Shown: positions 1 to 64,000 of the stretch, piece by piece | Numbering within the stretch: the stretch's first letter is position 1 | Layout of the letters: every line of letters begins with the position of its first letter | From: an uncultured Chloroflexia bacterium | GTDB lineage: Bacteria; Chloroflexota; Limnocylindria; Limnocylindrales; CSP1-4 | DNA length: 64,000 nucleotides | Assembly: GCA_963736895.1 (NCBI GenBank) | Contig: CAVTQU010000008.1 | Span: 119,920 to 183,919, forward strand | Direction: 5' to 3' | Translations under genes and position numbers: made by a program | The notes under the pieces: model-generated | Told to the model about the DNA's origin: nothing | Database searches by the model: none | Seen by the model: the letters and a program-made list of their open reading frames with translations, nothing else

Positions 1-141
1 GACCTGATGGTGCAGCGGAACGGGGCCGGGTCGGAGCAAGAAGGGTGCTCTCGCCAAGTGGCTCCCCAGGCTACGAATGCCGATGATGCCGACCGGGATT
101 CGGGGTTGTCAGGCCCGCGATTGCTGATAACGTTATAAGCA

Positions 142-1446
142 ATGTCAAGCCCATCGGCAGCCACTCCGGCGGCGTCGATAAAGGTCGCGGTGATCGGCGG
201 CGGCAGCACCTATACGCCCGAGCTCATCGAGGGCATCGCGCATCGCAACGACCGCCTTCCGGTGGACGAGCTGGTCCTCATGGATCTGAACGCGGAGCGT
301 CTCGAACTGATTGGCGGCCTGTCTCGGCGGATCATGAGCCGACTCGGTTGGCAGGGCCGCATCACGACCACCCTGTCGCGCGACGAGGCAATCGACGGCG
401 CGACATTCGTACTCGTGCAGCTGCGGATTGGCGGCCAGCAGGCAAGACTGACCGACGAGACGGTCCCTCCCCAATTCGGCACGATCGGGCAGGAAACCAC
501 CGGCGCCGGCGGCTTCGCCAAGGCGCTGCGGACCGTGCAGCCCGTCCTGGAGCTGGGCGAGCTGACTGGTAGACGAGGCGCGCCCGGAGCTTGGCTGGTC
601 GACTTCACCAACCCCGTTGGGATCATCACCCAGGCGCTGCTGGATGCCGGCCACCGGGCCGTGGGTCTGTGCAACGTGGCAATCGGCCTCCAGCGCCGAC
701 TGGCCGCCCGCTTCGGAGTCGAGCCCGAGGACGTCCAGCTTGGCCACGTTGGCCTGAACCACCTGACGTGGGTTCGCCACGTGTGGGTGGACGGCGAGGA
801 CCGGCTACCAGCTTTGCTCGACGAGGCCGCCGAAGACATGGCCGATGAAGCCGGCGGCATGCCCGTTGAGCTGGTTCGCATCCTGAAAGCCGTCCCTTCG
901 TCCTACCTTCGTTACTACTACTGCTTCAACGATGTCCTGCGCGAGCAGCAGGCGGGCGAGCAGACGCGCGCCAACGCGGTGATGGACATCGAGAACCAGC
1001 TGCTCGAGCTGTACAAGGACCCGAACCTCGATACGAAGCCAGCCTTGCTGGAGAACCGCGGCGGCGCCTTCTACAGCGAGGCAGCCGCGCAGCTCATGGC
1101 GTCACTGCACGATGGACGCGGCGACGTCCAGGTGGTCGACACGCGAAACGACGGCGCGATCGCCGACCTGCCCGACGACGCTGTGGTCGAAGTCCCGGCA
1201 CGCATCGACCGGGACGGACCGCACCCGCTGCCCGCCGCCGAGCTGACCCCCGAGATGCGCGGCCTCGTCCAGCACGCCAAGGCCTACGAACAACTGGCGG
1301 TTGAGGCGGCCGTGACCGGAGACAGGGACGTGGCCCTGCGGGCGCTCATGGCGAACCCGCTCGTGGGCCGATATGACATCGCGCGGCCACTCCTCGATGA
1401 GCTGCTGCGCATCAACGAGGCTTACCTGCCGCAGTTCAACCGCTGA
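142..1446 (+). CDS. Glycoside hydrolase family 4, NAD-dependent 6-phospho-beta-glucosidase / alpha-glucosidase type
   Basis: 434-aa intact ORF. N-terminal KVAVIGGGSTYTPELIEG Rossmann motif is typical of GH4 (CelF/BglT-like); length fits the family. Confidence 0.85.
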   Translation: MSSPSAATPAASIKVAVIGGGSTYTPELIEGIAHRNDRLPVDELVLMDLNAERLELIGGLSRRIMSRLGWQGRITTTLSRDEAIDGATFVLVQLRIGGQQARLTDETVPPQFGTIGQETTGAGGFAKALRTVQPVLELGELTGRRGAPGAWLVDFTNPVGIITQALLDAGHRAVGLCNVAIGLQRRLAARFGVEPEDVQLGHVGLNHLTWVRHVWVDGEDRLPALLDEAAEDMADEAGGMPVELVRILKAVPSSYLRYYYCFNDVLREQQAGEQTRANAVMDIENQLLELYKDPNLDTKPALLENRGGAFYSEAAAQLMASLHDGRGDVQVVDTRNDGAIADLPDDAVVEVPARIDRDGPHPLPAAELTPEMRGLVQHAKAYEQLAVEAAVTGDRDVALRALMANPLVGRYDIARPLLDELLRINEAYLPQFNR

Positions 1447-1641
1447 GCCGGTTGCGGCCGTGGCCACGAACGGTTAGGCGACGACTCCTATGGCGAAGTT
1501 GGCTGCGTAGCCGCTCCCTGCGCGTGCTGGCGCGAGCACGAGCTCGCTGCTGAAGACGCCGTCGTTGGCGTTGGTGGTGTCCTGCGTTCCCCGCCCCGAG
1601 TAGGGCGTCTGGGCGAGCTAGACCCCGCCTGTGAATCGCGA

Positions 1642-2739
1642 TTAAAGAAGCGAGCCGAACAACCTCTCGTTGACCATCACCGCGTAGCGGTCGGTCATGC
1701 CCGCGACGTAGTCCACCACCTGGGTTGTCAGGTCGGCTTCGCTGTCGCGGTAGGTCGTGGGCAGCTCGTCGGGGTGATCCAGGTGGTAGTCGACCAATCG
1801 CCTGATCAAGGCGACCGCGGGCTCGGTGTGGATGCGCTGCTCCGGCGAGAGATAGACGCGCTCGAACATGAACTGGCGCAGCTCGATCATCACCTCGAGA
1901 GTCGGCGGATCCATCCGCACCTCGCCCGTTCTCAGGCTCTCGTCGATGACGGCGGTGATCATCTCTTCGATCCACTCTCGCCCTGGAGGTCCGAACCGCT
2001 CCAGCGCTCGCGATGGAAAGTCACCTGGTGAAAGGACACCGGCGCGCAGCGCGTCAAGCGCGTCGTGGGTGAGGTACGCGATGCGATCGCCGTAACGGAC
2101 GGTCATCGCCTCGGGCGTGGCCGGCGGAGGCTTGACCTTCCACGAATGGGCTCGAATCCCGTCGCGCACCTCCCAGGTCAGGTTGAGGTTCTCGAGGATG
2201 TCGAAGATGCGCACGCTCTGGGCGGCGTGGTGCCAGCCGATCCCCGGGAAGTACGGGGACAGCGCCTCTTCGCCGGTGTGCCCAAACGGCGAGTGCCCGA
2301 CGTCGTGGCCGAGCGCGATTGCCTCTGACAGCGACTCATTGAGGCTCAGCGCGGCGGCGATCGATCTTGAGATCTGCGTGACCTGCAGGGTGTGCGATAG
2401 CCGGGTAATGAAGTGATCGCCGTCGGGGTTGATGAAGACCTGCGTCTTGTGCTTCAACCGGCGGAACGCCTTCGAGTGGAGGATGCGGTCACGGTCGCGC
2501 TCGAACGCGGTTCGAAACTCATCCGGTACCTCGGGCCGGGCACGGCCGCGTGAGCTTGCGGAGCGCGTCGCAGCGGGTGCCAGACGCTCTTCCTCTGCTT
2601 CGCGCGCGAGCCGGTCGCGACGCACCAGGTTCGCCGTCTTCGGCGGCGATTGAACTCCCATCAGGAGCACATTCTCGGCGTCCGGGCTTACCCGTGGGTT
2701 ACTCGTCGGTAATCCGTTGCACGACGCGGAAGTACTCAC
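1642..2739 (-). CDS. dgt: dGTP triphosphohydrolase-like HD-domain phosphohydrolase (dGTPase family)
   Basis: FERDRDRILHSKAFRRLKHKTQVF followed by HD motif (LGHDVGHSPFGH). An internal Met (MGVQSPP, about 2661) may be the true start and would remove the overlap with the upstream ASCH gene. Confidence 0.85.
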   Translation of the reverse strand: MSTSASCNGLPTSNPRVSPDAENVLLMGVQSPPKTANLVRRDRLAREAEEERLAPAATRSASSRGRARPEVPDEFRTAFERDRDRILHSKAFRRLKHKTQVFINPDGDHFITRLSHTLQVTQISRSIAAALSLNESLSEAIALGHDVGHSPFGHTGEEALSPYFPGIGWHHAAQSVRIFDILENLNLTWEVRDGIRAHSWKVKPPPATPEAMTVRYGDRIAYLTHDALDALRAGVLSPGDFPSRALERFGPPGREWIEEMITAVIDESLRTGEVRMDPPTLEVMIELRQFMFERVYLSPEQRIHTEPAVALIRRLVDYHLDHPDELPTTYRDSEADLTTQVVDYVAGMTDRYAVMVNERLFGSLL

Positions 2740-3127
2740 ACAGGATCAGCGTCTCGTCGATGATCTCGTGCTCCGACCAGAAACGCTCGTGGGCGGCGCG
2801 CCAATCGGCGACCGATTCGAAGCCCTCGCCCTCGTCGCGCGCGAACTGCAGGCTCACGTCTCCGGCCGGAACCAGCTTGGCGCTCGTTGTTTCGACGACC
2901 GCGACTGGTTCGTCGTCATAGCCCAGCATCATCCAGCGATCGCCGGCCTTGGGCAGCGGCTCTTCCGTGTGCGGGGCGAACTCGCTAGCCAGACCTGCCG
3001 TGGCGATCTTGTCGCCGCGCAGGACGGCCTCGACAAGCTTCCGTCGCAGGTCGGTTCGCGGATAGCCCAGGCCGAACGGCGGGAGCTCGGGAATTGGCGG
3101 CCGCTTGGGCGGCCGGTCGTCGGTCAC
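2699..3127 (-). CDS. ASCH-domain protein (small RNA-binding-like fold), function unknown
   Basis: C-terminal ~140 aa resemble ASCH/YqfB-like proteins. Likely start is GTG at 3127, overlapping the stop of the upstream methyltransferase gene (GTGA overlap). The longer ORF-track N-terminus is probably not coding. Confidence 0.5.
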   Translation of the reverse strand: MTDDRPPKRPPIPELPPFGLGYPRTDLRRKLVEAVLRGDKIATAGLASEFAPHTEEPLPKAGDRWMMLGYDDEPVAVVETTSAKLVPAGDVSLQFARDEGEGFESVADWRAAHERFWSEHEIIDETLILCEYFRVVQRITDE

Positions 3128-3780
3128 GCGCCGGTCATGTCCAACTTCGTGGCGACGATGTAGCAGCGCTGGCTCTGGAATTCGATGTCCGGGTATGGCG
3201 GTCGGACCACCGATGACTCGATCTGGAATCCTGCGGCCCCCAACAGACGCGTGATCAGGTCGGCCTCCAGGAACCGAAAGTCGAGCACGACTGGCATTTC
3301 CCACCACTGTTCGCGACGCAACACCTCGTCGCCGACGTGGAAAGCGAGCGCCAGGCGGCCGTCGTGGCGCAGAACGCGGGCCATCTCTGCGAAGGCGGTC
3401 GCGAGCTGCGCATCGTCGAAATGGATGATCGAGTAGAAGGCGATCACACCGCCCAGGCTTCCGTCGGCGAAGGGCAACGCCAGCATGTCGCCGACGACGA
3501 CCTTGACCGTCGGGAAGAGACGGCGGGCCTGCTCGACCATCTGCGGCGAGAGATCGAGGCCGCTGATGTCGACGCCGCGACTGGCGATGTACGCAGCCAC
3601 GTGAGCCGGGCCGCAGCCGAGCTCCACGATATGACCCTTGCCCATGACCGACTCCGCGAAGTTCTCCAGGAACTGGCGGTCGAACGGCTTGTTGTCCAGC
3701 TCGTTGGCGATCTCGTCGGCGTATTTGCGCGCAACGGTGTCATACGTGGCGCGCGTGTCTTCTTCGCGGAAAGTAATGGT
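3124..3780 (-). CDS. Class I SAM-dependent methyltransferase
   Basis: Motif I ELGCGPAH, then typical MTase fold. The reading frame stays open and protein-like (TITFREEDTRATYDTVARKYADEIANELDNKPFDRQFLENFAESV) for 45 codons upstream of the ORF-track ATG at 3645. No canonical start lies between 3646 and 3780, so the start is unresolved (CTG/ATT, or a local indel). Confidence 0.75.
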   Translation of the reverse strand, partial: TITFREEDTRATYDTVARKYADEIANELDNKPFDRQFLENFAESVMGKGHIVELGCGPAHVAAYIASRGVDISGLDLSPQMVEQARRLFPTVKVVVGDMLALPFADGSLGGVIAFYSIIHFDDAQLATAFAEMARVLRHDGRLALAFHVGDEVLRREQWWEMPVVLDFRFLEADLITRLLGAAGFQIESSVVRPPYPDIEFQSQRCYIVATKLDMTGA

Positions 3781-5309
3781 CAGCCTCCGCCGCCGACTGG
3801 GCCCGTCGGGCGCTTGTAGCCCTCCGGCATACGCGGCTCGAACTTGAAGCCGCCGGCCACGCCAGGCTCGGTGAGCTCGTGTGGGTCGAGGATCTGGTTG
3901 ACCTCATCCTCGGTGAAGACGCCGCGCTCAACGACCAGCTGGCGAATCGTCTTGCCGGTGGCGACTGCTTCCTTGGCGATGTCGGCGGCGAGGGCATAGC
4001 CGATGTAGGGCGCCAGCGGCGTCGCCATGGCCGAGGACTGCTCGAGCAGCCACGCCGACCTCTCGACATCGGCTTCGATACCGGCCACGCATTCGCGTGC
4101 GAACTGGCGGCAGCCTGTGGTCAGGATCGTCAGCGACTCGAGCACCTCGTGGGCCATGATCGGCATCATCACGTTGAGCTCCAGCTGGCCGCGCGAGGCG
4201 GCCCAGGCGACAGTCGTGTCGGCGCCGATCACGTGGTACGAGATCATTGCCAGGTTCTCGACCATCACCGGGTTCACTTTGCCGGGCATGATCGACGAGC
4301 CCGGCTGGCGAGCCGGCAGCTTGATCTCGGCAAAGCCGGTGCGCGGTCCGGAGGACATGAGAAGCAGGTCCTCGCAGATCTTCGCCAGGTCCACAGCCAG
4401 CCCGCGAAGCGCGGCGGAAACGGCGAGCATCGGGGCCATCGATTGCGTGGCATGGACGAGTTGCTCCGCCGGTCGAAGCTGGTGGCCCGTCTGTTCGGAC
4501 AGTATCTGGACGACCAGTCGGATGTACTCGGGTTCGGCATTCAGGCCCGTCCCGACGGCCGTCGCGCCGATGTTCTGTTCCAGCAGTCCGTCCGCGGCCG
4601 CGCCAATCGCGTTGCGAGCGCGGCGAATGGTCAGCGCGTAGGCGCTGAACTCCTGTCCCAGCCGGATCGGCACCGCGTCCTGCATGTGCGTGCGGCCCGA
4701 CTTGAGGACGTTGTCGAATGCCACGCCGCGCTCCGCGAACGCATCCGCGAGCTCGTCCAGAACGGGGAGCAGCTCCTCAACGCGATCCAGAGTCGCGATG
4801 CGCATGGCTGTCGGGAACGTGTCGTTCGTCGACTGGGCCATGTTCACGTGGTCGTTGGGGTTCACGACCGAGTAATCGCCGCGCTGCCCGCTGCCGAAGC
4901 CGGAGCTGGCAAGAATCTCGATCGCCCGGTTGGCCAGCACCTCGTTGGTGTTCATGTTGTGGCTGACACCAGCGCCGGCCTGGAAGGGATCGACGCGAAA
5001 GTTGTCGATCAGTGTGGCCTGTCGGACCCGGCCTTCATCGGTGGTCGAATCGAGCGCCAAACCAAGGATTTCGTCCGCCGCCTGGATAATCGCTGCGGCA
5101 ATGTGCGGCTCCAGCCGTCCCGTCTGGCCGTTAGCCCGCGCGGCGGCTTTCTTGACCTGCACTGCGGCGCGGACCAGCGCGATGTCCGGCCGCCGGCCGC
5201 TGATCGGGAAGTTGTTGATCGCCCGCTGCGTCTGGACGCCGAAAAAGGCGTCAGCCGGAACCTCGAGCGGGCCAAGAGGATCCTTTTCAGTTCGTGTGCC
5301 CTCACTCAT
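3780..5309 (-). CDS. aspA: Aspartate ammonia-lyase / class II fumarase family enzyme (closer to aspartase)
   Basis: 509 aa. Fumarate-lyase signature GSSIMPGKVNP. The N-terminus and the QLELNVMMP region resemble AspA more than FumC (judged from remembered sequences). Unusual Gly-rich C-terminal tail ...PTGPVGGGG. Confidence 0.85.
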   Translation of the reverse strand: MSEGTRTEKDPLGPLEVPADAFFGVQTQRAINNFPISGRRPDIALVRAAVQVKKAAARANGQTGRLEPHIAAAIIQAADEILGLALDSTTDEGRVRQATLIDNFRVDPFQAGAGVSHNMNTNEVLANRAIEILASSGFGSGQRGDYSVVNPNDHVNMAQSTNDTFPTAMRIATLDRVEELLPVLDELADAFAERGVAFDNVLKSGRTHMQDAVPIRLGQEFSAYALTIRRARNAIGAAADGLLEQNIGATAVGTGLNAEPEYIRLVVQILSEQTGHQLRPAEQLVHATQSMAPMLAVSAALRGLAVDLAKICEDLLLMSSGPRTGFAEIKLPARQPGSSIMPGKVNPVMVENLAMISYHVIGADTTVAWAASRGQLELNVMMPIMAHEVLESLTILTTGCRQFARECVAGIEADVERSAWLLEQSSAMATPLAPYIGYALAADIAKEAVATGKTIRQLVVERGVFTEDEVNQILDPHELTEPGVAGGFKFEPRMPEGYKRPTGPVGGGG

Positions 5310-5339
5310 CCATTCGAGTGTACGGCGCAGACTCAGGCC

Positions 5340-6668
5340 TCAGTTGGCAGGCTCGACCGCGTACCACAGCTCACGCGGCTGACTGTCGCCGTCTCCCACA
5401 CCGAACAAGATATGTGGTCGCCCGTGTGTAGCTACGGCCAGGGAGAGCGGGACGTAGGGATAGTTCGGCGCGGAGGAAACCTGATCTGACACGAAGCTCC
5501 CTGAGGCATTCGACCAGTGCCAGACCCCATCGACTCCAACGGATGCCAAGTGGATCGTCCCGTCCGCAGCCGCAGCGATTTCTCGGGGATTTTGGTCCTC
5601 CACGAGTTCAATCGGCTCAATCCATCCGTTTGCGTCACGCGTCGAAATGAATAAATCACTAACCTCAAGGATGTCGTCGTAGTTGTGATACAGGACGTGG
5701 GACCGTCCCGTTGCATCGGTTGCCAGGTCATCAAGGTAGTCGTAGTTTGCCTTCGTACCCGGAACCGGCTCGAGCGCGAAATCCTCTTTTCGGCTCGCGA
5801 GATGGATGCCGGTTTCGCCTAGCAGCCCGCACTGATCGTTGGCCGCAATCAATGGCGTCCCGTCCGCTGCCAGAGCAAGGTCGAAGTTCTCACTGCTTCG
5901 TACTGCTCTGGACTTGATCCACTCACCCGTCTCGTTCGTTGCATAGGCAACCGGGCTGAACTCGTCGCATGCCGTGTCGTCCCCCTCGAAGTCGGCGTAT
6001 GCCACGTGGAACACGCCGTGCCGATAGGCGAGCTGAGGATTAAGCCCCGGGCCGATGCCTACCGGTACCTCCCAGGCCGCGGAGGTGTAGCGCGCGACGT
6101 AGATTTCGATGCCGTAACAGCCCATGATGCTGCACCCGGCGCGCGAAAAAGCCACGGCCACGGACCCAGAATCATCGATCGCGATCGATGGACCGCCATC
6201 CTTGATGCTTCCCTCGGGAGGGATGCCGAATCGCTCGCGCGTCCACTTTCCAGTCGCATTGGTCAGGTAAACGAGTCCGCGATTGTCGCTCAGGACGGCG
6301 TGAACGCTGCCCTCCGGGTCGACCGCCATCGAAACGGTGTTGAAGCTTCGATCCCAGACCTGAGTGAGCTCCCACAAGGACGTGGCCGTTTGGGTCGGGA
6401 TCGAACTCGGCGAAGTACTCGGAGTCGCGCCCAGGGACACGGTCGGACTTGGCGAAGCGGTCTGGGTAGGGCTGACCGTCGCCGTTTCGATGGGAGGTGC
6501 ACTCTGGAACGCGCTCGGCGTGGCTGTCAGTGAGGCAGTTGGTTGACTCGTTGACTGTGCGACGGGTGTTCCCGTGGCGGGTGGTGCTGGAGTCGTTGAG
6601 ATCGGCGGCGTGCCGACAGGCGCGGCACAGCCGACGATTAGGACGGCGACGAACGCAAAGGCGTGCAT
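5340..6668 (-). CDS. Lipoprotein with Pro/Thr-rich linker and repeated ~40-aa blades (predicted beta-propeller); paralog A
   Basis: Signal peptide plus lipobox LIVGC, ~90-aa PT-rich linker, then six or more repeats of the form TxxxGxWxx...DGxxHhhY. The probable start (MHAFAFV, ATG at 6668) overlaps the stop of the upstream paralog (ATGA). Confidence 0.6.
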   Translation of the reverse strand: MHAFAFVAVLIVGCAAPVGTPPISTTPAPPATGTPVAQSTSQPTASLTATPSAFQSAPPIETATVSPTQTASPSPTVSLGATPSTSPSSIPTQTATSLWELTQVWDRSFNTVSMAVDPEGSVHAVLSDNRGLVYLTNATGKWTRERFGIPPEGSIKDGGPSIAIDDSGSVAVAFSRAGCSIMGCYGIEIYVARYTSAAWEVPVGIGPGLNPQLAYRHGVFHVAYADFEGDDTACDEFSPVAYATNETGEWIKSRAVRSSENFDLALAADGTPLIAANDQCGLLGETGIHLASRKEDFALEPVPGTKANYDYLDDLATDATGRSHVLYHNYDDILEVSDLFISTRDANGWIEPIELVEDQNPREIAAAADGTIHLASVGVDGVWHWSNASGSFVSDQVSSAPNYPYVPLSLAVATHGRPHILFGVGDGDSQPRELWYAVEPAN

Positions 6669-8056
6669 CACAGCGGCGGCCCGACGAGATACCACAACCC
6701 TTCCTCTCCCTCGTCATACGGCGTGGAGAAGAAGACGTGCGGCCGCCCGAGATGGTCAACGGTGATCACCTGCGGCGGACTCGGTGCGTCATAGGCGAAA
6801 CGAGCAGAGTCGTCCAGGTGACGCGAATCGGAAGCCTCATTCGAGAGGCTCGCATACCAGAGCCCTTCATCGGAGAACTTCTCCAGCTCATGCAGCTCGT
6901 ACACGACATGCAGGGCGCCAGATGGACCGAACGCGGCGTCATCCAGGTTGCTGTCGGCGACTTGCTCCGGAGAACTCCATTCGGGCCCTTCAAGGCGAAT
7001 CGCGTATGCGCGGTACCCATGTCGTTCCTCCCACTGGTCGAAGATCACCACCGGGCGGTCGAGAGGATCGATCAAGAAGGCATCGATGCCGCCGTCGGTG
7101 TCCATATCCAGCGGTACTTCTGCCGTGCTGAGCTCATCTCCCTGTGGTGATGAGATGAATGCGCCGCCAAGGTCACCGCCATAAGCAATCCACGGAGTTC
7201 CATCCGACGCTACCTCGATCCCCGACGGGTTACCGCTTCCAATGTCGTGGATCGTCCACTGGTCAGATGGATTCGTTGCGTAGTACAGAGACGTCTCCTG
7301 TCGAGCGCGATCGAACGTACTGAAGGCCGCGTGCAGTACGCCGTCATGAACTGCGAGCAACGAACCTTGTCCCATCGGGTCGGGGAGCTTCACGGGATCT
7401 GACCAGGAACCGCCGACATTGTTGGTCACGTACTGGCCGTCATATCGACTGTGCGGCCGAGGACATTCGAATCCGCAGGGGTTGTAGAACGACCAGCGCG
7501 TGTAGGAGAACCAGAGAGAACCATCTGTGTCGACGCCGGCCCATACGAGTCCATCGGTTCCCTCGGCGGGTGGCTGGGTAAGTTGGTCTTCGCTCCAGGT
7601 TCCGCCCGAATTCGTCAGATGAACGATTCCCTCACCGCGATGGTCTGTCGAACCGAAGAGCTGCAGATTTCCCGTGGTGTCCACGATCGCCACCATTCCC
7701 CACGGAACGGTGTCGGAGATCCGGACCGCGTCTGACCACTTTGCTGTCAGTGCAGGGGTGGCTGTTGGCGGTACGGGTGTCTCAATTGGTTCTGGCGTAG
7801 GGATGGGCGTCGGGTCGGGTGTTGAGGTACGAATTGGCGGTTCAGGAGTGGCCGAGGAGCTCGGTGTAGCCACGACAGCGCCGACCGTGGCCGTAGCTAC
7901 CGGCGTGGCAGTTGCCGGCGCGACTGATTCAGCGGCGGGGCTGATTGTCGTAGTCGGTGTCGGTGTCTGTGACGGCGCCGATCCGATTGCGCAGCCCGTG
8001 AATGCAAGCGCGAGGATCAACAGTACGGACTTGTGACGGTCGCCTCGTGTGGGCAC
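6668..8056 (-). CDS. Lipoprotein with Pro/Thr-rich linker and beta-propeller-like repeats; paralog B
   Basis: Signal peptide plus lipobox AFTGC, PT-rich linker, and the same repeat architecture as 5340..6668 (GGTWSED, GGSWSDP, DGTPWIAY...). Confidence 0.6.
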   Translation of the reverse strand: MPTRGDRHKSVLLILALAFTGCAIGSAPSQTPTPTTTISPAAESVAPATATPVATATVGAVVATPSSSATPEPPIRTSTPDPTPIPTPEPIETPVPPTATPALTAKWSDAVRISDTVPWGMVAIVDTTGNLQLFGSTDHRGEGIVHLTNSGGTWSEDQLTQPPAEGTDGLVWAGVDTDGSLWFSYTRWSFYNPCGFECPRPHSRYDGQYVTNNVGGSWSDPVKLPDPMGQGSLLAVHDGVLHAAFSTFDRARQETSLYYATNPSDQWTIHDIGSGNPSGIEVASDGTPWIAYGGDLGGAFISSPQGDELSTAEVPLDMDTDGGIDAFLIDPLDRPVVIFDQWEERHGYRAYAIRLEGPEWSSPEQVADSNLDDAAFGPSGALHVVYELHELEKFSDEGLWYASLSNEASDSRHLDDSARFAYDAPSPPQVITVDHLGRPHVFFSTPYDEGEEGLWYLVGPPL

Positions 8057-8119
8057 TCGAGTGTTCTCCTGCGGCCCCCCAAACCCCGGGCGATCGTAGC
8101 CGGGCTGGCCCGATTTCCA

Positions 8120-8151
8120 TTACTGATTCGATTACTGATTCAGCTACTGAG
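8120..8151. repeat. Tandem 12-bp direct repeat, about 2.6 copies (TTACTGATTCGA / TTACTGATTCAG / CTACTGAG)
   Basis: Seen directly in the 170-bp intergenic region upstream of the lipoprotein-B start and downstream of the small secreted gene. Confidence 0.7.
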
Positions 8152-8228
8152 TGCGGGAGTGGAAACGCGTGATGAGGCCCGCCCCTTGCGGGACGAGCCT
8201 CTCGGAGGTGACCGACGGGGGGCGTCAG

Positions 8229-8483
8229 TCAGCGCTCAAAGCAGAAGTACTGCATCGCCTGGCCGGGGTTCGCCTGCTTGCCGTCGGGATGCGCCCAACC
8301 CCAGGTCGAGTTGGGGCCACCCATCGGATCGTCGGTCACCGATGCCACGAATTTGACGACCGGCCCGACGCTCCCTTCGCACTGGCCTGGCGACGCTGTG
8401 GCAAAACCGGGAACCATGGCCGCGGTCAGCATGCCGGCAGCAAGGGCGATAGAAAATCGCTTCTTCGAGATCCTCGAGAACAT
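8229..8483 (-). CDS. Small secreted protein (84 aa, signal peptide, 2 Cys), unknown function
   Basis: N-terminal signal peptide (SIALAAGMLTAAMVPGFATA); coding-like composition. Confidence 0.4.
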   Translation of the reverse strand: MFSRISKKRFSIALAAGMLTAAMVPGFATASPGQCEGSVGPVVKFVASVTDDPMGGPNSTWGWAHPDGKQANPGQAMQYFCFER

Positions 8484-8528
8484 GCCCGTCTCCTTTGATT
8501 GCTGGTCGAATGTGTTGTGGGTGGGTGA

Positions 8529-9047
8529 TCAGAGACCAAGGGCCTCGATCATGATCTGGCAGTAGAGATCCGTTTCCGACACCAGGAACGGATGCGGTCC
8601 GCCAATTACTACGACATCGGTGCCGAGGTAGTTGTCGCTGGCGTCGAAGTGGTCGTAGAAAGCGACTCGACCCACGTCGTGGCCAAGCAGGCCGCCGCCG
8701 ACCTGCCGCAGCTGCAGGGGCTGACCAACCCGAAAAGTAACGATGGTGTACGCACCATTGCCATCGTCGATGAACGCGAGCTTGCCACCGCCGGAGAAGC
8801 TCTCGACGACGCCGGCGCCGTTGACGGGGTTCGTCCACGTTCTGGCGATGTGGCCGAATGCCCTGTCGTCCCACCCGTTGAGGACGCCTTTGAACGTTAC
8901 ATCGACAGCCTCACCGGTGCCGCAAAAGTTTGGATCTGTGTCGGTTCCATTGAGCGTTTGGTGATCGGGGCCTGCAGCGAGGACCGATCCGACGCCCAGC
9001 GTTAGCACAAGAACGGCGCCGAGGGCGAGCGAAATCAACGAGCGCAT
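8529..9047 (-). CDS. Secreted protein of unknown function (signal peptide)
   Basis: MRSLISLALGAVLVLTLGVGSVLAAG signal peptide; Gly/Asp-rich mature region. The true start is probably the internal Met at 9047. Confidence 0.45.
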   Translation of the reverse strand: MRSLISLALGAVLVLTLGVGSVLAAGPDHQTLNGTDTDPNFCGTGEAVDVTFKGVLNGWDDRAFGHIARTWTNPVNGAGVVESFSGGGKLAFIDDGNGAYTIVTFRVGQPLQLRQVGGGLLGHDVGRVAFYDHFDASDNYLGTDVVVIGGPHPFLVSETDLYCQIMIEALGL

Positions 9048-9141
9048 GCGGACAGCTCCTTCCAATTGGTGAGTCAGATTTGGGTAGACGGAGTGGAGCC
9101 TGCTTACTCAGCCGGCGACGCTCGCGCGCAGTTGGTGACGT

Positions 9142-10428
9142 TCATTTCGGCAACGGGCGCCAGTTGGCGGTGCCCGAAATCGAGATTGGCAGCGTCGCGG
9201 CCGACTCCGGATTTTCCAGCGGAATGACCACGAGGTGGTCGCAGCTATTGGCCGATCCGCCGTACAGCTCCGCACCGTCTGACGACCAATCGACCCAGCA
9301 GCTTGCAATTGATCCGAGGTCTCTGACCGCACCGTCGTAAGGCGGAAGCGAAGGGTCGAAGTCAGCCACGATCACGTCCCCGTCGGCCGAGAGAAAAGCA
9401 ATCTGCAATCCATCTGGCGATAGCGAGACGCCCCAGTCGGGCACGCCTCCGACACCGTCGGACCAAATCGAGTTGCCATGCCCTGTCCCAGCGTCAAGGA
9501 CAACCTGGCTCGGCGTGCCAAAACCCGGCTGCATGGCATATCCGATTTCCTGGTCGAAGTCAGGGTCCGGGAAGAAACGGGGTTGCGAGAAGTGAGCATC
9601 GGGCGCTATCAGGCCGGCGCGCTCCACATCGTTCGTCCCATCCGGGGTTATCGGATAAATCGTGTGCAGGTCTGTGTGGATTCCATCCTTATCGGTGGAG
9701 CGGTACACGATCGTCTGGCTGTCGGGAGACCATTCGGGCAGGTCCGCCTTGGACGGACCGCTGGTGATGGGCTCGATTGCTCCGCCGTCGGCGTCATCGT
9801 CAGCTATGAAGATCCTGGAGACACCCTGATCCTCGGCCGCGAAGGCGATCCTGGAGCTGTCGCCAGACCACGAGAAGTTGGGGACATCTGTCGCCATCAC
9901 TGCCTTGCCCTGGCTGGCCTGCACCCGTTGTGACGTCCCGTCGACCGACTCGATCATCAGCCGCCCTACACCGGCGCCCGGACCATCCAAGGCCAGGTAC
10001 GCAACGCGCGTCCCGTCCGGCGAGAACACAGGTGTCGTGGCATACGACCCGGTTGTGCTCACCTGTTTGGGGTCCGATCCGTCCGGCTGCGCGACGTAGA
10101 TCACGCCGCCGTCCGCAAAAGCGATCACGTCGTCAGATGGCGCGAGGACCAGCGGGGGATGCCAGATGCGTCCTCCAAAGGCAACGGCCAAAACCACCAG
10201 AGCGAGGAGCGTCAGGACCAGCAGCAAAGCCAGAGCGGCCTGTCGCGGAATCCGCACATCAACATCAGCAGCGGGTCCTGGCAACCACCGCTGAGGGAAG
10301 CGCCATGCAGCCTTCTGCTCGACCTTATGAACAGCCGCCAGCGCGCGGTTGCGTCCGTGCTCCGATCCCCGCTCCGGACCGTCGCCGAGCCATTGCGCGA
10401 TAACCGGGTCAAGTTGCATGTCGTTCAT
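9142..10428 (-). CDS. Membrane anti-sigma factor with periplasmic TolB-like (PD40/WD40-like) beta-propeller domain
   Basis: Short cytoplasmic N-terminus, one TM helix (ALALLLVLTLLALVVLAVAF), then repeated SPDG/WSPD blades (VFSPDGTRVAY, WSGDSSRIAF, EWSPDSQTIVY, SLSPDGLQIAF). Its ATG overlaps the stop of the upstream ECF sigma (ATGA). Confidence 0.7.
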   Translation of the reverse strand: MNDMQLDPVIAQWLGDGPERGSEHGRNRALAAVHKVEQKAAWRFPQRWLPGPAADVDVRIPRQAALALLLVLTLLALVVLAVAFGGRIWHPPLVLAPSDDVIAFADGGVIYVAQPDGSDPKQVSTTGSYATTPVFSPDGTRVAYLALDGPGAGVGRLMIESVDGTSQRVQASQGKAVMATDVPNFSWSGDSSRIAFAAEDQGVSRIFIADDDADGGAIEPITSGPSKADLPEWSPDSQTIVYRSTDKDGIHTDLHTIYPITPDGTNDVERAGLIAPDAHFSQPRFFPDPDFDQEIGYAMQPGFGTPSQVVLDAGTGHGNSIWSDGVGGVPDWGVSLSPDGLQIAFLSADGDVIVADFDPSLPPYDGAVRDLGSIASCWVDWSSDGAELYGGSANSCDHLVVIPLENPESAATLPISISGTANWRPLPK

Positions 10429-10983
10429 CGCGATCGTTCCCCGAGCGCGTCGACTGGCGCCACCGGCGTTGACTTCAGCGCGGCTCGCATCGCACGGATA
10501 CCGCGGTGCAGCCGCGAATAGACAGTTCCAATCGGTATGCCGAGTGCCTGACTCACCTCCGGTGCGGACATTCCCACGTAGTGCGTGAGAACCAGGACGG
10601 CACGTTGCTCCACAGGCAGTTGCAGGAATCCCCGCTCGAGCTCATCAACGTTCACCACCGTTGCGTAGTCGTCGGCGGGATCGCTGTGATCTGCCGAGAT
10701 ATCCGCCACCTCAACCTCGAAGCGTCGGCCCTTCCTGGATTGGTCGTGGCACGCGTTGACGAGAAGCCGGTAAATCCAGGCCTCGAATCGCTCGGGGTCT
10801 CTCAGCGAGCGGAGATCTCGCCAGCCGCGAATCAAGTGCTTCCTGGACCACGTCCTCGGCCGCATATCCGTCGCGGAGGATTCGTCGCCCGATCGCGTAC
10901 AGGCGGTCGTACATGCCGATCGCCAAAGCGTCGAAGGCGTCTCGGTCCCCTGCCTGAGCGCGCTGGACGAGATCCGTCCTCAC
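10425..10983 (-). pseudogene. ECF (sigma-70 family) RNA polymerase sigma factor, apparent single-base frameshift
   Basis: N-terminal region-2 part sits in frame 10711..10983 (VQRAQAGDRDAFDAL...AEDVVQE). C-terminal region-2/4 part sits in frame 10425..10865 (IRGWRDLRSLRDPERFEAW...GTVYSRLHRG). The break is at about 10838, where CTTGATT replaces an expected CTGATT, compared with the intact paralog at 12961..13518. Confidence 0.7.
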
Positions 10984-11062
10984 AGGTCCCCTTGGTGATA
11001 CGCGGGCCGGATGCCCCCGCCTATGAAGTATGGCGTCGAGGACAGGCCGAATCCTTCCCGGT

Positions 11063-11095
11063 CACGGAAAGGGCGCCCGGGGGGAACCGGGCGCC
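11063..11095 (-). terminator. Rho-independent terminator-like hairpin (GGGCGCCCGG-TTCCCC-CCGGGCGCCC then TTTCC)
   Basis: Perfect 10-bp inverted repeat read on the minus strand, immediately downstream of the small secreted gene 11118..11411. Confidence 0.5.
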
Positions 11096-11117
11096 CTGCA
11101 AGGAGGAGTTCTGGGCG

Positions 11118-11411
11118 TTAGACGCCAAGTTCGAACGCCGTTGCCTCCACGACGAGCGTCATCGAATCCCCGAACCAGGTGAAGCCAAACCAGGCCTCAG
11201 GTCCGTGTGCCATGGCACCCGCCACCACGCTGTTTGGATACTCCTCGTAGGTCGGCACGACCGCGTTGTAGCCGTTCGCCTGGAGGGTGTACGAACCCCA
11301 TTGCTGCGCGGCCGCAGTCGCTGGGCCGTCGGGAGCAACACAACCGGGCGTTGCCAAGAACGTGTTCAGGGCAATCAGGATCATCGAGCACATGGCTATC
11401 TCCTTTAACAA
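11118..11411 (-). CDS. Small secreted protein (about 90 aa), unknown function
   Basis: Signal peptide (MCSMILIALNTFLATPGCVA), aromatic-rich mature part. Lies between the two sigma/anti-sigma loci. Confidence 0.4.
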   Translation of the reverse strand: MLKEIAMCSMILIALNTFLATPGCVAPDGPATAAAQQWGSYTLQANGYNAVVPTYEEYPNSVVAGAMAHGPEAWFGFTWFGDSMTLVVEATAFELGV

Positions 11412-11599
11412 GGCTTGCGAGAGCAGGCTTGATAGGCATGGCGCCGTCGGGCAGTACAGGGCAGCGCCAGGCAGGTCTCGGCGAGAGCGCCAAGACGGCG
11501 GATCAAGACGTTGGGATATGGATGTCGGACGAGTGGCCGGCGGGGGCTAGCCGGGAGGTGACCTCGGGCTGGCGCGCGCGCAGTTCACCGCGGGCGAGC

Positions 11600-12960
11600 T
11601 CATGGCTGGGAAGCCTCCGGTGGCTGCGACTCCCCGGGTGGCCGGGACGCCTCCGGCTGGGATCGCCAGCTTGCAGCGCCGGTGATGATCATCGGCAGGG
11701 TTTCGGCAGCCGTGGGATTGGCGAGCGAAACCACAACGATGTGGTCGCAGGAGCCAGGCGAGCCGCCGTACAGGCTCTGGCCATCCGGTGACCATGCCAC
11801 CCAGCACTCGATCACCTTTCCGAGGTGCGGAGCATCGCCGTTGTAAGGGTGAGCAGATGAAGTGAAGCCAGAGTCGAATTCAGCAACGACCACGCCATCG
11901 TCCGTGAGCATCGCCACCAGGCTCTTGTCCGGCGACCAGGGAATTCCCTGTTCGTTGTCGCTGACGACACCGGTATCTGGCAGCGCGCCTTGAGGTCCGG
12001 TGCCCGTGTCGAGGAAAGCCTCCGTATCGGCGCCGAACCCGACATTCAGCGCATAGGAAAGGACCGTCGTCCCCACGTACGCCGGCAACATCACGGGCCC
12101 CCACAGAGGTCGTGAGATGCTGCCGTCGGCCGCGACGATTCCGGTCCTCACCACGTCGCCGGTGCCGAGGTTATCTGCCACTCCTGCGTCCGGGTGGATC
12201 TGGCGGATATCGGTGTGAAGGCCGTCGTCGTTTCTCCGTCGGTATGCGATCAGGGTCCCGTCCGCGCTCCAGTCGGGCAGGTCGGCTGACACGGAACCGT
12301 CAGTGACTGGCTCGAGCGAGCCGCCGCCAGCGGCGACGATGAACAGCTGTGCCGCTCCGTCCTTCGTGGCGGAGAAGACAAGACGAGTGCTGTCCCCGGA
12401 CCACGAGAACTGATTGGTTTCAGACGGCGTGAGAACCAGGCCGCCGCTGACGTTGATCGGCGGCGCTGAGCCGTCGAAAGGTACGACCATGAGTAGACCG
12501 TCCAGCGAGCCAGCAGCGGCGGGCGCCGTGAAGGCGATCATCTTGCCGTCAGGCGAGAAGACGGGCGTGCGGCCAAACGGAACGCCGCCACTCACCTTAC
12601 GCTGCCTCCGATCCGTCGCGCGCCGCGACGGTGATCGAGTCTTCATCCTGGATAGACGAAGACGTCACCAGATGGCCCAACTGGAAGCAGGTTGCGACGC
12701 GAGCCGACAAACGCCACCGCCAGAGCCAGCAGCAACAGAAGCGTTAGTGCCACCAGGACGCCGATGCGAGCCACGGTCGACGGTCGTCCATCCAGGCCAA
12801 CCAATGGGCTGGGCAGCCAGCGCTCCGGGAACGTCCAACCGGGCCGTTGCGACACGGACTCTGCGGCGACCAATGCGTTGGCCAAGCCCTCGCGAGGCGC
12901 GGCTTCCACATCATCGTTGAGCCAGGCCATCACCACGGGATCGAGGCGATCGCTAGTCAT
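11600..12960 (-). pseudogene. Anti-sigma factor with TolB-like beta-propeller (paralog of 9142..10428). Fused in frame to the upstream sigma and broken by about two frameshifts near 12590..12650
   Basis: The anti-sigma N-terminus (MTSDRLDPVVMAWLND...TM helix) continues in the sigma frame. The propeller (VFSPDGKMIAF, WSGDSTRLVF, DWSADGTLIAY, WSPDGQSLYG) sits in a second frame (ORF 11600..12646). A third frame supplies a DEDSITVAARDGSEAA segment. Confidence 0.6.
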
Positions 12961-13518
12961 CGAACGTTCTCCGGTACAGGTGATTCCGGCTATGTCGAGT
13001 TCTGAATTGGACAGCGCGGTGCGCATGCTGCGGACGCCGTAGTGGAGCCGCGAATAGACGGTCCCAACGGGAATGCCCAGGATCTGACCCACCTCGCTGG
13101 CCGGCAGGCCGACGTAATGAGTCAGGACCAGGACCGCGCGATGCCCTACGGGGAGCTTGAGGAAGGCTCTTTCCAGCTCGTCACGTTGTGCGACGCGCGC
13201 GTAGTCGTCTGAGGGATCAGGTCGATCAACATCGATCTCCCGCACCTCGACGGCGAAGCGACGACTGCTCCGCGACTGGTCGTGACACGAGTGGACCAGC
13301 AAGCGATGAAGCCAGGCGTCAAATCGAGCTGGGTCGCGCAGGGAGCGCATGTCTCGCCAGCTGCGGATCAGGGTTTCCTGGACAGCGTCCTCCGCCAAGT
13401 GGCTGTCCCGCAGGATGCGACGTGCGATGCCGTACAGGCGCTCATAGGCAGCTGTCGCGAGCGCCTCGAAGGCCTCCCGATCACCTGACTGAGCCCGTAC
13501 GACGAGTTCGGACGTCAC
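12961..13518 (-). CDS. ECF sigma factor (intact sigma domain); reads through in frame into the anti-sigma N-terminus
   Basis: Regions 2 and 4 complete (VVRAQSGDREAFEAL...LHYGVRSMRTA). Locus 1 has TCGCGATGA (stop overlapping the start); this locus has TCGATGA. The 2-bp difference removes the stop and fuses the sigma to the anti-sigma. Confidence 0.7.
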
Positions 13519-13563
13519 TGCCGATCCTCACGTCTGCGCGGGTATCTCCCACGCTCACTGAGT

Positions 13564-14397
13564 ATGGCGTTCGGCTCAGGCCCAATCCTTCAGGCCGTCG
13601 GAACAATGACCGCTGCGCATCTACAATCGGCCGCGATGCACGAGGCACCCGTACAACCTCAGCTCCCCGCCCTGCGGCCGCCGGATCAGCCGACCCTGTC
13701 CACGAGCGAGCCTGAGATCAAGGAGCTGTTCCGCTTCATGACCGAGGCGGAGCTGCGCGTCGAAACGCTGCGTATGCGGATCGTCGACCGGCGAACGACC
13801 ACCCACGGCGACGAGGTGGAGACGCACGACGTGTCGCTTCGTCACCCCGGGCTCGCGAAAGTGATCAGCACTCGCGGTCAACCGATGGATCACGACTACG
13901 ACGTGTGGGTTTCGGAGGGTGAGTCGGTTCACACCTACGACGCCAAGGGCAACACGGCGACCAACAGGCGACTTCCTGTTCGCCCGGTTGGGGCGGACGC
14001 TCCCGATCTGCCGTGGTTCGCCAAGATCTACGTCCCGGTGACCACTCTGCCGGCTGAAACGCTTGCCGACACGTTCGTCCACCCGAACGGCTTCTGCCGC
14101 AACGTGCTGTTGACCGGTGTCGTGACCCGCCGCGGCACGCAGGAGCTGGCCAACGGTCGCGAAGCCATCCTGCTGCGCTGCGACCATCCGCGGACCAGCC
14201 ACGTGCTTACCGACCGTCCCGACCACTGGCTGGAGGTTGGCGTCGACACGCAGACGGGCATCATCACGTTGCTGGCCGAGCACATTGGCGACCAGACGAC
14301 TCGCCACGCCGAGGCAGTAACCATGGCCATCGACGAGACGATCCCCGACGACGTGTTCCGGCTGCACATCTCGAGTGACACCCGCGTCCTCTATTGA
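13564..14397 (+). CDS. Hypothetical protein, divergent from the ECF sigma. Possibly a LolA/RseB-like fold (speculative)
   Basis: 277-aa ORF with coding composition. No motif I can name confidently. Start may be a downstream Met. Confidence 0.4.
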   Translation: MAFGSGPILQAVGTMTAAHLQSAAMHEAPVQPQLPALRPPDQPTLSTSEPEIKELFRFMTEAELRVETLRMRIVDRRTTTHGDEVETHDVSLRHPGLAKVISTRGQPMDHDYDVWVSEGESVHTYDAKGNTATNRRLPVRPVGADAPDLPWFAKIYVPVTTLPAETLADTFVHPNGFCRNVLLTGVVTRRGTQELANGREAILLRCDHPRTSHVLTDRPDHWLEVGVDTQTGIITLLAEHIGDQTTRHAEAVTMAIDETIPDDVFRLHISSDTRVLY

Positions 14398-14413
14398 GCG
14401 GGGAGGAAGCCGA

Positions 14414-15863
<1,450 letters not shown>

Positions 15864-15886
<23 letters not shown>

Positions 15887-16974
15887 GCTCTCCACTCCCC
15901 GCGCCTGAGGTCATCACAGACCTCGCTGAGGTCGAGAAGCTGCTGCCCGAGTGGCGTGAGTTGGCTGCCTCATCGGCGCGCTCGGCATTGGATGCTCCCG
16001 ATTGGTTGCTGCCACTGGCGCGCCGCTACCTGGGTAGCTACGACGTCCGCGTACTCGTCTGGCGCGACGGCAACGAACTGGTTGGGGTGGCGCCGTTCAG
16101 CATGGTCGCTGAGAAACCACCAGTACGGCCGTTGCACCAGCTCTCCCTCTGGGGAACTATTGGCCCGCGCCTGCGAGGTCTCGTAGACGTAGTTGCGCGC
16201 GATGAACGACGCGAGATGGTGCTCGACAGCTTTTGCGGCTGGCTCGATGGACGCGGTGACTGGGATCTTTTGCGGATCGTGCGACCGCAGGTGGGCTCGC
16301 CGACGCCGGCCCGAGTGAGGACAGAGGCGTCGCGCGCTGGCTGGAAATATTTCGATTACACCAATGTGCGCTCCACAACCTTCCAGCTCGATTTGCCCGA
16401 TTCAACCGAGGGCTGGGAGAAGCACCTCGGCTCGAAGTCGCGCAAGGTGATGCGCTGGGAGATGCGCAAGTTCGCGGAACATGGCAACGGCCGGCTCGAG
16501 ATGGCCACCGGCGACGAGGCCGTTCACGAGGCATTGGACGCGGTTGAGCGGCTGCTCCACGAGCGCTGGGGAGAGGGCGAGATCTACTTTGCCAACGACC
16601 CAGAGTTCAGGGGTTTCGTTCACGAAGCGGTGCCGGCAATGGTCGCGCACGACGGCGGCTGGATCACCGTTGCGCGCACTGACGAGGGCATCCAGGGCGT
16701 GCTCGTGTCGCTCACTCAGAACGGATACGCCATGGCGCTCACCATCGCCATGACGACCAACCCCGATTACAAGCCGTTCTCGCTGGGCAAGCACCTTTTC
16801 GACGCGGGCCTTGCCGAGGCCGTACGGCGCGGCTGTCGTAACTACGACTTCCTGTGGGTCGGTGGCTACAAGGAATTGTTCTGGCACGCCACGCCGCGCC
16901 ACCTCGAGAGCGCGATGGTCGGCCGCGGAATGATCGGCAAGCTGGCCGCCCGGGTGCTCGCCAGCCGCGCCTAG
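15864..16974 (+). CDS. GNAT-fold acyltransferase of the FemAB/BioF2/CelD-like (Acetyltransf_6) type; N-terminus interrupted by a probable 1-bp indel
   Basis: The frame is open and protein-like upstream of the TTG at 15961 (ITDLAEVEKLLPEWRELAASSARSALDAPDWLL), a typical family N-terminus. An ATG at 15864 joins this frame if the CCCC run at 15897..15900 is really CCC. Confidence 0.65.
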
Positions 16975-17109
16975 GCCTCGACGCCACACCAAATCGGCGC
17001 ATCGGTGCCCGCAGTCAACGGCGATGGGGCCTACACCCTCGACATGTCGCCCTACCGTCAGTGAGAATCAATCCCCCAGACGTACTAGGTCGACGCAGGA
17101 ACGGAGTAA

Positions 17110-17406
17110 GTGCCACAAGCGGTTGCCCTCGCCGTCCTGGCCCTCGCTCACTTTTTTGACTACGCCTCGTTCCTGGTAATGATCGACCGTCATGGTCTGT
17201 CGGCCGAGGCCAACCCCATCGTTGTTCAGCTGGCCAACGTATCGGGCCTGCCCGGCTTGACCCTGGCCAAGGTTGCGACCGTTGGCCTCGCCGCCCTGCT
17301 CATGGTGCTGATCGCGCCACGGCGGAAGAAGCTGGCGATGGGGCTGCTGATGTTCGGCGTCGCAGCGGGATTGCTCGGAGGCATCTCGAACATCGCGTCC
17401 ATCTGA
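17110..17406 (+). CDS. Small hydrophobic membrane protein (98 aa). Uncertain; overlaps the 3' end of the GT87-like gene on the opposite strand
   Basis: Two or three predicted TM segments. It could be an antisense artefact of a membrane-protein gene. Confidence 0.25.
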   Translation: MPQAVALAVLALAHFFDYASFLVMIDRHGLSAEANPIVVQLANVSGLPGLTLAKVATVGLAALLMVLIAPRRKKLAMGLLMFGVAAGLLGGISNIASI

Positions 17407-18654
17407 CCCTCGTCCTCGTCCGCGGTGCGTCTGCGGACCTTGTCCCGTGACGGGATCACGAGCCAGATGAACATCCCGAGCAGCAGCAGGTTGCGCACGT
17501 TCAGGATGTCCACCGCAAGCGGCTGGATCCGGCGCAGGTCGTCGAAGAGCAGCGGGTAGACGGTCGTCGTCAGGAGACAGATCGCGAGCAGCAACGCCGT
17601 CTTACGCCACGGCAGCAGCGCCCCAAACGGCAGCAGCCAGGCGACGTACTGCGGCGACAGGACCTTGTTCGCCAGCATGACCAGCAGCAGCGTCGCCAGC
17701 AGGAAGTTGATCAGGGTCATCGGCAGAACCGTGCCGTAGCGTCGCCAATCGCGGTCGAAGCTGAAGGCGAGGCAGACTGCAAGCAGCGTTCCGAGGCCGA
17801 GCATCAGGACCGCATTCGGGCCTATCAACGTGGCGTATGACCGGCGACTCAACCTCGAACGAGCCGAAGCCGAACGTCACGAGCGCTCGCGTGTGGAACA
17901 GGTTGTGCGAAAGCATCGCCAATCCTGCAACGACACTCTCGATCTCGAAGCCACGGTCTTCCTGGTAGGACAGGAATGTGAAGGCATCCCGTCCGGCGAT
18001 GAAGATCAGCAGCGCACCAAGCGCAACCATCAGTGCGGCAAAGCCGAAAACGACCATCGCCGAGCTTCGCCAGCGCCGGCCGAACGCGTAGTACGCAAAC
18101 AGCACGGGCACCAGGAATGCCGGGTACAGCTTCGTCGCGGCCCCCAGTGCCAGCGCGAAACCCGCCCAGCCCGGGCGACCCGACGCAACGGCGATGAGAG
18201 CCAGGGCGGTGAACAGGGCGGCGAAGATGTCGAAGCGCCACAACACCTGTGGTGCGGCGGCGAAGAAGAGAGCCGCGAAGGCGATGATCGATCCGTTGCG
18301 CGACAGAGCCGACCACCCGTGGCCAGCCAGCCAAGCCACGGCCGCACCAGTCGCCAGGGTGGTGCCGATGGCAAAAATGGTGAATGGAATGGTGAAAGCG
18401 CTCTCGGATGACCCGCTGACCAGGCGTGGGAAGACCAGTGGGACGAGGGCAAACGGCGGGTATTCGAGGACAAAGTCGCGGTACGGGACCAGCCCTGACG
18501 CAACCTTGTCGGCCATCTCGAAGAAGACCGACGGGCCTCCGTCGCGGGGCCGGGCAAGGGTCACGAACACTGCCATGGCCATGCCGACGACCAGCGCGGC
18601 GACGGGGAACAGACGGCCACGGACCGAGTCCGCTGTGACCGGCGCTGCGCTCAT
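17226..18654 (-). pseudogene. DUF2029/GT87-like integral-membrane glycosyltransferase (mannosyltransferase-like), apparent frameshift at about 17833
   Basis: N-terminal part (VPYRDFVLEYPPFALVPL, many TM helices) is in frame 17602..18720. C-terminal TM part (LIGPNAVLMLGLGTLLAV...) is in frame 17226..17852. Removing one C from AGGCCCG at about 17833 rejoins them. The likely start, Met-23 at 18654, overlaps the upstream stop (ATGA). The true stop may lie before 17226. Confidence 0.6.
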
Positions 18655-19034
18655 GCCGTCATGAGCAGGTAGACCCCCACGATGCCGGCCACGAACGTGA
18701 CCGCCAGCACAGCAGCCCACACGAAACGTGCGAGCCCGCGCGGCTTATCGATCGGCAGCCAGGCCCATGCGGAGCGCCAGGCACGGAGACACGCGTCGGC
18801 CGATAGCGGGATCAGCAGGCCGATCGCAATGAGAGCGGGAAAGCGGACGATGGCCGACGTGGGCGTCGCCCCGAAGTTCAGGGCCGTGATCGCGATCACG
18901 CCACACACGAGCACCACGATCGAGAGATAGATGAACCAGTCGCCAAGCACTGCCGGATTCGACTCGGGAACGCGTTGCGGCGGTTCTGGCTTCGAGCCGG
19001 CATGTCTTGGGATTTCCTGACGATCGAGATCCAC
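18651..19034 (-). CDS. Small membrane protein (3 TM helices), unknown function
   Basis: Hydrophobic segments; translationally coupled to the downstream GT87-like gene. Confidence 0.4.
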   Translation of the reverse strand: MDLDRQEIPRHAGSKPEPPQRVPESNPAVLGDWFIYLSIVVLVCGVIAITALNFGATPTSAIVRFPALIAIGLLIPLSADACLRAWRSAWAWLPIDKPRGLARFVWAAVLAVTFVAGIVGVYLLMTA

Positions 19035-19101
19035 GGCCCGAGTCTACCTAGGGTTGGCTTGGAAACCCCTGAGAGCGCCTGGGCTGACGGACGCCTTGGC
19101 C

Positions 19102-19587
19102 CTACTGGTTGGTTGGGTCTTCCTCGATCTGTCGGCGAGCCTCGGCGCGATGGTCGGCCACGGCCGTGGCGACCGCTTCGTCCGAAAGGCCCAGCATCTG
19201 CGCGGCGAGGATGGCGGCGTTCTCCGCCTGTCCGATCCCAACCGTGGCGACCGGAATGCCCTTGGGCATCTGCACGATGGAGAGCAGCGCGTCGAGGCCG
19301 CCGGCGACCTGGCCGGGCATCGGCAGTCCGATCACCGGCAGCGTGGTCTTGGAGGCCACGACACCCGGCAAATGCGCCGCGAGGCCGGCGGCGCAGATGA
19401 ATACCTGTGCTCCCCGGTTGAGTGCGTCCGCGACGTACGACTCGAGCAGGTCCGGCGCGCGATGGGCCGAGATGACGCGCAGCTCGTTCGCCACGCCCAG
19501 CTTGGTCAGGGTGTCGGCCGCTTTCTGCACAACCTCCAGGTCGGACCGGCTGCCGACGATGATCGCGACGAACCTGTTGTCTGGCAT
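19102..19587 (-). CDS. purE: N5-carboxyaminoimidazole ribonucleotide mutase
   Basis: [11 protein letters not shown]...[10 protein letters not shown]...[10 protein letters not shown]; a classic PurE of about 160 aa. ATG at 19587 (MPDNRFV); the ORF-track start at 19593 is a GTG. Confidence 0.9.
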
Positions 19588-19589
19588 CG

Positions 19590-20288
19590 TCACGATTGCC
19601 AGTACGGGCCGGTGAGGCCGAGAGACGCGAAGTGAGCACGCAATTGGTCAATGCCCGGACGCTCGTAGTCGATCGAGAGCTTCCGTTCGTACAGCGGCGT
19701 GCCCAACACGTGTACCTCGTCGGGCGTGAGCGAGGCCGCCGAATCAGGCGGAGCGTTCGCGGTCAGATCGGATGCGTCTCGATGTTCGGGTGAGGCAAAA
19801 AAGACCATCGTGTTGGAGCAGGTCGTGATGATGTCCTCCCACCATTGCGTCGGCTTGAGCGCAAGGTAGACGATCGTCTGCTCCGGCTCGATCTAGCGTG
19901 GCGCGGCCGTCGTTCATCTCGATGTGAATTGGCTGGCGCGCAGTGATGGCAGAACGAGTCGATCGCGATGGGCACGTCGAGCATCGAATGGAACGCAACG
20001 GCGTCCCAGGCACAGTTGGCGAAGTAGTCGCGTCCGTTGGCAGTGACTCGAAACGGCGTGGCGATCGCAGAGAACGGGAACGCCATCAGGATCCGCGCCG
20101 TGCCTTCGACGAGGGCGATGTGGCGCGCATCGGCGAGCTCTCGGAGCACGCCCGTCGTCTCAGCACGGCTCAGTCCGAACTCGACCATCAGTTCCTCAAC
20201 GACGGACGGGCTGCCCGTTTCGACGAGCTGCTCGAAGATGTGGAGGCGGACGCGCTGGCTGAGTGTCGGCTCGTTCACGGCCGGAGCG
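19590..20288 (-). pseudogene. MerB-like (organomercurial lyase family) protein, apparently frameshifted
   Basis: Core ...GRDYFANCAWDAVAFHSMLDVPIAIDSFCHHC resembles MerB (Cys/Asp catalytic dyad region: CAxD). The C-terminal continuation is split across frames (19744..20013, then 19590..19808 starting VFFASPEHRD, like MerB HFFAS). One break sits at an A6/T6 run at about 19797. Likely start is GTG at about 20288. Family assignment rests on memory of MerB. Confidence 0.45.
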
Positions 20289-20306
20289 TAGCGGTATGGT
20301 CGGGTA

Positions 20307-21032
20307 GTGAGCGACGAACGCGGACCGATTGCGCTGGTTTCGGCACTCCCCCAGGAGCTCGAGCTGCTCCGCGACGCCACTATCGAAGAGGAGGTGCTCG
20401 AGCCGGCGCCGGGCGTGCACATCTGGCAGGGAATCGCTCGATGGTCATCGGGTCGTTCTCGCCGAGGCGGGGATCGGCAAGGTCGCCGCCGCGATGCTGA
20501 CGACGGCACTCGTCCTCGCCACGAGGCCGCGCGTGCTCGTCTTCACTGGAGTCGCCGGCGGACTGGATCCCAACCTGGACGTCGGCGATGTGGTGCTCGG
20601 ATCGCGGCTCATCCAGCACGACGCGGGCGTAGCACGGGTCGGCGGATTGGAGCGCTACCAGGCCGGCCACCTGCCGTTTTTCGATCCCACGGAACGGTTC
20701 GGCTTCGAGCCGCCGGCCGAATCTGCTGCGCGCCGCGGAGAGGCCGACTGGAAGGCATCGAGCTGCAATCGATCGGTGAGGTCCCGCCGCGCATCGTCGT
20801 GGGCACGATCCTGACGGGTGACGTCTTCGTCGACTCGAAGCCGTTGCGTCACCAGCTGGCGGCCGAGTTGGGCGGGCAGGCAGTCGAGATGGAGGGTGGC
20901 GCGGTCGCCCAGGTCGCCGAACGTCTTGGCGTGCCGTTCCTGGTGGTGCGCGCCCTGTCGGATCTGGCCGGCGAGAACGCCCATTCGCCCGAGGTCTTCG
21001 AGCGCTTCCTCGATCATCGCCTCGGACAATAG
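20307..21032 (+). pseudogene. mtnN: 5'-methylthioadenosine/S-adenosylhomocysteine nucleosidase (Pfs/MtnN family), two apparent frameshifts
   Basis: N-terminus in frame 1 ([14 protein letters not shown]). Core in frame 2 of ORF 20329..20814 ([23 protein letters not shown]...[12 protein letters not shown]). C-terminus back in frame 1 ([14 protein letters not shown]...[12 protein letters not shown]). Shifts near 20445 and 20755. Confidence 0.7.
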
Positions 21033-21068
21033 CGCACGCGTCGTTCGCCACCTGTTGCCTATCCTCTA

Positions 21069-22075
21069 GCCCTGAACACCGAACGAACCCGGCTGATCAT
21101 CGATGTCGATACGGGCATCGATGATTCGCTCGCCCTGCTCTACGCCTGCGCCTCCCCCGAGGCCGAGATCCTGGCAGTGACGTGCTGCTCCGGCAACGTC
21201 GTCGCTCAGCAGGTCGCGGTGAACACCCGTGCGGTGCTCGAGCTGGCCGGTCGACCGGACATCGAGGTTGCGCTGGGGCGCGAAGTGCCCCTCGTCAGGC
21301 CGCTGATGACCGCACCGGAGACGCACGGACCACGGGGCATCGGCTATGCCGAACTGCCCGAACCGTCGCAGGGTTTGAGCGAGCGCCACGCCGCGGACCT
21401 GATGATCGCTGAGGCCCGCGGCCGGCCGGGCGAGGTGACGCTGATCACGGTCGGGCCACTGACCAACCTCGCAGTCGCGCTCGTGCGCGAGCCGGAACTG
21501 CCGCGACTGCTCAAGGGACTGGTGATGATGGCCGGGGCCTATCGATCACCAGGCAACACGGCACCAACCAGCGAGTGGAACGTTGCTGTGGACCCAGAGG
21601 CGATGGCGATCGTGCTCGCCGGCTGGGAGGCTCACCCCGACGTACCGCGGCCGGTTGCGCTTGGGCCTGGACGTGACCGAGCGCGCGAAGATGACGCCCG
21701 ATCATCTCGCCGAGCTCCACCACCGCGCCGGCGACCGCGAAGAATCGGCGGTCCTGCGGTTCATCGACGACGCGCTGCGCTTCTACATGGAGTTCCACAG
21801 CCGCTACGACGGTTTTTATGGCGCTTTCATTCACGACGCCCTGGCCGTGGCCTCGGCGCTCGATCCGACCTTGCTCAGGACCGAATTGCTGGCCGTTCAG
21901 GTGGAGCTGGGCGGCATGTTTACGAGCGGCGAGACCGTCACCGACTGGCGCCGCGTTTGGGGTCGCGAGCCAAATCTGGACGTCGCGGTCGCAGGCGGAC
22001 GTGGACGCATTCTTCGAGCGTTTCATCGATCGTGTCGGAAAGCTCGCCGCGCAGCGTTCGGACGTGTCAATCTGA
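21069..22075 (+). pseudogene. Inosine-uridine-preferring nucleoside hydrolase (IUNH family), two apparent frameshifts and an unresolved start
   Basis: RLIIDVDTGIDDSLALLYA (the DxDxxxDD Ca-binding motif) lies in frame from 21069 with no canonical start after the in-frame stop at 21030. The middle part is in ORF 21583..22092 (FIHDALAVASALDP) and the C-terminus in ORF 21818..22075 (DVDAFFERFIDRV). Confidence 0.7.
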
Positions 22076-22105
22076 CACCTCCGGGGAGGTAGAAGAGGAG
22101 AGAGC

Positions 22106-23005
22106 ATGGGCTGGATCTCGGGACAGTTCACGACGCGGGTCATCGTGCTTATGCCGGTGGCGATCGCGATCAACATCGTCCTCGGCTACACCATCCAGAC
22201 GGTGCTCAAGGTGCCGATCTACATGGATTCGATCGGCACGATCTTCGTTGGCGTCCTCGCCGGACCGCTCGCCGGTGCCCTGACGGGCATCCTGACCAAC
22301 CTGATCTGGCAGTACGCGCCGGTCATCGGCGGCGGAACGATCGGCCCGTTCGCCATTACCGCCGGCGTGATTGGCTTGCTGGCAGGGCTCTGGGGTTACC
22401 TGGGCGTGTATCGACCTCGCCCCGCCACGGGCACGCAGCTGTTCGTGGGTGCGCTAGTCGCCGCGGCCATCGTGGTCCTGGTCGCAATCCCTATCTTCAA
22501 CAACCCCGCCTACACGGATCCGAACATCGGCAACTATCCAGACTGGGTGTTTACCGCCGCCATCGTGATCGCATTGGTCGCAGCAATCGGCGTAGCAGCC
22601 TTTATCTACATCAAGCGCGACATGGCTGGTCTGTGGGTGGCCATTTCCGGAGTTGTGACCGGCATCGTCGCAGCGTTCGTTTCCGCCCCAATCGCGGCAA
22701 TCGTCTTCGGGGGTGTGACCGGGTCGGGTACCGACCTGCTCGTGGCGGCATTACGTCAAGGCGGCTCGGACGTGTTCGCGGCATCGCTCGGGCAGGGCCT
22801 GTTCAGCGACCCGATCGACAAGCTGATCACCAGCTTCATCGTGTACATCATCCTGTCGAGCCTGTCGGTCCGCGTCCTTGCCCGCTACCCGCTGGGTGAT
22901 CGACTCACTCGTCCCGTGACTTCCGACAAGTCGCCGGAGACGCCGCAGACGCCGACACCCCCGGCTCCGCCGGCACCCGATTCACCCGCGGTATCCGACA
23001 CGTAG
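22106..23005 (+). CDS. ECF-transporter substrate-specific (S) component-like membrane protein, specificity unknown
   Basis: About 6 TM helices, Gly/Ala-rich. Sits immediately upstream of ecfT and two ecfA genes. Pro/Thr-rich C-terminal tail. Confidence 0.55.
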   Translation: MGWISGQFTTRVIVLMPVAIAINIVLGYTIQTVLKVPIYMDSIGTIFVGVLAGPLAGALTGILTNLIWQYAPVIGGGTIGPFAITAGVIGLLAGLWGYLGVYRPRPATGTQLFVGALVAAAIVVLVAIPIFNNPAYTDPNIGNYPDWVFTAAIVIALVAAIGVAAFIYIKRDMAGLWVAISGVVTGIVAAFVSAPIAAIVFGGVTGSGTDLLVAALRQGGSDVFAASLGQGLFSDPIDKLITSFIVYIILSSLSVRVLARYPLGDRLTRPVTSDKSPETPQTPTPPAPPAPDSPAVSDT

Positions 23006-23112
23006 GCACGACCTCAGGGCTGACCCAGCAGCCAGGGCTCCCCGATTTCGTAGCCCAGCCGCAGCACGGGCTCTACCGCAGCCTCAACCCGACCACCAAG
23101 CTGGTCATCGCG

Positions 23113-23820
23113 TTGACCAGCGCGATCATCGCTCTCAGCGTTCGGGGCTGGACCGCGCCGCTGATCGTGTTGGTCGTTTCGTTCGCACTAATCGTCGCGG
23201 TGGGCGTGGTGCGGCAATACATCCCGTACCTGCTCGCGACCTCGTTGTTGCTCATCTCGATCCTGCTCATCAACACGTTCCTCTATCCGGGGGCCACCGA
23301 CACGATCTTCGTGCTGGGTCCCTTTACGGCCACGGGAACGGGCCTGATCGCGGCTTCGCAGGCGGCGCTGCGCGTGCTCGCCTTTGCCACGTCCGTCGCC
23401 CTGTTCGCGTTGACAACTCGAACTGACGAGTTGGTCGACGACCTCGAACGACGCGGACTCGGACGTCGAGGTGCCTTCATCCTCACGACCGCTATCGGGA
23501 CCGTGCCTCAGATGACCCAACGTGCCCGTGAGATCGTGGATTCGCAGCGTTCGAGAGGCCTCGATACGCAGGGCGGCATCCTCGCGAGGATCAGAGGTCT
23601 CTTGCCGTTGGCCGGGCCGCTCGTCCTCAGTGCCTTCACGGAAGTGGAGCACCGAACCATGGCCCTGGAGGCACGCGCGTTCGCGGCACCGGGGCGGCGC
23701 ACAGTGCTGCGCGCCTACCGGGACACCGCACTGCAACGGACTCTGCGATGGGTGCTCGTGCTCGGAACGATCGCGCTGGTTGTGGCGGAGGTGGGTGGCC
23801 TTCTTGGGTGGATCCCGTGA
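23113..23820 (+). CDS. ecfT: Energy-coupling-factor transporter transmembrane component EcfT (CbiQ family)
   Basis: 235 aa, polytopic, conserved Arg-rich coupling-helix region (ERRGLGRRGAF...). Its stop overlaps the GTG start of the next gene (GTGA). Confidence 0.75.
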   Translation: MTSAIIALSVRGWTAPLIVLVVSFALIVAVGVVRQYIPYLLATSLLLISILLINTFLYPGATDTIFVLGPFTATGTGLIAASQAALRVLAFATSVALFALTTRTDELVDDLERRGLGRRGAFILTTAIGTVPQMTQRAREIVDSQRSRGLDTQGGILARIRGLLPLAGPLVLSAFTEVEHRTMALEARAFAAPGRRTVLRAYRDTALQRTLRWVLVLGTIALVVAEVGGLLGWIP

Positions 23821-24626
23821 GCTTGAACCTCGACAAGGTCGACTATCGCTACGCCGGTGCTACCGAAGCGACGCTGCACGGAATTGATTTAACGCTCGAG
23901 CCGGGGCGGGTCATCGGAGTGGTAGGCGCGAATGGCGCCGGCAAATCGACGATGTGCCTGTGCGCGGTTGGGCTTGCCCCCAACGTGATCGGCGGGGAGC
24001 TCAAGGGCAAGGTGGCGATAGATGACCTCGACACCTCCGGCAGCCCGATGCACAAGCTTGCCCAGCGCGCGGGCATCCTCTTCCAGGAATCGCAGACCCA
24101 GATAACCAGCGGCACGCCGACCGTTTGGGAAGAGGTCGCGTTCGGGCCGCGCAACCTGTCGCTGAGCCTGGACGAGGTCGTGGAGCGCACGTGGTCCGCG
24201 ATCCACGCCATGAGGCTGGAGGGCATCGTCGATCGGGATCCAAGCCGTCTTTCGGGCGGGCAGGCGCAGCTCGTCGCCCTGGCGGCGGTCCTGGCGCTCG
24301 GCCCGCGGTATCTCGTCCTTGACGAACCGACATCTCAGCTGGACCCGCTGGGCACCCGCCTGGTCGGCGAAACGCTGGCGCATACGGCACGCGAGACGAA
24401 CGTCGGCATCCTGATTGCCGAACACAAGACCGATCTCCTCGCCGAGCTCTGCGACGAGATTGTCGTCATCGACAAGGGACAGCTCGTGGCGCGCGGGACA
24501 GTTGAAGACGTTCTGCGTCACCCCAGCCTGGGTAAATGGGGCGTCGCCGCACCTGCCGACGTTCGATTGGAGCGCGCCGTCAGCGACGCGGGTCTGGCTT
24601 GGCAGGGCGAATGGGCGCAGGAGTGA
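23817..24626 (+). CDS. ecfA: ECF transporter ATPase subunit (ABC ATPase) EcfA
   Basis: Walker A GANGAGKST, ABC signature LSGGQ, Walker B LVLDEPTS. Likely start is GTG at 23817. Confidence 0.85.
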   Translation: MSLNLDKVDYRYAGATEATLHGIDLTLEPGRVIGVVGANGAGKSTMCLCAVGLAPNVIGGELKGKVAIDDLDTSGSPMHKLAQRAGILFQESQTQITSGTPTVWEEVAFGPRNLSLSLDEVVERTWSAIHAMRLEGIVDRDPSRLSGGQAQLVALAAVLALGPRYLVLDEPTSQLDPLGTRLVGETLAHTARETNVGILIAEHKTDLLAELCDEIVVIDKGQLVARGTVEDVLRHPSLGKWGVAAPADVRLERAVSDAGLAWQGEWAQE

Positions 24627-25459
24627 CTGCGGCATCGGGCATCGCGCTGGCGACGCGAGGCATCGGCTTCGTCTACCCGGACGGCACGCGGGCGCTTTCC
24701 AACGTGAGCTTGGACATCCAGGCGGGATCGCGCGTCGCAATCGTTGGCCAGAACGGTTCGGGCAAGTCGACTCTGATCAGACACTTCAACGGCCTGCTGC
24801 GCGCCACGGAGGGTGAGGTGCAGATTGCCGGCGAGCAGGTCGGAGATCGTCACGTCGCCGAGCTGGCCCGGCTGGTGGGAATCTCCTTCCAGAACCCGGA
24901 TCGGCAGATCTTCTCGTCGAGGGTCAAGTCGGAGGTCGCATTTGGACCGCGCAACATCGGGTTGCGTGGCGACGAGCTCCAACGTCGGCTATCGGGTTCC
25001 CTGACCCAGGTCGGGCTTGCAGATCAGGCCGATACAAACCCCTACGACCTCGGCTTCTCCGAGCGCAAGCTCCTGGCCTTGGCCTCGGTCGTCGCCATGG
25101 ATACGCCGGCAATCGTGCTGGATGAGCCGACGACGGGTCAGGACGCGAACGGCGTCCAGAAAGTCATGGAGATCGTCGCGGACCTGGCGAAGGACGGCCG
25201 AACCGTGGTCGCTGTCAGTCACGACATGACCTTTGTCGCAGAGGCGTTCGAACGCGTCCTCGTCCTGCGCGAGGGCCGATTGGTGCTAGATGGCGCGGTG
25301 GACGACGTGTTTGCCGAAGCGAATTGGCCAGTCCTCGAGTCGACCTTCCTGGAGCCGCCGTTCCCGGCAAGGCTCGGCGCGCGACTCGGCTTCGGGTCGA
25401 CGCCGACCAACGCAGCGTTCGTCGAAGCTCTCGTTGCGCGATCCAGGGACGTGCAATAG
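24611..25459 (+). CDS. ecfA: ECF transporter ATPase subunit EcfA' (second ABC ATPase)
   Basis: Walker A GQNGSGKST, Walker B IVLDEPTTG; the signature position reads FSERKLL (a degenerate LSGGQ). ATG at 24611 overlaps the previous gene by 16 nt. Confidence 0.85.
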   Translation: MGAGVTAASGIALATRGIGFVYPDGTRALSNVSLDIQAGSRVAIVGQNGSGKSTLIRHFNGLLRATEGEVQIAGEQVGDRHVAELARLVGISFQNPDRQIFSSRVKSEVAFGPRNIGLRGDELQRRLSGSLTQVGLADQADTNPYDLGFSERKLLALASVVAMDTPAIVLDEPTTGQDANGVQKVMEIVADLAKDGRTVVAVSHDMTFVAEAFERVLVLREGRLVLDGAVDDVFAEANWPVLESTFLEPPFPARLGARLGFGSTPTNAAFVEALVARSRDVQ

Positions 25460-25663
25460 CCTGCGCATCTAGTGATCGACCCGAATCGGATCTGCAGCTG
25501 CATCTGTAGCTAGGCGGGAGGAACCTCTCGCCGTAGCGAGCGCTACGCGCCGCGTCCGACCCACGGGGGTCCTCCTTCCGCCGAATCACCGGCTCTCCAG
25601 CCGATTTCCGTGCGCCCGATTTGACCGGACGCCTTTCTCCAATTCGACCGAGGTTGACCTTCG

Positions 25664-26215
25664 ATGGCCGACGCTATTCCCGCCTCTTCCGCCCGACTCA
25701 GACCAAGAACCGCCGACCCATATCGCGACCTTGGCGTCATCGACAGCCGAGCGCCACGCTTCAACCAGGTCGTGGTCGGCACTGTCTCACTGCTGGCCGT
25801 CATCACCGGTTGGTGGCCGCTGCTCACGCTCCTCGCGCTTCAGTTGGGTATCGGCCTGCGCTTCGGCCGCCAGTTCTGTCTTCCGTGCGTGGCCTATTTC
25901 GAGCTGATCCAGCCGCGCTTCGGCCAGGGCGATCTCGAGGACAGCCGTCCACCAAGGTTCGCCAACAAGGTTGGCTTCGTCTTCCTGGGCGCAGCCACTG
26001 TTGCCTACGTGCTCGGGTTCGGGCTGGTCGGCGCCGCATTGGGGCTCATCGTTGCGTCGCTCGCGCTGCTCGCCGCGGTCACCGGTTTCTGCACCGGTTG
26101 CTGGATGTACAAGACCGCGGCCCCGTTCCTGGGTATCCACGTCCGGCACATCGATGCGTCTGCGATCTGCACCGAGTGCGCGATCGACGCTCGCGACCCT
26201 GAGGCCGGCTGCTGA
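25664..26215 (+). CDS. DUF4395-like small membrane protein with Cys pairs
   Basis: RFNQVVVG start region, 4 TM helices, CxxC-like pairs (CLPC, CTGC, CTEC). Family call from memory only. Confidence 0.4.
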   Translation: MADAIPASSARLRPRTADPYRDLGVIDSRAPRFNQVVVGTVSLLAVITGWWPLLTLLALQLGIGLRFGRQFCLPCVAYFELIQPRFGQGDLEDSRPPRFANKVGFVFLGAATVAYVLGFGLVGAALGLIVASLALLAAVTGFCTGCWMYKTAAPFLGIHVRHIDASAICTECAIDARDPEAGC

Positions 26216-26250
26216 CGAGACACAACCGCGTGGCCCCTACGATTGCGTGA

Positions 26251-26766
26251 ATGCGCATCGCGGTCGTCGTAAGCCTCTGGCTGTTCGTCGCCTGTGGCGG
26301 ACCAACTCCCGCGCCGAGCGTCGGTCCCGTTGTCTCGACCTTCGAAGACGCCACAATGTCCTTCGAATACCCCAGCAACTGGAACGCCCTGGTTCCCGAA
26401 TCCGGGGATCCGGCCCTGGTCGTCCTTTCGACCGAACCACTGGCCACGACTGAGCCCCGCATCGCGAAGCTACAGAGGGACGGCGTTTACCTGGCTTGGA
26501 CGACGCTGACCACGGCGCCTGCAACAACCCCCGATCCCAGCTTCAGCTCCGAAGTGACCGTTGGCGGCCGGCCGGCAACGGCGTCTCAGCAGCTTGCGCA
26601 GGGCGATTGCGCAGCGCTCGACGGAACCGAGCTGCTGACGGTAGTCGTCGAGTCACCCGGCTCAGCGCAGGACGTCCAAATGCAGGCGTGTGTCCAGGGA
26701 CCAAACGTGGAGCTCACGGGCGCCACAATCGCCGGCATGCTGGCCAGCGTCCACTGGAAGAACTAG
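26251..26766 (+). CDS. Lipoprotein, unknown function
   Basis: Signal peptide plus lipobox LFVACGG; 171 aa. Confidence 0.5.
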   Translation: MRIAVVVSLWLFVACGGPTPAPSVGPVVSTFEDATMSFEYPSNWNALVPESGDPALVVLSTEPLATTEPRIAKLQRDGVYLAWTTLTTAPATTPDPSFSSEVTVGGRPATASQQLAQGDCAALDGTELLTVVVESPGSAQDVQMQACVQGPNVELTGATIAGMLASVHWKN

Positions 26767-27317
26767 GTCGCAGCCTCGTCAATTCCGACTTCGGTGACGG
26801 CCAGCTGGACCTCTGTGACCTGGCCGTCGCGGATGGACCACGCCCGAACAGTGGGCATCTCTTCCATGAGCGAGCAGACGAGGTAGAGGCTCTCCGGGAA
26901 GAAGGCGAGCCCAATGTCCGTCACCGACGGTACAGCGGGTGAGGCCACGTGCGAATGGACGATCCCCCATGGCACTTCCCCGGCGTCTTCGAGCTCCAGC
27001 CAGACCTTGAGCTGTTCCTGTGGGTCGATCACGTAGCGATACGGCGACTCTGCCGCGTTCCGAAGTGGGACGTAGCGCGTTGGAGCGCCGCCATCGCCCG
27101 CGTAGGTGGGGCCGACGAGCAGCCCGCATGCCTCGTTGGGCAGGCCCTGGCGTGCGGCATCGATGATCGATTGCACCAGCTCAGCCGAGACTGACGCGTT
27201 CGTCGCCTCGAGGCTCGGCGCAGCGTCTGACGCGGCGTCGCGGGCGGCCGTGCCGGTCTGAGCAGCCTCCGCCCACTCATCGGACGTGGGAAGGCCTTTC
27301 GACTCTTCCTTCACCAC
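26763..27317 (-). CDS. mec: JAMM/MPN+ metalloprotease of the Mec+ type (CysO carboxy-terminal peptidase)
   Basis: JAMM motif EACGLL...HSHVASPAVPSVTD (ExnHxHx7Sx2D). GTG start overlaps the cysM stop (GTGA). Sits downstream of cysO and cysM, as in the Mycobacterium tuberculosis CysO pathway. Confidence 0.75.
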   Translation of the reverse strand: MVKEESKGLPTSDEWAEAAQTGTAARDAASDAAPSLEATNASVSAELVQSIIDAARQGLPNEACGLLVGPTYAGDGGAPTRYVPLRNAAESPYRYVIDPQEQLKVWLELEDAGEVPWGIVHSHVASPAVPSVTDIGLAFFPESLYLVCSLMEEMPTVRAWSIRDGQVTEVQLAVTEVGIDEAAT

Positions 27318-28198
27318 AGGTTGAGCGCCTCCAGCTCGTCGTCGGATGGATCTCTCCGCCAGAGATCCTCGGATAGGTATTTCCACCCACCGTCCGCCAA
27401 AAGGGCAACAAGAGTTCCACTCTCCATCGTTTCAGCTATGCGCGAAGCGATGGCCATCACGCCACCCGACGACACGCCGGCAAAGATTCCTTCGGTCGCG
27501 GTCAGGCGTCGCATCGCCTCGATCGACTCCTCGGTCGATACGAGGAAACGGCCATCGAGTGCGGACTCATCAAGAATCTCGGGCACGAACCCCTCCTCCA
27601 GCGAGCGCAGGCCTTGTACCTGTTCTCCGGGAATGGGCTCGGCCGCGTAGACGCGCACATTGGGGTTGTGCTCGCGCAGGCGGCGGCCAACGCCCATGAG
27701 CGTGCCGCCCGTCCCCAGACCAGCCACGAACACGTCTACCTGACCGGCGTCAGCGAGGATCTCCACACCCGTCGCTTCGTAGTGGGCGCGCGGATTGTCT
27801 TGGTTGGCGTACTGGTCGGGCATAACGTAGCGCGGATCGTCGGCCGCCATGCTTCGCGCCAACGCAACCGCGCCGTTGGAACCCAACGCCCCGGGTGAGT
27901 CGATGATGGAAGCGCCGTACATCTCCAGCAGCTGGCGCCGTTCGCGGGTGACGTTGTCGGGCATCACGACGGTCAGCCGATATCCGCGGACCTGGCAGAT
28001 CATTGCCAGCGAGATGCCCGTGTTGCCTGACGATGGCTCCAGGATCACCGAGTCCTCGCGCAGGCGCCCGTCTCGCTCGAGCCCTTGGACCAGCGAACGA
28101 GCCACGCGGTCCTTGACCGAGCCGGTCGGGTTGAAGCCCTCCAGTTTGACCAGCATCGCCACGCGCGGATTTGGATTGAAGCGCGCGACTTCCACCAT
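27311..28198 (-). CDS. cysM: Cysteine synthase (CysM-type, PLP-dependent; likely accepts thiocarboxylated CysO)
   Basis: KLEGFNPTGSVKDR PLP-lysine motif, about 295 aa. Operon context with cysO and mec. Confidence 0.9.
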   Translation of the reverse strand: MVEVARFNPNPRVAMLVKLEGFNPTGSVKDRVARSLVQGLERDGRLREDSVILEPSSGNTGISLAMICQVRGYRLTVVMPDNVTRERRQLLEMYGASIIDSPGALGSNGAVALARSMAADDPRYVMPDQYANQDNPRAHYEATGVEILADAGQVDVFVAGLGTGGTLMGVGRRLREHNPNVRVYAAEPIPGEQVQGLRSLEEGFVPEILDESALDGRFLVSTEESIEAMRRLTATEGIFAGVSSGGVMAIASRIAETMESGTLVALLADGGWKYLSEDLWRRDPSDDELEALNLW

Positions 28199-28251
28199 GG
28201 GCGTGTGCCCGATGGCGTCAATCAGGGACGGGTACTCGCCCCGAACCTGCG

Positions 28252-28518
28252 TCAGTGACCGCCCGCCATGGCTGGCAGGATGATCACCGCGTCGTTGTCC
28301 TTGACCGGCGTGCCGAGTTCGTCCATGTAGCGCACGTCCTGGCCGTTGAGGTACACGTTGACGAAACGGTGCAACGAGCCGTCTCCGGCGAACAGCTGCT
28401 CCCCCAGACCGGGATAGCTCGCCACGAGATCGGTCAGCAGCTCGCCGACGTTCGCGCCGCTCGCATTGACTTCCTTCTGGCCGTCAACCTGGGTGCGGAG
28501 GACCGGTGGGATCCGGAC
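28252..28518 (-). CDS. cysO: MoaD/ThiS-family sulfur-carrier protein (CysO-like); C-terminus GG-His
   Basis: About 88 aa from GTG at 28518 (VRIPPVLRTQVDG...). Ends ...ILPAMAGGH*. A beta-grasp sulfur carrier with one residue after the Gly-Gly, which would need removal (JAMM protease) before adenylation. Confidence 0.7.
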   Translation of the reverse strand, partial: VRIPPVLRTQVDGQKEVNASGANVGELLTDLVASYPGLGEQLFAGDGSLHRFVNVYLNGQDVRYMDELGTPVKDNDAVIILPAMAGGH

Positions 28519-28523
28519 GCTGC

Positions 28524-29660
28524 TCAACCCGCGACCGCCAGCGTTGCGGCCGGCTCCGACGACGACGCAATCGGCATCGTGCCGTCGCCACAGGCCGGGC
28601 AGTGCGGGTCGCGACGGAGGGCCACCTCGCTGAACGTGCCGTCCAGGGCGTCCCAAATCAGGAGTCGCCCAATTAGCGGATCACCGAGCTTGAGCAGCAC
28701 CTTGATCGCCTCGGTCGCCTGGAGCAGGCCCATGACGCCCGGTACGACGCCCAGGACGCCAGCAACGGAACAGCCAGGCGCGAGCTCGGGTGGCGGCGGC
28801 GTGGGATACAGGCAGCGGTAGCACGGCCCCTGGTAGGGCACGAACACCGACAGCTGGCCTTCAAACCTGAACACCGACGCGTGGATGACTGGGATGGCCG
28901 CGCGAACGGCAGCGTCGTTGAGCGTGTACCGCGTCTCGAACGTGTCGGTGCCGTCGATCACGACGTCGTAGCCCGCGATCAGTCGATCGACGTTCTCCTC
29001 GGTCAGCATCTCCTCGTGGGCGACAACCTTGACCTCGGGGTTGAGCGCCCTGATCGAGATGGCGGCCGACTGGGTCTTCTTCATGCCGATCCGGTCTTCG
29101 GTATGGACGACCTGGCGCTGCAGGTTGGAAAGGTCGACGACATCGAAGTCGACGATGCCCAGCGTGCCGACTCCCGCCGCTGCGAGGTAGAGCAGGCCTG
29201 GTGAGCCGAGCCCCCCAGCGCCGATGAACAGCACTTTCGACTGCTGGAGCTTGGCCTGTCCTTCGGGCCCGACCTCGGGCATGACGAGGTGGCGCGCGTA
29301 GCGCGGGTTGCGTGCGACAGCCGGCGTGTCGTCAGGCAGCTCGACCGGCCGACCCTGGGCCTTCCAGACACCGATCCCGCCGGCCATGGAGGCGACGTTC
29401 TGGTAGCCGAGGCTCGCCATCTGCAGCGCGGCGCGCATCGAACGGGCGCCGGCGGCGCAATAGACGACGACCTGCTTCGACTTGTCGGGTGCGACCTGCT
29501 CGATGCGGTCCAGCACCTGGATCGGTGGTATCAGCGTCGCTCCGGCAAGGTGGCCGGCCTTCCACTCGTGTTCCTCACGCGTGTCGACGAGGACCGCGCC
29601 CTGCGCAATGAGATCAGCCGCCTCTGCCGGGGTTACCTCGCGAACGGGACCGCGCGCCAT
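28524..29660 (-). CDS. Rhodanese domain fused N-terminally to a MoeB/ThiF-type E1 adenylyltransferase (MoeZ-like sulfur-carrier activating enzyme)
   Basis: Rhodanese active-site loop VVVYCAAGARS (aa ~60-130), then ThiF nucleotide-binding VLFIGAGGLGSPGLLYLAAAGVG and zinc Cys pairs CYRC...CPAC. Start probably MARGPVREV at 29660, just after the sufU stop. Confidence 0.85.
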   Translation of the reverse strand: MARGPVREVTPAEAADLIAQGAVLVDTREEHEWKAGHLAGATLIPPIQVLDRIEQVAPDKSKQVVVYCAAGARSMRAALQMASLGYQNVASMAGGIGVWKAQGRPVELPDDTPAVARNPRYARHLVMPEVGPEGQAKLQQSKVLFIGAGGLGSPGLLYLAAAGVGTLGIVDFDVVDLSNLQRQVVHTEDRIGMKKTQSAAISIRALNPEVKVVAHEEMLTEENVDRLIAGYDVVIDGTDTFETRYTLNDAAVRAAIPVIHASVFRFEGQLSVFVPYQGPCYRCLYPTPPPPELAPGCSVAGVLGVVPGVMGLLQATEAIKVLLKLGDPLIGRLLIWDALDGTFSEVALRRDPHCPACGDGTMPIASSSEPAATLAVAG

Positions 29661-29673
29661 GGGCAGCTCTTGA

Positions 29674-30072
<399 letters not shown>

Positions 30073-30079
30073 GATTCCT

Positions 30080-31346
30080 TTAGTTGGTTACAGCGGCGGT
30101 CGGGCGCGCGAACAGCCTCTCGACTTTGTTTAGCGCCTCGGCCAGGCGGTCGATGTCATCGCGATCGGTGTAGATGTAGAAGCTGGCGCGGGCACTTGCC
30201 TCCTCGCCGAGTCGCTGGTGGAGCGGCATCGTGCAGTGGTGGCCGGCGCGGACCGCGATTGCTTCGCGGTCGAGGAGCGTGGCCACGTCATGTGGGTGGG
30301 CGTCTGCGAGATTGAAGGTGACGATGCCGGCACGGTCGCTCGCAGATAGCGGACCATGGATGCGGATGCTGGGCACTTCGCGCGGCAGCATCTCCAGCGC
30401 GTATTCGATGAGATCGTGCTCGTGGGCACGGACGTGCTCCATGCCGATGTCCGTCAGGTAGTCCAGCGCCGCGCCCAAGGCCGATGGCCGCAGCGATGTC
30501 CGGCGTGCCTGCCTCGAACTTGTAGGGCACCTCGTTGTACGTCGTGTGCCGCAGGTGTACCTCGCGGATCATCTCGCCACCGCCCATGAACGGCGGCATC
30601 TCCTCGAGGATCTCGCGGCGCGCCCAGAGCGCGCCTGAGCCTGGCGGTCCCAGCGTCTTGTGGCCGGAGAATACGAAGAAGTCGCAGTCCAGGTCCTGGA
30701 CGTTGACCGGCTGATGAGGCGCCGCCTGGGCGCCGTCGACGAGCACCAGAGCGCCAGCCGCATGCGCCTTGGCGACCATCTCCTTGACCGGATTGATCGT
30801 GCCGATGCCGTTGCTCACGGCGGTGAAGGCGACCAACTTGGGCTTCGTACGCAGCAGGGCCTCAAAGCTGTCCTGGTTGAGCCGCCCGTCCTCGTCGAAC
30901 GAGATGAACTCGAGGTCCGCGTCCTTCTCCTGGGTGAGCATCTGCCACGGAATGATGTTGGAGTGGTGCTCCATCTCGGTGGTCACAATGGTGTCGGCCT
31001 TGCCGATGTTGCGGCGTCCCCACGCGTAGGCAACGAGATTGATTGCCTCGGTCGCGTTGCGCACCATGATGATCTCGCGTGCGTCGCTGGCGCCCAGGAA
31101 CGTGGCGATCTTGGAGCGAGCGCCCTCGTAGGCGGCCGTGGCTTCCTCGCCGATCTCGTAGATCCCGCGATGGACGTTGGCGCTGTAGCGGTTCATGTAC
31201 TCGCTCATCGCCTCGGCAACGACGCGCGGCTTCAGTGCCGTTGCGGCGCTGTCGAGGTAGGCCATCTTGCGGCCGTTGAAGTCGCGGTCGTAGATCGCGA
31301 AGTCCGCGCGGGTCGCGACGGGGTCCAGCGCCGGGACGATGGCCAT
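30080..31346 (-). pseudogene. sufS: Cysteine desulfurase SufS (group II, PLP-dependent), apparent 1-bp frameshift at about 30475
   Basis: N-terminal 330 aa in frame 30288..31427 (SGHKTLGPPGSGALW PLP-Lys region). C-terminal 130 aa in frame 30080..30478 (RAGHHCTMPLHQRLG, catalytic-Cys loop). An extra G in the GGG run (CTTGGGCGCGGCG) separates them. Confidence 0.8.
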
Positions 31347-31371
31347 CAGCTGCTCGCTCCTTGTACCTGGC

Positions 31372-32289
31372 TCAGTGGGCTTCCGCTTCGGGGGGCTCGG
31401 GCGCATCGGGCTCGTCTTCGAAGGCAAGCTCCAGACCTGCCTCTTTCAGGATCGGAGCGTAGCCCTCTTCCTCGAGTCGGACCGCCAGCTCGCGTCCTCC
31501 GGACGCCACGATCTGGCCCTGCGCCAGGACGTGCACGACGTCAGGGGTTATGTAGTTGAGGATGCGCTGGTAGTGGGTGATCAGCAAGACCCCCAACTCG
31601 GGGCTGAGCTGGGCGTTCACGCCCTCGGCGACGATGCGCAGCGCGTCGATATCCAGGCCGCTGTCCGTTTCGTCGAGGATCGCGATCTCCGGCTGCAGCA
31701 CGGCCATCTGGAGCATCTCGAGGCGCTTCTTCTCGCCACCCGAGAAACCCTCGTTGACGTAGCGGGCGGCAAAGCTGTCGTCGAGCTTGAGTAGCGCCAT
31801 CTTCTCGCGGAGCAGCCGGCGGTAGTCGCCCATCGAGATGCCGCCGCGGGTCATGTCCGACGGGTCGATATCGGTGTTGACCGGCTTGTCGAGCGGGCGC
31901 ATCCGTGCGTTGAGGGCGGTGCGCAGGAAACTGGCGACGCTCAGCCCGGGGATGGCCGTCGGGTATTGGAACGCCAGGAAGATGCCGGAGCGACCGCGCT
32001 TGTCGGGGCTCAGCTTGAGCAGGTCGCGGCCCTTCCACAGGACCTCGCCGTGCGTTACCTCGTAGGCCGGGTGACCCATCAGCGCATAGGCGAGAGTCGT
32101 CTTACCTGAGCCGTTGCGACCCATGATCGCGTGGACCTCGCCCTTGCGGACGGTGAGGTTGATGCCGCGCAGGATCTCGCGTTTTCGGTCAGCGACCGGA
32201 ACCACGTGCAGGTCCTTGATGACCAGCTCACGGTCGTCGTCTGATTCGCTCGTCGTGGCGTTGGCTGGTGCGTCGATTGTCTGGGTCAT
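31372..32289 (-). CDS. sufC: Fe-S cluster assembly ATPase SufC
   Basis: GRNGSGKTTL Walker A, SGGEKKR, ILDETDSGLD; about 260-aa core with an N-terminal acidic extension. Start overlaps the Rrf2 stop (ATGA). Confidence 0.9.
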   Translation of the reverse strand: MTQTIDAPANATTSESDDDRELVIKDLHVVPVADRKREILRGINLTVRKGEVHAIMGRNGSGKTTLAYALMGHPAYEVTHGEVLWKGRDLLKLSPDKRGRSGIFLAFQYPTAIPGLSVASFLRTALNARMRPLDKPVNTDIDPSDMTRGGISMGDYRRLLREKMALLKLDDSFAARYVNEGFSGGEKKRLEMLQMAVLQPEIAILDETDSGLDIDALRIVAEGVNAQLSPELGVLLITHYQRILNYITPDVVHVLAQGQIVASGGRELAVRLEEEGYAPILKEAGLELAFEDEPDAPEPPEAEAH

Positions 32290-32783
32290 GAGTCCTTGGT
32301 GGGTGCGAGATGGGAGGTGGCCACCAGTGCCTCGATCGGCATTGGGGCTGAGTGGTAGGGGTGCTGGGCTCGGGGAGCGGCCAAGTCGGCGAGAGTGATC
32401 GAGTCGAGTGCGGTGATGATCGCGTTGCGCACGGTGGTCCAGAGGTGGTTCACGTTGCAGAAGCCCATCCGCTCGCAGATGCCGGCGTGAGCGGGATCCT
32501 CACTGGCACAGACCATGGGCGCGATCGGGCCTTCGAGGGCTCTCAGCACCTCACCCATTCGAATGTCGCTCGGCTCGCGCGTCAGCTCGTAGCCGCCATG
32601 TGCGCCGCGCGTGCTGGTGACGAGACCCGCTTCGCGAAGGCTCACGACGAGCTGCTCGAGGTAAGGGCGGGGCAGCGACTCGTGGTCCGCCATCTCGGTC
32701 AGCGAGATGGGGCCGGCGCCGGAATGCCGCGCGAGCTCGACCATCATCCGCACGCCGTACTCGCCGCGCGTGCTGAAATGCAC
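32286..32783 (-). CDS. Rrf2-family transcriptional regulator (IscR/CymR-like), first gene of the suf-cys operon
   Basis: VHFSTRGEYGVRMMVELARHSGAGPISLTEMADHESLPRPYLEQLVVSLREAGLVTSTRGAHGGY is a classic Rrf2 wHTH. Cys residues at C-x7-C-x5-C (VCASEDPAHAGICERMGFC) suggest an Fe-S ligand set. Start is GTG at 32783; the ORF-track N-terminal extension is not coding. Confidence 0.75.
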   Translation of the reverse strand: MHFSTRGEYGVRMMVELARHSGAGPISLTEMADHESLPRPYLEQLVVSLREAGLVTSTRGAHGGYELTREPSDIRMGEVLRALEGPIAPMVCASEDPAHAGICERMGFCNVNHLWTTVRNAIITALDSITLADLAAPRAQHPYHSAPMPIEALVATSHLAPTKDS

Positions 32784-32944
32784 GGCGCCGGTGCCGGGGA
32801 AGATGCTGCGCGGCCGCCTGGCCGACGCCGTAGCTGGCGCCGTTGCCGGCTCCGTCACGGACGCCGTATCAGGCTCTGAATTCCGAGTGATCACGTCAGG
32901 ATTGAGTCTAGCCGAGGCCCGATTTACCCGCAATCGCCGTCTCT

Positions 32945-33166
32945 TTGGCCGGCACTGTTCTCCCCCTGAGAAGTAACGGCCAACTTGACAGGTTCCACAA
33001 GGCTCAAACGCCTTCTCCCGGTCCGCCTGTTCGCTCGTGGCGAACAAACGGCCAAACAACGGCGGCGAGCTTGGCTTCTTGGCCGGTACTTCTCCCCCGG
33101 AGAACGGCCGCAGCTTCCGCGCACGTCCGGATTCCAAGTCTTGGAAGTACCGGACAACTGCCGGGA
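32945..33166. promoter_or_regulatory. Repeat-rich divergent promoter region: two copies of a TTGGCCGG(C/T)ACT..TTCTCCCCC(T/G)GAGAA..CGGCC element plus palindromes TGTTCGC-N5-GCGAACA and TTCCAAGTCTTGGAA
   Basis: Seen directly in the 520-bp intergenic region (32784..33305) between the Rrf2/suf-cys operon (minus) and the dinB-like gene (plus). Copies at 32945..32981 and 33079..33109; palindromes at 33030..33048 and 33132..33146. Confidence 0.5.
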
Positions 33167-33305
33167 GATTTCGCGCCCAAATTGGCATTGGTTTCCACCT
33201 GACGGAATCCGTGGCCATTTCGAGGGCGATCGAGGACTCTATTTAGCCGTTACGTACAAGGCTTGGAATCGGAGTCGGTTTCGCTGCGGCGCTAACCTCG
33301 GGGCA

Positions 33306-33803
33306 ATGCGGCAGACCGACGTGATCGCCCTGTTCGAATACAACTATTGGGCGAACTGGACGGTCCTCGGAGCCACCACCAAGGCGTCAGTCGAGCAATT
33401 CACCGCTCGAAAGACCGTCACGTGGCGAAATCTTCGCGGAACTCTGGTGCACACGCTGGACGTCGAGCAGAGCTGGCGCCGGCGACTTCAGGGCGAGCCG
33501 AAGTCGATCTGGGACGCCGAGCTGGCGGCCAAGAAGTTCGAGACCGTCGAACGGCTCGAAGCGTATTGGCGAACAGATGCCGCAGAAATGCTCGACTGGC
33601 TGCGGAGCCTGAGCGACGATCAGTTGGCGGCCGTCATCGACCTTGGCCCGAAGGATCGGTTCCCGCTGTGGTTCTTCCTGGTCCACATCGTGACCCACGG
33701 GACAGAGCAGCGTCGCGATGTCTCCATCCTGCTCAAGAACCTGGGCCTGGAAGCACCCGAGCTCGAATTTCTCTGGTACGCCGACTCGCTCGCAGGCAAA
33801 TGA
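33306..33803 (+). CDS. DinB/YfiT-like (DinB_2) four-helix-bundle metalloenzyme family protein
   Basis: About 165 aa; LFEYNYWANWTVL...H-rich motifs typical of the DinB_2 family. Confidence 0.65.
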   Translation: MRQTDVIALFEYNYWANWTVLGATTKASVEQFTARKTVTWRNLRGTLVHTLDVEQSWRRRLQGEPKSIWDAELAAKKFETVERLEAYWRTDAAEMLDWLRSLSDDQLAAVIDLGPKDRFPLWFFLVHIVTHGTEQRRDVSILLKNLGLEAPELEFLWYADSLAGK

Positions 33804-33823
33804 ACGCTCGCTAACCTCGCGCC

Positions 33824-34417
33824 ATGGAATTCAGCGAAGTTGTCCGGCGGCGGCGCATGGTGCGTAACTACGACCCGGAGCGGCCTGTTTCGCGAGAGGC
33901 TCTGGAGCGAATCGCCGCCGCGGCGCAGCGCGCGCCAAGCGCCGGCTTCAGCCAGGGACAGCGGCTCGTGGTCATCACGGATCCGGAGCGGCGCCGACGC
34001 GTGGCCGGACTGTGTGACGAGCCTGAATACGTTGAGGCCGGCTTCGATCCGTGGATCAGCCGGGCCCCGGCGCTGTTCGTGCCGTGCGTCAGCGAGGAGA
34101 TCTACCACGCCCGATACAACGAGCCGGACAAGCGTCCGCCCGGCGAGCCGGAGATCGATTGGCCAGTTCCGTACTGGTTCATCGACGTGGGCGCCACGGT
34201 GATGCTGATCCTGCTCGCGGCGGTCGATGAGGGCCTCGCCGCTGGCTTCCTCGGCACGCACCGCTTCCCTGAGCTGTCCGCGGAGCTGGGCCTCCCGTCC
34301 GATCAACAGCCGGTCGGCGTGATCACCGTTGGATACCCACGCCCCGACCGACGATCCGGGTCGCTGAAGCGCGGCTGGGTCAAAGCGGACGATTTCGTCC
34401 ACTGGGAGCGCTGGTGA
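33824..34417 (+). CDS. Nitroreductase-family (NAD(P)H:FMN oxidoreductase fold) protein
   Basis: RRMVRNYDPERPVSREALERI start and ~195-aa length are typical of the nitroreductase superfamily. Confidence 0.75.
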   Translation: MEFSEVVRRRRMVRNYDPERPVSREALERIAAAAQRAPSAGFSQGQRLVVITDPERRRRVAGLCDEPEYVEAGFDPWISRAPALFVPCVSEEIYHARYNEPDKRPPGEPEIDWPVPYWFIDVGATVMLILLAAVDEGLAAGFLGTHRFPELSAELGLPSDQQPVGVITVGYPRPDRRSGSLKRGWVKADDFVHWERW

Positions 34418-35340
34418 CAGACGAAACGCCCCAGCCGCCCCGACTGGGGCCGGTCGGGTTTCGGATTTCGGCCACCGGCGGCGTCGGGCTCACTTGGCAC
34501 AGGCTCGACGCAACCTGGGCCATCTGTGGCGAGCAGGAGGTTTTCTCGGCGGGCTGGCTGAGCGACCACCTGTCCGACGCGGGCCGCGAGCGCGGCGGCG
34601 CCGCGTTCGAGGCATTCACCACGGCGGCAGCGCTGGCTCATCGCGTCCCCCGCAAGTGGATCGGCCTGGCCGTGGCTGCGAACACATTTCGCCATCCGTC
34701 CGTGCTGGCGAAGCAGGCGACCATGATGGACATCGTTACGGGCGGCCGTTTCATCCTGGGTGTCGGGGCAGGCTGGCACATTGGCGAGCACGAGGCGTTC
34801 GGCATCGAATTGCCCGAGCCGCGCGAGCGGTTCGATCGCTATGAATCGTCGCTGCAGGTTCTGTCCGCACTCTTCAGCGAGGCGGCGCGCCAGCCGCCTG
34901 GCGTCACCCTGAGTGACGAAATCTACTCACTGGACCGCGCGACCAACGAGCCGCCGCCCGTCTCACCCACTGGTCCGCCACTGTGGCTCGGCGGCCAACG
35001 CCGCCGGGGAATCGAGCTGATCGCGCGCTACGCCTCGGGCTGGCCGCTGCCGGGCAACCGCGCCGGTGACGTCGACTACTTCGTCCAGATGCGCGACAGG
35101 ATCAGAAAGGAGCTTGAGTCGGCCGGCCGCGATCCGGACGCATTCACTTTTGCCGCCCAGGTCGACTGCGGAAGCTCAGCCAGCGACAGAAAGGCGGCTC
35201 TCAAGGCGGCTCGGCGCTTCCAGAAACAGGGAGCCGACCACGTCATCCTCGGAATACCGGGCTCCGCAGCACCAAACGCTGCCTTACCGATGGCCCACGA
35301 AGTGGCTGAGCCCATTCGAGAGGGCGCCCTCAGCAGCTAG
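34414..35340 (+). CDS. Luciferase-like monooxygenase family oxidoreductase (F420-dependent LLM class)
   Basis: TIM-barrel LLM motifs (GRFILGVGAGW, EHEAFG). About 308 aa. Start overlaps the previous stop. Confidence 0.7.
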   Translation: MTDETPQPPRLGPVGFRISATGGVGLTWHRLDATWAICGEQEVFSAGWLSDHLSDAGRERGGAAFEAFTTAAALAHRVPRKWIGLAVAANTFRHPSVLAKQATMMDIVTGGRFILGVGAGWHIGEHEAFGIELPEPRERFDRYESSLQVLSALFSEAARQPPGVTLSDEIYSLDRATNEPPPVSPTGPPLWLGGQRRRGIELIARYASGWPLPGNRAGDVDYFVQMRDRIRKELESAGRDPDAFTFAAQVDCGSSASDRKAALKAARRFQKQGADHVILGIPGSAAPNAALPMAHEVAEPIREGALSS

Positions 35341-35757
35341 CGGATGCCGGTGTCGTAGTTGATTTCGACGTCCACGAAGTCACCCGCCGCGACCGTGACT
35401 GAGACCGGCTGCGCGATCGGATACGGATCGGTACCTGGCACGGGAGTTACGACATAGTCGCCAGGGGCGAGGTCAACCTGGAACTTGCCATCATTGCCGG
35501 ACGTGATGCTCTGGACGCGGCCGCCTTCCGAGTCGAGGATCACCAGGCTCGCTGCATACGGCGTGAGGCAGGGCACAGGGTCATCCGCACCGGGGTCGGT
35601 GCTGCCTGGGCAGGTCGGCCCAAGGACGACTGTTCCGCGAATGCCCGACGGCGGCGTCGCTGTAGGAATCTGGATCCCGATCTCCGAGCAACCGATCACG
35701 AACATCGTCAGGCAGCCGAGCGCCAACAGCAGCGCCGACGAAGACTTCGACTTCATG
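35337..35757 (-). CDS. Lipoprotein with carboxypeptidase-regulatory-like (Ig-like beta-sandwich) domain
   Basis: MKSKSSSALLLALGCLTMFVIGCSE lipobox; GTVVLGP...GKFQVDLAPGDYVV motif. The ORF-track N-terminal extension is not coding. Confidence 0.5.
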
Positions 35758-36355
35758 CTTCGCGCATCCTCGCCGGTGTGGCGGCGGCCTGCTCGGCCTG
35801 TTCGGCAGCACGCGCCAGAACCCACAACAGATCGGCCAGTCGATTCACGTATGGCCCGACCCACGGACTGCCCAGCTCGACAGCCCGATCCAGGGCGACG
35901 ATCCGCCGCTCGGCGCGTCGGAGAACGGTCCGCGCCACCTCGAGCTCCGCGGACGCCCATGTCTCGCCCGGCACGATGAACTCGCGAGGCATCTCGACGG
36001 TTGCCTCCCATCGGGCGAGATCGGCTTCGACTCCATTCAGCATCTCTTCGGAAACACGCGTGACACCATCCTGAAGTCGATCGACAGCCGTTGGATTTGT
36101 CGCCAGCTCCGCACCCACAACGAACAGCTCGCGCTGGTAACGCAGCACGATCTCCGATAGTTCCGTCAAGGCGGCCTGTGTCAACGCGACCCTGGCAACG
36201 CCGAGTACCGCAACGGCTTCGTCAACCGCTCCGTAAGCGTCGGTCCGAGGGTCGTCCTTGCCGATTCGGCCGCCATACAGAAGGCCGGTCGTCCCATCGT
36301 CGCCTTTACCTGTGGCGACTGCGCTATTCGCTATCGAAGGTCGGCGAGCTACCAC
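35753..36355 (-). CDS. ATP:cob(I)alamin adenosyltransferase, PduO/MMAB type
   Basis: TGKGDDGTTGLLYGGRIGKDD N-terminal signature. Confidence 0.85.
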   Translation of the reverse strand: MVARRPSIANSAVATGKGDDGTTGLLYGGRIGKDDPRTDAYGAVDEAVAVLGVARVALTQAALTELSEIVLRYQRELFVVGAELATNPTAVDRLQDGVTRVSEEMLNGVEADLARWEATVEMPREFIVPGETWASAELEVARTVLRRAERRIVALDRAVELGSPWVGPYVNRLADLLWVLARAAEQAEQAAATPARMREA

Positions 36356-36723
36356 ACCAGGCCGGCGTCGCGCGGGTCCCAGCGCTCTGCCAAAAGGGTG
36401 ACTTTGACCTCGTTCTCGACGACGCTCTCGACCTGCTCCTTCACCTGCTGGATCATCGATCCGGCGTAGGGGCAGAACGGCGTCGTCAGGATCATCTTGA
36501 CCTCGGTCTGCTCCGGGCTCTGGATGATCTGCTTGATGAGCGCCAGCTCGACGACATTCATGCCGATCTCGGGGTCGACCACGGCGCGCAGCGCGTCAAG
36601 GATCGCCAGCTCGGTCGCACGCGCCTGCGGGTCGATCGTGACCGCGGGTGCAGCAGTCGTCGCGGGCGCGGACGGCGCTGGATCGGTGGTCGTTGGTGTC
36701 TCGGTCGAAATCTGATCAGCCAT
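36349..36723 (-). CDS. DUF59/MIP18-family Fe-S cluster assembly factor (SufT-like)
   Basis: VVDPEIGMNVVELALI...LTTPFCPYAG motif; PT-rich N-terminus. Confidence 0.7.
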   Translation of the reverse strand: MADQISTETPTTTDPAPSAPATTAAPAVTIDPQARATELAILDALRAVVDPEIGMNVVELALIKQIIQSPEQTEVKMILTTPFCPYAGSMIQQVKEQVESVVENEVKVTLLAERWDPRDAGLVW

Positions 36724-36779
36724 GTCGGATATCCATCATACCGCCGCGTCGCCGAAGCCCTGCTGAGCGCAGGATGAGC

Positions 36780-37107
36780 TTAAGCGCCGACTGGCTCCGT
36801 GGTCACGACTCCCGGCAGGGTTCGCAGGTGCTCCGGAAAGCCTGACGTTTCCTCTTCGCTGAACCCGGGGCCGCGGAGAGAACCGTCGGCCTCGAAGAAG
36901 TCCGCGTAGCGCGCCTTGTTCTCGGACGCGAACTTGAACGCCTCGGCAATTCCGACCCGGCGCAACTCTGGGTTGTCGGCCAGGATCGCCGCGGGCGTCA
37001 ACCCGTTCGAACGCATCTCGAGCACGTTGCGCACCGAAAGCCGCGTGGCGTAGCAGAACGGCTCGCCGTTCATGACCAGCGGGTCCACCTTGACCCATTT
37101 GATCGTC
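36780..37107 (-). CDS. DUF433-domain protein
   Basis: About 108 aa from MTIKWVKVDPLVMNGEPF.... The ORF-track upstream extension is in a non-coding-looking frame. Confidence 0.55.
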
Positions 37108-37125
37108 ATCGAATCACCACAACAC

Positions 37126-37728
37126 TCAGATCCACTTGTCGTCGCCGACTCCGGCGCCCTTCCAGAAGAAGCGGATGACGGAGTTGCCCTTGTGATCGCC
37201 GGCCAGGCGCTGGTGCCTGCGCAGCACCATGACCCACTTCTCGAACAGGTCGTCGGACACGCGCTTCTCGTCCGGCGACATGACAGTGGCCGCGGCAGCT
37301 TGAAGTCCAGCGAGCAACGCGAGGACATCCGCACTCGGCACCTTGCGTCGGCGGTAGACCGGTACGAGCCACTCCGCGTAGCTCGTCACGTAGTAGTCCT
37401 TACCCGTGGCCAGGGCCTTCGCCAGCTGTTGGACATGACGTTCGAGGTCACGCAGGAAGAGCCGGAGCGCCTCGTCGTCATAGCGCTCGGCGAATCCGTT
37501 GGCGTCGCGAACGGTTGTCTGCAGGCTGAGACGGGCGATCCGGTCACGGTTCGTCTGCAATCGCTCGGCTGCCTCTGGCAGACCTGCGGTCACATCGTGC
37601 GGCGGCAGACCAAGGGTTGGGTGGGGCATCCGGCGACCTAGTCTATCGGTTGTGGAATCGCCGCCTGCAAGTCCGCGGATGTCCAGGGCCGCACTTTTCG
37701 GCCTGGGCGCGGCCGTGCCCGTCGCCAT
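37126..37728 (-). CDS. Hypothetical cytoplasmic protein (alpha-helical), unknown function
   Basis: Coding-like ORF. Start may be the internal Met at about 37629 (MPHPTLG). Confidence 0.35.
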   Translation of the reverse strand: MATGTAAPRPKSAALDIRGLAGGDSTTDRLGRRMPHPTLGLPPHDVTAGLPEAAERLQTNRDRIARLSLQTTVRDANGFAERYDDEALRLFLRDLERHVQQLAKALATGKDYYVTSYAEWLVPVYRRRKVPSADVLALLAGLQAAAATVMSPDEKRVSDDLFEKWVMVLRRHQRLAGDHKGNSVIRFFWKGAGVGDDKWI

Positions 37729-38083
37729 GGTCTACGGAATCCTTGCCGATCCATTCGGGCTGAGCTGGGGCCTCATCGCCATCGGCCTCGTCGGCGGGGC
37801 GCTGATCGGCATGGCCGTCGGCCAGGGAGCGTTCGATGGACGCTTCCATCTGGTCGTGCCGCGGGTCAGGTGGCTGTCCGCGTTGATCGCAGTTTTCGCA
37901 TGGATCGCGGCCGCAGTCGTGTCCTACGTTGCGAGCCAGGTCTTCTACCAGGCCGCCAGCACGCCGCTTAGCGACCGGCTCTCGCTCGCCGGGTTCGCCG
38001 ACTATTTCAACGGAACGGTCTTCAGCCCGAGCATCCTTGGACTGGCGGTGATGGCCTTCATGGCTTGGCGCGGGGCGCGATGA
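37679..38083 (+). CDS. Membrane protein (4 TM), unknown function
   Basis: MSRAALFGLGAAVPVAMVYG...; hydrophobic. Convergent with the gene at 37126..37728 with a small overlap. Confidence 0.4.
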   Translation: MSRAALFGLGAAVPVAMVYGILADPFGLSWGLIAIGLVGGALIGMAVGQGAFDGRFHLVVPRVRWLSALIAVFAWIAAAVVSYVASQVFYQAASTPLSDRLSLAGFADYFNGTVFSPSILGLAVMAFMAWRGAR

Positions 38084-38123
38084 TGGGCTGGCGACGGCTC
38101 AAGACCGATCGCAGAGGAGAAGT

Positions 38124-38447
38124 GTGCCCAAGCTTCTGATCGCCGTCGTCCACGCCCAGGATGCGAGCCAGCTCGTTGAGGCGCTGCGCGGCGCCGAGCT
38201 GCGCGTGACCGAGGTCCTGTCACGCGGCGGCTTTCTGCAGGCACGCAACGCGATGCTGTACATCGGCGTCGAGGACGAGCAGGTCCCGGTCGCGATGGCG
38301 CTGATCGAGGAGAACTGCCGGTCACGCACCGAGGAAGTACCGGCGGAGCCGCTCGGTGGCATCGATGCGAACTGGCTGCCCACCGAGGTGACGCATGGTG
38401 GCGCCACGGTCTTCGTTGTTCCGCTGGACGAGATCCGCCGGATATAA
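38124..38447 (+). CDS. darA: PII-like c-di-AMP receptor protein DarA/PstA family
   Basis: 107 aa; strongly similar by eye to PstA/DarA (LIAVV..QDA..L...L......T.....GGFL...N..L.IGV....V.....I...C......GGATVFV.P.D). Confidence 0.7.
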   Translation: MPKLLIAVVHAQDASQLVEALRGAELRVTEVLSRGGFLQARNAMLYIGVEDEQVPVAMALIEENCRSRTEEVPAEPLGGIDANWLPTEVTHGGATVFVVPLDEIRRI

Positions 38448-38525
38448 AAGCGACGGTTGGACCTCGGCGGTACGCCGAGAGCCAAGCGCTTCGCGCGTAG
38501 CTGGCCGCAGGCCAGCGAAGGAGGA

Positions 38526-38870
38526 TCAGCCCTCTCCCAGGAAGGGCATGTTCTGCTCCTCCACTGCCTTGAGGCTCATCCGGAGCGCAGCCGTCTTCTG
38601 TGTCGCGACGTCGCGCACGTAGGCTTCTTCCTCCTCGGCGGTCATAGCCCGCCCGCGGGCCGTTTCACTCCGGCCGACCATCAGCCAGGCGAGGTGGTAG
38701 CGATCCATCTTTCCCCACGCCCGACTGAGCAGATCGTCGGACAGCTGCAGCCATACGCGCAGCGCTGAAACGCTCGGCGCAACCTGCAGCCGCTCGCCCT
38801 CGGCGATGAGCTGGCGTGTGTCGGTGATGAGCTCAGAGCGTTTCATGCGATTGCCGATTATCGTCAGCAC
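38526..38870 (-). CDS. Hypothetical protein
   Basis: 114-aa ORF, coding-like; no recognised motif. Confidence 0.3.
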   Translation of the reverse strand: MLTIIGNRMKRSELITDTRQLIAEGERLQVAPSVSALRVWLQLSDDLLSRAWGKMDRYHLAWLMVGRSETARGRAMTAEEEEAYVRDVATQKTAALRMSLKAVEEQNMPFLGEG

Positions 38871-39980
38871 GTGGCGGCCACCGCTCCCAGCACGTCTGCC
38901 GATGCCTCACCGCCATCAGCCGCGCTGCGCCGCGATCCATCGAAGCTTGACGGCGTCTACGCACGCCTCCGCGAACGAGTGGGGTCAAAGACGCTGCCTG
39001 CCGCGGCCCTGGCAGTCGGTGACGCGGACGGGGAGATTCGCAGCGAGACCTTCGCGGCCAAAGGTGCGATCCGGACGGACAGCCTCTTCTTTCTGGCGTC
39101 AGTAACCAAACCGATCTTCGCCACGGCATTCATGCAGCTCGTGGAGTCGGGGGCGATCTCCCTCGATGCGCCGATCGTCCGTTACATCCCGGAGTTCGCC
39201 AACGCCCCGGGTAAGGCCGACGTGACCTCCGTGCACCTGCTTACTCACTCGTCCGGAGTGCCCGACTACCCCGTGGATCGCATTCGGCGCGATCGGCCGT
39301 CGGCGGCGGCAATGACTCAGAACGCGATCGACTCGCCCCTCAAGTTCATGCCGGGAACGCATTACGAATACTGCTCATCGTCCTTCTATCTGCTGGCCCG
39401 AATGATCGAGCAGGCATCCGGTCAGCGATATGCCGACTACCTGCGCAATCGCGTCCTCGAGCCGCTGGGAATGGTGGCCACCTTCGACCCGCGGAAATCG
39501 CGCAGACCGATCGTGACTGTGCACGGAGTCGGCGTCGATAACGTGCTGACGCGCTTCGTCGTCCTGCGCTACCTGGCAGCAACCGCGGTGCCGGGCGGCG
39601 GCCTCTTCGGAACGCTGGACGACCTGTTGCGCTTCGGCGCCGCAACCTTGCGCCCGATTCGCGATGGCGATCGCTACATCCCGCTCATGCCGGCCTCGAT
39701 CGAGCTCATGCGCCAGGATCACCTGGGCGGCGTTCCGGGCCTTGTCGACGGCGAGGAAAAGCCGGTTCACTTCGGGCTGGGCTGGGGCAAACCAACATTG
39801 ATGCACGACATTCCCGGCTCGAAGAGCGTCGTCTCGCATGGCGGAGCGGTGGGAACTCGAATCTGGGTCGACCACGACGCCGAACTGGTCATCGTGTTCT
39901 TCAGCAACCAGTGGTCCGGCGAGCGCGGACCGGAGAACGAGGCGATCGCCGGTGTCTACGAGGCGCTGGGCTCTCCCTAG
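38871..39980 (+). CDS. Serine hydrolase, beta-lactamase/transpeptidase-fold family (class C-like)
   Basis: S-x-x-K motif in LASVTKPIFA; YxN-like and HGG (KTG-equivalent) regions; about 369 aa. Confidence 0.8.
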   Translation: MAATAPSTSADASPPSAALRRDPSKLDGVYARLRERVGSKTLPAAALAVGDADGEIRSETFAAKGAIRTDSLFFLASVTKPIFATAFMQLVESGAISLDAPIVRYIPEFANAPGKADVTSVHLLTHSSGVPDYPVDRIRRDRPSAAAMTQNAIDSPLKFMPGTHYEYCSSSFYLLARMIEQASGQRYADYLRNRVLEPLGMVATFDPRKSRRPIVTVHGVGVDNVLTRFVVLRYLAATAVPGGGLFGTLDDLLRFGAATLRPIRDGDRYIPLMPASIELMRQDHLGGVPGLVDGEEKPVHFGLGWGKPTLMHDIPGSKSVVSHGGAVGTRIWVDHDAELVIVFFSNQWSGERGPENEAIAGVYEALGSP

Positions 39981-40396
39981 GGAACGCCGCCCTCGTCGCG
40001 CGCAAATGCAAGCAGCCGGTCTGTGCACTGCTCGGCACAACGCTCCACCTGGCGGACCAGCCACGGTTCGATCCTGGCGCTGTCCTCGAGCGTCATCTCC
40101 TCGCCGGCCTGACCCTCTGACACCTCGAAGCCGCTCTGTGTTCGGAAGTCCGCGTTCCAGTTGGCCTGTAGCTGAACGAGGACCGCGGCCACGACCGGTC
40201 GCGCGAAGGACCAGTCGAGATAGTCGGCATTGAGGCGATCGACCATGTCACGCAGTCGGACCGGCGTGCCACGCGGCACGCGTGCGACGAGGTGCGCCAC
40301 CCGGAGAGCCGCAAAAGGGTCGCCCGACTCGGCAACGGTGGGCGGCCGGATGTTCGGGTCGGGCAGATTCGGAACTTCGCGCAGATCCAGCGCCAT
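39977..40396 (-). CDS. Hypothetical protein
   Basis: 139-aa ORF with coding composition. Confidence 0.3.
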   Translation of the reverse strand: MALDLREVPNLPDPNIRPPTVAESGDPFAALRVAHLVARVPRGTPVRLRDMVDRLNADYLDWSFARPVVAAVLVQLQANWNADFRTQSGFEVSEGQAGEEMTLEDSARIEPWLVRQVERCAEQCTDRLLAFARDEGGVP

Positions 40397-40417
40397 CAGC
40401 GCGTCATCAGGGTGTCG

Positions 40418-40867
40418 TCAACGCGGTTCGAGGCGCATCGTGAATGGCAGGACGTTGTCCGTGACCATCGACGCTGTGGACATGCTGTTGCGGTATTTGG
40501 ACTCGAGCCCACGTGTGCAGCGCTCGATCGAGTCCTCGTCCGTCACGTGGACTGCCCGCACGGGTATGGAGCGTCCGCCAACATGGAGCGTCACCTGGTC
40601 TGGCCGCTCCAGCGCGTGGTGATACCACCACCCACGGTCGGCCAGCCACGAACGCACGAAGGCAGCATGTGCGTCCACGACGACCCAGATGATCGTGCGC
40701 TTGGGGCTGCCATCCTTGCGGACCGTCTCGATCTCGACCTCGCGCTCCCGGTCGAGCAGGTCGAGCGTCTCCCGATCGAACGTCGGCAGGCCGTCGGTGG
40801 AGGTCAGTAGAGAGCCTGCAGGCCGAGGACGTCGCCCCGACCCAGCGTCGAGGCCGCGTCGTTGCAT
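40418..40867 (-). CDS. Hypothetical protein (possibly DUF2255 / PNPOx-like fold)
   Basis: TIIWVVVD...VRSW motif region. Start probably internal. Overlaps the next gene's end by about 60 nt. Confidence 0.3.
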   Translation of the reverse strand: MQRRGLDAGSGRRPRPAGSLLTSTDGLPTFDRETLDLLDREREVEIETVRKDGSPKRTIIWVVVDAHAAFVRSWLADRGWWYHHALERPDQVTLHVGGRSIPVRAVHVTDEDSIERCTRGLESKYRNSMSTASMVTDNVLPFTMRLEPR

Positions 40868-41532
40868 GGGCCGTCGCTCTGGGTGCTCATCGTCATCAGC
40901 GGATGACGCTTCTCGCCCACATGACCCAGCCCAAAGACGTGCCCAACCTCGTGAGTGATCGTCGGCTCGATGAGCTCCTGGTTGAAGCAGCCTGCAACCG
41001 TGGCCGCCCAGTCAAAACGGGTGCTGATACGGATATCGGCCTCGACTATGAAGCCACCGAAAGCGCGCGTGCACGTCACCGCGAGGACGCCTGGAGGCAA
41101 TCGGCCGAAGCCAACCTCGTTCTTGCCATCGGAGCCGGCACACTGGGCGGACTTGTTGATGTTGGGGGCGCGAGCGGCGCGCCCGTCATACACGTTCTTG
41201 GCATCGACCTTGTCGGGCATCCCACAGTCGTTGCGGGCGGTGGTGATGTTGTTGAATGACTTGACCAACGCGGCCTCAGCGGCCGCCACGGTCAGGCCGG
41301 TGGGCGTTGAGGCGCTGTCGAACGTCCAGTGGACAGCATGGCCCCATCTGCCGCCGATAAACGAGAAGGCGCGGTCCTCGCAGACCGGTTTTACAGCCGC
41401 CGCGGAAGCTGCGATGCGAGCCGAGTCGGTGGAGAGCTGTTGGGCAGCCGCGACAGGTGCGGCGACCGCCGAGGCGGCGAGCAGCAACGTGGCCAGCGTG
41501 AGCGACGTCGTGCGCCGAAGGTCGATGTGCAT
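40804..41532 (-). CDS. Secreted zinc metalloprotease, metzincin (snapalysin/matrixin-like, HExxHxxGxxH)
   Basis: Signal peptide; ITHEVGHVFGLGHVGEKRHPLMTM (HExxHxxGxxH plus Met-turn). ATG overlaps the stop of its upstream paralog (ATGA). Confidence 0.75.
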   Translation of the reverse strand: MHIDLRRTTSLTLATLLLAASAVAAPVAAAQQLSTDSARIAASAAAVKPVCEDRAFSFIGGRWGHAVHWTFDSASTPTGLTVAAAEAALVKSFNNITTARNDCGMPDKVDAKNVYDGRAARAPNINKSAQCAGSDGKNEVGFGRLPPGVLAVTCTRAFGGFIVEADIRISTRFDWAATVAGCFNQELIEPTITHEVGHVFGLGHVGEKRHPLMTMSTQSDGPCNDAASTLGRGDVLGLQALY

Positions 41533-42263
41533 CAGTAGGTTGCCTCTAGCCCCAGGATGTCGCCCTTGCCCAGCGTTGACTCACTGTTCTGACACGGCCC
41601 GTCAACGACTGGGCTCATTGTCAGCCGGCCGTGCTTTCTTTCTCCGACGTGATTGAGGCCGAAGACGTGGCCGGCCTCGTGGGTCATCGTGGCCTCGAGC
41701 ATCACTTCCCTGAAACAGCCATTCAACGACAGCGTCCAGCTTGCCTGCGTGTTGATCTGGATGTCGGCCTCCACCATGTGTGCATTCTTGGTCCAGTAGC
41801 AGGTGACCGCCAGCACTCCAAGCGGCAGGCGATGAAAGCCAACCACATTGTGCATGTCTCGCCTGGCGCAGCTCGTGGCGGTGTCCGTTGTGCCCAGGAA
41901 GGTATGCGTTGCGGACACCTTGTCGGCCATGCCGCAGTTGTTGTGGGCAGTCGTGATGTTCGAGAACGACTCGTTCAGGACGTTACGGACGCCATTCTTG
42001 CTGAGGTAGCCGGGGGTTGACGAGGAGTTGAACGACCACGAGTAATGGTCGTTCGCCCAGGGTCCGGAGATCTGGTGGAATGCCGGGTCCGCACAGGCAG
42101 CCGGCGCGACACCTGCGTCGCGCGCGAACGGCGACCCGTGAGCGTCAGACGCCATTCGCAGCTCGTCAATGTGAAGTGTTGCCGCATCTGCAGGCGGTGT
42201 CGCGAGGATCAGGACGGCCATCGCGGCGACGAGAGCGGGCAGGCGCCAAAAAGTCGACTTCAT
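41532..42263 (-). CDS. Secreted zinc metalloprotease, metzincin paralog
   Basis: MKSTFWRLPALVAAMAVLILA signal peptide; MTHEAGHVFGLNHVGERKHGRLTM. The ORF-track N-terminal extension (R-rich) is not coding. Confidence 0.75.
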   Translation of the reverse strand: MKSTFWRLPALVAAMAVLILATPPADAATLHIDELRMASDAHGSPFARDAGVAPAACADPAFHQISGPWANDHYSWSFNSSSTPGYLSKNGVRNVLNESFSNITTAHNNCGMADKVSATHTFLGTTDTATSCARRDMHNVVGFHRLPLGVLAVTCYWTKNAHMVEADIQINTQASWTLSLNGCFREVMLEATMTHEAGHVFGLNHVGERKHGRLTMSPVVDGPCQNSESTLGKGDILGLEATY

Positions 42264-42395
42264 GGCTCCCCGATTTGAATTTTCACGAGCGGCTGGGGCT
42301 CGCGGAAAGGATAGGCGGGGTCTCGATTTGTCGCCCTCGCAGCGATCGGGAGTCAGTGGTCCAGCGTAAATACTACGGTACCGTAGTATTTCCAC

Positions 42396-43775
42396 ATGAG
42401 ATCGATGGCACCACTCCTGGTATTCGTGGCCGTCGTGAGCGGTGCCTGCGGTGCCACGACACCCACGCCAGCATCGCAAGCGCCGACGCCCCCGCCGACT
42501 ACCACCTCGACGTTCTCGCCGACGGCCTCGCCGGCGCTGCAGCCGCCTTCGACGAGTCCTTCTGCAACCACCCCCGCGACGCCAGCCGTTTCGCGGACAA
42601 CAGGGTGGCAAAGCGATATCGCCGCGCTCGTGCCCGGAATGGATGCCCTCCACCCAGAGCTCGACCACGGCGTGTCGCTCAACGATCTGAACTCAGCTGC
42701 AGCCGACCTGATCACCCGGGTCCCAACCGCAACCGACGACGAGCTGATGGCCGGCGTGCTGCGGATCGTGGCGATGGTCAGTCGCGAGGGTTGTGAGGCT
42801 CACACCGGCGCATACCTGTGGGGCAGCGAAAGCTACCCCGTCCACAGCCTGCCGCTACGACTCTGGCTGTTCGGCGATGACGTCTACGTGGTCGACGCAC
42901 TGCCGCCGTATGAGGACCTGGTGGGCCAGCGAATCGATTCCGTCAACGGCCACGTGATGGCTGACATGTTCACAACCTTGGAGCCCCTCATCCCGCGCGA
43001 CAACGACCAGACGGTGCGGTTGCTGATGCCGCGGTTCCTTCTGACCACCGAGATCCTGCATGGCGCAGGCCTCATCGAAAACGTCGATTCCGTCGATCTC
43101 TTGTATGGCACGTCGACGCGTAATCCGCTGCAGGTGACGGTGAATGCGATCCCGATGTCCCACTACAACGCGTGGGCTGGCCAGTACGGGCTGCACCTGC
43201 CGGAGAATCCTGACGTTCCGTATCTGTCCGACATCGATGGGCTGCTCTGGCACAGCGGGCCAGACGAGAACGGAACGTTGTACGTGCAGTACAACCGCGT
43301 TGATCCGCTCGGTCCCAATGCGCTCAGCGATTGGCTGGAAGACCCTGCCACCAAGACTCTTGTCCTGGACATCCGACACAACTTTGGCGGCGAGCTGTCC
43401 GCCCTCGAGCCTGTCGTGTTCGCGGTGGACACGTTCGCGGCCGCTCATCCGGCGAGCACCTATGTGATCACGGGTCGCAACACCTTCTCGGCCGGCAGCA
43501 TGTTGGTTGGACGCCTCAAGGCGGAGACGGACGCTCTGGTCGTCGGTGAAGGGATGGGCGGCTGTCCCGCGCCGTGGGCTGATCCCGGGCAGCTTCAGTT
43601 GCTTTACAGCGGCATTGCCGTGAGCGTCGCGACGCTCCACGAGCTGGGCGCGATCCCGAACGACACGCGCCTGACCATCTCGCCCGACATTCCCGCTGAG
43701 CTGACAGTGGACGAATGGGCACAGGGCATCGACCCGGCCATGGTCGCCATTGACCAGGCCCAGGTCGCCCAGTGA
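42396..43775 (+). CDS. Lipoprotein with S41-family (C-terminal processing / tail-specific protease-like) peptidase domain
   Basis: Lipobox VVSGACG, PT-rich linker, then LVLDIRHNFGGE ... TFSAGSML (S41 Ser region). Confidence 0.6.
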   Translation: MRSMAPLLVFVAVVSGACGATTPTPASQAPTPPPTTTSTFSPTASPALQPPSTSPSATTPATPAVSRTTGWQSDIAALVPGMDALHPELDHGVSLNDLNSAAADLITRVPTATDDELMAGVLRIVAMVSREGCEAHTGAYLWGSESYPVHSLPLRLWLFGDDVYVVDALPPYEDLVGQRIDSVNGHVMADMFTTLEPLIPRDNDQTVRLLMPRFLLTTEILHGAGLIENVDSVDLLYGTSTRNPLQVTVNAIPMSHYNAWAGQYGLHLPENPDVPYLSDIDGLLWHSGPDENGTLYVQYNRVDPLGPNALSDWLEDPATKTLVLDIRHNFGGELSALEPVVFAVDTFAAAHPASTYVITGRNTFSAGSMLVGRLKAETDALVVGEGMGGCPAPWADPGQLQLLYSGIAVSVATLHELGAIPNDTRLTISPDIPAELTVDEWAQGIDPAMVAIDQAQVAQ

Positions 43776-44302
43776 CCGGACCACCCGACGGGCCGTCCTC
43801 TCCGTCGGTGTTCTTCGAGGCCTATGCCTTGAACCAGTCGATTCGGCGCCTGCTGGCGGTGGCCATGGCCGACAGCCCGCTGACGCCCGAGCAATACGCG
43901 ATCTACAGCGCGATATTCGAGGACGAGCAGATCACTCCGACCCGAATGGCGGAGCGGCTGGGAACGCCGCTCACCACCGTGATGGACCACGTCGCGCGGC
44001 TGGAGCGGCTTGGGCACGCACGCAGGACCGTTGATCCCCGCGATCGACGAGCGACCCTCATCACACTGACCGCCAGCGGTCTCGCCGCGCACCGCGATGC
44101 GAATCACTACTTCGAGCGCGCCTACGCCGATTTCGCCAGCGCGCTTCCGGTCGACGAGGCGACCGCGACGCGTTGGTTGGGCGTGATCAGGGAAGCCGTC
44201 GAGTCGGCCGTGGCCGGAGAGTCAGTCGCGTCGCAGCAGGTTGCCGTAGATGACGGCATAGGCGGCGTCGCGATCCTCCACGGAGGCGAACGTCAGGGTT
44301 AG
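43772..44302 (+). CDS. MarR-family transcriptional regulator
   Basis: wHTH TRMAERLGTPLTTVMDHVARLERLGHARRTVDPRDRRATLITLT. GTG start overlaps the previous stop (GTGA). Confidence 0.8.
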   Translation: MTGPPDGPSSPSVFFEAYALNQSIRRLLAVAMADSPLTPEQYAIYSAIFEDEQITPTRMAERLGTPLTTVMDHVARLERLGHARRTVDPRDRRATLITLTASGLAAHRDANHYFERAYADFASALPVDEATATRWLGVIREAVESAVAGESVASQQVAVDDGIGGVAILHGGERQG

Positions 44303-45091
44303 ATCGCCCGAGGCGGGACGTACGACCAGCGCCGGGTCCGAGCGCGAAAGTCGCCGCAGCTCGCCGACCGCCACGCTGGAGTGGGCCGAGTGGAGGAACA
44401 AAACTTGCGGCTCATGGCCCGGCACGCGGAGCTCGGCCGATTCTCGGGGCTTGACGGCAAGCTCTGCGGGGATCACCTCGGGGCTGGATCGCGGCCCGTC
44501 CGGCACGACCCAAACTGGCAGAACCACGGAGCGTTCAGCGGGAATGATCGGAACGGCCTGGGCGAAGAACACCGGATAAGACGTCCTGGCGCCGAGGCCA
44601 ATGAACACCGCGGCACCCAGCACGGTGATTGCGATCCATGGCGGATCCGGCTCTCTGGCGAGTGCCGGATCGGCGCGCAGCTGGCCGATCCACGCAAATC
44701 CCTCGTGAGCGCGGCTTGTGCCGCCCACCAGGATCCCGCTGACTGTTGTCTGCCCCAGCGGCAGAGGGGCGTCGCTGGTGACGATCAGCTTCGCGTCCGG
44801 AACTGCAGGGTCGGTCATCGCATATTGATGACCCGCTGAGGTGGCGCCTTCCTCGCGAACATCGCCGGTCACGATGATCCATGTCTGCAGACGCGACAGG
44901 TCCCCCGCGACAAGCCCGGACATGCTGATTCGCTGCGGTGTCCTTTGGCTCCCCCAGACCGTGAATGCAATCACGGCGACGAAAACCAGCAGCAGTCCGA
45001 TCCAGAACGACCGGCGCTCGATTTGGAGCATGCCCGGAATCCGACGCAGCTGGTCGATGAGGAACGCGAAAGCAACCCTTGGATAGCGCAC
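44222..45091 (-). CDS. Membrane-anchored protein, unknown function
   Basis: One or two TM helices near the N-terminus; 289 aa; convergent overlap with marR. Confidence 0.35.
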   Translation of the reverse strand: MRYPRVAFAFLIDQLRRIPGMLQIERRSFWIGLLLVFVAVIAFTVWGSQRTPQRISMSGLVAGDLSRLQTWIIVTGDVREEGATSAGHQYAMTDPAVPDAKLIVTSDAPLPLGQTTVSGILVGGTSRAHEGFAWIGQLRADPALAREPDPPWIAITVLGAAVFIGLGARTSYPVFFAQAVPIIPAERSVVLPVWVVPDGPRSSPEVIPAELAVKPRESAELRVPGHEPQVLFLHSAHSSVAVGELRRLSRSDPALVVRPASGDLTLTFASVEDRDAAYAVIYGNLLRRD

Positions 45092-45148
45092 GATTGCCAG
45101 AAGTTTGGCGTCCGCCGCGCCAACTCACCCAAACGGCCGATCTCGGGG

Positions 45149-46846
45149 CTAGAGCAGCTCCCCGTGGGCCGAACCGGTCGGCTCGCCATCGCGTGGCCGC
45201 GGCTCCTCGCCGGGCGGGTAGGTCTTCCCGTTCGTTGCACTGCCGCCGTTTGCCGCCTCGGCCGGCAGAACCGGCAGGACCGGCAACGCCGGACGGGCCG
45301 AGCCCTCGATCGCGCCGACGCCGTATGGCGTCCACTTGTCCGATTGCTGGAGTCGGTGCGGCTCGACATTGCCGCGCGAGTGGACCTCCGCGAAGTTGGT
45401 TGGCTCGATCCACATTCGCTCGCCGTTGAGCAGGCCGAGCACGCCTGACTGGCCGGGCTCGGGTCGCGCAGACTGGCACGACTTGCAGCGCGACTTGTCG
45501 TGCTGCTCGTAGGTCAGCGGCTCTTCGTACGTAGTGATGTAGCCCTCGTAGTTCCGGAGCACGACCTTGTGGTCGGAATAGCTGATCAGGTAGTTGGGCA
45601 TCACCGGGATCTTGCCGCCACCACCGGGCGCATCGACGACGTACGTCGGAACGGCATAGCCGGATGTGTGGCCGCGCAGCCCTTCCATGATCTCGAGACC
45701 CTTGCCGACTGGCGTCCGGAAGTGGCCCGAGCCCTCGACCAGGTCGCACTGGTAGATGTAGTAGGGCCGGACGCGCATCTCGACCAGGCGGTGGACGAGG
45801 TCGCGCTGGATGTTGACGCAATCGTTGACGCCCGCCAGCAGGACCGACTGGTTGCCCACCGGGATGCCCGCGCGGGTGAGCTTGTCGACGGCTCGCGCGA
45901 CCTCGGGCGTGATCTCGTTGGGGTGGTTGAAGTGCAGGTTCATCCAGATCGGGTGGTACTTGGCGAGCATCTCGCACATCTCGTCGTCAACGCGCTGGGG
46001 CATGAACACCGGCACCCGCGAGCCGATCCGGATGATCTCGATGTGCGGGATCTCGCGCAGGCCGCGGATGATCGTTTCGAATAGCTTGGGCGCGAGCGTC
46101 AGGCCGTCGCCGCCACTGATGAGGACGTCACGTACCTGCGGCGTACGACGGAGGTAGTCGAGCTGCGCCTCGTGCTCGGCGCGGTTGAAGTTCTGGGTTG
46201 GGTCGCCAACGATGCGCGACCGGGTGCAATAGCGGCAGTAGCTGGCGCACTGAGTAGTGACGAGCATCAGCACGCGGTCCGGGTAGCGGTGAACGAGGCC
46301 CGGCACCGGGGAGTGACGATCCTCGGCCAGCGAGTCCTCCATCATCCCGGTGAACGCGGTGTGCTCGCGGCCCAGCGGGATCACCTGGCGACGGATCGGG
46401 TCGTCGGGATCGTCAGGGTCCATGAGGCTGATGAAGTAGGGCGTGATATCGACGCGGAACTTGTCCGGCGCCGAGAGGCCCTCGCGCTCCTCATCGGTCA
46501 GGTTGAGGATCTGCTCAATCTCGGCGAGATCGTTGACTCGATGGGACAGCTGCCATCGCCAGTCGTTCCACTTCTCGTCAGGAACGTCCGCCCACAGCGA
46601 CGCGCGGCGGCTGACCTGCGGCAGGCCGTCCGGGCCAAGCCGCCGCGCCGGATCGCGCTGGTTCACAAAGGTGTCTTCGCCGACCGTTACTTCCAAGCTT
46701 GCACGCCTCACGCGAAACGGATTTGGCTTCGCAGTCGGCCTGCGGGCCGCTGCTGCGCGTCGATCGCGAGCCTCCGCACGCGCGGATGCTCGCATCCTCC
46801 TTGCGACTGCATATTCCTTATGCAGGCTGGATAGAAACGAGATCAT
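45149..46846 (-). CDS. kamA: L-lysine 2,3-aminomutase (radical SAM, KamA family)
   Basis: Near-collinear with clostridial KamA: WADVPDEKWNDWRWQ, radical-SAM CASYCRYC, PLP-Lys region, YYIYQCDLVEGSGHFR, VVDAPGGGGK. True start probably near VSRRASLW (about 46670). About 100-aa Pro-rich C-terminal extension. Confidence 0.85.
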   Translation of the reverse strand: MISFLSSLHKEYAVARRMRASARAEARDRRAAAARRPTAKPNPFRVRRASLEVTVGEDTFVNQRDPARRLGPDGLPQVSRRASLWADVPDEKWNDWRWQLSHRVNDLAEIEQILNLTDEEREGLSAPDKFRVDITPYFISLMDPDDPDDPIRRQVIPLGREHTAFTGMMEDSLAEDRHSPVPGLVHRYPDRVLMLVTTQCASYCRYCTRSRIVGDPTQNFNRAEHEAQLDYLRRTPQVRDVLISGGDGLTLAPKLFETIIRGLREIPHIEIIRIGSRVPVFMPQRVDDEMCEMLAKYHPIWMNLHFNHPNEITPEVARAVDKLTRAGIPVGNQSVLLAGVNDCVNIQRDLVHRLVEMRVRPYYIYQCDLVEGSGHFRTPVGKGLEIMEGLRGHTSGYAVPTYVVDAPGGGGKIPVMPNYLISYSDHKVVLRNYEGYITTYEEPLTYEQHDKSRCKSCQSARPEPGQSGVLGLLNGERMWIEPTNFAEVHSRGNVEPHRLQQSDKWTPYGVGAIEGSARPALPVLPVLPAEAANGGSATNGKTYPPGEEPRPRDGEPTGSAHGELL

Positions 46847-46887
46847 ACCGCGAGCGATAACGCAACTAGCCCTTCTGTCGTGGGTAC

Positions 46888-47301
46888 GTGCCTTTGCTAG
46901 ACTCGCGCTCGATGACGGTGCAGCGTTTGGCGACTATCGGGATCCTCGTTGCCCTCGCCACGACTGGCGTGGTGCTGATCAGTCTTTTTGCCGGCTTCCA
47001 GCGCCTGCTCGGCCAGCCGTTCGCGTTCATCGGCTCCGTTGGGCTGGCCGCGATCGTGGTCCTGTTGATCCTCAAGGTGGCCCTCGTACCGGCACAGCGC
47101 TATACCGGTTGGGCGAAGTCCATCACCGGACCAAACGGCCGCTGGTTTTTTCTTTTCCTGATCCTGCTGTGGATCATTTTCATGAGCCTTCTGGCTTTTT
47201 CTGGCCAGGCTGCGCTCGTGGTCGGCGCGATCGCGTTCCTTGGATTGCTGGTCGGCGTGTTCCTGTTCATGGGCTTCATCTGGGCTGTGATCGGCGAGTA
47301 A
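46888..47301 (+). CDS. Membrane protein (4 TM), unknown function
   Basis: Hydrophobic 137-aa ORF. Confidence 0.35.
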   Translation: MPLLDSRSMTVQRLATIGILVALATTGVVLISLFAGFQRLLGQPFAFIGSVGLAAIVVLLILKVALVPAQRYTGWAKSITGPNGRWFFLFLILLWIIFMSLLAFSGQAALVVGAIAFLGLLVGVFLFMGFIWAVIGE

Positions 47302-47329
47302 CGTCCGCCGCTCTGCAGGTGAGCGCCAA

Positions 47330-47896
47330 ATGAGAACCGTCACTGTTTCATGGGATAAGCAACAGGAACGATTTGTCGCGCTCGGCACGCACCGCGGGCG
47401 CGAGATCGTTATCAACGCGCCGGGTGAACCAGGCAGCGGCCGTGCGCCGACCGGTTTCAGCGCCACCGAGCTCCTGCTCGCGGGTGCGGGTGCATGCGCC
47501 GCATGGGACGTGGTCGAGATCCTGCGCAAGCGACGCGCCCAGGTTGCGAGCCTCGCCGTGACAGTGGAGGGCGATCAGCAGCCCGATCCGCCGTGGACCT
47601 ACAACCGAGTTGCGCTCCACTTCCGAGTCGAGTGCCAGGACATGCAGCTGCCGGTCCTTGCGCGCGTGATCCGGCTCAGCATGGTGCGTTACTGCTCGGT
47701 AATCACGACCATCTCCGGCGTCGCATCCATTGAGGCGACCGTTGAGCTGGTCAAGCCCGACGGTTCCACCAGCGGCCGACAGCCCATCGAGCTGGCCATT
47801 CCCGCAGTGCCTCCGGCCGCCATCGCGGCCAAGGACGCCGCTGTCCTGGGCCTTGCCGAGCCGGCCGCCGACGAGGACGGGCCGGCGCTCGGCTGA
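47330..47896 (+). CDS. OsmC/Ohr-family protein with Ala/Pro-rich C-terminal tail
   Basis: Two conserved Cys (GAGACAAWD ... VRYCSVITT), about 140-aa core. Confidence 0.7.
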   Translation: MRTVTVSWDKQQERFVALGTHRGREIVINAPGEPGSGRAPTGFSATELLLAGAGACAAWDVVEILRKRRAQVASLAVTVEGDQQPDPPWTYNRVALHFRVECQDMQLPVLARVIRLSMVRYCSVITTISGVASIEATVELVKPDGSTSGRQPIELAIPAVPPAAIAAKDAAVLGLAEPAADEDGPALG

Positions 47897-47955
47897 CCTG
47901 CGGCTGCCAAACCCAATAATCCCGATACCCAGACCTAACGAGTAATCTTCGCTAC

Positions 47956-50900
47956 GTGAACCTTTTCCACCGCCTCGGCTTCTTCTGCGCGCGTCACCGA
48001 TGGGCTGTCATCACGGTGTGGGCGGTTCTCCTGTTGGCGGCCATTCCGTTCGCGCCGCGGCTACCCGGTGAGTTGCGCTCGGGCGGCTTCTCGCTCAACG
48101 ACCTCGAGGCTTCGCGGGCGCGGCAGCTCCTCGAGAGCGGCCTCAACGTTCCGCCGTCGGCGATGGTCATCCTGATCCAGAGCCAGACCGACGCTCGTGC
48201 CGGCGATCCGGCGTTCGAGGCGGCGGCCGCGCAGGCATTGGCACGCGTCCCCACAGCCGAACACGTGGCCGGCCTGCTGACTCACCAGCTGGCACCGCGC
48301 CAGATCAGCGCCGACGGCAAGACGGTCTACGAGATCGTGGCGCTCGACCTTCCGCCCGATGATTCGCCACTCGCCCTTGATCCGGTGCGTGACGCGATCA
48401 CGCAGGTTCCCGGCTACCAGGTCTACCTCGCCGGCGGTCCGGCGTTCTACGGCGACATCCAGGTGCTCTCCGAGCACGACCTGCAACGGAGCGAGTTCAT
48501 CTCGCTGCCGCTTGCAGCTCTCGCGCTGCTGCTCGTCTTCGGCAGCCTGATCGCCGCCGGCGTGCCCATCGTCGTCGGTGGGTCGGCCGTCCTCGTCGCC
48601 CTCGGGGCACTCTTCTTCGTGGCCGAGCGGACCCCGTTGAGCATCTTCGTGCTCAACCTGGCGACGTTGCTCGGGCTGGGCCTGGGAGTCGACTACGCCC
48701 TGTTGTTGACCAGCAGGTTCCGGGAGGAGCTTGGCGCGCGTGCCGGCGGCCGCACTCCTGATGGGGCCGTCGACCAGCAGGCGGTCAACGAGGCCGTGGC
48801 CGCGACGGTCGCCACCGCTGGCAGAGCGGTCTTCTTCAGCGGCCTGACCGTCCTCCTCGGGTTGATCGGGCTAATCCTCTTCGAGTTCATGGTCCTGCGG
48901 TCGGTAGGCATTGCCGGTGCGGCCGTTGTTGCGGTCGCTGTCGCGGCTGCGATCACGCTGCAGCCCGCCGTCCTTGCGGCTCTTGGTCCGAGGGTCAATT
49001 CGTACCGGATTCGACTTCGACGCCGCAAACCCGACACGCCGCAGGGGCAAACCAGCGGCGCCTGGGCTCGCCTGGCAAATCGGGTGATGGATCGGCCGCT
49101 GCTGTTCTTCATCCCCACGCTGGGATTGCTGCTCGTGCTCGGATCGCCATTCCTGCACGTTCGCTTCAACGCTCCCGACGCGTCGATCCTGCCGCCCAAC
49201 GTCCCCTCGCGCCAGGCGTACGACCTGCTGGTCAACGACTTTGGCGAGGGCGAGTTCGCGCCGCTGCTGGTGGCCATACGAACGGACGGGCCGGCCACGG
49301 ACCCGGCGAATGTCGGGGCGCTGTACGACTACTCACGTCGCCTGGCCGCGGATCCGCGAGTCGGCCGCGTGGAGGGGATGGTCGATGTCGATCCGCGGCT
49401 GGGCCGCGACCAGTACCAGCTGCTCTACTCCGCGCCGGGCGGACCGGCCGACAGATTCGTCGCTGACGCGCTGCGGCGCTCGACCAACGGCGACCTGACG
49501 GCTTTCACCGTCTACACGCCGTACGGCCCCAACCGAGCCGAGGCCCAGGCGCTGGTCCGCGACATGCGGAACCCGGCGTCGGGGATCGCGCCGCCGGCCG
49601 GCATGACCGTCCTCGTCGGCGGCGGGGCGGCCGAGGTGAGCGACGTCGTGACGCGCATCGGCCAGGACTTCCCACGCTCGGCGTTGTTCATCCTCGTCTC
49701 TACGTACCTGGTCCTCTTCGTGCTGCTCCGGTCGGTCGTCCTGCCGGCAAAGGCGCTGATCGTCAATGCGCTGTCGATCACCGCGTCGTTCGGAGCACTG
49801 GTCTGGATCTTCCAGGACGGCAACCTGTCGGCACTCTTCAACTTCCTGCCGCTGGGCTTCGTGGAAACGACCCTGCCGGTAATCCTGTTCTGCGTCCTCT
49901 TTGGGCTGTCCATGGACTACGAGGTCTTCCTCCTGTCGCGCATGAAGGAGGTCTACGACCAGACGCACGACAACCGCCTGGCAGTGGCCCGGGGCATGGA
50001 GCGCAGCGGTCGCATCGTGACCTCGGCGGCACTGATCGTGGTCGTCGTGGCGGGGTCCTTCGCGTTCGCCGACATCGTGTTGATCAAGGCACTCGGCCTG
50101 GGCGTGGCCATCGCGGTGGCGCTCGACGCGACCGTTGTTCGGGCCCTGCTGGTGCCATCGACGATGCGCTTGCTGGGCGACCTCAACTGGTGGATGCCTG
50201 AGCGACTTCGGCGCGTCCTCCCACCTGTCGTGGCTTGTCTCTTCCTGGTCGGCTGCACTGCAAACGGCCGCATCTTGAGCAACGAGCCGACGCCAAGACC
50301 AACCCTGCCACCTGCCACGGCGGCGCCGGCGCCCGTTGCGGATCCTGTGCCGATCGTCTTTCCGCGCGACGAGGCAACGCACGACCGACTGACCGAGTGG
50401 TGGTACTACACCGGCCACCTTCAAGCAGACGACGGTCAGAAGTTCGGCTTCGAGTTCGTCGTGTTCCGCGCCGAACGCGGCGCCTTCCCGGTCAGCTGGG
50501 CTTCGCACCTTGCCCTGACCGATGAGAGCGGGCAGCGATTCCTGTACGACCAGCGATCGGAAGTTGGGCCACAGGTGAGCCAGCTGTTTCCAACGGACAC
50601 CGAGCGTGGCTTCGACTTGGCCATTCGAGGTGGGTTCGATCCGACAGGCTCAGGGGCAGAGGGCGAGCCCGGCCTGCCGTGGACCATGAGCGGCGTGGGC
50701 GGTCATGACACGCTCTCCGCAGCCACGGACGGGTTCGCGCTCGACCTGTCGCTGACGGACACCCGAACTCAACCCGTGCTTCACGATGACGACGGCTGGG
50801 TCGATTTCGGACCGGCTGGTGGCTCGTACTACTACTCGCGGCCGCGAATGGACGCGACGGGCTCGCTGACGCTCGACGGAAACGCGATGACGGTCACTGG

Positions 50901-51354
50901 CACGGCATGGTTCGACCACCAGTGGGGGGACTTCATCGCAGTGGGCGGCGGTGGCTGGGACTGGTTCGCGGTGAACCTCGCTGACGGGACGGATCTGACG
51001 ATGTCGCTCGTACGCGCCGCCGACGGCAGCTACCCGTTGGTGTACGGCACGCTCGTCCACGCCGACGGCACCTTCGAGCACCTCACCTCAGACGCGTTCC
51101 AGATCACGCCGACCGGCTCGTGGACCAGCCCGCACACGGGCGCCACGTACCCATCGGGCTGGACGGTGAACGTTCCCGGACAGGACCTCACGATCCAACT
51201 CATGCCAACGTTGCAGGACCAGGAGCTGGACACGCGTGCGTCGACGGGCGTCGTCTACTGGGAAGGGTCACAGGTGGTCGAGGCGACCAGGGGCGGCCAG
51301 CCGGTGGAGGGTGAGGCGTATGTGGAGCTGACCGGCTACCCGACTACGAATTGA
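47956..51354 (+). CDS. MMPL-family RND transporter fused to a C-terminal CrtC/AttH-like (lipocalin-like, hydroxyneurosporene-synthase family) domain
   Basis: 1132 aa in one frame. Residues 1 to about 745 are MMPL (12 TM, two periplasmic loops, typical C-terminus LLGDLNWWMPERLRRVLP). A lipobox-like LFLVGC and PT linker follow. The last ~340 aa have EWWYYTGHL...FGFEFVVFR...WFDHQWGDF, characteristic of the AttH/CrtC family. Confidence 0.75.
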   Translation: MNLFHRLGFFCARHRWAVITVWAVLLLAAIPFAPRLPGELRSGGFSLNDLEASRARQLLESGLNVPPSAMVILIQSQTDARAGDPAFEAAAAQALARVPTAEHVAGLLTHQLAPRQISADGKTVYEIVALDLPPDDSPLALDPVRDAITQVPGYQVYLAGGPAFYGDIQVLSEHDLQRSEFISLPLAALALLLVFGSLIAAGVPIVVGGSAVLVALGALFFVAERTPLSIFVLNLATLLGLGLGVDYALLLTSRFREELGARAGGRTPDGAVDQQAVNEAVAATVATAGRAVFFSGLTVLLGLIGLILFEFMVLRSVGIAGAAVVAVAVAAAITLQPAVLAALGPRVNSYRIRLRRRKPDTPQGQTSGAWARLANRVMDRPLLFFIPTLGLLLVLGSPFLHVRFNAPDASILPPNVPSRQAYDLLVNDFGEGEFAPLLVAIRTDGPATDPANVGALYDYSRRLAADPRVGRVEGMVDVDPRLGRDQYQLLYSAPGGPADRFVADALRRSTNGDLTAFTVYTPYGPNRAEAQALVRDMRNPASGIAPPAGMTVLVGGGAAEVSDVVTRIGQDFPRSALFILVSTYLVLFVLLRSVVLPAKALIVNALSITASFGALVWIFQDGNLSALFNFLPLGFVETTLPVILFCVLFGLSMDYEVFLLSRMKEVYDQTHDNRLAVARGMERSGRIVTSAALIVVVVAGSFAFADIVLIKALGLGVAIAVALDATVVRALLVPSTMRLLGDLNWWMPERLRRVLPPVVACLFLVGCTANGRILSNEPTPRPTLPPATAAPAPVADPVPIVFPRDEATHDRLTEWWYYTGHLQADDGQKFGFEFVVFRAERGAFPVSWASHLALTDESGQRFLYDQRSEVGPQVSQLFPTDTERGFDLAIRGGFDPTGSGAEGEPGLPWTMSGVGGHDTLSAATDGFALDLSLTDTRTQPVLHDDDGWVDFGPAGGSYYYSRPRMDATGSLTLDGNAMTVTGTAWFDHQWGDFIAVGGGGWDWFAVNLADGTDLTMSLVRAADGSYPLVYGTLVHADGTFEHLTSDAFQITPTGSWTSPHTGATYPSGWTVNVPGQDLTIQLMPTLQDQELDTRASTGVVYWEGSQVVEATRGGQPVEGEAYVELTGYPTTN

Positions 51355-51700
51355 GCAGGAAGAGCGCCAGCAGAACAGCGGCCGCGACAACGACAACGAC
51401 CATCCCCAGGTGCAGCCCGACCGATGAGCGAAACGAGCCCGTCGACAGCTGCCGTCGCGTGCTGACGTACGAGTAGCCACCGGCGATCGCGACGATGCCA
51501 CCGAGCAGAACGAGGAGGATCCCGGCGTAGGCGTAAAAGTCGCTGGTCTGGCCTTGCGCCGCGAATCGGTCGATCAGGAAACCCAGGCCCATCAGCGTCA
51601 GGGCAGTGCGAATCCAGGCGAGCAGCGTGCGCTCGTTGGCAAGGTGGTCGCGCACCGACGGCGGCGCGACCGGATCCTGAGGTGATGCCGGTTCGGTCAT
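51344..51700 (-). CDS. DUF202 (YidH-like) membrane protein
   Basis: LANERTLLAWIRT motif; 3 TM. Confidence 0.7.
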   Translation of the reverse strand: MTEPASPQDPVAPPSVRDHLANERTLLAWIRTALTLMGLGFLIDRFAAQGQTSDFYAYAGILLVLLGGIVAIAGGYSYVSTRRQLSTGSFRSSVGLHLGMVVVVVAAAVLLALFLLNS

Positions 51701-51714
51701 GACCTCGTCCTCCG

Positions 51715-53359
51715 CTAGTAGTCGAGCAGCCCCTGCGAACCGTCACGCATCTGGTCGATGACGAACTGCCCGCCATCGGCGATCGAAACGAGGTTCGGCT
51801 GCGAGTCGATGATCAGCGTGGTGTGGAAATCGATCTGCACCAGCTGGCTGCCGTTGAACGTCAGCTCGGGGATCACGCTCATCATCGTCGACTGGCGGAA
51901 GTCCTGGTCGAAGATCAGGTTGCCCAGCGAGTACATGACGACGTGGCCGTCGATGTCCTCCATCGCCCCGGCGATGTGCGAATGGGCGCCGATCACCATG
52001 TCCGCACCTGCCGCGATCCACTCGTTGGCGAGATCGCGCTGGTAGCTCGCCGGTGTGGGCTTGTACTCGATCCCCCAATGCGGGAATACGATGACGACGT
52101 CTGCCGTCTCCTTGACCCGGCGAACTTGGCCGGCGATGTCGCTCTGCTTGCAGTTGTTTGTGCCGACCTCGTCGGGCCCTTTAACGGTCCAGCCAGGCCT
52201 GATCGCATCGCACGAGATGATCGCCACGCTTGTGCCATTGACCTCGAAACGGCCCGGCTGCGACGCGTCGTTGCCCTTGCCGCCGCCGCTGTGTTCGATT
52301 CCGCGCAGGTCGAGTTGTTCCTCCGCGGTGAGGATGCCGCGGCCACCGGCGTTGCGAACGTGGTTGTTGGCCAGCGACATGAAATCCAGTCCTGCCTTGT
52401 GAACGGAATCGAGCAGCGACGCGTCTGCTGTAAAGGTCAGGCCGCCCGCATGGTAGGGCGCGTCGACCAGTACGGCCGACTCGAGGTTGGCCATGGCGAT
52501 GTCGCCGCCGGAGAGAAGGTCGCGCAATGCTGCCGCCGTTCCCGGTGCGGTCCGTGGTGGGATACGGATAGCCGAAGTAGGAACAGCACTTGATGCCGGT
52601 CACCCTGGCCGTGCCGCCATCGAACAGGTAATCGCCGCTCTGGCCGTGATTCTTGACGGCCAGCGCTACGCCACGATCCATCATCACGTCACCGGCGGCA
52701 ACCAGGGTCCACAGCGTGGACTGATCCCAGGCGGTGTCCGAGAGAACCTGCGCGGTGAGCGGCCATTCGCTCACGTCCGCCACGCGGTCGTTCCCGAACA
52801 GGTAAGTGCCGTCGACCGCCAGGGCGTTCATCTGTTTGTCGACTTGCGTGGCCCTCACAACGCCCAGGGCCCCGTCCTTGACGGCCGCGGCGAGCTCATC
52901 GGCCGAGACCTGGTCGAGCTCGGTCCCGCCGAGGAGTCCACCGATGACGTCGGCATCCTCCGGCGAGACGACAACGCGTGGGTAATGGTCGTGGCTGCCC
53001 GATGCCGCGGCGCGAAGGTCGGCCATGGAGATCGAAGACGTGGTCGACCAGAAGTCAACGACCGGCACGAACGGCATCTCGACCGCGGACGGCGGAACCG
53101 GCGTTGGGGAAGGGGTTGGGGTGGGAGTCGCCGATGCAGGTGTGGCGGGATTCGAGCTTGGCTCGGTCGCCCTGGGTTGTTCGCTTGAATCTGGGTTGCT
53201 CGTGGTCATCGAATTCGCGGGTGATGGACGCGCCGCAACGATGGTTGCCGTAGCTGAGGCGGCGGGCGCGGCGGGCTTGTTGAAGAACGCGACGAAACCG
53301 ACGAGCGCGATCAGCGCAACAGCGACCGCTGCGACTAGAAGCCCCCGGTTAGCAGACAC
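51715..53359 (-). pseudogene. CapA/PgsA-family membrane-anchored metallophosphatase-like protein (poly-gamma-glutamate capsule biosynthesis family), apparent frameshift at about 52560
   Basis: N-terminal TM, PT linker and first half in frame 52181..53359 (TLWTLVAAGDVMMDRGV). Second half in frame 51715..52527 (SLANNHVRNAGG, IVFPHWGIEY, IGAHSHI). One extra A at GGGAACGG explains the shift. Confidence 0.65.
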
Positions 53360-53408
53360 CTGGTGTCCCCTCTCGGCACGCGCTCAACGGGCGGCATCAC
53401 GTAGTTTC

Positions 53409-53485
53409 TGGCGGACCCGACCGGATTCGAACCGGCGATCTCCAGCGTGACAGGCTGGCATGTTGGGCCGCTACACCACGGGTCC
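53409..53485 (-). tRNA. tRNA-Asp (anticodon GTC), CCA encoded
   Basis: Reverse complement: GGACCCGTGGTGTAGCGGCCCAACATGCCAGCCTGTCACGCTGGAGATCGCCGGTTCGAATCCGGTCGGGTCCGCCA. Cloverleaf with anticodon loop CTGTCAC and T-loop GGTTCGAATCC. Confidence 0.85.
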
Positions 53486-53541
53486 GTGCAGCGATGCGAA
53501 AGGATACCAGCGCCGACTCGCGGAACCGGAAATCCCAGCGG

Positions 53542-53940
53542 TCAGCGCGCCTCCAGCAATCCGACCATGCCGTACGCCTCGTGACCGGGGAGGTGGCAGA
53601 TGTACTGCCAGCTGACCTCCGGAAACGTGATCGTCGTCTCCACGGTCGAGAGCGCCGGGATCGACACCTCGGTCGGCCGGCTGCCGTGGTGAGCTTCAGT
53701 TCCTGTCCGGTGAACCTCGTGCATCGCGGCATCGCCGACCAGCCACTCGTGCTCGATCGGATCCTCGTTGATCAGCACGATCGTCACAGGGCGACCGTGG
53801 GGGACAGTGACCAGGCTGGGGTAGTAATGCGAGTAGCGGATCCGAATCTCGACCCGGGCCGGCGCCGCCAGCGCCGGGTCGACCGCGAGCAGGCTGATGC
53901 CTGCGACGAACACGCCCACGAAAGCGCCGACGGCAATCAC
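53542..53940 (-). CDS. Membrane-anchored cupredoxin (type-1 blue copper, plastocyanin/azurin-like) domain protein
   Basis: C-terminal copper site YICHLPGHEAYGM (Cys-x2-His-x4-Met) plus an upstream His. N-terminal TM. Start adjusted to about 53940 to avoid overlap with the upstream gene. Confidence 0.65.
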   Translation of the reverse strand: MIAVGAFVGVFVAGISLLAVDPALAAPARVEIRIRYSHYYPSLVTVPHGRPVTIVLINEDPIEHEWLVGDAAMHEVHRTGTEAHHGSRPTEVSIPALSTVETTITFPEVSWQYICHLPGHEAYGMVGLLEAR

Positions 53941-53960
53941 GTCCGCCAGCCGACCGCGAT

Positions 53961-55022
53961 TTATGCCGGGCTGGCCGGACCGAACCTCCGACGACCAACC
54001 GCAAACGCCGTGATCCACGCCGTCACTACGATCGCGGCCCCGCCCACGAAGAGCCAGCCGATGGTCTTGTCAGTGAGCGTCGGCGCATGAACAGTGCCGG
54101 ATACGCCGGCGCGCATCGCTGACGGCTGGCCAGTGCCCGCGGCATCGATGGCCAGGTCCATGCGAATGTCGGCGGCGGTACCGTCGATACGCACCTTGCT
54201 CAGCCACGCAGACTCGGGCACCCATTCCATCCCCTTGTCGCTGCGCAGGTCGCTGAGAAGCGAGTCGCTTGCGCCGGCCGAGTGCTGGAGGAACATGCCT
54301 GTGGCAGTCACCGGGTTGGGCAGCATCCGCGGCGCGGTATCGGTCAGCACGTACACGTCTGCCTGGACCGGCTCCTGCGCTGTCTTGCCCAGGGCGAGAA
54401 TGCGCAGCGGCACCCACGGGTTGTCGGTTGGGATCGTGACGTGGACCGGCGTGCCGTCGCCGACTGCCTGTCCGCGTTCGCTAGCTGCGTCGGCATCGAA
54501 GACTGCAGCCAGGAAGATCGGACTGCGGCTGGCGTAGAAATCGAGCATCTCGGGCGCGTCAGGCGGCAGTCGGAAGCCGTGATCGGTCGCCCATGCGCCG
54601 ACGTCGTTGGCGCCTCCGCGAAGGACCGTGATGTCGAGAGCATCGATACGGACCTGGAGGATCACCTCGGCACCTGCGGATTGCGGCGCAGCTGCGTCAA
54701 ACGCGAAGTCCTCGAGGACCGGATCTGTCTCGCGTACCAGGCGCTGGAGTGTCCAGTCGCCGCCACGCTCCACTGATGTCGGCACGCCCGGCAACGGCAC
54801 GATGGAGCCAAACTCGCCACCGCCACCTGCGAACTGGAAAGCTGTCACGTAGTGCTCGACGCCGTCGTGGTAGCCGGCGAGAGTCGTGGTTCGCAGAAGG
54901 TTGACGGCGCCGTTTGGTCCGATGAGGCCGCCACAGGCAAATGTAGGCCCGGCAACGATGGTCAGGGCAACAAGGGCGCCGAGCAGAGCAAGCACGGGAC
55001 GCCCGATTCGACGCGTTCTCAA
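53961..55022 (-). CDS. Secreted protein with C-terminal TM anchor, unknown function
   Basis: Signal peptide ([15 protein letters not shown]), 353 aa, C-terminal hydrophobic helix plus RRR. Confidence 0.4.
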
Positions 55023-55082
55023 GTGTCACCTCGATCGGTCGATTGACCCGTCTGGGTCGCAGGGCGCTAAGACTCACCAACT

Positions 55083-55118
55083 CCCGATTCGGTTCCGCGG
55101 ATAGCCGATTCGGTTCCG
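55083..55118. repeat. Tandem direct repeat CCGATTCGGTTCCG (x2, period 22) upstream of ltaE; TATACT -10-like hexamer at 55134..55139
   Basis: Seen directly. The start codon at 55151 lies about 12 nt after the -10-like element, suggesting a leaderless or short-leader mRNA. Confidence 0.5.
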
Positions 55119-55150
55119 TGGAAGCCTCCGACCTATACTCGGCCTCCTCC

Positions 55151-56260
55151 ATGGCCGACCAACTGATCGACCTCCGTTCCGACACGGTCACCCACCCGAC
55201 GCCTGAGATGCGCCGGGCGATGGCCGATGCCGAGCTGGGCGACGACGTCTTTGGCGACGACCCAACGGTCATCGCTCTCGAGGAGCGCGCCGCCGAGCTG
55301 ACCGGCAAGCAGGCGGGCCTGTTCGTCGCCAGCGGCACGATGGGCAACCTCGTCAGCCTCATGGCGCAGGTGCCGCGCGGCGGAGAGGTGATCGCCGGTG
55401 AGGGCGCGCACTCGTTCGCTCACGAGGCGGCCAACTACGCGGTCGTGGTCGGAACATCGATGAAGCTCCTGCCCTGGAACGACCAGGGAAAGATGGAGCT
55501 CGACGCCATCAAGCGAGCGTTCCGCAACCCGGACGACGTTCACGACCCGATCACGTCGCTGGTGATGCTCGAGAACACGCATTCAGATTCGATGGCCCAG
55601 CCACTTCCCGCCGAGTACGTCGAGGACGTGGGAAAGGTGGCCCACGACAGACACGTGCCGCTCCACGTGGACGGGGCTCGAATTTGGAACGCATCGGTGG
55701 CGCTGGGCACGCCTGCACGCAAGCTGCTGGGCCCGGCCGACTCGGCCACTTTCTGTCTTTCGAAGGGCCTCGCCTGTCCGGTGGGCTCCGTCGTGGTCGG
55801 CACGACCGACTTCATCAAGCAGGCCCGACGCGCTCGGAAGCTGCTGGGCGGCGGGATGCGCCAGGCGGGCGTACTCGCCGCGGCCGGGCTGATCGCGCTG
55901 CGCGACGGATCCGACGGCATGATCGACCGCCTCGCCGAGGATCACACCAACGCGCGTCGACTCGCCGGCGGGCTGGCGGACCTCCCCGGGATCCTGGCCC
56001 TGGAGCCGGAGCGCGTACGGACCAACTTCGTGTTCTTCGAGCTGGCCAAGGCGGAGCAGCGCATGAAGTTCCTCGACGCGCTCAAGGACGAGGGCGTCCT
56101 GATGATCGATTACCCGGGTGGGGAGAGGATTCGCGCCGTCACTCATTACGGAATCAGCGCCGCGGACGTGGACGCTGCGATTAGCGGCGTGCGCAAGGCA
56201 CTACATGCAGTTGGGCTGGCGCCTGCTCCCGCGGCCGCCACTGCAGCCACAGCGGCGTGA
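55151..56260 (+). CDS. ltaE: Low-specificity L-threonine aldolase (PLP-dependent, LtaE/GLY1 family)
   Basis: [20 protein letters not shown]...GTMGNL...[12 protein letters not shown]; about 370 aa from MADQLIDL. Confidence 0.8.
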
Positions 56261-57963
56261 CGGTCCAGGGGCAGCCAGTTCAGCAAGAGGCCCTGGTCGC
56301 CGCGGTCGTACCGCCGGCAACCACGCCGGCCGAGATCGAGCTCGAGACTCTGATCAAGGATCGTTTCGAGTCGCTGATGCGGCGCTTTCCGAACTTCGCC
56401 ACCTACCTCGGAGTTGACGCGTACGACGGCGAGCTGTCGGACGGCACGCGCGACGCGATCCAGGCGGAAATCGACGCTGCCCACGCTTTCGAAAGCGCGC
56501 TCGAAGCGATGGACGGCAACCAGCTTTCCGAGTACCACGCCGTTGAGCGCGACCTCGTCCTGTACGCGACCCGCCGCGCGATCTTCGACGAGGAGGTGCA
56601 TCGCGTCTGGGAGCGGCGGGTCAATGCAGCCGACGAGATCGGCGACGGCATATTCCTCGTCTACGCCCGCGGGACACGGCCGCTGGAGGAGCGGCTATCG
56701 TCGATAGCGTCGCGTCTCGAGGCGGCGCCGCGCCACATCGAGCAGCAGAAGACGCGGCTGGGCACCGAGCCACCGGTGCTGCTGTGGAACGAGATGGAGC
56801 TCGAATCGGTCGAGTCGCTGCCGACGCTGTTCGAGGAGATCGTCAACGCGGCGAAACGGCACCTTGGTGAGGATCACGCCGAGACGAAGCGGCTGGCGTC
56901 GGCGGCCGCCACCACGTCCGAGGCACTTGACGGATACGCGTCGTGGGTCCGCGAGCGGCTGACCGCGGCCGACAACAACTACGCACTGGGCTCAGACCGC
57001 TACGACACGCTCGTCGGGCTGCGCGCCTTCGATGGTCTCGACACTGACGCCATCCTCGCCATCGGCGAGGAGCAGCTGGCGCTGAACAAGGACGCCCGTC
57101 GGCGCATCGCGCTTCAGATCGACGCCAGCGCTACGGAGCTGGAGGTGCTCGATCGGATCAAGTCGGACCACCCACAGGACTTCGAGGGTGCGCTGGAGGG
57201 CTACCGCAGCGCGATGGACGAAGCGCGGCGGTTCGTTATCGAGCACGGGATCGCCTCCCTGGCGCAGGGCGAGGAGATATCGGTCATCGAAACACCCGAA
57301 TTCCTGCGCAATGTGCTTCCGTTCGCTGCCTACTTCCCGCCGCCCAAGTTCGGGACGGGCAGCTCGCCCAAGGGCCTGTACGTCGTCACGCCCTCAATCA
57401 GCGGCGAGGCCGGCGCGATGCGTGAGCACAATCACGCGGCGATCTACAACACCAGCATCCACGAGGCGTATCCGGGCCACCATCAGCAGCTGGCCGCGGC
57501 GATCACTCATCCCAGCCTGGGTCGGCTTCTCGTGGACGCTCCCGAGTTTGTCGAGGGCTGGGCGATGTATTGCGAGCAGATGGTGCGCGAGGAGGGCTTC
57601 GATACCCAGCCCGAACACGTCCTGATGATGCACACCGATGCCATCTGGCGGGCCTGCCGGATCATCCTCGATGTCAAGCTGCATCGCGGCCAGGTCAACC
57701 TGCAGGAGGCGACCGAGTTCCTGATCGAACAGACCGGCTTCGAGCGTGCCAACGCCGCCGCCGAGGTCCATCGTTACACCTACACGCCGACCTACCAGAT
57801 GAGCTATCTGCTGGGAAAGGTCATGCTCCTGCGGCTGCGCGAGGACGAGAAGCGGCGGCTCGGGGAGCGGTTCTCGTTGCGCGGCTTCCATGACGCGATG
57901 CTGCGCGAAGGCAACCTGCCGATCAGCTTCCATCGCCGGCTTCTCGAGTCCAGCCCCAGCTGA
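56257..57963 (+). CDS. DUF885-family protein (putative metallopeptidase-like)
   Basis: 568 aa; SIHEAYPGHHQQ motif characteristic of DUF885. Confidence 0.7.
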   Translation: MTVQGQPVQQEALVAAVVPPATTPAEIELETLIKDRFESLMRRFPNFATYLGVDAYDGELSDGTRDAIQAEIDAAHAFESALEAMDGNQLSEYHAVERDLVLYATRRAIFDEEVHRVWERRVNAADEIGDGIFLVYARGTRPLEERLSSIASRLEAAPRHIEQQKTRLGTEPPVLLWNEMELESVESLPTLFEEIVNAAKRHLGEDHAETKRLASAAATTSEALDGYASWVRERLTAADNNYALGSDRYDTLVGLRAFDGLDTDAILAIGEEQLALNKDARRRIALQIDASATELEVLDRIKSDHPQDFEGALEGYRSAMDEARRFVIEHGIASLAQGEEISVIETPEFLRNVLPFAAYFPPPKFGTGSSPKGLYVVTPSISGEAGAMREHNHAAIYNTSIHEAYPGHHQQLAAAITHPSLGRLLVDAPEFVEGWAMYCEQMVREEGFDTQPEHVLMMHTDAIWRACRIILDVKLHRGQVNLQEATEFLIEQTGFERANAAAEVHRYTYTPTYQMSYLLGKVMLLRLREDEKRRLGERFSLRGFHDAMLREGNLPISFHRRLLESSPS

Positions 57964-57976
57964 ATTCGACTGACGC

Positions 57977-58705
57977 ATGCTCATCGTTCCCAGCCTCGAC
58001 CTGAAGACCGGGCGCTCGCGGCTGGTCTTCTGGCCCGGTGCGGCGAGCGGCACTGGGACGCCGACGGATCGTCCTGAGGTCATCGCCCGCTCGTTCGTGG
58101 AGCTCGGCGCCCGGCTGCTGCACCTGGTCGACCTCGATGGCGCCGTCAAGGGCGCACCGGCCAACACAGAGGCAATCCAGCGCATCTCGCAAGCGGTCGC
58201 CGTGCCAATCCAGCTCGCCGGCGGCATCGACGGCCCGGAGCAGATCGAGCTGGCGTTCGCTGCCGGCGCCACGCGCGTCGTGGTCCCGTTGTGGGTCGTG
58301 GCCGAATCCGTCGACAAGTTGCGTGCCTGTCTCCGCGTTGCCGGCGATTGGCTGGCAATCGGCATGGACGGGCGCCCTGAGCGCCTCGCCGAGTACCCGT
58401 GGCACGGTCCCACGCCAACTTTCGAAGAATTGGTGATCATGCTCGTCGGCGAGCGAGTCCGAAGGATCGTGGTCTCTCATTGGACCATCGACGATCTGCC
58501 GCGGATCAACGACCTCGCCAACCGTCACGATGTGGAGATCCAGCTGGCAGGCGGTGCCACTGATCTCGAAATGGTCCAGGCCGCCCGACGGTCCGGGGTG
58601 CACTCGCTGATCCTCGGCGAGGCGCTGTTCACCGGCGCGGTCGATTACCAAGCAGCGGTGCAGGCAACCGCAGGAACAGGAGCTCAACCGGTGGCAAATG
58701 GCTAA
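57977..58705 (+). CDS. HisA/HisF-family (beta/alpha)8-barrel protein (ProFAR isomerase-like), divergent
   Basis: LIVPSLDLKTGRSR N-terminus and DLDGA, QLAGGI motifs. Confidence 0.55.
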   Translation: MLIVPSLDLKTGRSRLVFWPGAASGTGTPTDRPEVIARSFVELGARLLHLVDLDGAVKGAPANTEAIQRISQAVAVPIQLAGGIDGPEQIELAFAAGATRVVVPLWVVAESVDKLRACLRVAGDWLAIGMDGRPERLAEYPWHGPTPTFEELVIMLVGERVRRIVVSHWTIDDLPRINDLANRHDVEIQLAGGATDLEMVQAARRSGVHSLILGEALFTGAVDYQAAVQATAGTGAQPVANG

Positions 58706-59489
58706 GCGTCGAAAGCAAACGCCCCAGCGGTCGCACGTCTACCAGGCGGGTGATGTTCGGCCCGGGTTCTCGCGGAAGCAGCCGCCCAAGCCGGAGAGCA
58801 GCGGCCCCAACTGGACGATGATCATTGCCGGGGCCGTCGGCGTCGTCGCCTTGGTGGCGATTCTCGCCTACGCGTTCGGCTTCTTCACGCCTGCGCCCGC
58901 AGCTAGTCCATCGCCAACCGCGGTTGCCCAGGGGACACCGCGGCCGAGCTTCGACGTCCATCCCCCGCTCGCCACGCCGCTGGCCAGCCCGCCGGCCTCG
59001 CCCGCGGGAGACGGCACGACTGCGACGATCTCCACCGATCTGGGCGACATCACTTTCGAGGTCTACAACCAATCCGCGCCAGTGGCGTCCGAGAACTTCA
59101 TCAACCTCGCGAATGCCGGTTTCTACGACGGCACGACCTTCCATCGTATCGTCCCGGACTTTGTCATCCAGGGCGGCGACCCCGATGGGAACGGGACCGG
59201 CGGGCCGGGCTACACCATCCCCGACGAGCCCGTTGTCGGCCAGTACGGAACCGGGATCGTCGCTATGGCCAGGTCCCAGGCACCGAACTCACAGGGATCG
59301 CAGTTCTTCATCGTGCTATCGGACTCCCCGGACACGGTAAGTGCGCTTGAAGACGTCCGCACATACGTCATCTTCGGCAAGGTCACGGAGGGCTTGGACG
59401 TGGCGCAAGAGATCGCCGCGGGGCCGGCGCAACAGCAGATCGCGGTCGATCCCGTGGTCATGGACAGCGTGACCATCGAAGGACCCTGA
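58698..59489 (+). CDS. Cyclophilin-type peptidyl-prolyl cis-trans isomerase with N-terminal TM anchor
   Basis: TFHRIVPDFVIQGGDP...GTGGPGYTIPDE...SQFFIV cyclophilin signatures. Confidence 0.85.
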   Translation: MAKRRKQTPQRSHVYQAGDVRPGFSRKQPPKPESSGPNWTMIIAGAVGVVALVAILAYAFGFFTPAPAASPSPTAVAQGTPRPSFDVHPPLATPLASPPASPAGDGTTATISTDLGDITFEVYNQSAPVASENFINLANAGFYDGTTFHRIVPDFVIQGGDPDGNGTGGPGYTIPDEPVVGQYGTGIVAMARSQAPNSQGSQFFIVLSDSPDTVSALEDVRTYVIFGKVTEGLDVAQEIAAGPAQQQIAVDPVVMDSVTIEGP

Positions 59490-59760
59490 AACAGGAAATC
59501 GGGCCGATCAGGGCCCGATTCGCGCTTATAACACAGGTTGCGGAATATTAACTCTGCAATCTGAATAACCCCTTGAGGCGCTCGATGGGGTCAGGTAAAC
59601 TATGCCTTGGATGTCGCGCTAACGCGCGGCATGTGCTGCCCCAGGCGCAAGGTCATGGGTAGGTTGGGTTAGGGTAGCCGGTGCAGCCGGCGTGATAGAT
59701 GCCCTTGTGGCGTGGCAGGTTCCCAACAGCTTCGGTTGTTGGATCGGCCGGGACAGTGCA

Positions 59761-59792
59761 GCGGCCCCTCTTCGGAGGGGTCGCTTCTTTTT
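59761..59792 (+). terminator. Rho-independent terminator (GCGGCCCCTC-TTCG-GAGGGGTCGC followed by TTCTTTTT)
   Basis: Perfect 10-bp stem, 4-nt loop, T-run. Located 270 nt after the PPIase stop and 60 nt before tRNA-Arg. Confidence 0.6.
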
Positions 59793-59853
59793 ACGCCGGC
59801 GTCCTCAGGCACGCCTGCTGACGTTCCCGCTAGTCTGAACGCCTTCGCGCGCT

Positions 59854-59929
59854 GCGCCCGTAGCTCAGCGGATAGAGCGTCTGCCTCCGGAGCAGAAGGC
59901 CGTGGGTTCGAGTCCCGCCGGGCGCGCCA
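59854..59929 (+). tRNA. tRNA-Arg (anticodon CCG), CCA encoded
   Basis: GCGCCCGTAGCTCAGCGGATAGAGCGTCTGCCTCCGGAGCAGAAGGCCGTGGGTTCGAGTCCCGCCGGGCGCGCCA; D-loop AGCTCAGCGGATAGAGC, anticodon loop CTCCGGA. Confidence 0.85.
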
Positions 59930-60153
59930 TCTCCTCTGCGAACGCCACGGGTATTTTTGCCTGTTGCGCACTGATGGAAAATGACAACCCGGGAACCATC
60001 GGGTGTCAGGTATGGGCAGCCGTGTCCAACACTGCCGATGACGTTTTCGCCGCGCGGTAGCCGGCCACCAACGACGACCAAAACCCGCTCGTAGTCGTTT
60101 CGCCGGAACACGCTGGCTCTGATCCGCTCGTTGTGTAAAGCAAGGAGTACGTC

Positions 60154-61358
60154 ATGACCACTGCAGTCCAGACAGCCACCGAGGTTCGGCCGTTCAGAGT
60201 CGACGTGCCTCAAGAGGCGCTTGACGACCTTCGCCGACGCATCGCCGCCACGCGATGGCCGAGCAAAGAGCTCGTGGCCGATCGGTCGCAGGGAGTTCAG
60301 CTGGAGACGCTGAAGGACCTCGCCGACTATTGGGCGAAAGACCACGATTGGCGTAGAACAGAAGCGAAGCTGAACGCCCTGCCGCAGTTCAAGACAGAGA
60401 TCGACGGGGTCGACATCCACTTCATCCACGTGAAGTCGGCGCATGAGAGCGCGCTGCCGCTGATCATGACCCACGGCTGGCCCGGCTCGGTAATCGAGCT
60501 CCTAGAGACCATCGGCCCGCTCACGGACCCTACGGCGCACGGCGGGAGCGCCGATGATGCCTTCCACCTGGTGTTGCCTTCTGTTCCAGGCTTCGGCTTC
60601 TCTGGCGAGCCCGCCGAGATCGGCTGGCACCCCGGCCGCGTCGCGGCAGCATGGGGAGAGCTGATGAGGCGCCTCGGCTACTCGAAATTCGTGGCACAGG
60701 GTGGCGACGTTGGCGCGTTCGTGACCGATCAGCTGGGTCGGCTGGCACCCGCCGGGCTCGCCGGCATCCACACCAACCTGCTGGTGACGATGCTCGGCGG
60801 CGGCGGGCCTCCGCCAACGGTGGACTCGGACGAGGAGCGCGTGGCCGTCCAAGCACTCACGACTTTTCGGAACACAGGTTTTGGCTACTTCGTGGAGCAG
60901 GCGACGCGGCCCCAGACGATTGGCTACGCACTGCTTGACTCACCGATTGCCCTTGCGGGCTGGATGCTCGACCACGACACGGACAGCTACGAAAAGATCA
61001 GCAGCGCCTTCGTGAAGGGCCAGCCAGCGGGCAACCTCACGCGGGAGCACATCGTCGACAACATCTCGCTCTATTGGTTAAGCGGGACCGGGCGTCGGCA
61101 GCACGGGCGTACTGGGAAAGTGGACGGATCCAGGCGCTGGCGGCCGCATCCGGACAGGCCCCGCCGCCGGTTTCGGTACCAGTGGGTTTCTCGACCTTCC
61201 CCGGCGAGATCTTCGCCGCACCACGCACGTGGGTCGAGAAGTCCTATCAGACCCTCACCTACTTCAACAAGGCTGAGCGAGGCGGCCATTTCGCCGCGTG
61301 GGAGGAGCCGGAGATCTTCTCGAGCGAGCTGCGGAACGCTTTCCGTTCGGTTCGCTAG
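60154..61358 (+). pseudogene. Epoxide hydrolase (alpha/beta-hydrolase fold with EH N-terminal domain), apparent 1-bp frameshift at about 61090
   Basis: N-terminal 310 aa in frame 60154.. (HGWPGS oxyanion motif; GGDVGA nucleophile elbow, a GGD-x-G variant). C-terminal 90 aa in frame 61074..61358 (AERGGHFAAWEEPEIF, catalytic His). A missing G in the GGG run at about 61093 (ACCGGGCGTCGG) separates them. Confidence 0.75.
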
Positions 61359-61375
61359 CGGGCTACCGCCGGGGA

Positions 61376-62167
61376 CTAGCCGCGCAACGTCCCCTGGCGC
61401 AGCACCGACAACATCCCGCTGGCCCCAAGGGGCTTGCTGAAGAAGAAACCCTGGCCGAAGCGGCAGCCAAGCTCGGCGAGCCGCCATGCCTGTTCGCGCG
61501 ACTCGACGCCCTTGGCGACGACCTCGACCCCGCGGTTGTCGGCGAGGTTGATCAGCGTGGTCGCGAACACCGACGCGTCGCTGGTCGCGGTGACGTCGCC
61601 GACGAATTCGCGTGCGAGCTTGACCTGGTCGACCGGCAACCGCTTGAGGTCGGCCAGCGAGGTCGCCATGCCGAAGTCGTCGAGTGCGATTCGGACACCG
61701 GACTCACGCAGCTCATTCAGTGCGGCGATCACGGCGGGGCCGTCCGCGTTTACACCGGTGGTGAGCTCGAGCGTGAGCAGTCGCGGCTCGAGACCCGCTG
61801 CCGAGAGCATCCCCAGGATCTCTGCGGCGATCCCCTTGTGGCGGAGCTGGGTCGGGACGATGTTGACGCTCACGAAGCCGGGCCGCTCGGCGGTGCGCGG
61901 CCAACCTGCCGCGGCACGACACGATTCGTCCAGGACGTACGAGCCGATCTGATCGATGAGCCCGGACTGCTCGGCCAGAGGCAGGAATTCGCTCGGCGCG
62001 ATGGTGCCGCGACGGGGGTGACGCCAACGGACGAGTGCCTCGGCGCCGGCAACCACACCACCACCGAGACGCACGATTGGCTGGAACTCGAGCCGAAACT
62101 CACCGCGGTCGATTCCGTTCTGGAGGTCGACCAGCAGGTCGTCGTCGGTGCCGCGCTGTCGGGCCAT
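61376..62167 (-). CDS. Stand-alone EAL-domain protein (c-di-GMP phosphodiesterase family)
   Basis: EALVRW, NIVPTQL, IALDDFG..., KLAREF, GQGFFFSKP motifs; 263 aa, no GGDEF or sensor domain. Confidence 0.8.
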   Translation of the reverse strand: MARQRGTDDDLLVDLQNGIDRGEFRLEFQPIVRLGGGVVAGAEALVRWRHPRRGTIAPSEFLPLAEQSGLIDQIGSYVLDESCRAAAGWPRTAERPGFVSVNIVPTQLRHKGIAAEILGMLSAAGLEPRLLTLELTTGVNADGPAVIAALNELRESGVRIALDDFGMATSLADLKRLPVDQVKLAREFVGDVTATSDASVFATTLINLADNRGVEVVAKGVESREQAWRLAELGCRFGQGFFFSKPLGASGMLSVLRQGTLRG

Positions 62168-62196
62168 GGCTACACCATAACTTGACGAACAGGGCT

Positions 62197-62885
62197 CTAC
62201 GGGCTGGTTGCGCTATCGGCGAGCTCCCGCGCTCGTCGGAAGATGTCCACGAACATGTCCCGCGTCAGCCGTCCCGTGAACGTGTTCTGCTGACTCGGGT
62301 GGAACGTTCCAAGCAGGGTGTAACGGCCAACATGAGATTCAGCGCCGTGTCCGAAACGCGGCTTGGGGCGCCCGTCCGTGCCGATCCCCTGCGCCGCGAG
62401 GGCACGAAGCGCGCCATCCCACGCATACGCGCCGAGGCAGACCAGCACGTGAGCGTTCGTGAGTGCGCGCAGCTCGCGGACCACGAAGGGCAGGCAGTTG
62501 TCGCGCTCAGCCGGTGTGGGGCGATTGGCCGGCGGGGCGCACCTGTTCACAGCGGTTACATAGAGATCCGTGAGGCGCAGCCCGTCGCCCACGTGCGTTG
62601 AGCTGGGCTGGTTCGCGAACCCGGTTTCGTGGAGAACCGGGAACAGGAAGTCGCCCGATCGATCACCGGTGAAGACGCGGCCCGTTCTGTTGCCGCCATG
62701 CGCGGCCGGCGCCAGGCCAACGACCACTACGCGTGCTCGCGGATCACCGAAGCCGGGAACGGGGCGCGCCCAATATTTCTGGCCGGCAAAACGCGCCGGT
62801 GGATTGCGCGCGGCTTCCTCACGCCACGCAACGAGGCGCGGGCATTTCACACATTCGACGATCTCGGCGTTGATCCGCTCGAGAT
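62197..62885 (-). CDS. Uracil-DNA glycosylase superfamily protein, family 4/5 type (UDGb-like GLAPA motif, Fe-S Cys)
   Basis: ECVKCPRL...VVVVGLAPAAHGGNRTGRVFTGDRSGDFL...TAVNRCAPP...LGTFHPSQQN. Start about 62885 (LNLERINAEI); the ORF-track N-terminal extension (R/G-rich) is not coding. Confidence 0.7.
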
Positions 62886-64000
62886 TCAACGAACGGCGCC
62901 GCCGGTCACCCCCGCCAGAAGGCTGGCCAGCTGGGCATGATGCTCCGTGGTCCGGAAATCGTGCATCGGTTGCGAGGAAAGAAGCGTCTCGACCGCAGGC
63001 TTTCCCTCTTCGCGCACGTAGACGGCCGGATGTATGTCGCCCGTATCGTCGGTCTCGACGGCAATGGCAACCGCGGCGGGTCCCTCCATGTCGACGAAGT
63101 CGGCCAGCGGCACGATGCCCTCGTCCAGGATGCCCGCACTGGCATCGAGTGAGAACGCACGGGCGAGATACGACTTTTGGTTCCACAGCTCGGGCGCGCG
63201 TGTCGCCTCCTCGAGGAGCGCGTCGACGAGCTTGCCCGGCGCGACCGACGCCTTCGGCTGTTCGATGCCGAAATGCTTGCGCGCAACGTAGAAGACCATC
63301 GTCCGTGCGTTGTAGCGGGCGCCATGAACGGCGCCGGAATTGGCGGGCAGGCCGTATTTCTTCATGCCCGAGACGCCCTGGCCGATGGTGCCCGCGAAGT
63401 AGATGCCGGGCACGCTGGCGCTCTCCCAGTAGTTGGTCATCGACGGCAGCTGGCTGCGCCCGAACACCGCCACACCCAGGTCAGGCAAATCGAGCAGCGG
63501 GCACACGAATCCGGTCGCCGCGATCACCTCGTCGGCATCGACCGACAGCTCCAGCCCGCCCTCCGAGCGGGTCGCCAGGATCCGATAGGCCTTGCCCAGG
63601 CGGTCGATGCGGTTGATCGACGCGTTGAGCATGAAGACGCCGCCGCCCAGGATCTGGTCCTCCACCGGCTGGATGTAGCGGGCCCGAACGCCGAGCAGCG
63701 AATGCGTGTTGACCGACAGCTTCGCCGGACGAGGCGAGCACAGGACGATGCGCTGCGCCCACTGGAGGAGCCCTGTGGCCAGCTCGAAGCCGGAGTTCTC
63801 CTTGCCCACGATGAACAGGCGCTTGCCGGCATAGCTCTCCGGGTCGCGCGTGTCGACGTAATGGGCGACGTTCTCGAAACCTGGCGTGTCCGGAAGGTAT
63901 GGCTCGGCGACGCCGATCGCGAAGATCGCCACCTGACAGCGGTACTCGCCGTCGCTCGTCTGGAGCACGAACTTCTCGCCGTCGCGCCGCGTCGGCTTCC
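62886..64000 (-). CDS. FAD/NAD(P)-binding oxidoreductase (flavin-monooxygenase / pyridine-nucleotide-disulfide oxidoreductase-like); 5' end lies beyond the window
   Basis: Second dinucleotide-binding motif RLFIVGKENSGFELA, ATGF region. The frame stays open to the window edge. Confidence 0.55.
   Translation of the reverse strand, partial: KPTRRDGEKFVLQTSDGEYRCQVAIFAIGVAEPYLPDTPGFENVAHYVDTRDPESYAGKRLFIVGKENSGFELATGLLQWAQRIVLCSPRPAKLSVNTHSLLGVRARYIQPVEDQILGGGVFMLNASINRIDRLGKAYRILATRSEGGLELSVDADEVIAATGFVCPLLDLPDLGVAVFGRSQLPSMTNYWESASVPGIYFAGTIGQGVSGMKKYGLPANSGAVHGARYNARTMVFYVARKHFGIEQPKASVAPGKLVDALLEEATRAPELWNQKSYLARAFSLDASAGILDEGIVPLADFVDMEGPAAVAIAVETDDTGDIHPAVYVREEGKPAVETLLSSQPMHDFRTTEHHAQLASLLAGVTGGAVR

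Follow-up and report, generated by a model that had tools for sequence, protein, structure and literature searches.

Among the closest described systems to the genes analysed here is the Tt-RpoE1/Tt-TolB pair of Thermoanaerobacter tengcongensis, in which a TolB-like anti-sigma factor was shown experimentally (Liu et al. 2012, PMC3397946). Residues 1-39 of Tt-TolB bind the sigma factor in a yeast two-hybrid assay and are followed by a transmembrane (TM) helix (39-61) and a large TolB-like extracytoplasmic domain, while Tt-RpoE1 is autoregulated from a promoter of the form tGTTAC-N16-CGTC (PMC3397946). Natural sigma/anti-sigma fusions have been described as well, namely IutY/ECF243 of P. putida, SCO4117 and some ECF36 members (PMC8999054). 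Both kinds of protein are already known, and the novelty that a preliminary description of the present DNA had implied for a TolB-like anti-sigma factor does not hold, Tt-TolB having been characterised in 2012.

The window (the whole 64-kb stretch of DNA that was analysed) contains two tandem minus-strand modules, each composed of an ECF sigma factor gene followed by a gene for a single-pass membrane protein, here called the partner, with a PD40 (TolB-like) beta-propeller (Table 1). As assembled, sigma 1 was divided between two ORFs (10983..10711 and 10865..10425, minus strand), with the Pfam Sigma70_r2 match spanning both pieces and r4 lying in the second, C-terminal piece, which scored 51.7 bits against TIGR02937 (cutoff 42.9). 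The start of partner 1 overlapped the sigma 1 stop by ATGA in GAACGATCGCGATGAAC. Module 2 was assembled as a 291-aa ORF (13518..12643, minus strand), in which a complete ECF sigma factor (r2 and r4) read in frame into the partner N-terminus and TM helix, and a 348-aa PD40 ORF (12646..11600, minus strand) which followed in a different frame after two frame breaks. The natural stop of sigma 2 is the TGA within the ATGA overlap (12959..12957), and without the extra bases at 12652 and 12602 partner 2 was open throughout its 452 aa. Sigma 2 matched Pfam Sigma70_r2 (1.7e-14) and r4_2 (2.4e-9) and scored 89.2 bits against TIGR02937, above the same cutoff; having sigma-2 and sigma-4 domains only, it belongs to the ECF (group IV) sigma-70 factors, and its nearest solved structures by sequence were M. 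tuberculosis SigE, B. subtilis SigW and M. tuberculosis SigL. Between the modules the sigmas were 63% and the partners 43% identical, with dS saturated. By this comparison the two modules are anciently duplicated neighbouring copies of a common ECF sigma/membrane partner pair, which is an ordinary finding. The layout agrees with the preliminary description, which had reported two adjacent paralogous modules, a frameshifted sigma gene overlapping its partner by ATGA in module 1, and in module 2 a full sigma in frame with the partner N-terminus and TM helix and separated from the propeller by about two frame breaks. Its statement that one module was intact was inexact because the module 1 sigma is also frame-broken.

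Table 1. Features of the two ECF modules and their surroundings (window coordinates).
Feature	Position	Strand	Remarks
Secreted 178-aa protein, downstream of module 1	8529..9065	-	Same-position homologs in L007 (58% identity) and L005 (33%)
Partner 1, putative anti-sigma factor	9142..10428	-	428 aa, intact; PD40 E=1.8e-11; exact database match P0001
ECF sigma factor 1	10425..10983	-	185 aa after removal of extra base at 10833
ECF-type promoter-like motif, module 1	11028..11057	-	GAAGGATTCGGCCTGTCCTCGACGCCATAC
GC-rich hairpin	11066..11096	-	GGGCGCCCGG-TTCCCC-CCGGGCGCCC then TTTCC; read from sequence
Small conserved ORF between modules	11118..11393 (alternative start 11411)	-	About 91 aa from ATG 11393, hydrophobic N-terminus
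Partner 2, putative anti-sigma factor	11600..12960	-	N-terminal module, TM helix, PD40 propeller (7.5e-14)
ECF sigma factor 2	12957..13518	-	GTG start 13518; 186 aa without extra base near 12981
Extra base at about 12981, joining sigma 2 frame to partner	12975..12990	-	Window GCCGGAATCACCTGTACCGG; L007 GCCGGATTC-TCAGTACCGG
ECF-type promoter-like motif, module 2	13562..13591	-	GAAGGATTGGGCCTGAGCCGAACGCCATAC
Conserved gene divergent from module 2	13564..14397	+	Homolog divergent from sigma gene in L002, L003 and L005

As in Tt-RpoE1/Tt-TolB, an ECF sigma gene is followed almost at once by the gene of a single-pass TolB-like membrane protein, and when compared by description the window partners have the Tt-TolB architecture of a short N-terminus, a TM helix and a PD40 C-terminus, encoded directly downstream of the sigma. 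Tt-TolB comes from Firmicutes, unlike the Chloroflexia-like host of the window, and is longer (645 aa versus 428-452 aa); the Tt genes lie 2 bp apart whereas those of the window overlap by ATGA, and the Tt promoter differs from the GAAGGAWT-N13/14-ACGCCATAC motif found here. All ten modules whose upstream DNA was compared had this motif ahead of the sigma gene, with a variant -35 (TGAAC) in L002 and L006. The preliminary description had suggested a search for ECF-type promoters shared with other genes of the locus; the motif was indeed found upstream of both sigma genes, but in the window its strict form occurred at these two sites only. The two-domain sigma, the co-transcribed membrane-spanning partner at position +1 and the putative autoregulatory ECF promoter resemble RpoE-RseA, SigW-RsiW, SigK-RskA and SigL-RslA. 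Unlike these canonical pairs, the window partner has a cytoplasmic domain of about 50 aa that matches no class I/ZAS model and carries no zinc-binding motif, and has a PD40 propeller as its putative sensor. Those PD40 repeats are shared with TolB of Tol-Pal, from which the partner differs in being membrane-anchored with its N-terminus in the cytoplasm and in lacking the TolB N-terminal domain. The match to TIGR02800 (TolB) reached 58 bits against a cutoff of 343 and covered profile positions 173-298 only, which places the partner outside the Tol-Pal TolB family, and no tol or pal genes were found near the modules.

The partner family shared a conserved N-terminal module of about 50 aa (DxxLxxWL...QRPGWTFPxRWLP) and a conserved hydrophobic stretch at about residues 62-85. 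AlphaFold2 predicted a helix at residues 248-274 of the 291-aa ORF (pLDDT 93-95). The partners thus have the class I/ZAS topology, with a single TM helix between a cytoplasmic N-terminus and an extracytoplasmic C-terminal domain. At all 15 loci checked (16 modules, short-read assemblies included) an ECF sigma gene lay immediately upstream, so that the conserved regulator gene at position +1 typical of ECF factors was present throughout; wherever the junction was read or called the overlap was ATGA or 4 nt, except in L001, where the called overlap was 23 nt. The same N-terminal module was also found on non-PD40 sensor domains (P0274, P0335), still linked to an ECF sigma. [quoted passage not shown] The partner could instead be a co-transcribed member of the regulon, such as a peptidase-like protein or a binding protein associated with the envelope, and the sigma would then be controlled in some other way. 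Such a role would fit the results of the domain searches, in which the N-terminal 100 aa gave no match in Pfam and NCBIfam (zf-HC2, RskA and RsdA-type models included), the family alignment contained neither HxxxCxxC nor another Cys/His motif, and a profile search of the module against PDB sequences gave a best E of 1.6; by these searches the partner has no recognisable N-terminal anti-sigma domain of the class I/ZAS type. Nor did AlphaFold2 dock the N-terminal segment confidently on the sigma: in two runs on the 291-aa ORF the module had pLDDT below 50 (run 1) or about 50-74 (run 2), with pTM of 0.35-0.39 and no readable sigma interface. We nevertheless consider a mere regulon member improbable, since the module keeps its sigma when the extracytoplasmic domain is swapped, and since the partner resembles Tt-TolB in its tight coupling to the sigma gene (here by ATGA), in its N-in single-pass topology and in having a short cytoplasmic domain. 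The earlier proposal that the propeller protein is an anti-sigma factor is made plausible by context and Tt-TolB-like architecture but not by matches to known sigma-binding domain models.

Comparison with the syntenic relative L007, in which both modules are intact with ATGA overlaps, placed four extra single bases in the window, at about 12981, 12652, 12602 and 10833 (those at 12652 and 12602 by alignment to L002 and L007). At 10833 the window reads CACTT[G]ATT and L007 CACTT-ATC. Deletion of the four bases restored ORFs of 186, 452 and 185 aa without internal stops and with dN/dS of 0.11-0.30. Corrected sigma 2 was 91% identical to its L007 ortholog (dN/dS 0.11), corrected sigma 1 85% (dN/dS 0.19), and corrected partner 2 was 74% identical to L007 and 80% to L002 (dN/dS 0.24-0.30). 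The fusion had been attributed to a 2-bp difference between the junctions of the two modules. Both junction strings, TCGATGA and TCGCGATGA, are present, but they are not its cause: the downstream junction GAGAACGTTCGATGA is the same in the window and in L007, whose intact module 2 ortholog shares GTACCGGAGAACGTTCGATGA and, with the identical ...GAACGTTCGATGA, stops at that TGA. Module 2 of the window reads through the TGA since a single base has been added some 20 nt before it, near 12981. The fusion is also not a conserved feature, as the nearest sigma orthologs (88-92% identity) were all stand-alone proteins of 186 aa, and sigma and partner are separate genes with an ATGA overlap in L007 and L002.

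Judging from the sequence comparisons, the apparent fusion is most likely an artefact of long-read metagenome assembly, caused by erroneous insertions of single bases, because L007 is intact with an identical junction, other genes are frame-split and the closest relatives are Nanopore-only metagenome-assembled genomes (MAGs). Similar splits affected at least four genes of housekeeping type in other parts of the window: the suf-operon cysteine desulfurase (profile positions 2-264 and 260-371), a PNP_UDP_1 gene (36-125 and 135-215), an IU_nuc_hydro gene (30-179 and 184-288) and a MerB gene (1-45 and 61-125). The closest genomes were 'uncultured Chloroflexia' MAGs of the MFD catalogue, their contigs named in Flye style, and this catalogue was built from Nanopore data only, by Flye assembly and one round of Medaka polishing (PMC12313526). 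Breaks across frames were also seen in the homologous partner genes of L003 and L005. The main rival is that the insertions are real: module 2 (in its sigma tail and partner) and the sigma gene of module 1 would then have become pseudogenes very recently in this lineage, as redundant ECF copies in decay. The four lesions are packed in 2.2 kb, a density above the window average (a second cluster lies at 19.9-21.7 kb), and the DNA around them looks intact over about 6 kb on one side (19.6-13.6 kb) and 5 kb on the other. ECF modules exist in large numbers and are often dispensable, the sensor domains here are fast-evolving and mosaic-looking, and the broken partner genes of L003 and L005 would fit decay as well. 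We have to regard this as unlikely, however, because the corrected genes carry no nonsense mutations, larger deletions or nonsynonymous excess and both promoters are intact. In addition, all four lesions are +1 and none lies in a homopolymer, a location untypical of slippage in nature, while natural decay usually tends towards deletions and slippage. Core-metabolism genes such as the cysteine desulfurase show the same type of lesion.

The 291-aa product might also be taken for a genuine membrane-tethered sigma factor with its sensor severed, activated by proteolysis like IutY or ECF52-type fusions. The frame is open over a full sigma, linker, N-terminal module and TM helix, and as assembled it links a sigma with a TM helix and a segment resembling an anti-sigma factor, as IutY/ECF243, SCO4117 and the ECF36 fusions do. 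Those proteins, however, are each encoded by one conserved gene and have their extracytoplasmic parts complete, while the window ORF is not conserved in relatives, was created by one extra base and is truncated at a further frameshift after 291 aa rather than at a natural end. The propeller frame downstream is still under purifying selection, and database proteins of similar appearance (P0171, P0206, P0348) are visible frameshift artefacts which run from the sigma into the partner N-terminus and then into garbage sequence. With a stop codon present at the same junction in L007, a functional tethered sigma is highly improbable. Taken as a whole, the locus is probably best explained as two ordinary ECF sigma/anti-sigma operons, with the four insertions being most likely consensus errors of a presumably Nanopore-only metagenome assembly.

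The small ORF between the modules has a ribosome-binding site (AAGGAG, 11405..11400) and is kept downstream of module 2 in L002 and L007 (64-86% amino acid identity, dN/dS 0.16). The hairpin 3' of it has a perfect 10-bp GC stem (11096..11071) and is likely the terminator of operon 2, as read from its sequence; it was missing from a generic terminator scan because its T tail is short. The gene for the secreted 178-aa protein is possibly co-transcribed with module 1. At the position collinear with the divergent gene, L007 has a 233-aa ORF (5123..5824, minus strand). None of these four proteins matched a family model (Pfam or NCBIfam for the divergent gene). Farther along, two lipoprotein-like genes (5340..6695 and 6668..8056) have lipoboxes and weak BNR_4-like matches only; at 27% identity they are distant paralogs of each other. 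Both the small ORF with its hairpin and the flanking lipoprotein-like genes had been noted in the preliminary description, and both were found again.

In the proposed mechanism each of the two operons of this soil Chloroflexia-like bacterium would start at a conserved ECF-type promoter and presumably be autoregulated. The two-domain ECF sigma would be translationally coupled through the ATGA overlap to its single-pass membrane partner, whose cytoplasmic N-terminal module may sequester it, and the extracytoplasmic PD40 propeller beyond the TM helix would act as the sensor. By analogy with known systems, a signal at the propeller would then release the sigma, probably through proteolysis of the partner. 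If the insertions are consensus errors, the organism has no sigma/anti-sigma fusion.

Two adjacent modules lie on the minus strand, each an ECF sigma gene followed by a gene for a partner, a single-pass membrane protein with an N-terminal module, a TM helix and a PD40 propeller (see table). The raw sequence features recorded in the preliminary description are real: the two modules, the in-frame sigma-partner reading in module 2, and the small ORF and hairpin between the modules. The 291-aa ORF contains a complete ECF sigma, after which the reading runs on in frame via ...GAACGTTCG ATG ACT... past sigma 2 into a segment with homology to the N-terminal part and TM helix of the partner protein encoded downstream. 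An exact database match to the partner protein was found (P0001). The C-terminal end of partner 2 (11600..11660, minus strand) is a Pro/Glu/Ala/Ser-rich repeat (PEASRPPGESQPPEASQP), part of which, 36 nt long, is inserted relative to L002, a short JGI contig from a relative; a similar tail is present in L007, a 148-kb ENA contig. The region from 5300 to 13600, whose genes are mostly for secreted proteins, lipoproteins and the ECF modules, has a lower GC content (0.61-0.64) than its flanks (0.65-0.68) and scored weakly under a codon-usage model trained on the long genes of the window.

Coordinates of the sigma-partner modules, their extra bases and other split genes in the window
Feature	Position	Strand	Evidence or remark
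Module 2 start codon	GTG at 13518	minus	
291-aa ORF of module 2	13518..12643	minus	Sigma70_r2 1.7e-14, Sigma70_r4_2 2.4e-9 (Pfam); TIGR02937 above cutoff (NCBIfam)
PD40 propeller part of partner 2	12646..11600	minus	other frame than 291-aa ORF; PD40 7.5e-14
Small ORF with good ribosome-binding site	between modules 2 and 1		
Perfect 10-bp GC hairpin	between modules 2 and 1		
Sigma 1, split over two ORFs	10983..10711 and 10865..10425	minus	
Partner 1, intact, 428 aa	10428..9142	minus	PD40 1.8e-11; ATGA overlap with sigma 1 stop
Extra base, C-terminal tail of sigma 2	~12981		alignment with L007
Extra bases, partner 2	12652 and 12602		alignment with L007; independently confirmed by L002
Extra base, sigma 1	10833		alignment with L007
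suf-operon cysteine desulfurase (Aminotran_5)	31445..30080, break ~30470	minus	profile 2-264 and 260-371, overlapping ORFs
PNP_UDP_1, purine-nucleoside phosphorylase-type	20.4-21.0 kb, breaks ~20420 and ~20730	plus	profile 36-125 and 135-215, different frames
IU_nuc_hydro, inosine-uridine nucleoside hydrolase	21.2-22.0 kb, break ~21640	plus	profile 30-179 and 184-288
MerB-like gene	20.1-19.6 kb, break ~19920	minus	profile 1-45 and 61-125

L007 runs collinear with positions 19512 to 6769 of the window and both of its modules are intact, the first with a sigma of 186 aa, a partner of 448 aa and the small ORF, the second with a sigma, a partner of 422 aa and then a protein homologous to the 178-aa secreted one. 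In L002, too, module 2 has an intact ortholog, whose sigma (186 aa) and partner (440 aa) share an ATGA overlap and are followed by the small ORF. Pairwise alignment with L007 gave four coding differences whose lengths are not divisible by three, each of them one extra base in the window. When these four single bases were deleted, uninterrupted ORFs of 186, 452 and 185 aa were obtained, with dN/dS values against L007 of 0.11, 0.30 and 0.19, respectively. The fusion had been attributed to a 2-bp difference at the junction, but this explanation was not borne out, since the intact junction of L007 (GAG AAC GTT CGA TGA, ending at the stop) is identical to that of the window. The paralogs have long differed in having TCGATGA or TCGCGATGA, and the in-frame reading in the window is due to the extra base some 20 nt upstream of the junction. 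None of the four insertion sites was in a homopolymer, and phase variation and programmed frameshifting were rejected because the sites lie outside repeats and homopolymers. JGI metagenome contigs were scanned for the exact patterns around 12652 and 10833, in search of the same species assembled independently, and gave no matches.

Other split genes were detected in the window from Pfam profile coordinates on paired ORFs. The break in the cysteine desulfurase gene, which has NifU, a SufC-like ABC protein and an Rrf2 regulator as neighbours, is probably a single-base insertion error, and frame arithmetic on the profile coordinates suggests that most breaks in these other split genes are again +1 insertions. 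Three consecutive split genes at 19590..22092 (MerB-like, PNP_UDP_1 and IU_nuc_hydro) form a second local indel cluster, as in the sigma modules. In a four-sequence family-alignment scan the only genome relatives found were MAGs named 'uncultured Chloroflexia bacterium MFD...', whose contig names are Flye-style. The MFD MAG catalogue is Nanopore-only, with Flye assembly and one Medaka polishing, and its authors noted Nanopore-associated errors in lower-coverage MAGs (PMC12313526). Partner genes in two MFD MAGs (L003 and L005) are likewise scattered over several frames.

Assembly error is the best explanation for the frame disruptions in the window, and a likely one. Recent pseudogenisation of the modules is kept alive as a rival because four lesions fall within 2.2 kb, and we regard it as improbable. 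That the ORF is a functional sigma/anti-sigma fusion is very unlikely; such fusions do occur in other ECF groups (IutY/ECF243, SCO4117 and some ECF36 members, PMC8999054), but the window ORF, unlike these natural fusions, shows no conservation in relatives. The closest true sigma 2 orthologs (88-92% identity) are all 186 aa long. The eye-catching fusion is probably an assembly artefact. In Nanopore-only MAGs the 4-nt ATGA overlap makes any nearby single-base indel look like a gene fusion, and artefactual fusions of this kind are already in public protein collections, where P0171, P0206 and P0348 each run from a sigma through a partner N-terminus into nonsense sequence. On reading, these three and P0208 proved to be gene calls on metagenome contigs, with frameshifts or internal deletions.

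Since both modules are intact in the collinear L007, the two-module arrangement is, on this comparison, ancestral and not a recent duplication. The paralogs within the window are 63% identical in their sigmas and 43% in their partners, with synonymous sites saturated. Conservation of the modules is mosaic: against L007, sigma 1 is 85% identical and partner 1 only 47%; sigma 2 shares 91% identity with L007 and 63% with L002, and the propeller of partner 2 is about 85% identical to L002, above the 74% of whole partner 2 against L007. This pattern suggests that sensor domains have been recombined or swapped among related lineages. An Anaerolineaceae MAG contig (L006, 54..3670) also carries two tandem sigma-partner modules of the same partner family, so tandem arrays recur beyond the Chloroflexia relatives.

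A bipartite motif, GAAGGAWT-N13/14-ACGCCATAC, was found upstream of all ten sigma genes for which upstream DNA was examined, with a variant -35 part (TGAAC) in L002 and L006, and its conservation there fits an autoregulated ECF promoter. Within the 64-kb window the strict motif has just two occurrences, 13591..13562 and 11057..11028. Sought at 13518, 10983, 8056 and 6695, the motif was present at both sigma genes, and no copy turned up upstream of the lipoprotein genes at 8056 and 6695. Another relative, L004, has a further copy (GAAGGAATTGGTCCCTTCAAACGCCATAC) before a gene for a secreted glycine-rich protein (9321..10484), a 342-aa repeat protein with a twin-arginine-like signal and a candidate regulon member. 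Divergent from sigma 2 is a gene for a 277-aa protein with no family match (13564..14397, plus strand), which has homologs at the same position in L002, L003 and L005 and a 233-aa ORF at the collinear position in L007. Its true start is probably further downstream, because the ORF at its longest extends into the promoter motif of sigma 2.

Members of the partner family are about 410-460 aa long and share an N-terminal motif (DxxLxxWL...QRPGWTFPxRWLP), one TM helix and PD40 repeats. The N-terminal ~50 aa matched no known anti-sigma model in Pfam or NCBIfam, and a profile of the module gave only chance-level matches against PDB sequences. No interface could be read from two AlphaFold2 runs on the 291-aa ORF, one with a sigma-only alignment (partner segment pLDDT <50) and one with a mixed unpaired alignment (moderate helices, pTM 0.35). 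All 15 loci examined (16 modules) have the partner gene directly 3' of an ECF sigma gene, and at each junction that was read or called the two genes overlap by ATGA or 4 nt; the exception is L001, where the called genes share 23 nt. The module profile alone matched 146 representative clusters, with the module at the protein N-terminus in all but P0309, P0348 (frameshift garbage on reading), P0369 and one repetitive 906-aa match. In P0274 and P0335 the module is carried on non-PD40 extracytoplasmic domains and still has the 4-nt overlap with an ECF sigma gene, which indicates that the module, not the propeller, travels with the sigma. Comparative evidence for the partner as a putative anti-sigma factor is strong. 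L012, L013 and the JGI 3300056388 contig with P0335 have the module on non-PD40 sensors (542 and 657 aa) after an ECF sigma, and in all three a Beta-lactamase-family gene immediately follows the module protein.

The locus is an ordinary member of a known system type, exemplified by the characterised pair Tt-RpoE1/Tt-TolB of Thermoanaerobacter tengcongensis, which it matches in architecture and gene arrangement; in Tt-TolB residues 1-39 bind sigma, the membrane span is formed by residues 39-61 and the remainder is TolB-like (PMC3397946). The window partner is not TolB proper, and the main text of Casas-Pastor 2021 makes no mention of PD40, WD40 or TolB partners. What remains modestly novel is the N-terminal module, which matches no known anti-sigma model and can reasonably be put forward as a candidate family of short anti-sigma domains, so far unclassified, in Chloroflexota. 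More tentatively, this ~50-aa module just before the TM helix might represent an undescribed class of short anti-sigma domain, widespread in uncultured Chloroflexota-like soil bacteria, with interchangeable PD40 or other sensors that are exchanged through recombination more quickly than the sigma evolves. The biological stakes are small, this being one more ECF sigma/anti-sigma system of known type; if the anti-sigma domain is confirmed, it would be of modest use for ECF classification.

Follow-up and report, generated by a model that had tools for sequence, protein, structure and literature searches.

ECF systems are typically micronutrient importers and usually carry bases or vitamins rather than bulk nucleosides. 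Among the genes for their S components, qrtT was reportedly linked by Rodionov et al. 2009 to an IunH-like gene. Closest to the locus described here is the QueK-QrtT(-QueL) group of Clostridioides difficile (CD1682-CD1684), where the queuosine hydrolase QueK, a member of the IUNH family, adjoins qrtT (PMC11477304); a second S component of this organism, CD3073, appears under the label 'QrtT_CD3073' in Dataset S1 of PMC11130926, QrtT being the queuosine-precursor S component. QueK and PF12822 S components cluster in 357 surveyed cases (supplement of PMC11130926) and a sequence-similarity network can set the QueK subgroup of IPR023186 apart (PMC12632869). QrtTUVW is given as a queuosine transporter in PMC6593275 and, as far as Rodionov et al. 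2009 is cited in PMC6593275 and PMC5372724, is a predicted dedicated queuosine-precursor ECF system.

The locus that we have studied lies in the window, a stretch of 64,000 nucleotides from an uncultured bacterium of the Limnocylindria (phylum Chloroflexota, a further difference from the C. difficile system), in which six genes stand head to tail between positions 20307 and 25459 (Table 1), just as an original prediction from the DNA had laid them out. As in C. difficile, an IUNH-family hydrolase is found beside a probable PF12822-type S component; however, C. difficile relies on a shared ECF core, whereas T, A and A' are encoded within the Limnocylindria locus itself. The four-gene dedicated S-T-A-A' layout, together with a QrtT-like S component, is also that of QrtTUVW, a comparison made by way of the citing papers. 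Because the genes are separated by gaps of only 2 to 31 nt, plus overlaps, with GTGA start/stop overlaps read directly from the sequence at both the T/A and A/A' junctions, the IUNH and ECF genes would appear to be co-transcribed.

Table 1. Genes of the locus and frameshift positions in neighboring genes (window coordinates).
Feature	Position	Strand	Supporting profile
GT87 frameshift	17799		
MerB-like gene frameshifts	19893, 19930		
MtnN-like gene	20307-21069	+	Pfam PNP_UDP_1
IUNH gene	about 21072-22075	+	PF01156
S component gene	22106-23005	+	NCBIfam NF045596 homology, sub-cut-off
EcfT gene	about 23020-23820	+	PF02361
EcfA gene	23817-24626	+	PF00005
EcfA' gene	24611 or 24623 to 25459	+	PF00005, TIGR04521

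The T, A and A' proteins are ECF components, all encoded by genes free of frameshifts. EcfT, of the CbiQ family, scores 71.5 bits against PF02361 (cut-off 25) and is conserved in relatives. Its tblastn alignment begins at 23029 and, because a start-codon survey of the sequence finds no ATG, GTG or TTG before the conserved N-terminus, we take the CTG at 23020 as the probable start. Both ATPases have ECF ATPase models as their best NCBIfam matches, below the equivalog cut-offs (EcfA' scores 217.7 bits against TIGR04521). The Walker A, LSGGQ signature and Walker B motifs of EcfA are canonical, and its gene begins at a GTG that overlaps the stop of EcfT. In EcfA' Walker A and Walker B are intact and the signature motif is degenerate (LGFSERK), a feature kept in all relatives; the gene may begin at an ATG (24611) or at a GTG (24623) that overlaps the EcfA stop, and a 282-aa form of the protein is on record.

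The first fragment of the IUNH hydrolase alone passes the Pfam gathering score (159.1 bits). Frameshift-aware alignment places two surplus single bases in the gene, near 21660 and 21994, and after frame correction both the DxDxxxDD motif (IIDVDTGIDD, at 21096-21125) and FIHD are kept and align to IU-NH structures, FIHD with the catalytic His-Asp; the enzyme is of the His type. The complete S-T-A-A' transporter downstream of IUNH that the original prediction had described is borne out, and the catalytic motifs of the hydrolase are intact. The best solved structures are the IU-NH enzymes of Leishmania and Crithidia (E about 1e-49), and with the group I nucleoside hydrolases (these two, RihA, RihB and RihC of E. 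coli, and UriH) IUNH shares full-length homology, the calcium site formed by DxDxxxDD and the His-Asp catalytic pair. The corrected protein aligns full length to the RihA and UriH profiles but reaches only about half of the scores required for an equivalog (201.8 vs 433 for RihA), and is not an equivalog of this enzyme or of RihB (135.3 vs 459), RihC (177.5 vs 382) or UriH (199.6 vs 450); it is placed as a separate subfamily.

In order to follow the locus across related genomes we used a comparison set of 82 relatives, 77 of them assessable for the position of IUNH, all Limnocylindria MAGs. In 65 of the 77 the hydrolase gene is the immediate upstream neighbor of S, with both on one strand; 9 more have it elsewhere in the locus (2 further upstream, 7 in an unrelated context) and only 3 lack it. 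The conserved core order is IUNH-S-T-A-A', the IUNH-S adjacency far exceeds what chance would give, and IUNH is a conserved partner of the transporter; the pairing first noted in the window thus extends across Limnocylindria and over two unrelated genomic contexts. Because much of the neighborhood is conserved synteny, with PurE/PurK upstream and a CysM cluster downstream, the adjacency could in part reflect inherited gene order, and it might even be supposed that inherited order is all there is, the ECF system importing an unrelated base or vitamin and IUNH serving general nucleoside turnover. The about 200-aa Anaerolineae relatives of S, which likewise occur in S-T-A-A' operons and have no adjacent IUNH at the loci examined, fit such a supposition, as does a weak FolT-family similarity of S. 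It is nevertheless quite unlikely, since IUNH keeps its place at the operon even though the stretch between it and PurK differs in gene content (NpmA-like, GNAT, P-type ATPase), since S matches no vitamin-specific family, and since at the 7 loci of wholly different context the ECF operon is again accompanied by IUNH, now convergent. These loci also hold a DeoD-type phosphorylase, a NUDIX gene and a GntR gene, and in one of the outside-class lineages a ribokinase-like PfkB gene follows the S-T-A-A' operon.

The S component, whose gene is preceded by a GGAGG ribosome-binding site at about 22083-22090, has 299 aa and eight predicted helices. In the HMM classification that had been proposed its nearest family is the "CD3073 family" (NCBIfam NF045596), labeled QrtT, with an E of 4e-29 and 101.4 bits over two stretches, and this is the only strong family match; the score is below the equivalog cut-off of 180 bits, so that the profile comparison indicates homology to the CD3073 family and does not imply membership. 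Against PF12822 the protein reaches 25.9 bits (cut-off 30.7), and a precomputed PF12822 match exists for the S proteins of many close relatives. The sole other NCBIfam match is to the FolT family (E 9e-6), a weak similarity at the N-terminus, and the NCBIfam/Pfam profile search returns no vitamin-specific family, a match to which the original prediction had named as a result that would speak against it. The Anaerolineae relatives score 69-120 bits against NF045596, likewise under the cut-off. The protein exceeds the 174-position CD3073 family profile by about 100 aa, having two additional helices and, at its C-terminus, a proline-rich tail that is not conserved; alignment with the about 200-aa relatives places the two-helix insertion at residues about 106-172, where it bears a conserved loop, NNPAYTDPNIGNYPDW (loop conservation 0.91). 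For the AlphaFold2 model (pLDDT 89.6), ThiT and FolT rank highest among the fold matches in probability and in TM-score, the Foldseek E-values being non-significant and the TM-score normalized to target being 0.62-0.68 for ThiT. The predicted core fold is probably common to the structurally characterized S components ThiT, FolT and RibU, from which the present protein differs in having eight predicted helices, not six, and no substrate-family match.

Because the hydrolase partner is conserved and nucleoside or ribose enzymes adjoin related operons, we infer that the substrate is a nucleoside. The S component of a dedicated (group I) ECF-type ABC importer would capture a ribonucleoside or other ribosylated micronutrient, which the IUNH-family N-ribohydrolase would then split in the cytoplasm into base and ribose. 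We hold with moderate confidence that the locus encodes such a dedicated importer coupled to intracellular IUNH cleavage, with queuosine or another 7-deazapurine nucleoside as the leading candidate. The resemblance to QueK/QrtT queuosine salvage that the original prediction had pointed to fits the profile matches, and in our best reading the Limnocylindria system would be a variant of the QueK/QrtT kind with its own T, A and A'. Several observations count against this reading: the S component falls short of the PF12822 cut-off, and of that for the CD3073 family, and carries the additional two-helix insertion, and its Anaerolineae relatives have no adjacent IUNH. The upstream riboswitch (preQ1, SAM or purine) that had been suggested as a check did not turn up, Rfam yielding nothing at gathering score across the window and 8 related loci and nothing at E <= 1 in 19500-23200, and, in an analysis that covered the 64-kb window and relatives' loci of 12-17 kb, no QueL, TGT, radical-SAM or other queuosine gene is found among the genes called in loci L001 and L002; these results also count against the best reading and, as regards the preQ1 riboswitch and QueL, set the loci apart from QueK-QrtT of C. 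difficile.

The same results bear on whether the locus carries out true queuosine salvage, in which a dedicated QrtTUVW-type importer and a QueK orthologue would bring in queuosine and release queuine for tRNA modification. The QrtT label of the family nearest to S, the QueK neighbor of qrtT in C. difficile, the surveyed clusters of QueK with PF12822 S components, the record of QrtTUVW as a queuosine transporter and the micronutrient role typical of ECF systems all agree with this possibility, which we nonetheless place on the unlikely side, as the CD3073 equivalog cut-off is missed (101 vs 180 bits), the preQ1 riboswitch is absent, neither QueL nor TGT is among the called genes at the two relatives' loci, and the DeoD phosphorylase and ribokinase-like neighbors at related loci point to general riboside catabolism.

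More speculative still, and in our estimate rather doubtful, is the idea that the eight-helix Limnocylindria S proteins form a distinct QrtT-like ECF subfamily for whole ribonucleosides, always partnered by IUNH, in which the insertion with the NNPAYTDPNIGNYPDW loop would fit the site to a ribose-bearing substrate, EcfT would routinely start with CTG and the A/A' pair would have one degenerate ATP site. Limnocylindria are widespread Chloroflexota of soil and freshwater without a cultured model for the IUNH-ECF system, and if a nucleoside is indeed carried then the range of ECF substrates in an environmental phylum would reach past vitamins and queuosine precursors, a candidate route for scavenging queuosine or queuine would exist outside host-associated bacteria, and an eight-helix S-component variant would be on hand for structural work.

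The original prediction had also counted the MtnN gene as part of the arrangement. As sequenced this gene is split, with Pfam PNP_UDP_1 matches on fragments in two frames, and frameshift-aware alignment finds four surplus single bases, near 20434, 20722, 20741 and 21015; only after their removal does the protein pass the two NCBIfam equivalog cut-offs (NF004079, 185.9 > 169; TIGR01704, 129 > 73.8) that liken it to the MtnN/Pfs 5'-methylthioadenosine/S-adenosylhomocysteine nucleosidase. In contrast to IUNH, MtnN is not conserved beside the transporter. It was found in 4 of the 82 relatives (L002, L003, L005 and L010), in one of which another gene separates it from IUNH, and it is a lineage-specific neighbor outside the conserved module, presumably acquired by a subclade and with no part in the proposed mechanism. 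An MtaT-like role, in which the system would import 5'-methylthioadenosine or 5'-deoxyadenosine for MtnN to process, is highly improbable given that MtnN is missing in 78 of the 82 relatives while IUNH is near-universal, even though MtnN is directly upstream in the window, L003 and L005, L010 has a frameshifted partial copy about 360 nt ahead of IUNH, and an MtnA gene is convergent to the related operon in L089.

The frameshifts noted in both hydrolase genes are present in the sequence and belong to a set of nine single extra bases across four neighboring genes (GT87, MerB-like, MtnN and IUNH), all within 17.8-22.0 kb. Because they cluster, the ECF genes are spared and IUNH has no canonical start, recent inactivation of the hydrolases in this genome is possible, in which case both, along with the GT87 and MerB-like genes, would be true recent pseudogenes beside a retained transporter. 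Upstream of the metal-site motif of IUNH there is no ATG, GTG or TTG, the sole start-like codon being the CTG at 21072, and the gene is without a ribosome-binding site; moreover, the 3.4-kb ECF genes and the other flanking genes compared have no frameshifts, and PurE, inside the affected stretch, is intact. Decay of this sort is unlikely, however. All nine changes are single-base insertions, unlike natural decay, none of them in a homopolymer of 4 or more, the affected genes contain no deletions, nonsense codons or larger indels, and at three sites GAATC stands in place of a frame-restoring GATC. The corrected genes read through and their catalytic residues survive, against the loss that had been named as a sign of pseudogenes, and amino-acid divergence is not in excess, that of IUNH being no greater than expected from the ECF genes (z of +0.16 to +1.2 among the 15 closest relatives listed, with a mean of +0.47 across all 57). 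For these reasons the frameshifts look artefactual and are probably long-read consensus or assembly errors, from which it would follow that both hydrolases work in the living bacterium. In practice, long-read MAGs can contain clusters of single-base insertions that pass for gene decay. The same insertion bias is seen only in Nanopore-only relatives: of the 24 Nanopore-only MFD MAGs (assembled with Flye and one Medaka round, PMC12313526), 4 have frameshifts in these genes, vs 0 of the 58 others, and 6 of the 7 events are insertions.

Profile searches with Pfam and NCBIfam models bear out the original prediction of two nucleoside hydrolase genes followed by a complete ECF transporter, with six co-directional genes found between 20307 and 25459 of the window (G+C content 65%). 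The MtnN-type nucleosidase gene ends 2 nt before a CTG at 21072, 30 nt including a GGAGG ribosome-binding site lie between the stop of the IUNH-family hydrolase gene and the S component start, 14 nt separate the S stop from a CTG at 23020, and there is a GTGA overlap at both the T/A and the A/A' junction. The exact sequence of the S protein is on record at NCBI and ENA.

Genes of the hydrolase-ECF operon and its neighborhood in the window
Feature	Position	Strand	Match or remark
GT87 gene	17226-18720	-	one extra base, at 17799
PurE gene	19102-19593		intact; between the GT87 and MerB-like genes
MerB-like gene	19590-20278	-	two extra bases, at 19893 and 19930
MtnN-type nucleosidase	20307-21069		first of six genes; PNP_UDP_1
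IUNH-family nucleoside hydrolase	~21072-22075		second of six; PF01156
S component, membrane protein	22106-23005		third of six; 299 aa
EcfT	23020-23820		fourth of six; PF02361
EcfA (ABC ATPase)	23817-24626		last two of six; best NCBIfam matches are ECF ATPase models
EcfA' (ABC ATPase)	24611 or 24623 to 25459		as for EcfA
DUF4395 membrane-protein gene	25664-26215	+	shortly 3' of EcfA'; not kept beside the operon in most relatives
Sulfur-carrier cysteine biosynthesis cluster	26763-29708	-	JAB/MPN peptidase, CysM-like PALP enzyme, ThiS/CysO-like carrier, MoeZ-like ThiF-rhodanese; many relatives keep it on the 3' side of the ECF operon

Genes were placed by tblastn in 82 related loci, 77 of which have enough upstream sequence for IUNH to be assessed, and ORFs were clustered using a GC1 > GC2 criterion; a GC3 filter alone also admits antisense ORFs. 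The S homologues all come from Limnocylindria (Chloroflexota) metagenome-assembled genomes (MAGs). A same-strand IUNH lies immediately 5' of S in 65 of the 77 assessable loci and farther upstream in 2, and in only 3 was no IUNH seen by tblastn. In 7 loci S-T-A-A' occupies a quite different neighborhood, with a DeoD-type phosphorylase, a GntR/FCD regulator, an inositol-monophosphatase-family gene and a NUDIX gene upstream and a convergent IUNH just past EcfA' that is more divergent (40-43% identity to the IUNHs of reference loci L001 and L002). The wider region is syntenic, with PurE/PurK upstream and the JAB-CysM-ThiS-MoeZ cluster downstream. Nevertheless, the interval between PurK and IUNH varies among relatives, where an NpmA-like methyltransferase, a GNAT protein or a P-type ATPase may be encoded, while the IUNH-S junction is retained, which argues for a functional coupling of hydrolase and ECF operon rather than mere synteny. 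MtnN, in contrast to what had been proposed, does not belong to the conserved arrangement; it occurs in only 4 relatives among the 82 loci, with another gene standing between it and IUNH in L002, and is a subclade-specific neighbor. The best-supported reading of the operon is that a dedicated ECF importer would take up a ribonucleoside or ribosylated micronutrient and that import would be coupled to cytoplasmic N-ribohydrolysis. S relatives of ∼200 aa from Anaerolineae likewise form S-T-A-A' operons, without IUNH; a ribokinase-like PfkB gene follows directly 3' in one lineage (L087/L088/L090/L091, 9241-10279) and a gene for MtnA, methylthioribose-1-phosphate isomerase, is convergent to the operon in another (L089, 9231-10274, minus strand). 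The presence of phosphorylase and ribokinase-like genes beside related operons is consistent with ribosides as a class.

Frameshift-aware alignment against intact orthologues, covering 14-31 kb, confirms that both hydrolase genes are frameshifted: MtnN has extra bases near 20434, 20722, 20741 and 21015, IUNH has them near 21660 and 21994, and those of the GT87 and MerB-like genes are tabulated; a GC3 frame plot and a 7-state codon-position HMM applied to the whole window did not distinguish the frameshifts from ordinary gene junctions. Once the nine extra bases are removed all affected genes read through with no stop, and the corrected MtnN scores above two equivalog cut-offs. Over its full length the corrected IUNH can be aligned with IU-NH structures, and it retains DxDxxxDD and the His-Asp pair, so that the concern that catalytic residues might be missing after correction falls away, and it scores so far under the RihA/B/C and UriH cut-offs as to form a separate subfamily. 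We favor an artefact over decay as the origin of the frameshifts in the hydrolases and their neighbors, since all nine events are single-base insertions, none within a run of four or more, and since the similarity of the corrected IUNH to its orthologues is what the ECF genes would lead one to expect (z from +0.16 to +1.2 in the 15 closest relatives shown, with a mean of +0.47 over all 57). That these are true pseudogenes in this genome seems to us unlikely, even though the frameshifts cluster in 17.8-22.0 kb, the 3.4 kb of ECF genes are free of them and IUNH lacks both a canonical start and a ribosome-binding site, because among relatives frameshifts in these genes are confined to Microflora Danica MAGs (4/24, vs 0/58 for the others), which are Nanopore-only assemblies produced with Flye and one Medaka round (PMC12313526), and insertions account for 6 of their 7 events. 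Also in keeping with an artefact, three sites (20434 and 20722 in the window, 5371 in related locus L021) have GAATC in place of a GATC that would bring the frame back. Methylation motifs as the cause were considered and set aside: GATC-type motifs near the frameshift sites of the window are enriched, but only weakly so (4/9 vs a 12% background, p = 0.017), GAATC shows no overall excess, and we retain the idea just as a supporting detail alongside the recurrence in L021. By inspection, each site in the window can also be read as two substitution alleles side by side, GAT/GAC as GATCATC for example, as would fit a consensus of mixed strains.

From 90 nt before the S stop to the conserved EcfT N-terminus, 43 of 81 loci contain no ATG, GTG or TTG; the window (23003-23035) is one of them. 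An in-frame CTG followed by A is located just upstream of the N-terminus in 28 of the 40 such loci examined vs 11 of 80 control frames, and GGAG or GAGG precedes it by 4-16 nt in 18 of the 28, so that, judged from sequence, CTG looks like a start codon that this lineage uses regularly for EcfT; the pattern is also present in short-read MAGs and is thus not a long-read artefact. The CysM-like cysteine synthase gene (minus strand) has no canonical start either, its homology reaching 12 codons beyond the first ATG on the 5' side, as far as a CTG at 28253-28255 that overlaps the ThiS/CysO stop (CTGA), and CTG occupies the same aligned position in several relatives. The signature motif of EcfA' is degenerate, LG(Y/F)SxRK, in all relatives (residues 149-155, 25055-25075 in the window) and EcfA retains LSGGQ, implying that of the two ATP sites in an A/A' dimer one would be consensus and the other degenerate.

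HMM classification, which might have tied S to a vitamin rather than a nucleoside, matched it to no named vitamin S family of NCBIfam. The "CD3073 family putative ECF transporter S component" model gives E 4e-29 and 101 bits, below its cut-off of 180; the sole other NCBIfam match, to the FolT family, is weak (E 9e-6), and PF12822 is slightly under its gathering score. The header of Dataset S1 in PMC11130926 lists "QrtT_CD1683", "QueT_CD2097" and "QrtT_CD3073", which suggests that the queuosine field treats CD3073, a C. difficile S component, as a QrtT; the label comes solely from this supplement header, with no mention of CD3073 or its locus-tag variants found in the main texts of the literature searched and no Limnocylindria taxids in the datasets of that paper. 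An exhaustive search of cluster representatives yielded 1149 relatives of S, many of ∼200 aa that align to it in two blocks, revealing an insertion of ∼65 residues (∼106-172) in the Limnocylindria form. The AlphaFold2 model (pLDDT 89.6) has eight long helices, two of them formed by the insertion and joined by a loop, NNPAYTDPNIGNYPDW, whose conservation (0.91) exceeds that of the inserted helices themselves. Foldseek comparison of the model with the PDB places ThiT (TM to target 0.62-0.68) and FolT at the top by probability and TM, with no E-value significant. Relatives of S also occur as fusions of two kinds. In proteins P0267, P0169, P0201 and P0265 the S-like domain precedes DUF4118 and PAS domains; the first three are full sensor kinases with HisKA and HATPase, two also with REC, and P0265 has DUF4118 and PAS only. 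S-EcfT fusions of 460-490 aa are found in P0200, P0210, P0233, P0236 and P0251, and the ORF in L075 likewise looks like an S-T fusion. A weak Twister-P5 ribozyme match inside the S gene (22647-22696, minus strand; 26.2 bits, gathering score 37.6, E 0.014) is most likely due to chance.

By analogy, queuosine is the leading candidate substrate because S is QrtT-like and QueK provides a precedent. QueK (CD1682) is an IUNH-family queuosine hydrolase that adjoins qrtT under a preQ1-I riboswitch (PMC11477304), and QrtTUVW has been named as a queuosine transporter (PMC6593275). The logic of QueK/QrtT and of the predicted QrtTUVW is like that of the window operon, which differs however in its phylum, its dedicated energising module, its enlarged S component and the lack of a detectable riboswitch. 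The likeness to queuosine/nucleoside salvage noted in the original prediction extends to the QrtT-like S and its IUNH partner. It does not extend to a preQ1, SAM or purine riboswitch upstream: Rfam scans of the whole window at gathering score and of 19500-23200 at E <= 1 returned no relevant riboswitch, and none came from 8 related loci or from L087, scanned for its long leader. Nor do the genes called in the loci of two relatives, L001 and L002, include QueL. A promoter/terminator scan of 19500-26000 was uninformative. The window leader at 17026-17109 has no match to the c-di-GMP-II-GAG/GCG variant riboswitch, whose aptamers score above the Rfam gathering score at the equivalent place in four related loci (L001 3667-3754, L002 2741-2823, L003 629-713 and L005 2204-2291) and in L001 and L002 stand directly 5' of a small DUF5658 membrane-protein gene.

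Follow-up and report, generated by a model that had tools for sequence, protein, structure and literature searches.

An Rrf2-led operon of Limnocylindria that joins sufC, sufS, and sufU to a CysO-type sulfur-carrier module

The window analyzed here, a 64-kb stretch of DNA from an uncultured soil Chloroflexota bacterium of the class Limnocylindria, carries eight codirectional genes on the minus strand (32783..26763) in the order Rrf2, sufC, sufS, sufU, rhodanese-ThiF E1, cysO, cysM, and mec (Table 1). All eight products matched the expected Pfam family (Rrf2, 1.6e-38; ABC_tran; Aminotran_5; NifU_N; Rhodanese followed by ThiF; ThiS; PALP; and Prok-JAB), and the gene set and identities given in a preliminary description of this DNA are likewise borne out by NCBIfam and the closest PDB matches. 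Neighboring genes are joined by ATGA, TTGA, CTGA, and GTGA overlaps or separated by gaps of 7 to 25 nt with Shine-Dalgarno-like sequences. The ATGA at Rrf2/sufC and the GTGA at cysM/mec had been described correctly; the 5-nt gap claimed between E1 and cysO is instead the TTGA overlap, the codon at 28518 being GTC and hence no start. A sequence scan found no promoter-like or terminator-like site inside the cluster, and the eight genes appear to form one transcription unit.

Table 1. Positions of the genes and regulatory elements in the window
Feature	Position	Strand	Evidence or remark
-35-like hexamer TTGCGG	32928..32933	(-)	17 nt upstream of TAGACT
-10-like hexamer TAGACT	32905..32910	(-)	near-invariant across related loci; directly 5' of operator
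25-bp Rrf2 operator (predicted) AATCCTGACGTGATCACTCGGAATT	32879..32903	(-)	imperfect palindrome, IscR type 1-like shape
Rrf2 regulator, IscR-like	32286..32858	(-)	conserved domain from 32783; probable start GTG at 32858
sufC, Fe-S assembly ATPase, 305 aa	31372..32289	(-)	TIGR01978, 317 bits versus cutoff of 212.8
sufS, type II cysteine desulfurase	30080..31346	(-)	split by +1 frameshift, ~30474-30481
sufU, sulfur-transfer protein, short form, 132 aa	29674..30072	(-)	TIGR01994, 114.8 bits versus cutoff of 92.5
E1, rhodanese (N-terminal) + ThiF/MoeB adenylyltransferase	28524..29660	(-)	PRK08762, 520 bits versus cutoff of 449
cysO, ThiS/MoaD-fold sulfur carrier, 91 aa	28252..28527	(-)	Pfam ThiS 2.4e-14; ends GGH
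cysM, O-phosphoserine sulfhydrylase-like	27311..28255	(-)	probable CTG start at 28255, overlapping cysO stop (CTGA)
mec, JAMM/Prok-JAB metalloprotease	26763..27314	(-)	Pfam Prok-JAB 2.6e-19; GTGA overlap with cysM
sufT-like gene (DUF59/FeS_assembly_P)	36349..36723	(-)	PF01883 4.5e-14

SufC is 54% identical to its E. coli counterpart, and its translation shows the Walker A, signature, and Walker B motifs. The identity proposed for sufS holds (repaired SufS, TIGR01979, 557 bits versus a cutoff of 475), but it is not a single ORF in the window, where one extra base near 30478 relative to two 94%-identical metagenome contigs with an intact sufS (L086 and L087) divides it into two ORFs covering Aminotran_5 positions 2-264 and 261-371. 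This 1-nt insertion is probably an assembly error. SufU carries the CGD, GCAIS, and KC motifs and has B. subtilis SufU (1XJS/5XT5) as its best PDB match.

In the 394-aa E1 ORF, the Rhodanese domain (residues 26-117) precedes ThiF (residues 137-372), as had been claimed, and the translation includes the rhodanese loop CAAGARS and two CxxC pairs. The nearest start for cysO is the TTG at 28527. Its product ends in GG-H, as described before, and orthologues carry 0 to 15 nonconserved residues beyond PAMAGG; together with the intact JAMM motif of Mec (NEACG...HSHVASPAVPSVTD; E...HSH-x7-S-x2-D), these variable tails fit the earlier proposal that the residue after GG would have to be trimmed. For cysM, the longest ORF with an ATG, GTG, or TTG start begins at 28198 and lacks the conserved N terminus (YPSLIDAIGHTPMV). 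Relatives start at a TTG that overlaps the cysO stop, where the window has CTG, and cysM of the related locus L011 is likewise without a canonical start. The best PDB matches of the carrier and its partner are M. tuberculosis CysO (3DWG_C, 7e-23) and CysM (3DKI/3DWG, 8e-84; next cysteine synthase, 3e-69), and the equivalent of the phosphoserine-binding Arg220 is conserved in CysM. On these grounds, a thiamine or Moco identity of carrier and partner, which had been raised beforehand, was rejected.

The true start of Rrf2 probably lies upstream of 32783, because the peptide RSIFPGTGAV is conserved and, past the operator, one first meets a canonical start in the GTG at 32858. Of the NCBIfam models, only that of the superfamily scored above its cutoff, with the CymR and IscR models below theirs; among solved structures, IscR of Thermincola potens (PDB 4CIC, 8e-38) is the nearest. 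The cysteine motif reads C-x10-C-x5-C (CASEDPAHAGICERMGFC) rather than the C-x7-C-x5-C reported previously. Its three conserved cysteines, the 4CIC match, and the IscR type 1-like operator support the suggestion that this protein is an Fe-S-sensing regulator.

The promoter region upstream is also conserved. The -35-like hexamer, not flagged by a generic sigma-70 scan, keeps its position in 24 related loci despite a variable spacer, and in remoter relatives it reads TTGACG. The operator, which the window shares with 24 related loci, agrees in format with ATASYYGACTRWWWYAGTCRRSTAT (quoted in PMC3899308). It is the sole strong site in the window, with 39.8 bits versus a maximum of 16 in 20 shuffles of the window, a score that is partly circular in that the weight matrix was made from these same sites. 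The related loci, 1.44 Mb in all, contain sites scoring 18 bits or more solely in front of Rrf2, of sufB, or, in split loci, of sufU.

The eight-gene arrangement is not due to chance, because 20 complete related loci repeat this order of eight genes; about 14 further loci, cut short by contig ends, agree with it. Nearly all are labeled Limnocylindria or other Chloroflexota, and E1 identity among them drops to about 58%. In all seven loci with at least 600 nt between sufS and sufU, the 200 nt preceding sufU contain a second palindrome (12.6 to 28.5 bits), whereas this region scores below zero in nine contiguous loci. Five loci (L009, L012, L013, L031, and L050) lack cysO and cysM but retain Rrf2-sufC-sufS-sufU-E1-mec; therefore, cysteine supply is not the sole reason for the presence of E1 and JAMM genes beside suf genes.

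It had been claimed that SufC has no SufB/D partner. This is correct within the window: SufB, SufD, SufE, and SufA of E. coli as tblastn queries gave nothing in the 64 kb at an E value of ≤0.01, and SufB/SufD of Solirubrobacterales gave nothing at ≤1, so that no sufB or sufD lies just upstream of Rrf2 or anywhere else in this stretch. Beyond the window, the claim does not stand. Four loci (L082 to L085, with L084 annotated as Candidatus Limnocylindria) carry sufB-sufD-Rieske without sufC, and the palindrome overlaps the sufB promoter in L083 (27 bits), L085 (18 bits), and L082 (17.6 bits). SufBD and the eight-gene cluster are seen together in only one MAG, the source of both cluster locus L078 and L022, the latter a poor, frameshifted contig. 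Because the same palindrome precedes this separate operon, SufC would not be an orphan, the SUF system appearing rather to be spread out inside one Rrf2 regulon. The sufT-like gene is a probable further member of this regulon. It is kept 2 to 4 kb upstream of Rrf2 in relatives, and a weak palindrome over its start (36732-36708; 12.8 bits, within shuffle range) recurs in L002, L010, L017, L021, and L022.

The gene identities, the operon structure, the class-wide conservation, the operator with its distribution, and the separate SufBD locus together point to an autoregulated Limnocylindria operon in which an IscR-type Rrf2 protein would co-induce Fe-S assembly and CysO-dependent cysteine supply, a reading that we consider rather likely. 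By homology, the Rrf2 repressor, presumably with an Fe-S cluster on C-x10-C-x5-C and a His, would bind the 25-bp palindrome that directly follows the -10 hexamer, and a shortage or oxidation of Fe-S clusters would be expected to relieve repression. SufC, SufS, SufU, and the CysO pathway would then be induced from the operon at hand, along with SufB, SufD, and the Rieske protein from the second operon with the same palindrome and, probably, SufT. If the enzymes act as in the M. tuberculosis system, Mec would trim the residue after the Gly-Gly of CysO, E1 would adenylate the carrier, and the rhodanese persulfide of E1 would turn it into a thiocarboxylate, which CysM would condense with O-phosphoserine before Mec frees the cysteine. 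The module may thus couple an oxidation-tolerant cysteine supply to the cysteine-consuming SufS of Fe-S assembly, and coordinated induction of the two is the most likely logic. Consistent with this, CysO, CysM, and MoeZR of M. tuberculosis are upregulated mainly in oxidative-stress conditions (PMC3227635).

Possibly, the link is more direct, with cysteine sulfur passing from SufS via SufU to the E1 rhodanese and on to CysO, and perhaps to other ThiS/MoaD-type carriers encoded elsewhere. Such a relay, which could hold alongside co-regulation, is a tentative reading that we find less than probable. As a route to cysteine, it would run in a circle, with one cysteine spent per cysteine made, and in the B. 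subtilis system the established acceptor of SufU is the SufBCD scaffold. Even so, sufU keeps company with E1-cysO-cysM-mec and not with sufS in all seven split loci, which hints at a more direct link; E1 lies 13 nt downstream of sufU in the window and has an intact rhodanese active-site loop; and the five loci without cysO and cysM still hold E1 and mec beside sufCSU. In M. tuberculosis, where the sulfur source for CysO is stated as unknown, a cysteine desulfurase has already been suspected as the MoeZR donor (PMC3227635). Shared regulation explains the gene adjacency equally well, however, and E1-cysO-cysM-mec occurs without suf genes in Acidimicrobiia (10-kb flanks) and in the cultured Ktedonobacterium Dictyobacter (L037, 6 kb upstream). 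Of the wiring of SufS/SufU, E1, and CysM proposed earlier, the shared operon thus stands, while direct sulfur transfer into CysO is something we infer at most. That the two halves, Rrf2-sufCSU and E1-cysO-cysM-mec, are independent operons adjacent by chance is highly unlikely. They are found apart in other phyla and as divergently transcribed neighbors in Solirubrobacterales, but the sufU-E1 gap stays below 20 nt in close relatives with no promoter-like or terminator-like site between these genes, the order is kept in the 20 loci, and split loci break between sufS and sufU, with the downstream unit gaining the same operator.

It is also conceivable that cysteine synthesis is not the main role of the carrier module and that it serves SAMP/TtuB-like protein conjugation or provides sulfur for tRNA, Moco, or another thio-metabolite; its core would then be E1 and the JAMM protease, with CysM as an accessory user. 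The best NCBIfam match of the carrier is archaeal SAMP1 (62.5 bits versus a cutoff of 60), those of E1 and the JAMM protein are archaeal UbaA and desampylase (both below cutoff), and E1 and mec occur without cysO and cysM in many Acidimicrobiia loci as well as in the five Limnocylindria loci. We nevertheless give this reading little credence: the nearest solved relatives of carrier and PLP enzyme are complexed with each other in 3DWG, CysM retains the phosphoserine-binding Arg, a TTGA overlap couples the translation of cysO and cysM in relatives, and 20 loci have cysO, cysM, and mec side by side. With a frameshifted sufS and a cysM without a canonical start, function in the window's own genome is not guaranteed, and the operon might be decaying there, with a genuine frameshift making sufS a pseudogene and the cysM start codon lost to CTG. 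We regard such decay as unlikely. Other window genes also shift frame relative to homologues (about 19.6-20.3 kb and 21.0-22.1 kb), and related long-read MAGs have frameshifts elsewhere in the same genes (sufS of L002; E1 and cysM of L010); such differing sites therefore indicate assembly error. Moreover, the rest of the cluster is intact, identical SufU proteins are found in several soil metagenomes, and L011 shares the noncanonical cysM start.

In conclusion, the operon that we favor, with Fe-S assembly and cysteine supply under one regulator, is a different arrangement of already known parts. Like IscR of E. coli and T. potens (4CIC), its regulator is an Rrf2-family protein whose cluster-binding loop holds three Cys, with a His nearby, and whose gene heads an Fe-S assembly operon with a palindromic operator in type 1 format. 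Unlike IscR, it falls below the NCBIfam IscR and CymR cutoffs, has a Cys spacing of x10/x5 rather than the x5/x5 of E. coli, and, judged by homology, would additionally control a cysteine-synthesis module. SufC, a type II SufS, and SufU, all with their diagnostic motifs, are shared with Gram-positive SUF operons (B. subtilis sufCDSUB and actinobacterial suf), whereas sufB and sufD lie outside the operon beside a Rieske gene and SufU misses the ~20-residue insertion of the B. subtilis protein. Solirubrobacterales (L071 and L075) show an intermediate arrangement, with Rrf2-sufC-sufD-sufS-sufU-sufB divergent to E1-cysO. The E1 with N-terminal rhodanese is already known as a curated family (NCBIfam PRK08762), and the E1-carrier-JAB-cysteine synthase operon has been known since 2006, when Iyer, Burroughs, and Aravind recorded their class 4c (ThiS/MoaD, E1-rhodanese, JAB, and cysteine synthase) in Chloroflexus, Rubrobacter, and others (PMC1779556). 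The four downstream genes are exactly of this class, which that paper, making no mention of desulfurase, SufS, or NifS, apparently did not link to cysteine desulfurase/SUF. The same four protein families make up the M. tuberculosis CysO pathway (mec Rv1334, cysO Rv1335, cysM Rv1336, and moeZR Rv3206c), the source of the closest solved relatives of the carrier and its partner. In contrast to that pathway, the Limnocylindria E1 sits within the operon and has its rhodanese domain at the N terminus rather than, as in MoeZR, at the C terminus, CysO has one extra residue past GG, the gene order is E1-cysO-cysM-mec, and the module is joined to sufCSU with an Rrf2 regulator in front.

The eight minus-strand genes of the cluster run, 5' to 3', Rrf2, sufC, sufS, sufU, E1, cysO, cysM and mec, and their products belong to the Pfam families that a preliminary description had named for all eight. 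SufC, SufS, SufU and E1 also exceed curated NCBIfam cut-offs (TIGR01978, TIGR01979, TIGR01994 and PRK08762, respectively). Most genes abut or overlap: the ATGA at Rrf2/sufC and the GTGA at cysM/mec are both present as described, cysO and cysM share a CTGA, a 25-nt gap containing AAGGAG separates sufC from sufS, and gaps of 7 and 13 nt follow sufS and sufU. E1 and cysO had been placed 5 nt apart; they instead overlap by TTGA, with cysO starting at TTG 28527, and the codon at 28518 is GTC and therefore cannot be its start. With these corrections and those given below, the proposed eight-gene operon is essentially right. No promoter-like or terminator-like sites were detected within the cluster by a scan that is weak for this organism and that also missed the conserved TTGCGG-17-TAGACT. 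At gathering thresholds, Rfam models matched nothing near the cluster and only two tRNAs elsewhere in the whole window, and the idea of a riboswitch or another RNA element in the ~490 nt preceding Rrf2 was therefore rejected.

Features of the operon, its putative control region and other window genes
Feature	Position in window	Strand	Remarks
-35 hexamer	32933-32928	-	conserved upstream of Rrf2
-10 hexamer	32910-32905	-	TAGACT
Operator, putative	32903-32879	-	25-bp palindrome, weight matrix 39.8 bits
Rrf2 regulator	32783..32286 (conserved domain), probable start GTG 32858	-	Pfam Rrf2
sufC	32289..31372	-	TIGR01978
sufS	31346..30080, frameshifted	-	Aminotran_5, TIGR01979
sufU	30072..29674	-	TIGR01994
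Rhodanese-ThiF E1	29660..28524	-	Rhodanese + ThiF, PRK08762
cysO	28527..28252	-	Pfam ThiS
cysM	28255..27311	-	best PDB match M. tuberculosis CysM
mec	27314..26763	-	Prok-JAB 2.6e-19
sufT-like gene	36723..36349	-	PF01883; 3.5 kb upstream of Rrf2
Cyclic-di-AMP receptor (CdAMP_rec) gene	38124-38447	+	ordinary feature, unrelated to operon
tRNA gene	53412-53485	-	Rfam; ordinary feature, unrelated to operon
tRNA gene	59854-59926	+	Rfam; ordinary feature, unrelated to operon

Across a bacterial class, this operon keeps its composition, gene order, promoter and predicted operator, and the latter is also present at a second suf locus. Species-representative genomes were scanned with E1, yielding 80 loci that were then searched with all eight proteins by tblastn. 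The best E1 matches (80-89% identity) came from Candidatus Limnocylindrales and Limnocylindria MAGs of the Chloroflexota. The full eight-gene order was found in 20 loci and about 14 more fit it but are cut by contig ends, with E1 identity in these two groups reaching down to ~58%. Five loci (L009, L012, L013, L031 and L050) read Rrf2-sufC-sufS-sufU-E1-mec, cysO and cysM being missing from the E1-mec interval as well as from the rest of the locus DNA examined, and in seven (L023-L027, L043 and L078) an insert of 0.6-6.8 kb separates sufS from sufU. Distant relatives have a gap of 170-330 nt between sufU and E1; a conserved small gene there was considered and dropped, as no convincing ORF was present. 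In Acidimicrobiia and the cultured Dictyobacter (L037), the genes for E1, carrier, CysM and JAMM protease stand without suf genes in the flanks searched (10 kb; 6 kb upstream in L037). In two Solirubrobacterales loci (Actinomycetota; L071:2688-9074 and L075:2644-9120), Rrf2-sufC-sufD-sufS-sufU-sufB is divergent from E1-cysO...cysM-mec, so that a second phylum also has suf and CysO genes as neighbours, there with sufB and sufD retained in the operon; the Limnocylindria-type operator was not found at these two loci. Beside the mec end of the operon, on the opposite strand, lie an ECF-type transporter module (22106-25459; S component, CbiQ/EcfT and two ATPases) and a DUF4395 membrane protein gene (25664-26215), and the ECF ATPase pair is kept beside mec in many related loci.

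The regulator has the Rrf2 fold, and among solved structures Thermincola potens IscR (4CIC, 8e-38) comes closest to it. Its cysteine motif, given previously as C-x7-C-x5-C, is C-x10-C-x5-C followed by NVNH; it is conserved across loci, and the three cysteines, candidate cluster ligands together with the His, are matched in the 4CIC crystal sequence by three serines of the equivalent loop. Among NCBIfam models only that of the Rrf2 superfamily is passed, the scores for IscR (TIGR02010, 96 bits against a cut-off of 207) and CymR (130 against 195) falling short, and we therefore call the predicted regulator IscR-like rather than IscR. Upstream of Rrf2, the window and 24 related loci share TTG(C/A)CG-17 nt-TAGACT followed directly by a 25-bp imperfect palindrome, with consensus AATCC(T/C)GAC-N7-(C/G)TCGGAATT and unconserved flanks, laid out like the type 1 motif that the literature quotes for IscR. 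A weight matrix was built from the operator sites of the window and related loci. The sole strong site in the window, itself part of the training set, scored 39.8 bits, the maximum in 20 shuffles being 16; a site at position 100 (14.8 bits) was rejected as an operator, as it falls within the shuffle range. In the loci fetched, 1.44 Mb in all, every site of 18 bits or more precedes Rrf2, sufB or, where sufS and sufU are split, sufU. The palindrome lies within 200 nt upstream of sufU in all seven split loci (12.6-28.5 bits), whereas nine contiguous loci score below 0 bits there, and at sufB it overlaps a GATAAT-like -10 hexamer (contigs L082, L083 and L085). We conclude that the palindrome is a predicted operator, situated at Rrf2's own promoter and at Fe-S assembly genes. 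The start of the sufT-like gene is overlapped by a weak palindrome at 36732 (12.8 bits, within shuffle range) that recurs in relatives, which is suggestive of membership in the same putative regulon.

Two further observations concern genes divergent from such sites. In the split loci L023 (3789-9192) and L024 (3705-9010), the insert encodes an oppositely oriented ABC transporter (an SBP_bac_6/8/11-type solute-binding protein, a permease and an ATPase with TOBE) and an FAD-dependent oxidoreductase; since it is divergent from sufU with an Rrf2-type palindrome in the shared intergenic region, it may specify a co-regulated iron or sulfur-compound importer. In the window, genes at 33270-35340 on the plus strand, divergent from the Rrf2 promoter, encode a DinB-family protein with a weak mycothiol-S-transferase-like match, a nitroreductase and a luciferase-like monooxygenase; these genes share the ~490-nt intergenic region with Rrf2 and may be involved in thiol or redox stress.

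SufC had been described as lacking a SufB/D partner. This holds for the 64-kb window, where neither protein was found with E. coli or Solirubrobacterales queries at relaxed E-values, including immediately upstream of Rrf2, and for flanks of up to 10 kb around the Limnocylindria cluster loci except in L022. This contig, full of frameshifts, carries a sufB 3' end and belongs to the same MAG (MFD03638.bin.2.4) as cluster locus L078, the one MAG in which sufBD and the cluster were seen in the same genome. A search with a SufB fragment stitched from L022 gave many close SufB proteins, one of them labelled Candidatus Limnocylindria, and their contigs (L082-L085) have a conserved sufB-sufD-Rieske locus with sufC absent within 10 kb. 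Given this separate locus in relatives, the Limnocylindria SUF system is predicted to be complete but dispersed, which resolves the puzzle of an orphan SufC.

L022 has some peculiarities of its own. Its positions 600-4900 hold a second, degraded locus with many frameshifts, in the order sufB 3' end, possible sufD N-terminal remnant, ferredoxin-like ORF, sufT-like gene, Rrf2 with an operator of 39.7 bits, E1 and cysO-like remnant, which a paralogous copy or mis-binning of the contig may explain. An intein is found in sufB of some Limnocylindria genomes: in L022 (1-610) the C-terminal splice motif ...FIANGIFAHN|S immediately precedes the SufB C-terminal extein, in L082 (7753-10675) SufB is broken by ~1 kb with Intein_splicing/LAGLIDADG matches, and SufB of L083 is without one. 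After Limnocylindria-like proteins, the nearest named relatives of the SufB C-terminal fragment are archaeal (65-74% identity; Nitrosocaldus, Nitrososphaerales, Woesearchaeota, Diapherotrites and Micrarchaeota; P0049-P0051, P0059, P0081, P0093 and P0113), which suggests an archaeal-type or horizontally transferred SufB.

The assignments of the CysO pathway genes hold. E1 has rhodanese and ThiF domains, scores above the PRK08762 cut-off and retains the rhodanese loop CAAGARS and both CxxC pairs. CysO matches Pfam ThiS and has M. tuberculosis CysO as its closest solved relative (7e-23). It does end in GG-H, as previously noted, and its orthologues carry 0-15 residues after GG: PAMAGG is followed by nothing, by R, S, H, T, GR, AR, AI, SAAGGS or SNHR, or by longer variable tails, the pattern expected if the neighbouring protease trims a pro-carrier. 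For CysM, the best solved match is M. tuberculosis CysM (3DKI/3DWG, 8e-84); the next cysteine synthase trails it by fourteen orders of magnitude. CysM also keeps the counterpart of that enzyme's Arg220, the residue that marks the O-phosphoserine-specific type (aligned segments LR(S)LEEGFVPE and LR(N)MDEGFVPE). Mec has a readable full JAMM motif, E...HxH-x7-S-x2-D.

On the SUF side, SufC scores 317 bits (cut-off, 212.8) and is 54% identical to E. coli SufC. Only residues 2-87 of SufU match its model; the ligand motifs CGD and GCAISxASAS and the KC are as in zinc-type SufU, but the insertion relative to IscU, of ~20 residues in B. subtilis SufU, is absent. The window sufS is split into two ORFs (Aminotran_5 positions 2-264 and 261-371; 49% and 39% identity to E. 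coli SufS), which on repair score 557 bits with TIGR01979 (cut-off, 475) and contain the motifs FSGHK and GHHCTMP, for the PLP lysine and the active-site Cys loop. The break is probably an assembly error, because two metagenome contigs with 94% DNA identity (L086 and L087) lack one base of the window here and have an uninterrupted gene, and because frameshifts also occur elsewhere in the window and, at other positions in the same cluster genes, in long-read MAG relatives (L002 and L010). At 19596-20293 and 21042-22072, which hold a PNP_UDP_1-like gene and a nucleoside hydrolase that Pfam matches in truncated form, alignments to homologues of related loci switch among two or three frames, a sign of additional frameshifts in an error-prone assembly or of several pseudogenes. 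Alternatively, sufS may carry a real mutation in a decaying operon that has also lost its cysM start. Indeed, no canonical start lies upstream of the conserved CysM N terminus; the TTG that overlaps the cysO stop in relatives L002 and L004-L007 is CTG in the window, a base change that also gives CysO a terminal His in place of Arg. We regard such decay as quite improbable.

By homology, the Rrf2 protein would bind an Fe-S cluster and repress, and cluster loss would derepress sufCSU, sufBD-Rieske and the CysO pathway together. Mec would trim CysO-GGH to expose Gly-Gly, E1 would adenylate CysO and thiocarboxylate it via a rhodanese persulfide, CysM would join thiocarboxylated CysO with O-phosphoserine, and Mec would then release cysteine. 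Oxidative stress is the main condition under which M. tuberculosis upregulates cysO, cysM and moeZR (PMC3227635), and the simplest and likeliest logic by analogy would hence be that an oxidation-tolerant cysteine supply is induced alongside the cysteine-consuming Fe-S assembly machinery.

Conceivably, the two halves are also linked chemically, by a direct relay from SufS through SufU and the rhodanese to CysO, or with E1 drawing SufS/SufU sulfur for carriers in general. Such a relay would spend one cysteine per cysteine made, and we consider it unlikely, if by no means negligible. What keeps it alive is that sufU stays with E1 in the split operons and that E1-mec is kept beside sufCSU where cysO-cysM are absent; it could, moreover, coexist with the regulatory model. 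The operon, the CysO-type carrier and the Rrf2 regulator of the preliminary description stand, its orphan SufC does not, and its wiring of SUF to CysO as a sulfur relay is possible rather than probable. Rather doubtful, too, is the fuller proposal that SufS-SufU is the dedicated physiological sulfur donor of the E1 N-terminal rhodanese domain, one desulfurase hub feeding SufBCD as well as CysO and other thiocarboxylate carriers. If true, it would answer where CysO-thiocarboxylate sulfur comes from. Given that the genes of the desulfurase SufS and its sulfur-transfer partner SufU sit right beside that of the rhodanese-E1, and that the sulfur source for M. tuberculosis CysO is stated as unknown (PMC3227635), a concrete, testable hypothesis of sulfur trafficking emerges, and this lead on the sulfur donor of the CysO pathway is the main value of our analysis.

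In conclusion, the SUF system appears reorganized class-wide, with SufC, SufS and SufU apart from SufBD yet tied to it by a common operator, and a predicted operator and regulon are defined for an uncultured lineage abundant in soil and freshwater. No new protein family or chemistry is revealed, and we found no description of a sufCSU-E1-cysO-cysM-mec operon in the literature searched. What is new is the fusion of SUF and CysO genes in one operon behind an IscR-like regulator, the move of sufBD to a second locus of the same putative regulon, the short SufU and the regulon definition itself. The N-terminal rhodanese of E1, correctly described before as the reverse of the M. tuberculosis MoeZR domain order, is not new, since the curated PRK08762 family already has this layout. 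Likewise, the downstream four genes correspond to a class, 4c, that Iyer, Burroughs and Aravind had described by 2006 and had listed for Chloroflexus (PMC1779556), and the upstream genes are ordinary SUF components.

Follow-up and report, generated by a model that had tools for sequence, protein, structure and literature searches.

A transporter and an AttH-like domain in one reading frame

Within the window (the whole 64,000-nucleotide stretch of DNA analysed, from an uncultured soil Chloroflexia bacterium), the ORF listing gave a single ORF with a GTG start occupying exactly the interval in the first row of Table 1. Its translation contains LLGDLNWWMPERLRRVLPPVVACLFLVGCTANG, EWWYYTGHL, FGFEFVVFR and WFDHQWGDF, the motifs on which the earlier note had based its reading of an MMPL lipid transporter fused through a lipobox-like linker to a CrtC/AttH-like lipocalin domain. 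Pfam identified both parts, in each case far above the gathering score. MMPL (PF03176) matched in two stretches (292.7 bits vs a cutoff of 20.5, E 4e-87), followed by CrtC_N (PF07143, 121 bits vs 22.5, E 1e-34) and Lipocalin_9 (PF17186, 133 bits vs 26.2, E 1e-38), which is the canonical order of the AttH-like two-barrel family.

Table 1. Positions of the fused gene, its parts and its upstream neighbour in the window.
Feature	Coordinates	Strand	Description or basis
Whole fused ORF	47956..51354	+	1132 aa; carries, in order, an MmpL3-like RND transporter, an internal lipoprotein signal, a Pro-rich linker and a two-barrel AttH-like domain
MMPL transporter module, residues 1-746	47956..50193	+	Pfam, hydropathy, AF2 helices, Foldseek, phmmer
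Asp246-Tyr247, putative TM4 proton-relay dyad	48691..48696	+	Invariant in 92 sequences; aligns to MmpL3 DY
Asp654-Tyr655, putative TM10 proton-relay dyad	49915..49920	+	Invariant; aligns to MmpL3
n-region of internal signal, MPERLRR, residues 747-753	50194..50214	+	Positive; predicted cytoplasmic
h-region and lipobox, VLPPVVACLF-LVGC, residues 754-767	50215..50256	+	Conservation, PS51257, AF2, length
Pro/Thr-rich unstructured tether, ~45 residues (768-812)	50257..50391	+	Spacing; low pLDDT, no secondary structure
AttH-like barrel 1, CrtC_N PF07143, residues 813-991	50392..50928	+	Pfam, 2ICH match, conservation, fold search
Asp987, counterpart of essential CrtC Asp268	50914..50916	+	CrtC motif (PMC4717167 supplement); local alignment; conservation
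AttH-like barrel 2, Lipocalin_9 PF17186, residues 999-1128	50950..51339	+	Pfam, conservation, AF2
OsmC-like gene, 60 nt upstream of ORF	47330..47896	+	Pfam OsmC, E 3.5e-14

Hydropathy and AF2 helices place 12 TM segments in the transporter module (about residues 14-37, five in 178-345, 377-402 and five in 571-737), with large periplasmic loops at about 38-177, after TM1, and 403-570, after TM7; the module terminates in an invariant NWW (744-746). Against MmpL3 structures Foldseek found 28-31% identity and target TM scores of 0.83-0.87, and phmmer matched MmpL3 7NVH at E 2e-84. Asp246-Tyr247 aligns to the DY of MmpL3 'GLGIAIDYGLFIVSRFREE' and Asp654-Tyr655 to 'GLSTDYEVFLVSRM', the dyads that serve proton relay in MmpL3 (PMC7458404). 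The Pfam score, the topology of 12 TM segments with two large loops and the presence of both dyads place the protein in the MMPL family, and judged from the alignment and the model the transporter is MmpL3-like and looks competent. Assignment to the MmpL3 equivalog itself (NCBIfam NF052608, trehalose monomycolate exporter) was rejected, with 330 bits vs a cutoff of 1400 and only 28-31% identity to MmpL3. Unlike Mycobacterium, the host, a Chloroflexota bacterium, is not known to make mycolic acids.

The C-terminal domain matches PDB 2ICH by phmmer (E 1.4e-41, 32% identity), and its AF2 model (pLDDT 87), a prediction that the earlier note had proposed as a check, superimposes on 2ICH with a TM score of 0.82 as two orthogonally packed lipocalin-like barrels. 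Barrel 1 carries EWWY (814-817), SYYYS (957-961) and AWFDHQWG (984-991), and barrel 2 includes an invariant W1001-D1002-W1003.

Fused and split forms of the gene pair

We considered whether a 1-bp assembly or sequencing indel had merged two separate genes, an MMPL and a downstream lipoprotein, an alternative already raised in the earlier note. The raw DNA from 50100 to 50400 has neither a stop nor a frame change across the junction, and MMPL, CrtC_N and Lipocalin_9 occur together in all of the best 120 homologue clusters, which were drawn from JGI, ENA, NCBI and Logan assemblies and share 62-95% identity. Dozens of independent assemblies, with Illumina-style as well as long-read contigs among them, repeat the compact junction of the window (for example P0001 at 87%, P0010 at 95%, P0003-P0013, L004, L005, L007 and L083), and the junction is conserved at the protein level among fused homologues. 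GC3 is uniform (0.84) along the whole ORF.

Orthologues also occur in split form. We compared one metagenome contig and the nearest 80 loci at species level, all from Ca. Limnocylindria, Chloroflexota, leaving L046, which has no anchor, unclassified; 18 loci were fused and 62 split (n=80). In the split loci the AttH-like lipoprotein has a gene of its own after the orthologous MMPL gene, within the same neighbourhood, and the two genes overlap or abut at stop and start, as in the ATGA overlap of L001. The split MMPL ends in a tail of the form '...NWWMPxxLERFVxxRLPASEAEVEAAxR' and a stop codon, 47-113 nt ahead of the lipoprotein Cys codon in most loci, and the lipoprotein gene lies in the +1 frame relative to MMPL in 60 of 62. 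This offset, exactly at the point where the window gene is joined, would fit an indel, and a frameshift does occur in at least one gene of the window, PGA_cap, at about 52526-52566. However, the window junction (NWWMPERLRRVLPP-h-LVGC) contains neither the split-type tail (RLPASEAEVEAAxR) nor the Met/Arg n-region of the lipoprotein, so it cannot have arisen from a split locus by one indel. Since the same fused architecture is present in >120 homologue clusters from independent assemblies, an artefact in the window gene is almost certainly not the explanation. The fusion is genuine and evolutionarily maintained, and it joins two proteins that work together: split orthologues adjacent in a shared neighbourhood establish the MMPL and AttH-like proteins as partners. 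A weak NJ tree suggests several fusion or fission events, and such repeated interconversion among close relatives is most easily explained if fused and split forms give the same mature products.

The partnership bears on a large family. AttH-like proteins (DUF2006/COG5621) form 5791 representative clusters at E<=1e-3; a crystal structure dates from 2006, but among bacterial members established function is confined to CrtC. That such a domain is usually a separate partner of a transporter, as the earlier note had it, agrees with the 62 of 80 split loci; the link made previously, however, was to ABC transporters, so the partnership with MMPL is a new point. Read side by side, the natural fusion and the split orthologues serve as a 'Rosetta stone', tying one AttH-like subgroup firmly to an MmpL3-like lipid exporter.

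An internal lipoprotein signal between the two modules

The lipobox-like linker reported in the earlier note is borne out by conservation. Cys767, whose codon TGC lies at 50254-50256, is the predicted site of lipidation and signal peptidase II cleavage and is invariant in alignment A1. Among fused proteins the Cys is present in 121/121, G or A at -1 in 120/121, and L, V or I at -3 in 116/121. We searched with the core of PROSITE PS51257, {DERK}(6)-[LIVMFWSTAG](2)-[LIVMFYSTAGCQ]-[AGS]-C, together with a positive n-region before it; the core pattern matched at the junction in all 121 fused homologues, as in the window, and at 0 of the other 203 Cys residues of those proteins. Lipoprotein signals are normally N-terminal, with the Cys at 15-35, while here the Cys is residue 767 and follows 12 TM segments, and the full rule is satisfied only when residues are counted from after NWW (71/121). 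The 62 split orthologues carry this signal at their N-terminus. The n-region has a net charge of +1 to +5 in 121/121. The h-region is 13 residues long in the window, 13-22 in fused forms and 9-28 in the genuine signal peptides of split forms. AF2 models no helix at residues 754-771 (pLDDT <50). After the Cys come a conserved G-R-I-L-(A/S)-N-E-P and a lead-in 'DP.P..FPRDEA.HDRLT', and the spacing from Cys to EWWY is 45-48 residues in 121 fused proteins and 45-53 across fused and split loci. Since the lipobox is kept across at least three or four distinct junction types, the internal lipoprotein signal is under selection, and by its sequence features and the model the junction looks more like a signal peptide than a TM anchor. 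Two further canonical lipoprotein signals elsewhere in the window indicate that the organism uses lipoproteins; lgt and lspA were not found in the window or in about 1 Mb of related loci, too small a sample to count against them.

We hypothesize that the locus encodes an export module and consider it fairly probable that the partner domain crosses the membrane, receives its lipid at Cys767, is probably cleaved off by signal peptidase II, and then accepts and possibly modifies the exported lipid, which is perhaps an isoprenoid. Another arrangement, which we regard as rather doubtful, is a permanent fusion, the hydrophobic segment crossing the membrane as a 13th pass and holding the AttH-like domain covalently to the transporter, with Cys767 lipidated but uncleaved or conserved for some other reason. 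Substrate-binding domains fused to transporters are a known design, as in ABC importers of the OpuA/GlnPQ type; the longer junction types have h-regions of 18-22 residues, and the pTM of the full-length AF2 model, 0.81, hints at a defined arrangement of the domains. Against this, a plain tether needs no invariant Cys with its -1 and -3 residues across junction types, h-regions of 13-14 residues (66/121, window included) fall short of a stable TM helix and agree with the genuine signal peptides of split forms, no helix is modelled at the junction, and interconversion with split forms favours shared mature products. Against the favoured reading, our literature search turned up no precedent for cleavage by signal peptidase II downstream of 12 TM helices.

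The partner could instead be made separately from an internal start, the ATG at 50194 (Met747), with the fusion protein not being the functional form. The segment MPERLRRVLPPVVACLFLVGC from Met747 does satisfy the full PROSITE lipoprotein rule, but Met747 is not conserved: across the 121 proteins the position after NWW carries 57 L, 49 M, 13 I, one V and one A, and it belongs to a conserved MMPL C-terminal NWW-x-P found also in split forms and MmpL3. Moreover, no Shine-Dalgarno-like purine run was apparent by eye in the DNA upstream, and long-junction fused forms have the Cys 31-47 residues past NWW with no intervening Met, which makes internal initiation very improbable. Still less probable is a cytoplasmic C-terminal domain that feeds substrate to the transporter from inside. 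The chain would be cytoplasmic after 12 TM helices, and the C-terminal domain of MmpL3 is cytoplasmic (PMC7458404); in the window protein, however, a positive n-region, a hydrophobic segment and an invariant lipobox come immediately after TM12, and lipoprotein or secretory signals are N-terminal in the split orthologues and in most of roughly 150 family representatives, the standalone members having mostly lipoprotein signals.

The AttH-like partner and a model for lipid export

The earlier note had proposed a dedicated partner that captures or hands off a hydrophobic ligand. The idea of an extracytoplasmic partner stands, while passive binding is not the sole option, given that its characterised fold relatives are all enzymes and that the Asp catalytic in CrtC is kept. 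NE1406 'putative AttH' (2ICH), AttH of the Agrobacterium attEFGH genes and COG5621 'predicted secreted hydrolase' share its family, its two-barrel fold and the signature EWWY, SYYYS, AW.D.(Q/E)W and GWDW; NE1406 and AttH differ in being separate proteins genomically linked to ABC (LolD/FtsX-type) transporters rather than MMPL/RND pumps. CrtC, kievitone hydratase (PDB 7A0T, TM 0.73) and the archaeal hydroxy-GDGT synthase Hgs are alike in PF07143 and fold, and AttH-family hydratases act on isoprenoid C=C bonds; an archaeal AttH-like protein is a proven lipid hydratase (bioRxiv 10.1101/2025.10.20.683597). The residues essential in RgCrtC are His239, Trp241, Tyr266 and Asp268 (PMC4717167). CrtC carotenoid 1,2-hydratase (EC 4.2.1.131) was rejected as an identity for the domain: three of the four are replaced (H239->Y958, W241->Y960, Y266->W985, the 27-residue spacing being equal), and of the four only the Asp, D987 in the window protein, is kept, as is the downstream WDW motif. 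The window domain is also predicted to be extracytoplasmic, lipid-anchored and transporter-coupled, in which it would differ from these hydratases. Since 2ICH likewise has no known activity, catalysis by the AttH-type subgroup is only putative, unlike that of CrtC, kievitone hydratase and Hgs.

In light of these replacements, a non-catalytic C-terminal domain is quite possible, though short of probable: by analogy with LpqN/LprG, LolA or NPC2, it would be a lipid acceptor or chaperone that only passes on the pump's lipid. The lipocalin-like double barrel would suit such a role. Buried glycerol/CHES ligands and ABC-transporter neighbours led the authors of the 2ICH structure to suggest that it binds ligands and transports lipid, but by their account its barrels have no large open cavity such as classical lipocalins possess (PMC2954199). 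Lipoprotein partners of MmpL3 are known, LpqN among them (PMC7458404). In contrast, every characterised protein of the two-barrel fold is an enzyme on hydrophobic substrates (kievitone hydratase, 25-phosphosteroid lyase, decalin pericyclases). A set of Asp, His, Glu, Tyr and Trp residues is nearly invariant across 111 diverse relatives, with Asp987 retained in 110/112 diverse family members, and about 20 near-invariant polar or aromatic residues at 36-65% identity, including D987, H988, D1002, E1090, E1103 and E1124, are more typical of an active site. Chloroflexota are generally held to have a single membrane, and if so, there is no second membrane as a destination for the lipid.

Known systems offer partial parallels to the export module. 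MmpL3 shares the 12-TM MMPL/RND architecture, two small periplasmic domains and both Asp-Tyr dyads, but has a cytoplasmic C-terminal domain that the window protein lacks. LpqN provides the concept of an outer-face lipoprotein that assists such a pump (PMC7458404); its fold is unrelated to the AttH-like partner, which is itself fused to or adjoining its pump. In mycobacteria, two further pairs are reported, each encoded side by side: the transporter MmpL10 with an outer-face lipid-modifying enzyme, Chp2 (PMC4183827), and the transporter Rv1410c with a lipid-binding lipoprotein, LprG (PMC10745849); lipid maturation is likewise split across the membrane. These pairs belong to other protein families, and neither a fusion nor an internal lipobox is known from them. 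Foldseek also gave a weak fold match between the window transporter and NPC1, an RND-type sterol transporter of eukaryotes. NPC1 co-operates with NPC2, a small beta-rich lipid-binding protein. This is analogy only, with an opposite transport direction, an unrelated partner fold and separate proteins.

In the model we favour, a proton-driven RND lipid exporter and its dedicated AttH-like lipoprotein partner were encoded by adjacent genes, as they are in most Limnocylindria, and in this lineage the stop between them was lost, the signal peptide surviving as an internal element. The 12 TM helices would insert as in MmpL3 with both ends cytoplasmic, the Arg-rich stretch after NWW would be kept inside, and the 13-residue hydrophobic segment would act as an N-in/C-out signal that sends the next 365 residues across the membrane. 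Lgt would then add diacylglycerol to Cys767, and LspA (signal peptidase II) would most likely cut before it. Cleavage would yield the products of the two-gene form, a transporter whose C-terminus gains one more short membrane segment, and an AttH-like protein anchored by its lipid, here born beside the transporter at 1:1 stoichiometry. Hanging on a tether of about 46 residues of conserved length, the two-barrel domain may receive a hydrophobic, possibly isoprenoid, substrate lifted from the membrane by the transporter, which it could hand on or modify by hydratase- or lyase-type chemistry via Asp987. Only tentatively do we extend this to a precursor that is split at the internal lipobox by Lgt and then signal peptidase II, serving as a polyprotein-processing protease, to release an outer-face isoprenoid-modifying enzyme of hydratase/lyase type coupled to export.

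For lipoprotein biogenesis, an invariant lipobox buried behind 12 TM helices is an unusual arrangement. Its processing would show that an internal signal can serve Lgt and LspA as substrate, and that fusing or separating the genes can be nearly neutral for such pairs. If the precursor is processed to an isoprenoid-modifying enzyme, this would be the first transporter-linked role for the AttH/COG5621 family. The candidate pointers to AttH-like function are lipid export at the outer face of the membrane and Asp987-dependent chemistry, and the pair could serve as an experimentally accessible system for studying how lipids pass from MmpL-type pumps to partner proteins, a question that also concerns MmpL3. 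Practical impact is limited, as the hosts are Chloroflexota of soil and freshwater that have not been cultured and the substrate class is a prediction.

The neighbourhood is partly shared between the two forms. A divergent KamA-like gene is common to both (12/18 fused, 47/62 split), whereas the upstream OsmC-like gene, found also in L002 and L003, occurs in 8/18 fused vs 3/62 split loci and is a possible operon partner kept mainly beside fused forms. Neither the window nor L002 or L003 has lipid or carotenoid biosynthesis genes flanking the fused gene, the adjacency to carotenoid genes expected of CrtC, while a standalone lipoprotein that is 49% identical (L084) sits between Caroten_synth and P450 genes.

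The fused reading frame and its split orthologs

The earlier note had proposed an MMPL transporter fused in frame to a CrtC/AttH-like domain. The ORF listing gives a single ORF with exactly the coordinates in the table, and every motif quoted in that note is present in its translation. The DNA across the junction (50100-50400) is open throughout, with no stop or change of frame. Pfam sets the domain boundaries at two stretches of MMPL (PF03176, E 4e-87), followed by CrtC_N (PF07143, residues 813-991, E 1e-34) and Lipocalin_9 (PF17186, residues 999-1128, E 1e-38). NCBIfam returned only generic MMPL/HAE3-type similarity, with the MmpL3 equivalog model scoring 330 bits, below its cutoff of 1400; no specific NCBIfam model was found for the C-terminal domain (C-domain), and an exact-sequence lookup with the whole protein gave no identical record.

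Features of the window and their coordinates
Feature	Position	Strand	Remark
Fused MMPL-AttH ORF	47956-51354	+	1132 aa
Cys767 codon (TGC)	50254-50256	+
Post-Cys motif	50257-50290	+	Residues 768-778
OsmC-like gene (peroxiredoxin-type)	47330-47896	+	60 nt upstream of the fused ORF
KamA-like gene	45149-46846	-	Lysine-2,3-aminomutase-like radical SAM with LAM_C domain
Predicted lipoprotein	26251-26766	+	Canonical N-terminal signal
Predicted lipoprotein	42396-43775	+	Canonical N-terminal signal; weak Peptidase_S41 match
PGA_cap (CapA-like) gene	51715-53359	-	Split over two frames, shift ~52526-52566
Lower-G+C stretch	~5300-10500		~61% G+C, 65-69% elsewhere
ECF sigma factor	12643-13518		Next to the lower-G+C stretch
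tRNA-Asp(GTC)	53409-53485	-	Rfam/ARAGORN
tRNA-Arg(CCG)	59854-59929	+	Rfam/ARAGORN

A full-sequence search of 5.8 billion proteins was carried out and the best 120 clusters were taken. All have the MMPL+CrtC+Lipocalin_9 architecture, 62-95% identity to the window protein and a length of ~1100-1300 aa, except P0010, a truncated cluster (946 aa, 95% identity) with no Lipocalin_9 match. Their source assemblies come from JGI, ENA, NCBI and Logan, and the clusters that carry a name, mostly from Candidatus Limnocylindrales/Chloroflexota, have none more specific than "MMPL family transporter" or "RND superfamily putative drug exporter". With the C-domain alone as query, an exhaustive profile-free search gave 5791 representative clusters. 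Among the best 150, which we inspected, one is a full-length fused representative (P0014); the remainder are mostly standalone proteins of 330-420 aa, with some shorter fragments and a few fusion fragments, and most start with a lipoprotein signal peptide. The closest standalone form among them (P0121, 65% identity) is encoded on contig L001 immediately downstream of an MMPL ortholog, which ends in ...NWWMPATLERFVANRLPASEADVEAAAR and whose TGA stop overlaps the lipoprotein ATG (ATGA).

Scanning GTDB with one genome per species yielded 539 relatives; we examined the 80 top-ranking loci, nearly all from Limnocylindria/Chloroflexota MAGs. Adding L001 and leaving aside L046, which has no anchor, we classified 18 loci as fused and 62 as split, so that both arrangements exist and, as the earlier note had expected, the two proteins are usually separate genes; among the classified loci the two-gene form is the commoner. 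Where the genes are split, the distance from the MMPL stop to the downstream lipobox Cys codon is usually 47-113 nt, a few outliers being wider, and in 60 of the 62 loci the lipoprotein is encoded in the +1 frame. Contigs of short-read style and of long-read style each include fused as well as split loci. The KamA-like radical-SAM gene is the divergent neighbor at 12 of 18 fused and 47 of 62 split loci (59/80 overall), and being common to both arrangements it marks them as positional orthologs. This gene, predicted at 565 aa with ~190 residues ahead of the Radical_SAM domain, has no evident functional tie to the MMPL-AttH module. The OsmC-like gene roughly tracks the fused form, lying alongside 8 of 18 fused loci versus 3 of 62 split ones.

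At least three or four types of fused junction can be told apart: the short type of the window, two long types in which a likeness to the split MMPL tail persists (RRFISTRLHLPETA... and ARWIAARLPVVEGATLVQ...), and a further type (RRVPRIETAGIAG...). A rough NJ tree puts the fused forms into two clusters and a singleton, which suggests, as far as so weak a tree can, that fusion or fission happened more than once. We also considered a single fusion origin; the tree splits the fused forms but is too weak for a count of events. A few loci are unusual. MAG JBJMMR01 holds both a split (L053) and a fused locus (L078), either true paralogs or the product of a mixed co-assembly bin. At split locus L037 (~5935) the MMPL gene ends with the fused-type tail RLPLGEGA and a stop, which looks like the trace of a recently broken fusion or of an indel error. 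At split locus L068 (~5826) the lipoprotein is in the same frame as the MMPL gene with in-frame stops between, and an AASMSRVDEP stretch is duplicated.

The earlier note had also offered a 1-bp error merging two genes as an alternative, a question worth asking since a frameshifted gene, the PGA_cap homolog, does occur in the window. A single indel in a split-type locus would, however, leave in place both the MMPL tail of split type and the n-region that belongs to the lipoprotein. Because the window junction has neither, we regard an assembly artifact as very improbable, and the same compact junction (NWWMPERLRRVLPP...LVGC) is repeated in many homologs, such as clusters P0001 (87% identity) and P0010. 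We conclude that the fusion is real and that the interpretation first put on it was largely right.

The internal lipoprotein signal

By hydropathy the MMPL part has the usual 12 TM segments, and TM1 and TM7 are each followed by a large loop. As in MmpL3, this arrangement means that residue ~738 onward should be cytoplasmic. The TM segments are followed by an Arg-rich MPERLRR, a 13-residue uncharged segment (VLPPVVACLFLVG) and then Cys767, which the earlier note had read as part of a lipoprotein signal. This reading is borne out across the window protein and its 120 homologs (n=121): the junction Cys and a positive n-region net charge are found in 121/121, G/A at position -1 in 120, L/V/I at -3 in 116 and S/T at +1 in 108. 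Of the Cys residues in these proteins, the PROSITE PS51257 core pattern picks out only the 121 at the junctions; the other 203 do not fit it. Met747 is not conserved among the 121 fused proteins. The hydrophobic stretch is not longer in fused proteins (13-22 residues) than in the genuine N-terminal signal peptides of split orthologs (9-28), with medians of 14 (121 fused proteins), 18 (18 fused loci) and 14 (split forms), and the distance from Cys to first barrel strand is 45-53 residues in fused and split forms alike. In the AF2 full-length model (pLDDT 86, pTM 0.81), residues 754-771 are non-helical and fall below pLDDT 50.

The window also encodes two ordinary predicted lipoproteins, with N-terminal signals MRIAVVVSLWLFVAC... 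and MRSMAPLLVFVAVVSGAC... (in order of position), each followed by a Pro/Thr-rich linker; the organism therefore evidently uses the lipoprotein pathway. Motif and tblastn searches with approximate E. coli queries found no lgt or lspA in the small sample formed by the window and ~1 Mb of related loci. From the junction Cys onward, the motif C-(S/T)-x-x-G-(R/P)-(I/L)-L-A-N-(E/D/P)-P is kept in fused and split forms, at the same position in L001 and L004-L083, and is absent from the two ordinary lipoproteins. It is disordered in the AF2 model and could be a docking or sorting element.

The AttH-like domain and a proposed export module

For the first 750 residues, Foldseek finds MmpL3 structures (TM 0.83-0.87 on the target, 28-31% identity), and phmmer matches MmpL3 at E 2e-84. 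The Asp-Tyr dyads D246/Y247 and D654/Y655 are both invariant and align to the MmpL3 dyads, which form its proton relay (PMC7458404). Modeled separately (pLDDT 87), the C-domain has ~45 unstructured residues and then two beta-barrels, in keeping with the family assigned in the earlier note. By sequence it matches 2ICH only (E 1.4e-41), and 2ICH is also the first Foldseek neighbor (TM 0.82), followed by kievitone hydratase 7A0T (TM 0.73), 25-phosphosteroid lyase and the decalin-forming pericyclases Fsa2, Phm7 and CghA; every characterized relative in this list is thus an enzyme whose substrate is hydrophobic. In a set of 111 diverse standalone relatives, ~20 polar or aromatic positions are nearly invariant: D805, H809, E814-W-W-Y817, S957-Y-Y-Y-S961, W985, D987, H988, W1001-D-W1003, E1090, Y1101-W-E1103 and E1124. 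The CrtC catalytic block RHRWGPIAP...GHAYLDSNEGDE...EWDW (alignment in PMC4717167 supplement) aligns to SYYYSRP...GTAWFDHQWGDF...GWDW with identical 27-residue spacing, so that the essential CrtC Asp268 corresponds to D987. His239, Trp241 and Tyr266 of CrtC become Tyr, Tyr and Trp, and with 3/4 residues different, a full CrtC active site is ruled out. Recent work has demonstrated hydration of archaeal tetraether lipids by an AttH-like protein (bioRxiv 10.1101/2025.10.20.683597).

On L084 (4984-9432), Caroten_synth (PF04240), AttH, cytochrome P450 and EamA transporter genes lie in this order in a same-strand cluster. Its AttH member is the standalone AttH-like lipoprotein P0129 (49% identity to the C-domain), and the setting hints that this relative has a role in carotenoid or isoprenoid modification. 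The contexts of two other standalone relatives, P0133 and P0164, are too short for neighbor information. The genes flanking the fusion (OsmC, KamA-like radical SAM, DUF202, PGA_cap, beta-lactamase-fold and others) give no clue to its substrate.

On the best-supported reading, transporter and partner make up a lipid-export module of two components, and the signal peptide of the partner has come to lie inside the chain. We hypothesize that the positive-inside n-region and short hydrophobic segment would send the C-domain across the membrane and that Lgt would still lipidate Cys767, as argued by the strict canonical lipobox conservation across different junction types. LspA would then cleave at Cys767, yielding the pair of proteins that the operon form makes. 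Given lipidation, we marginally favor such cleavage because the segment is about as long as in signal peptides, is not predicted to be helical, and fused and split forms seem to interconvert easily. MmpL3-type pumps are thought to release lipid from a periplasmic cavity, and the lipid-anchored barrel, on its tether of conserved length, would sit at that place; the pTM of the full-length model is a hint only of C-domain docking to the periplasmic domains. There the C-domain would accept the exported lipid or modify it. The fold relatives and the set of conserved polar residues incline us slightly toward catalysis, and, from the known chemistry of the family, an isoprenoid lipid is a reasonable guess for the substrate.

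In function, the nearest analogs are the pairs MmpL3 with LpqN, MmpL10 with Chp2, and LprG with Rv1410c. The C-domain itself is most closely related to 2ICH/AttH and to the CrtC, kievitone and Hgs hydratases; 2ICH/AttH is tied to ABC transporters, whereas the window C-domain is tied to an MMPL protein. Our literature search found no paper on an MMPL-lipocalin/AttH fusion or MMPL-AttH pairing, and nothing relevant on an internal lipobox or internal signal peptidase II site. In public annotation the fusion goes by no more than "MMPL family transporter", and the partner in its split form is labeled "predicted secreted hydrolase". New here are the coexistence of fused and split forms as orthologs, the invariant internal lipoprotein signal with its testable idea of signal peptidase II processing, and a functional connection of the AttH-like family with exporters of the MmpL3 type.

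Other features of the window

The lower-G+C stretch carries several minus-strand ORFs with lower GC3, including proteins with PD40 beta-propeller repeats and ORFs that lack any Pfam match, and may have been horizontally acquired. The two tRNAs in the table are the only RNA genes detected in the window by Rfam/ARAGORN. The alignment of a PGA_cap homolog from L003 to the broken window gene passes from frame -3 (53083-52526) to frame -1 (52566-51736), indicating either a pseudogene or an assembly indel error.
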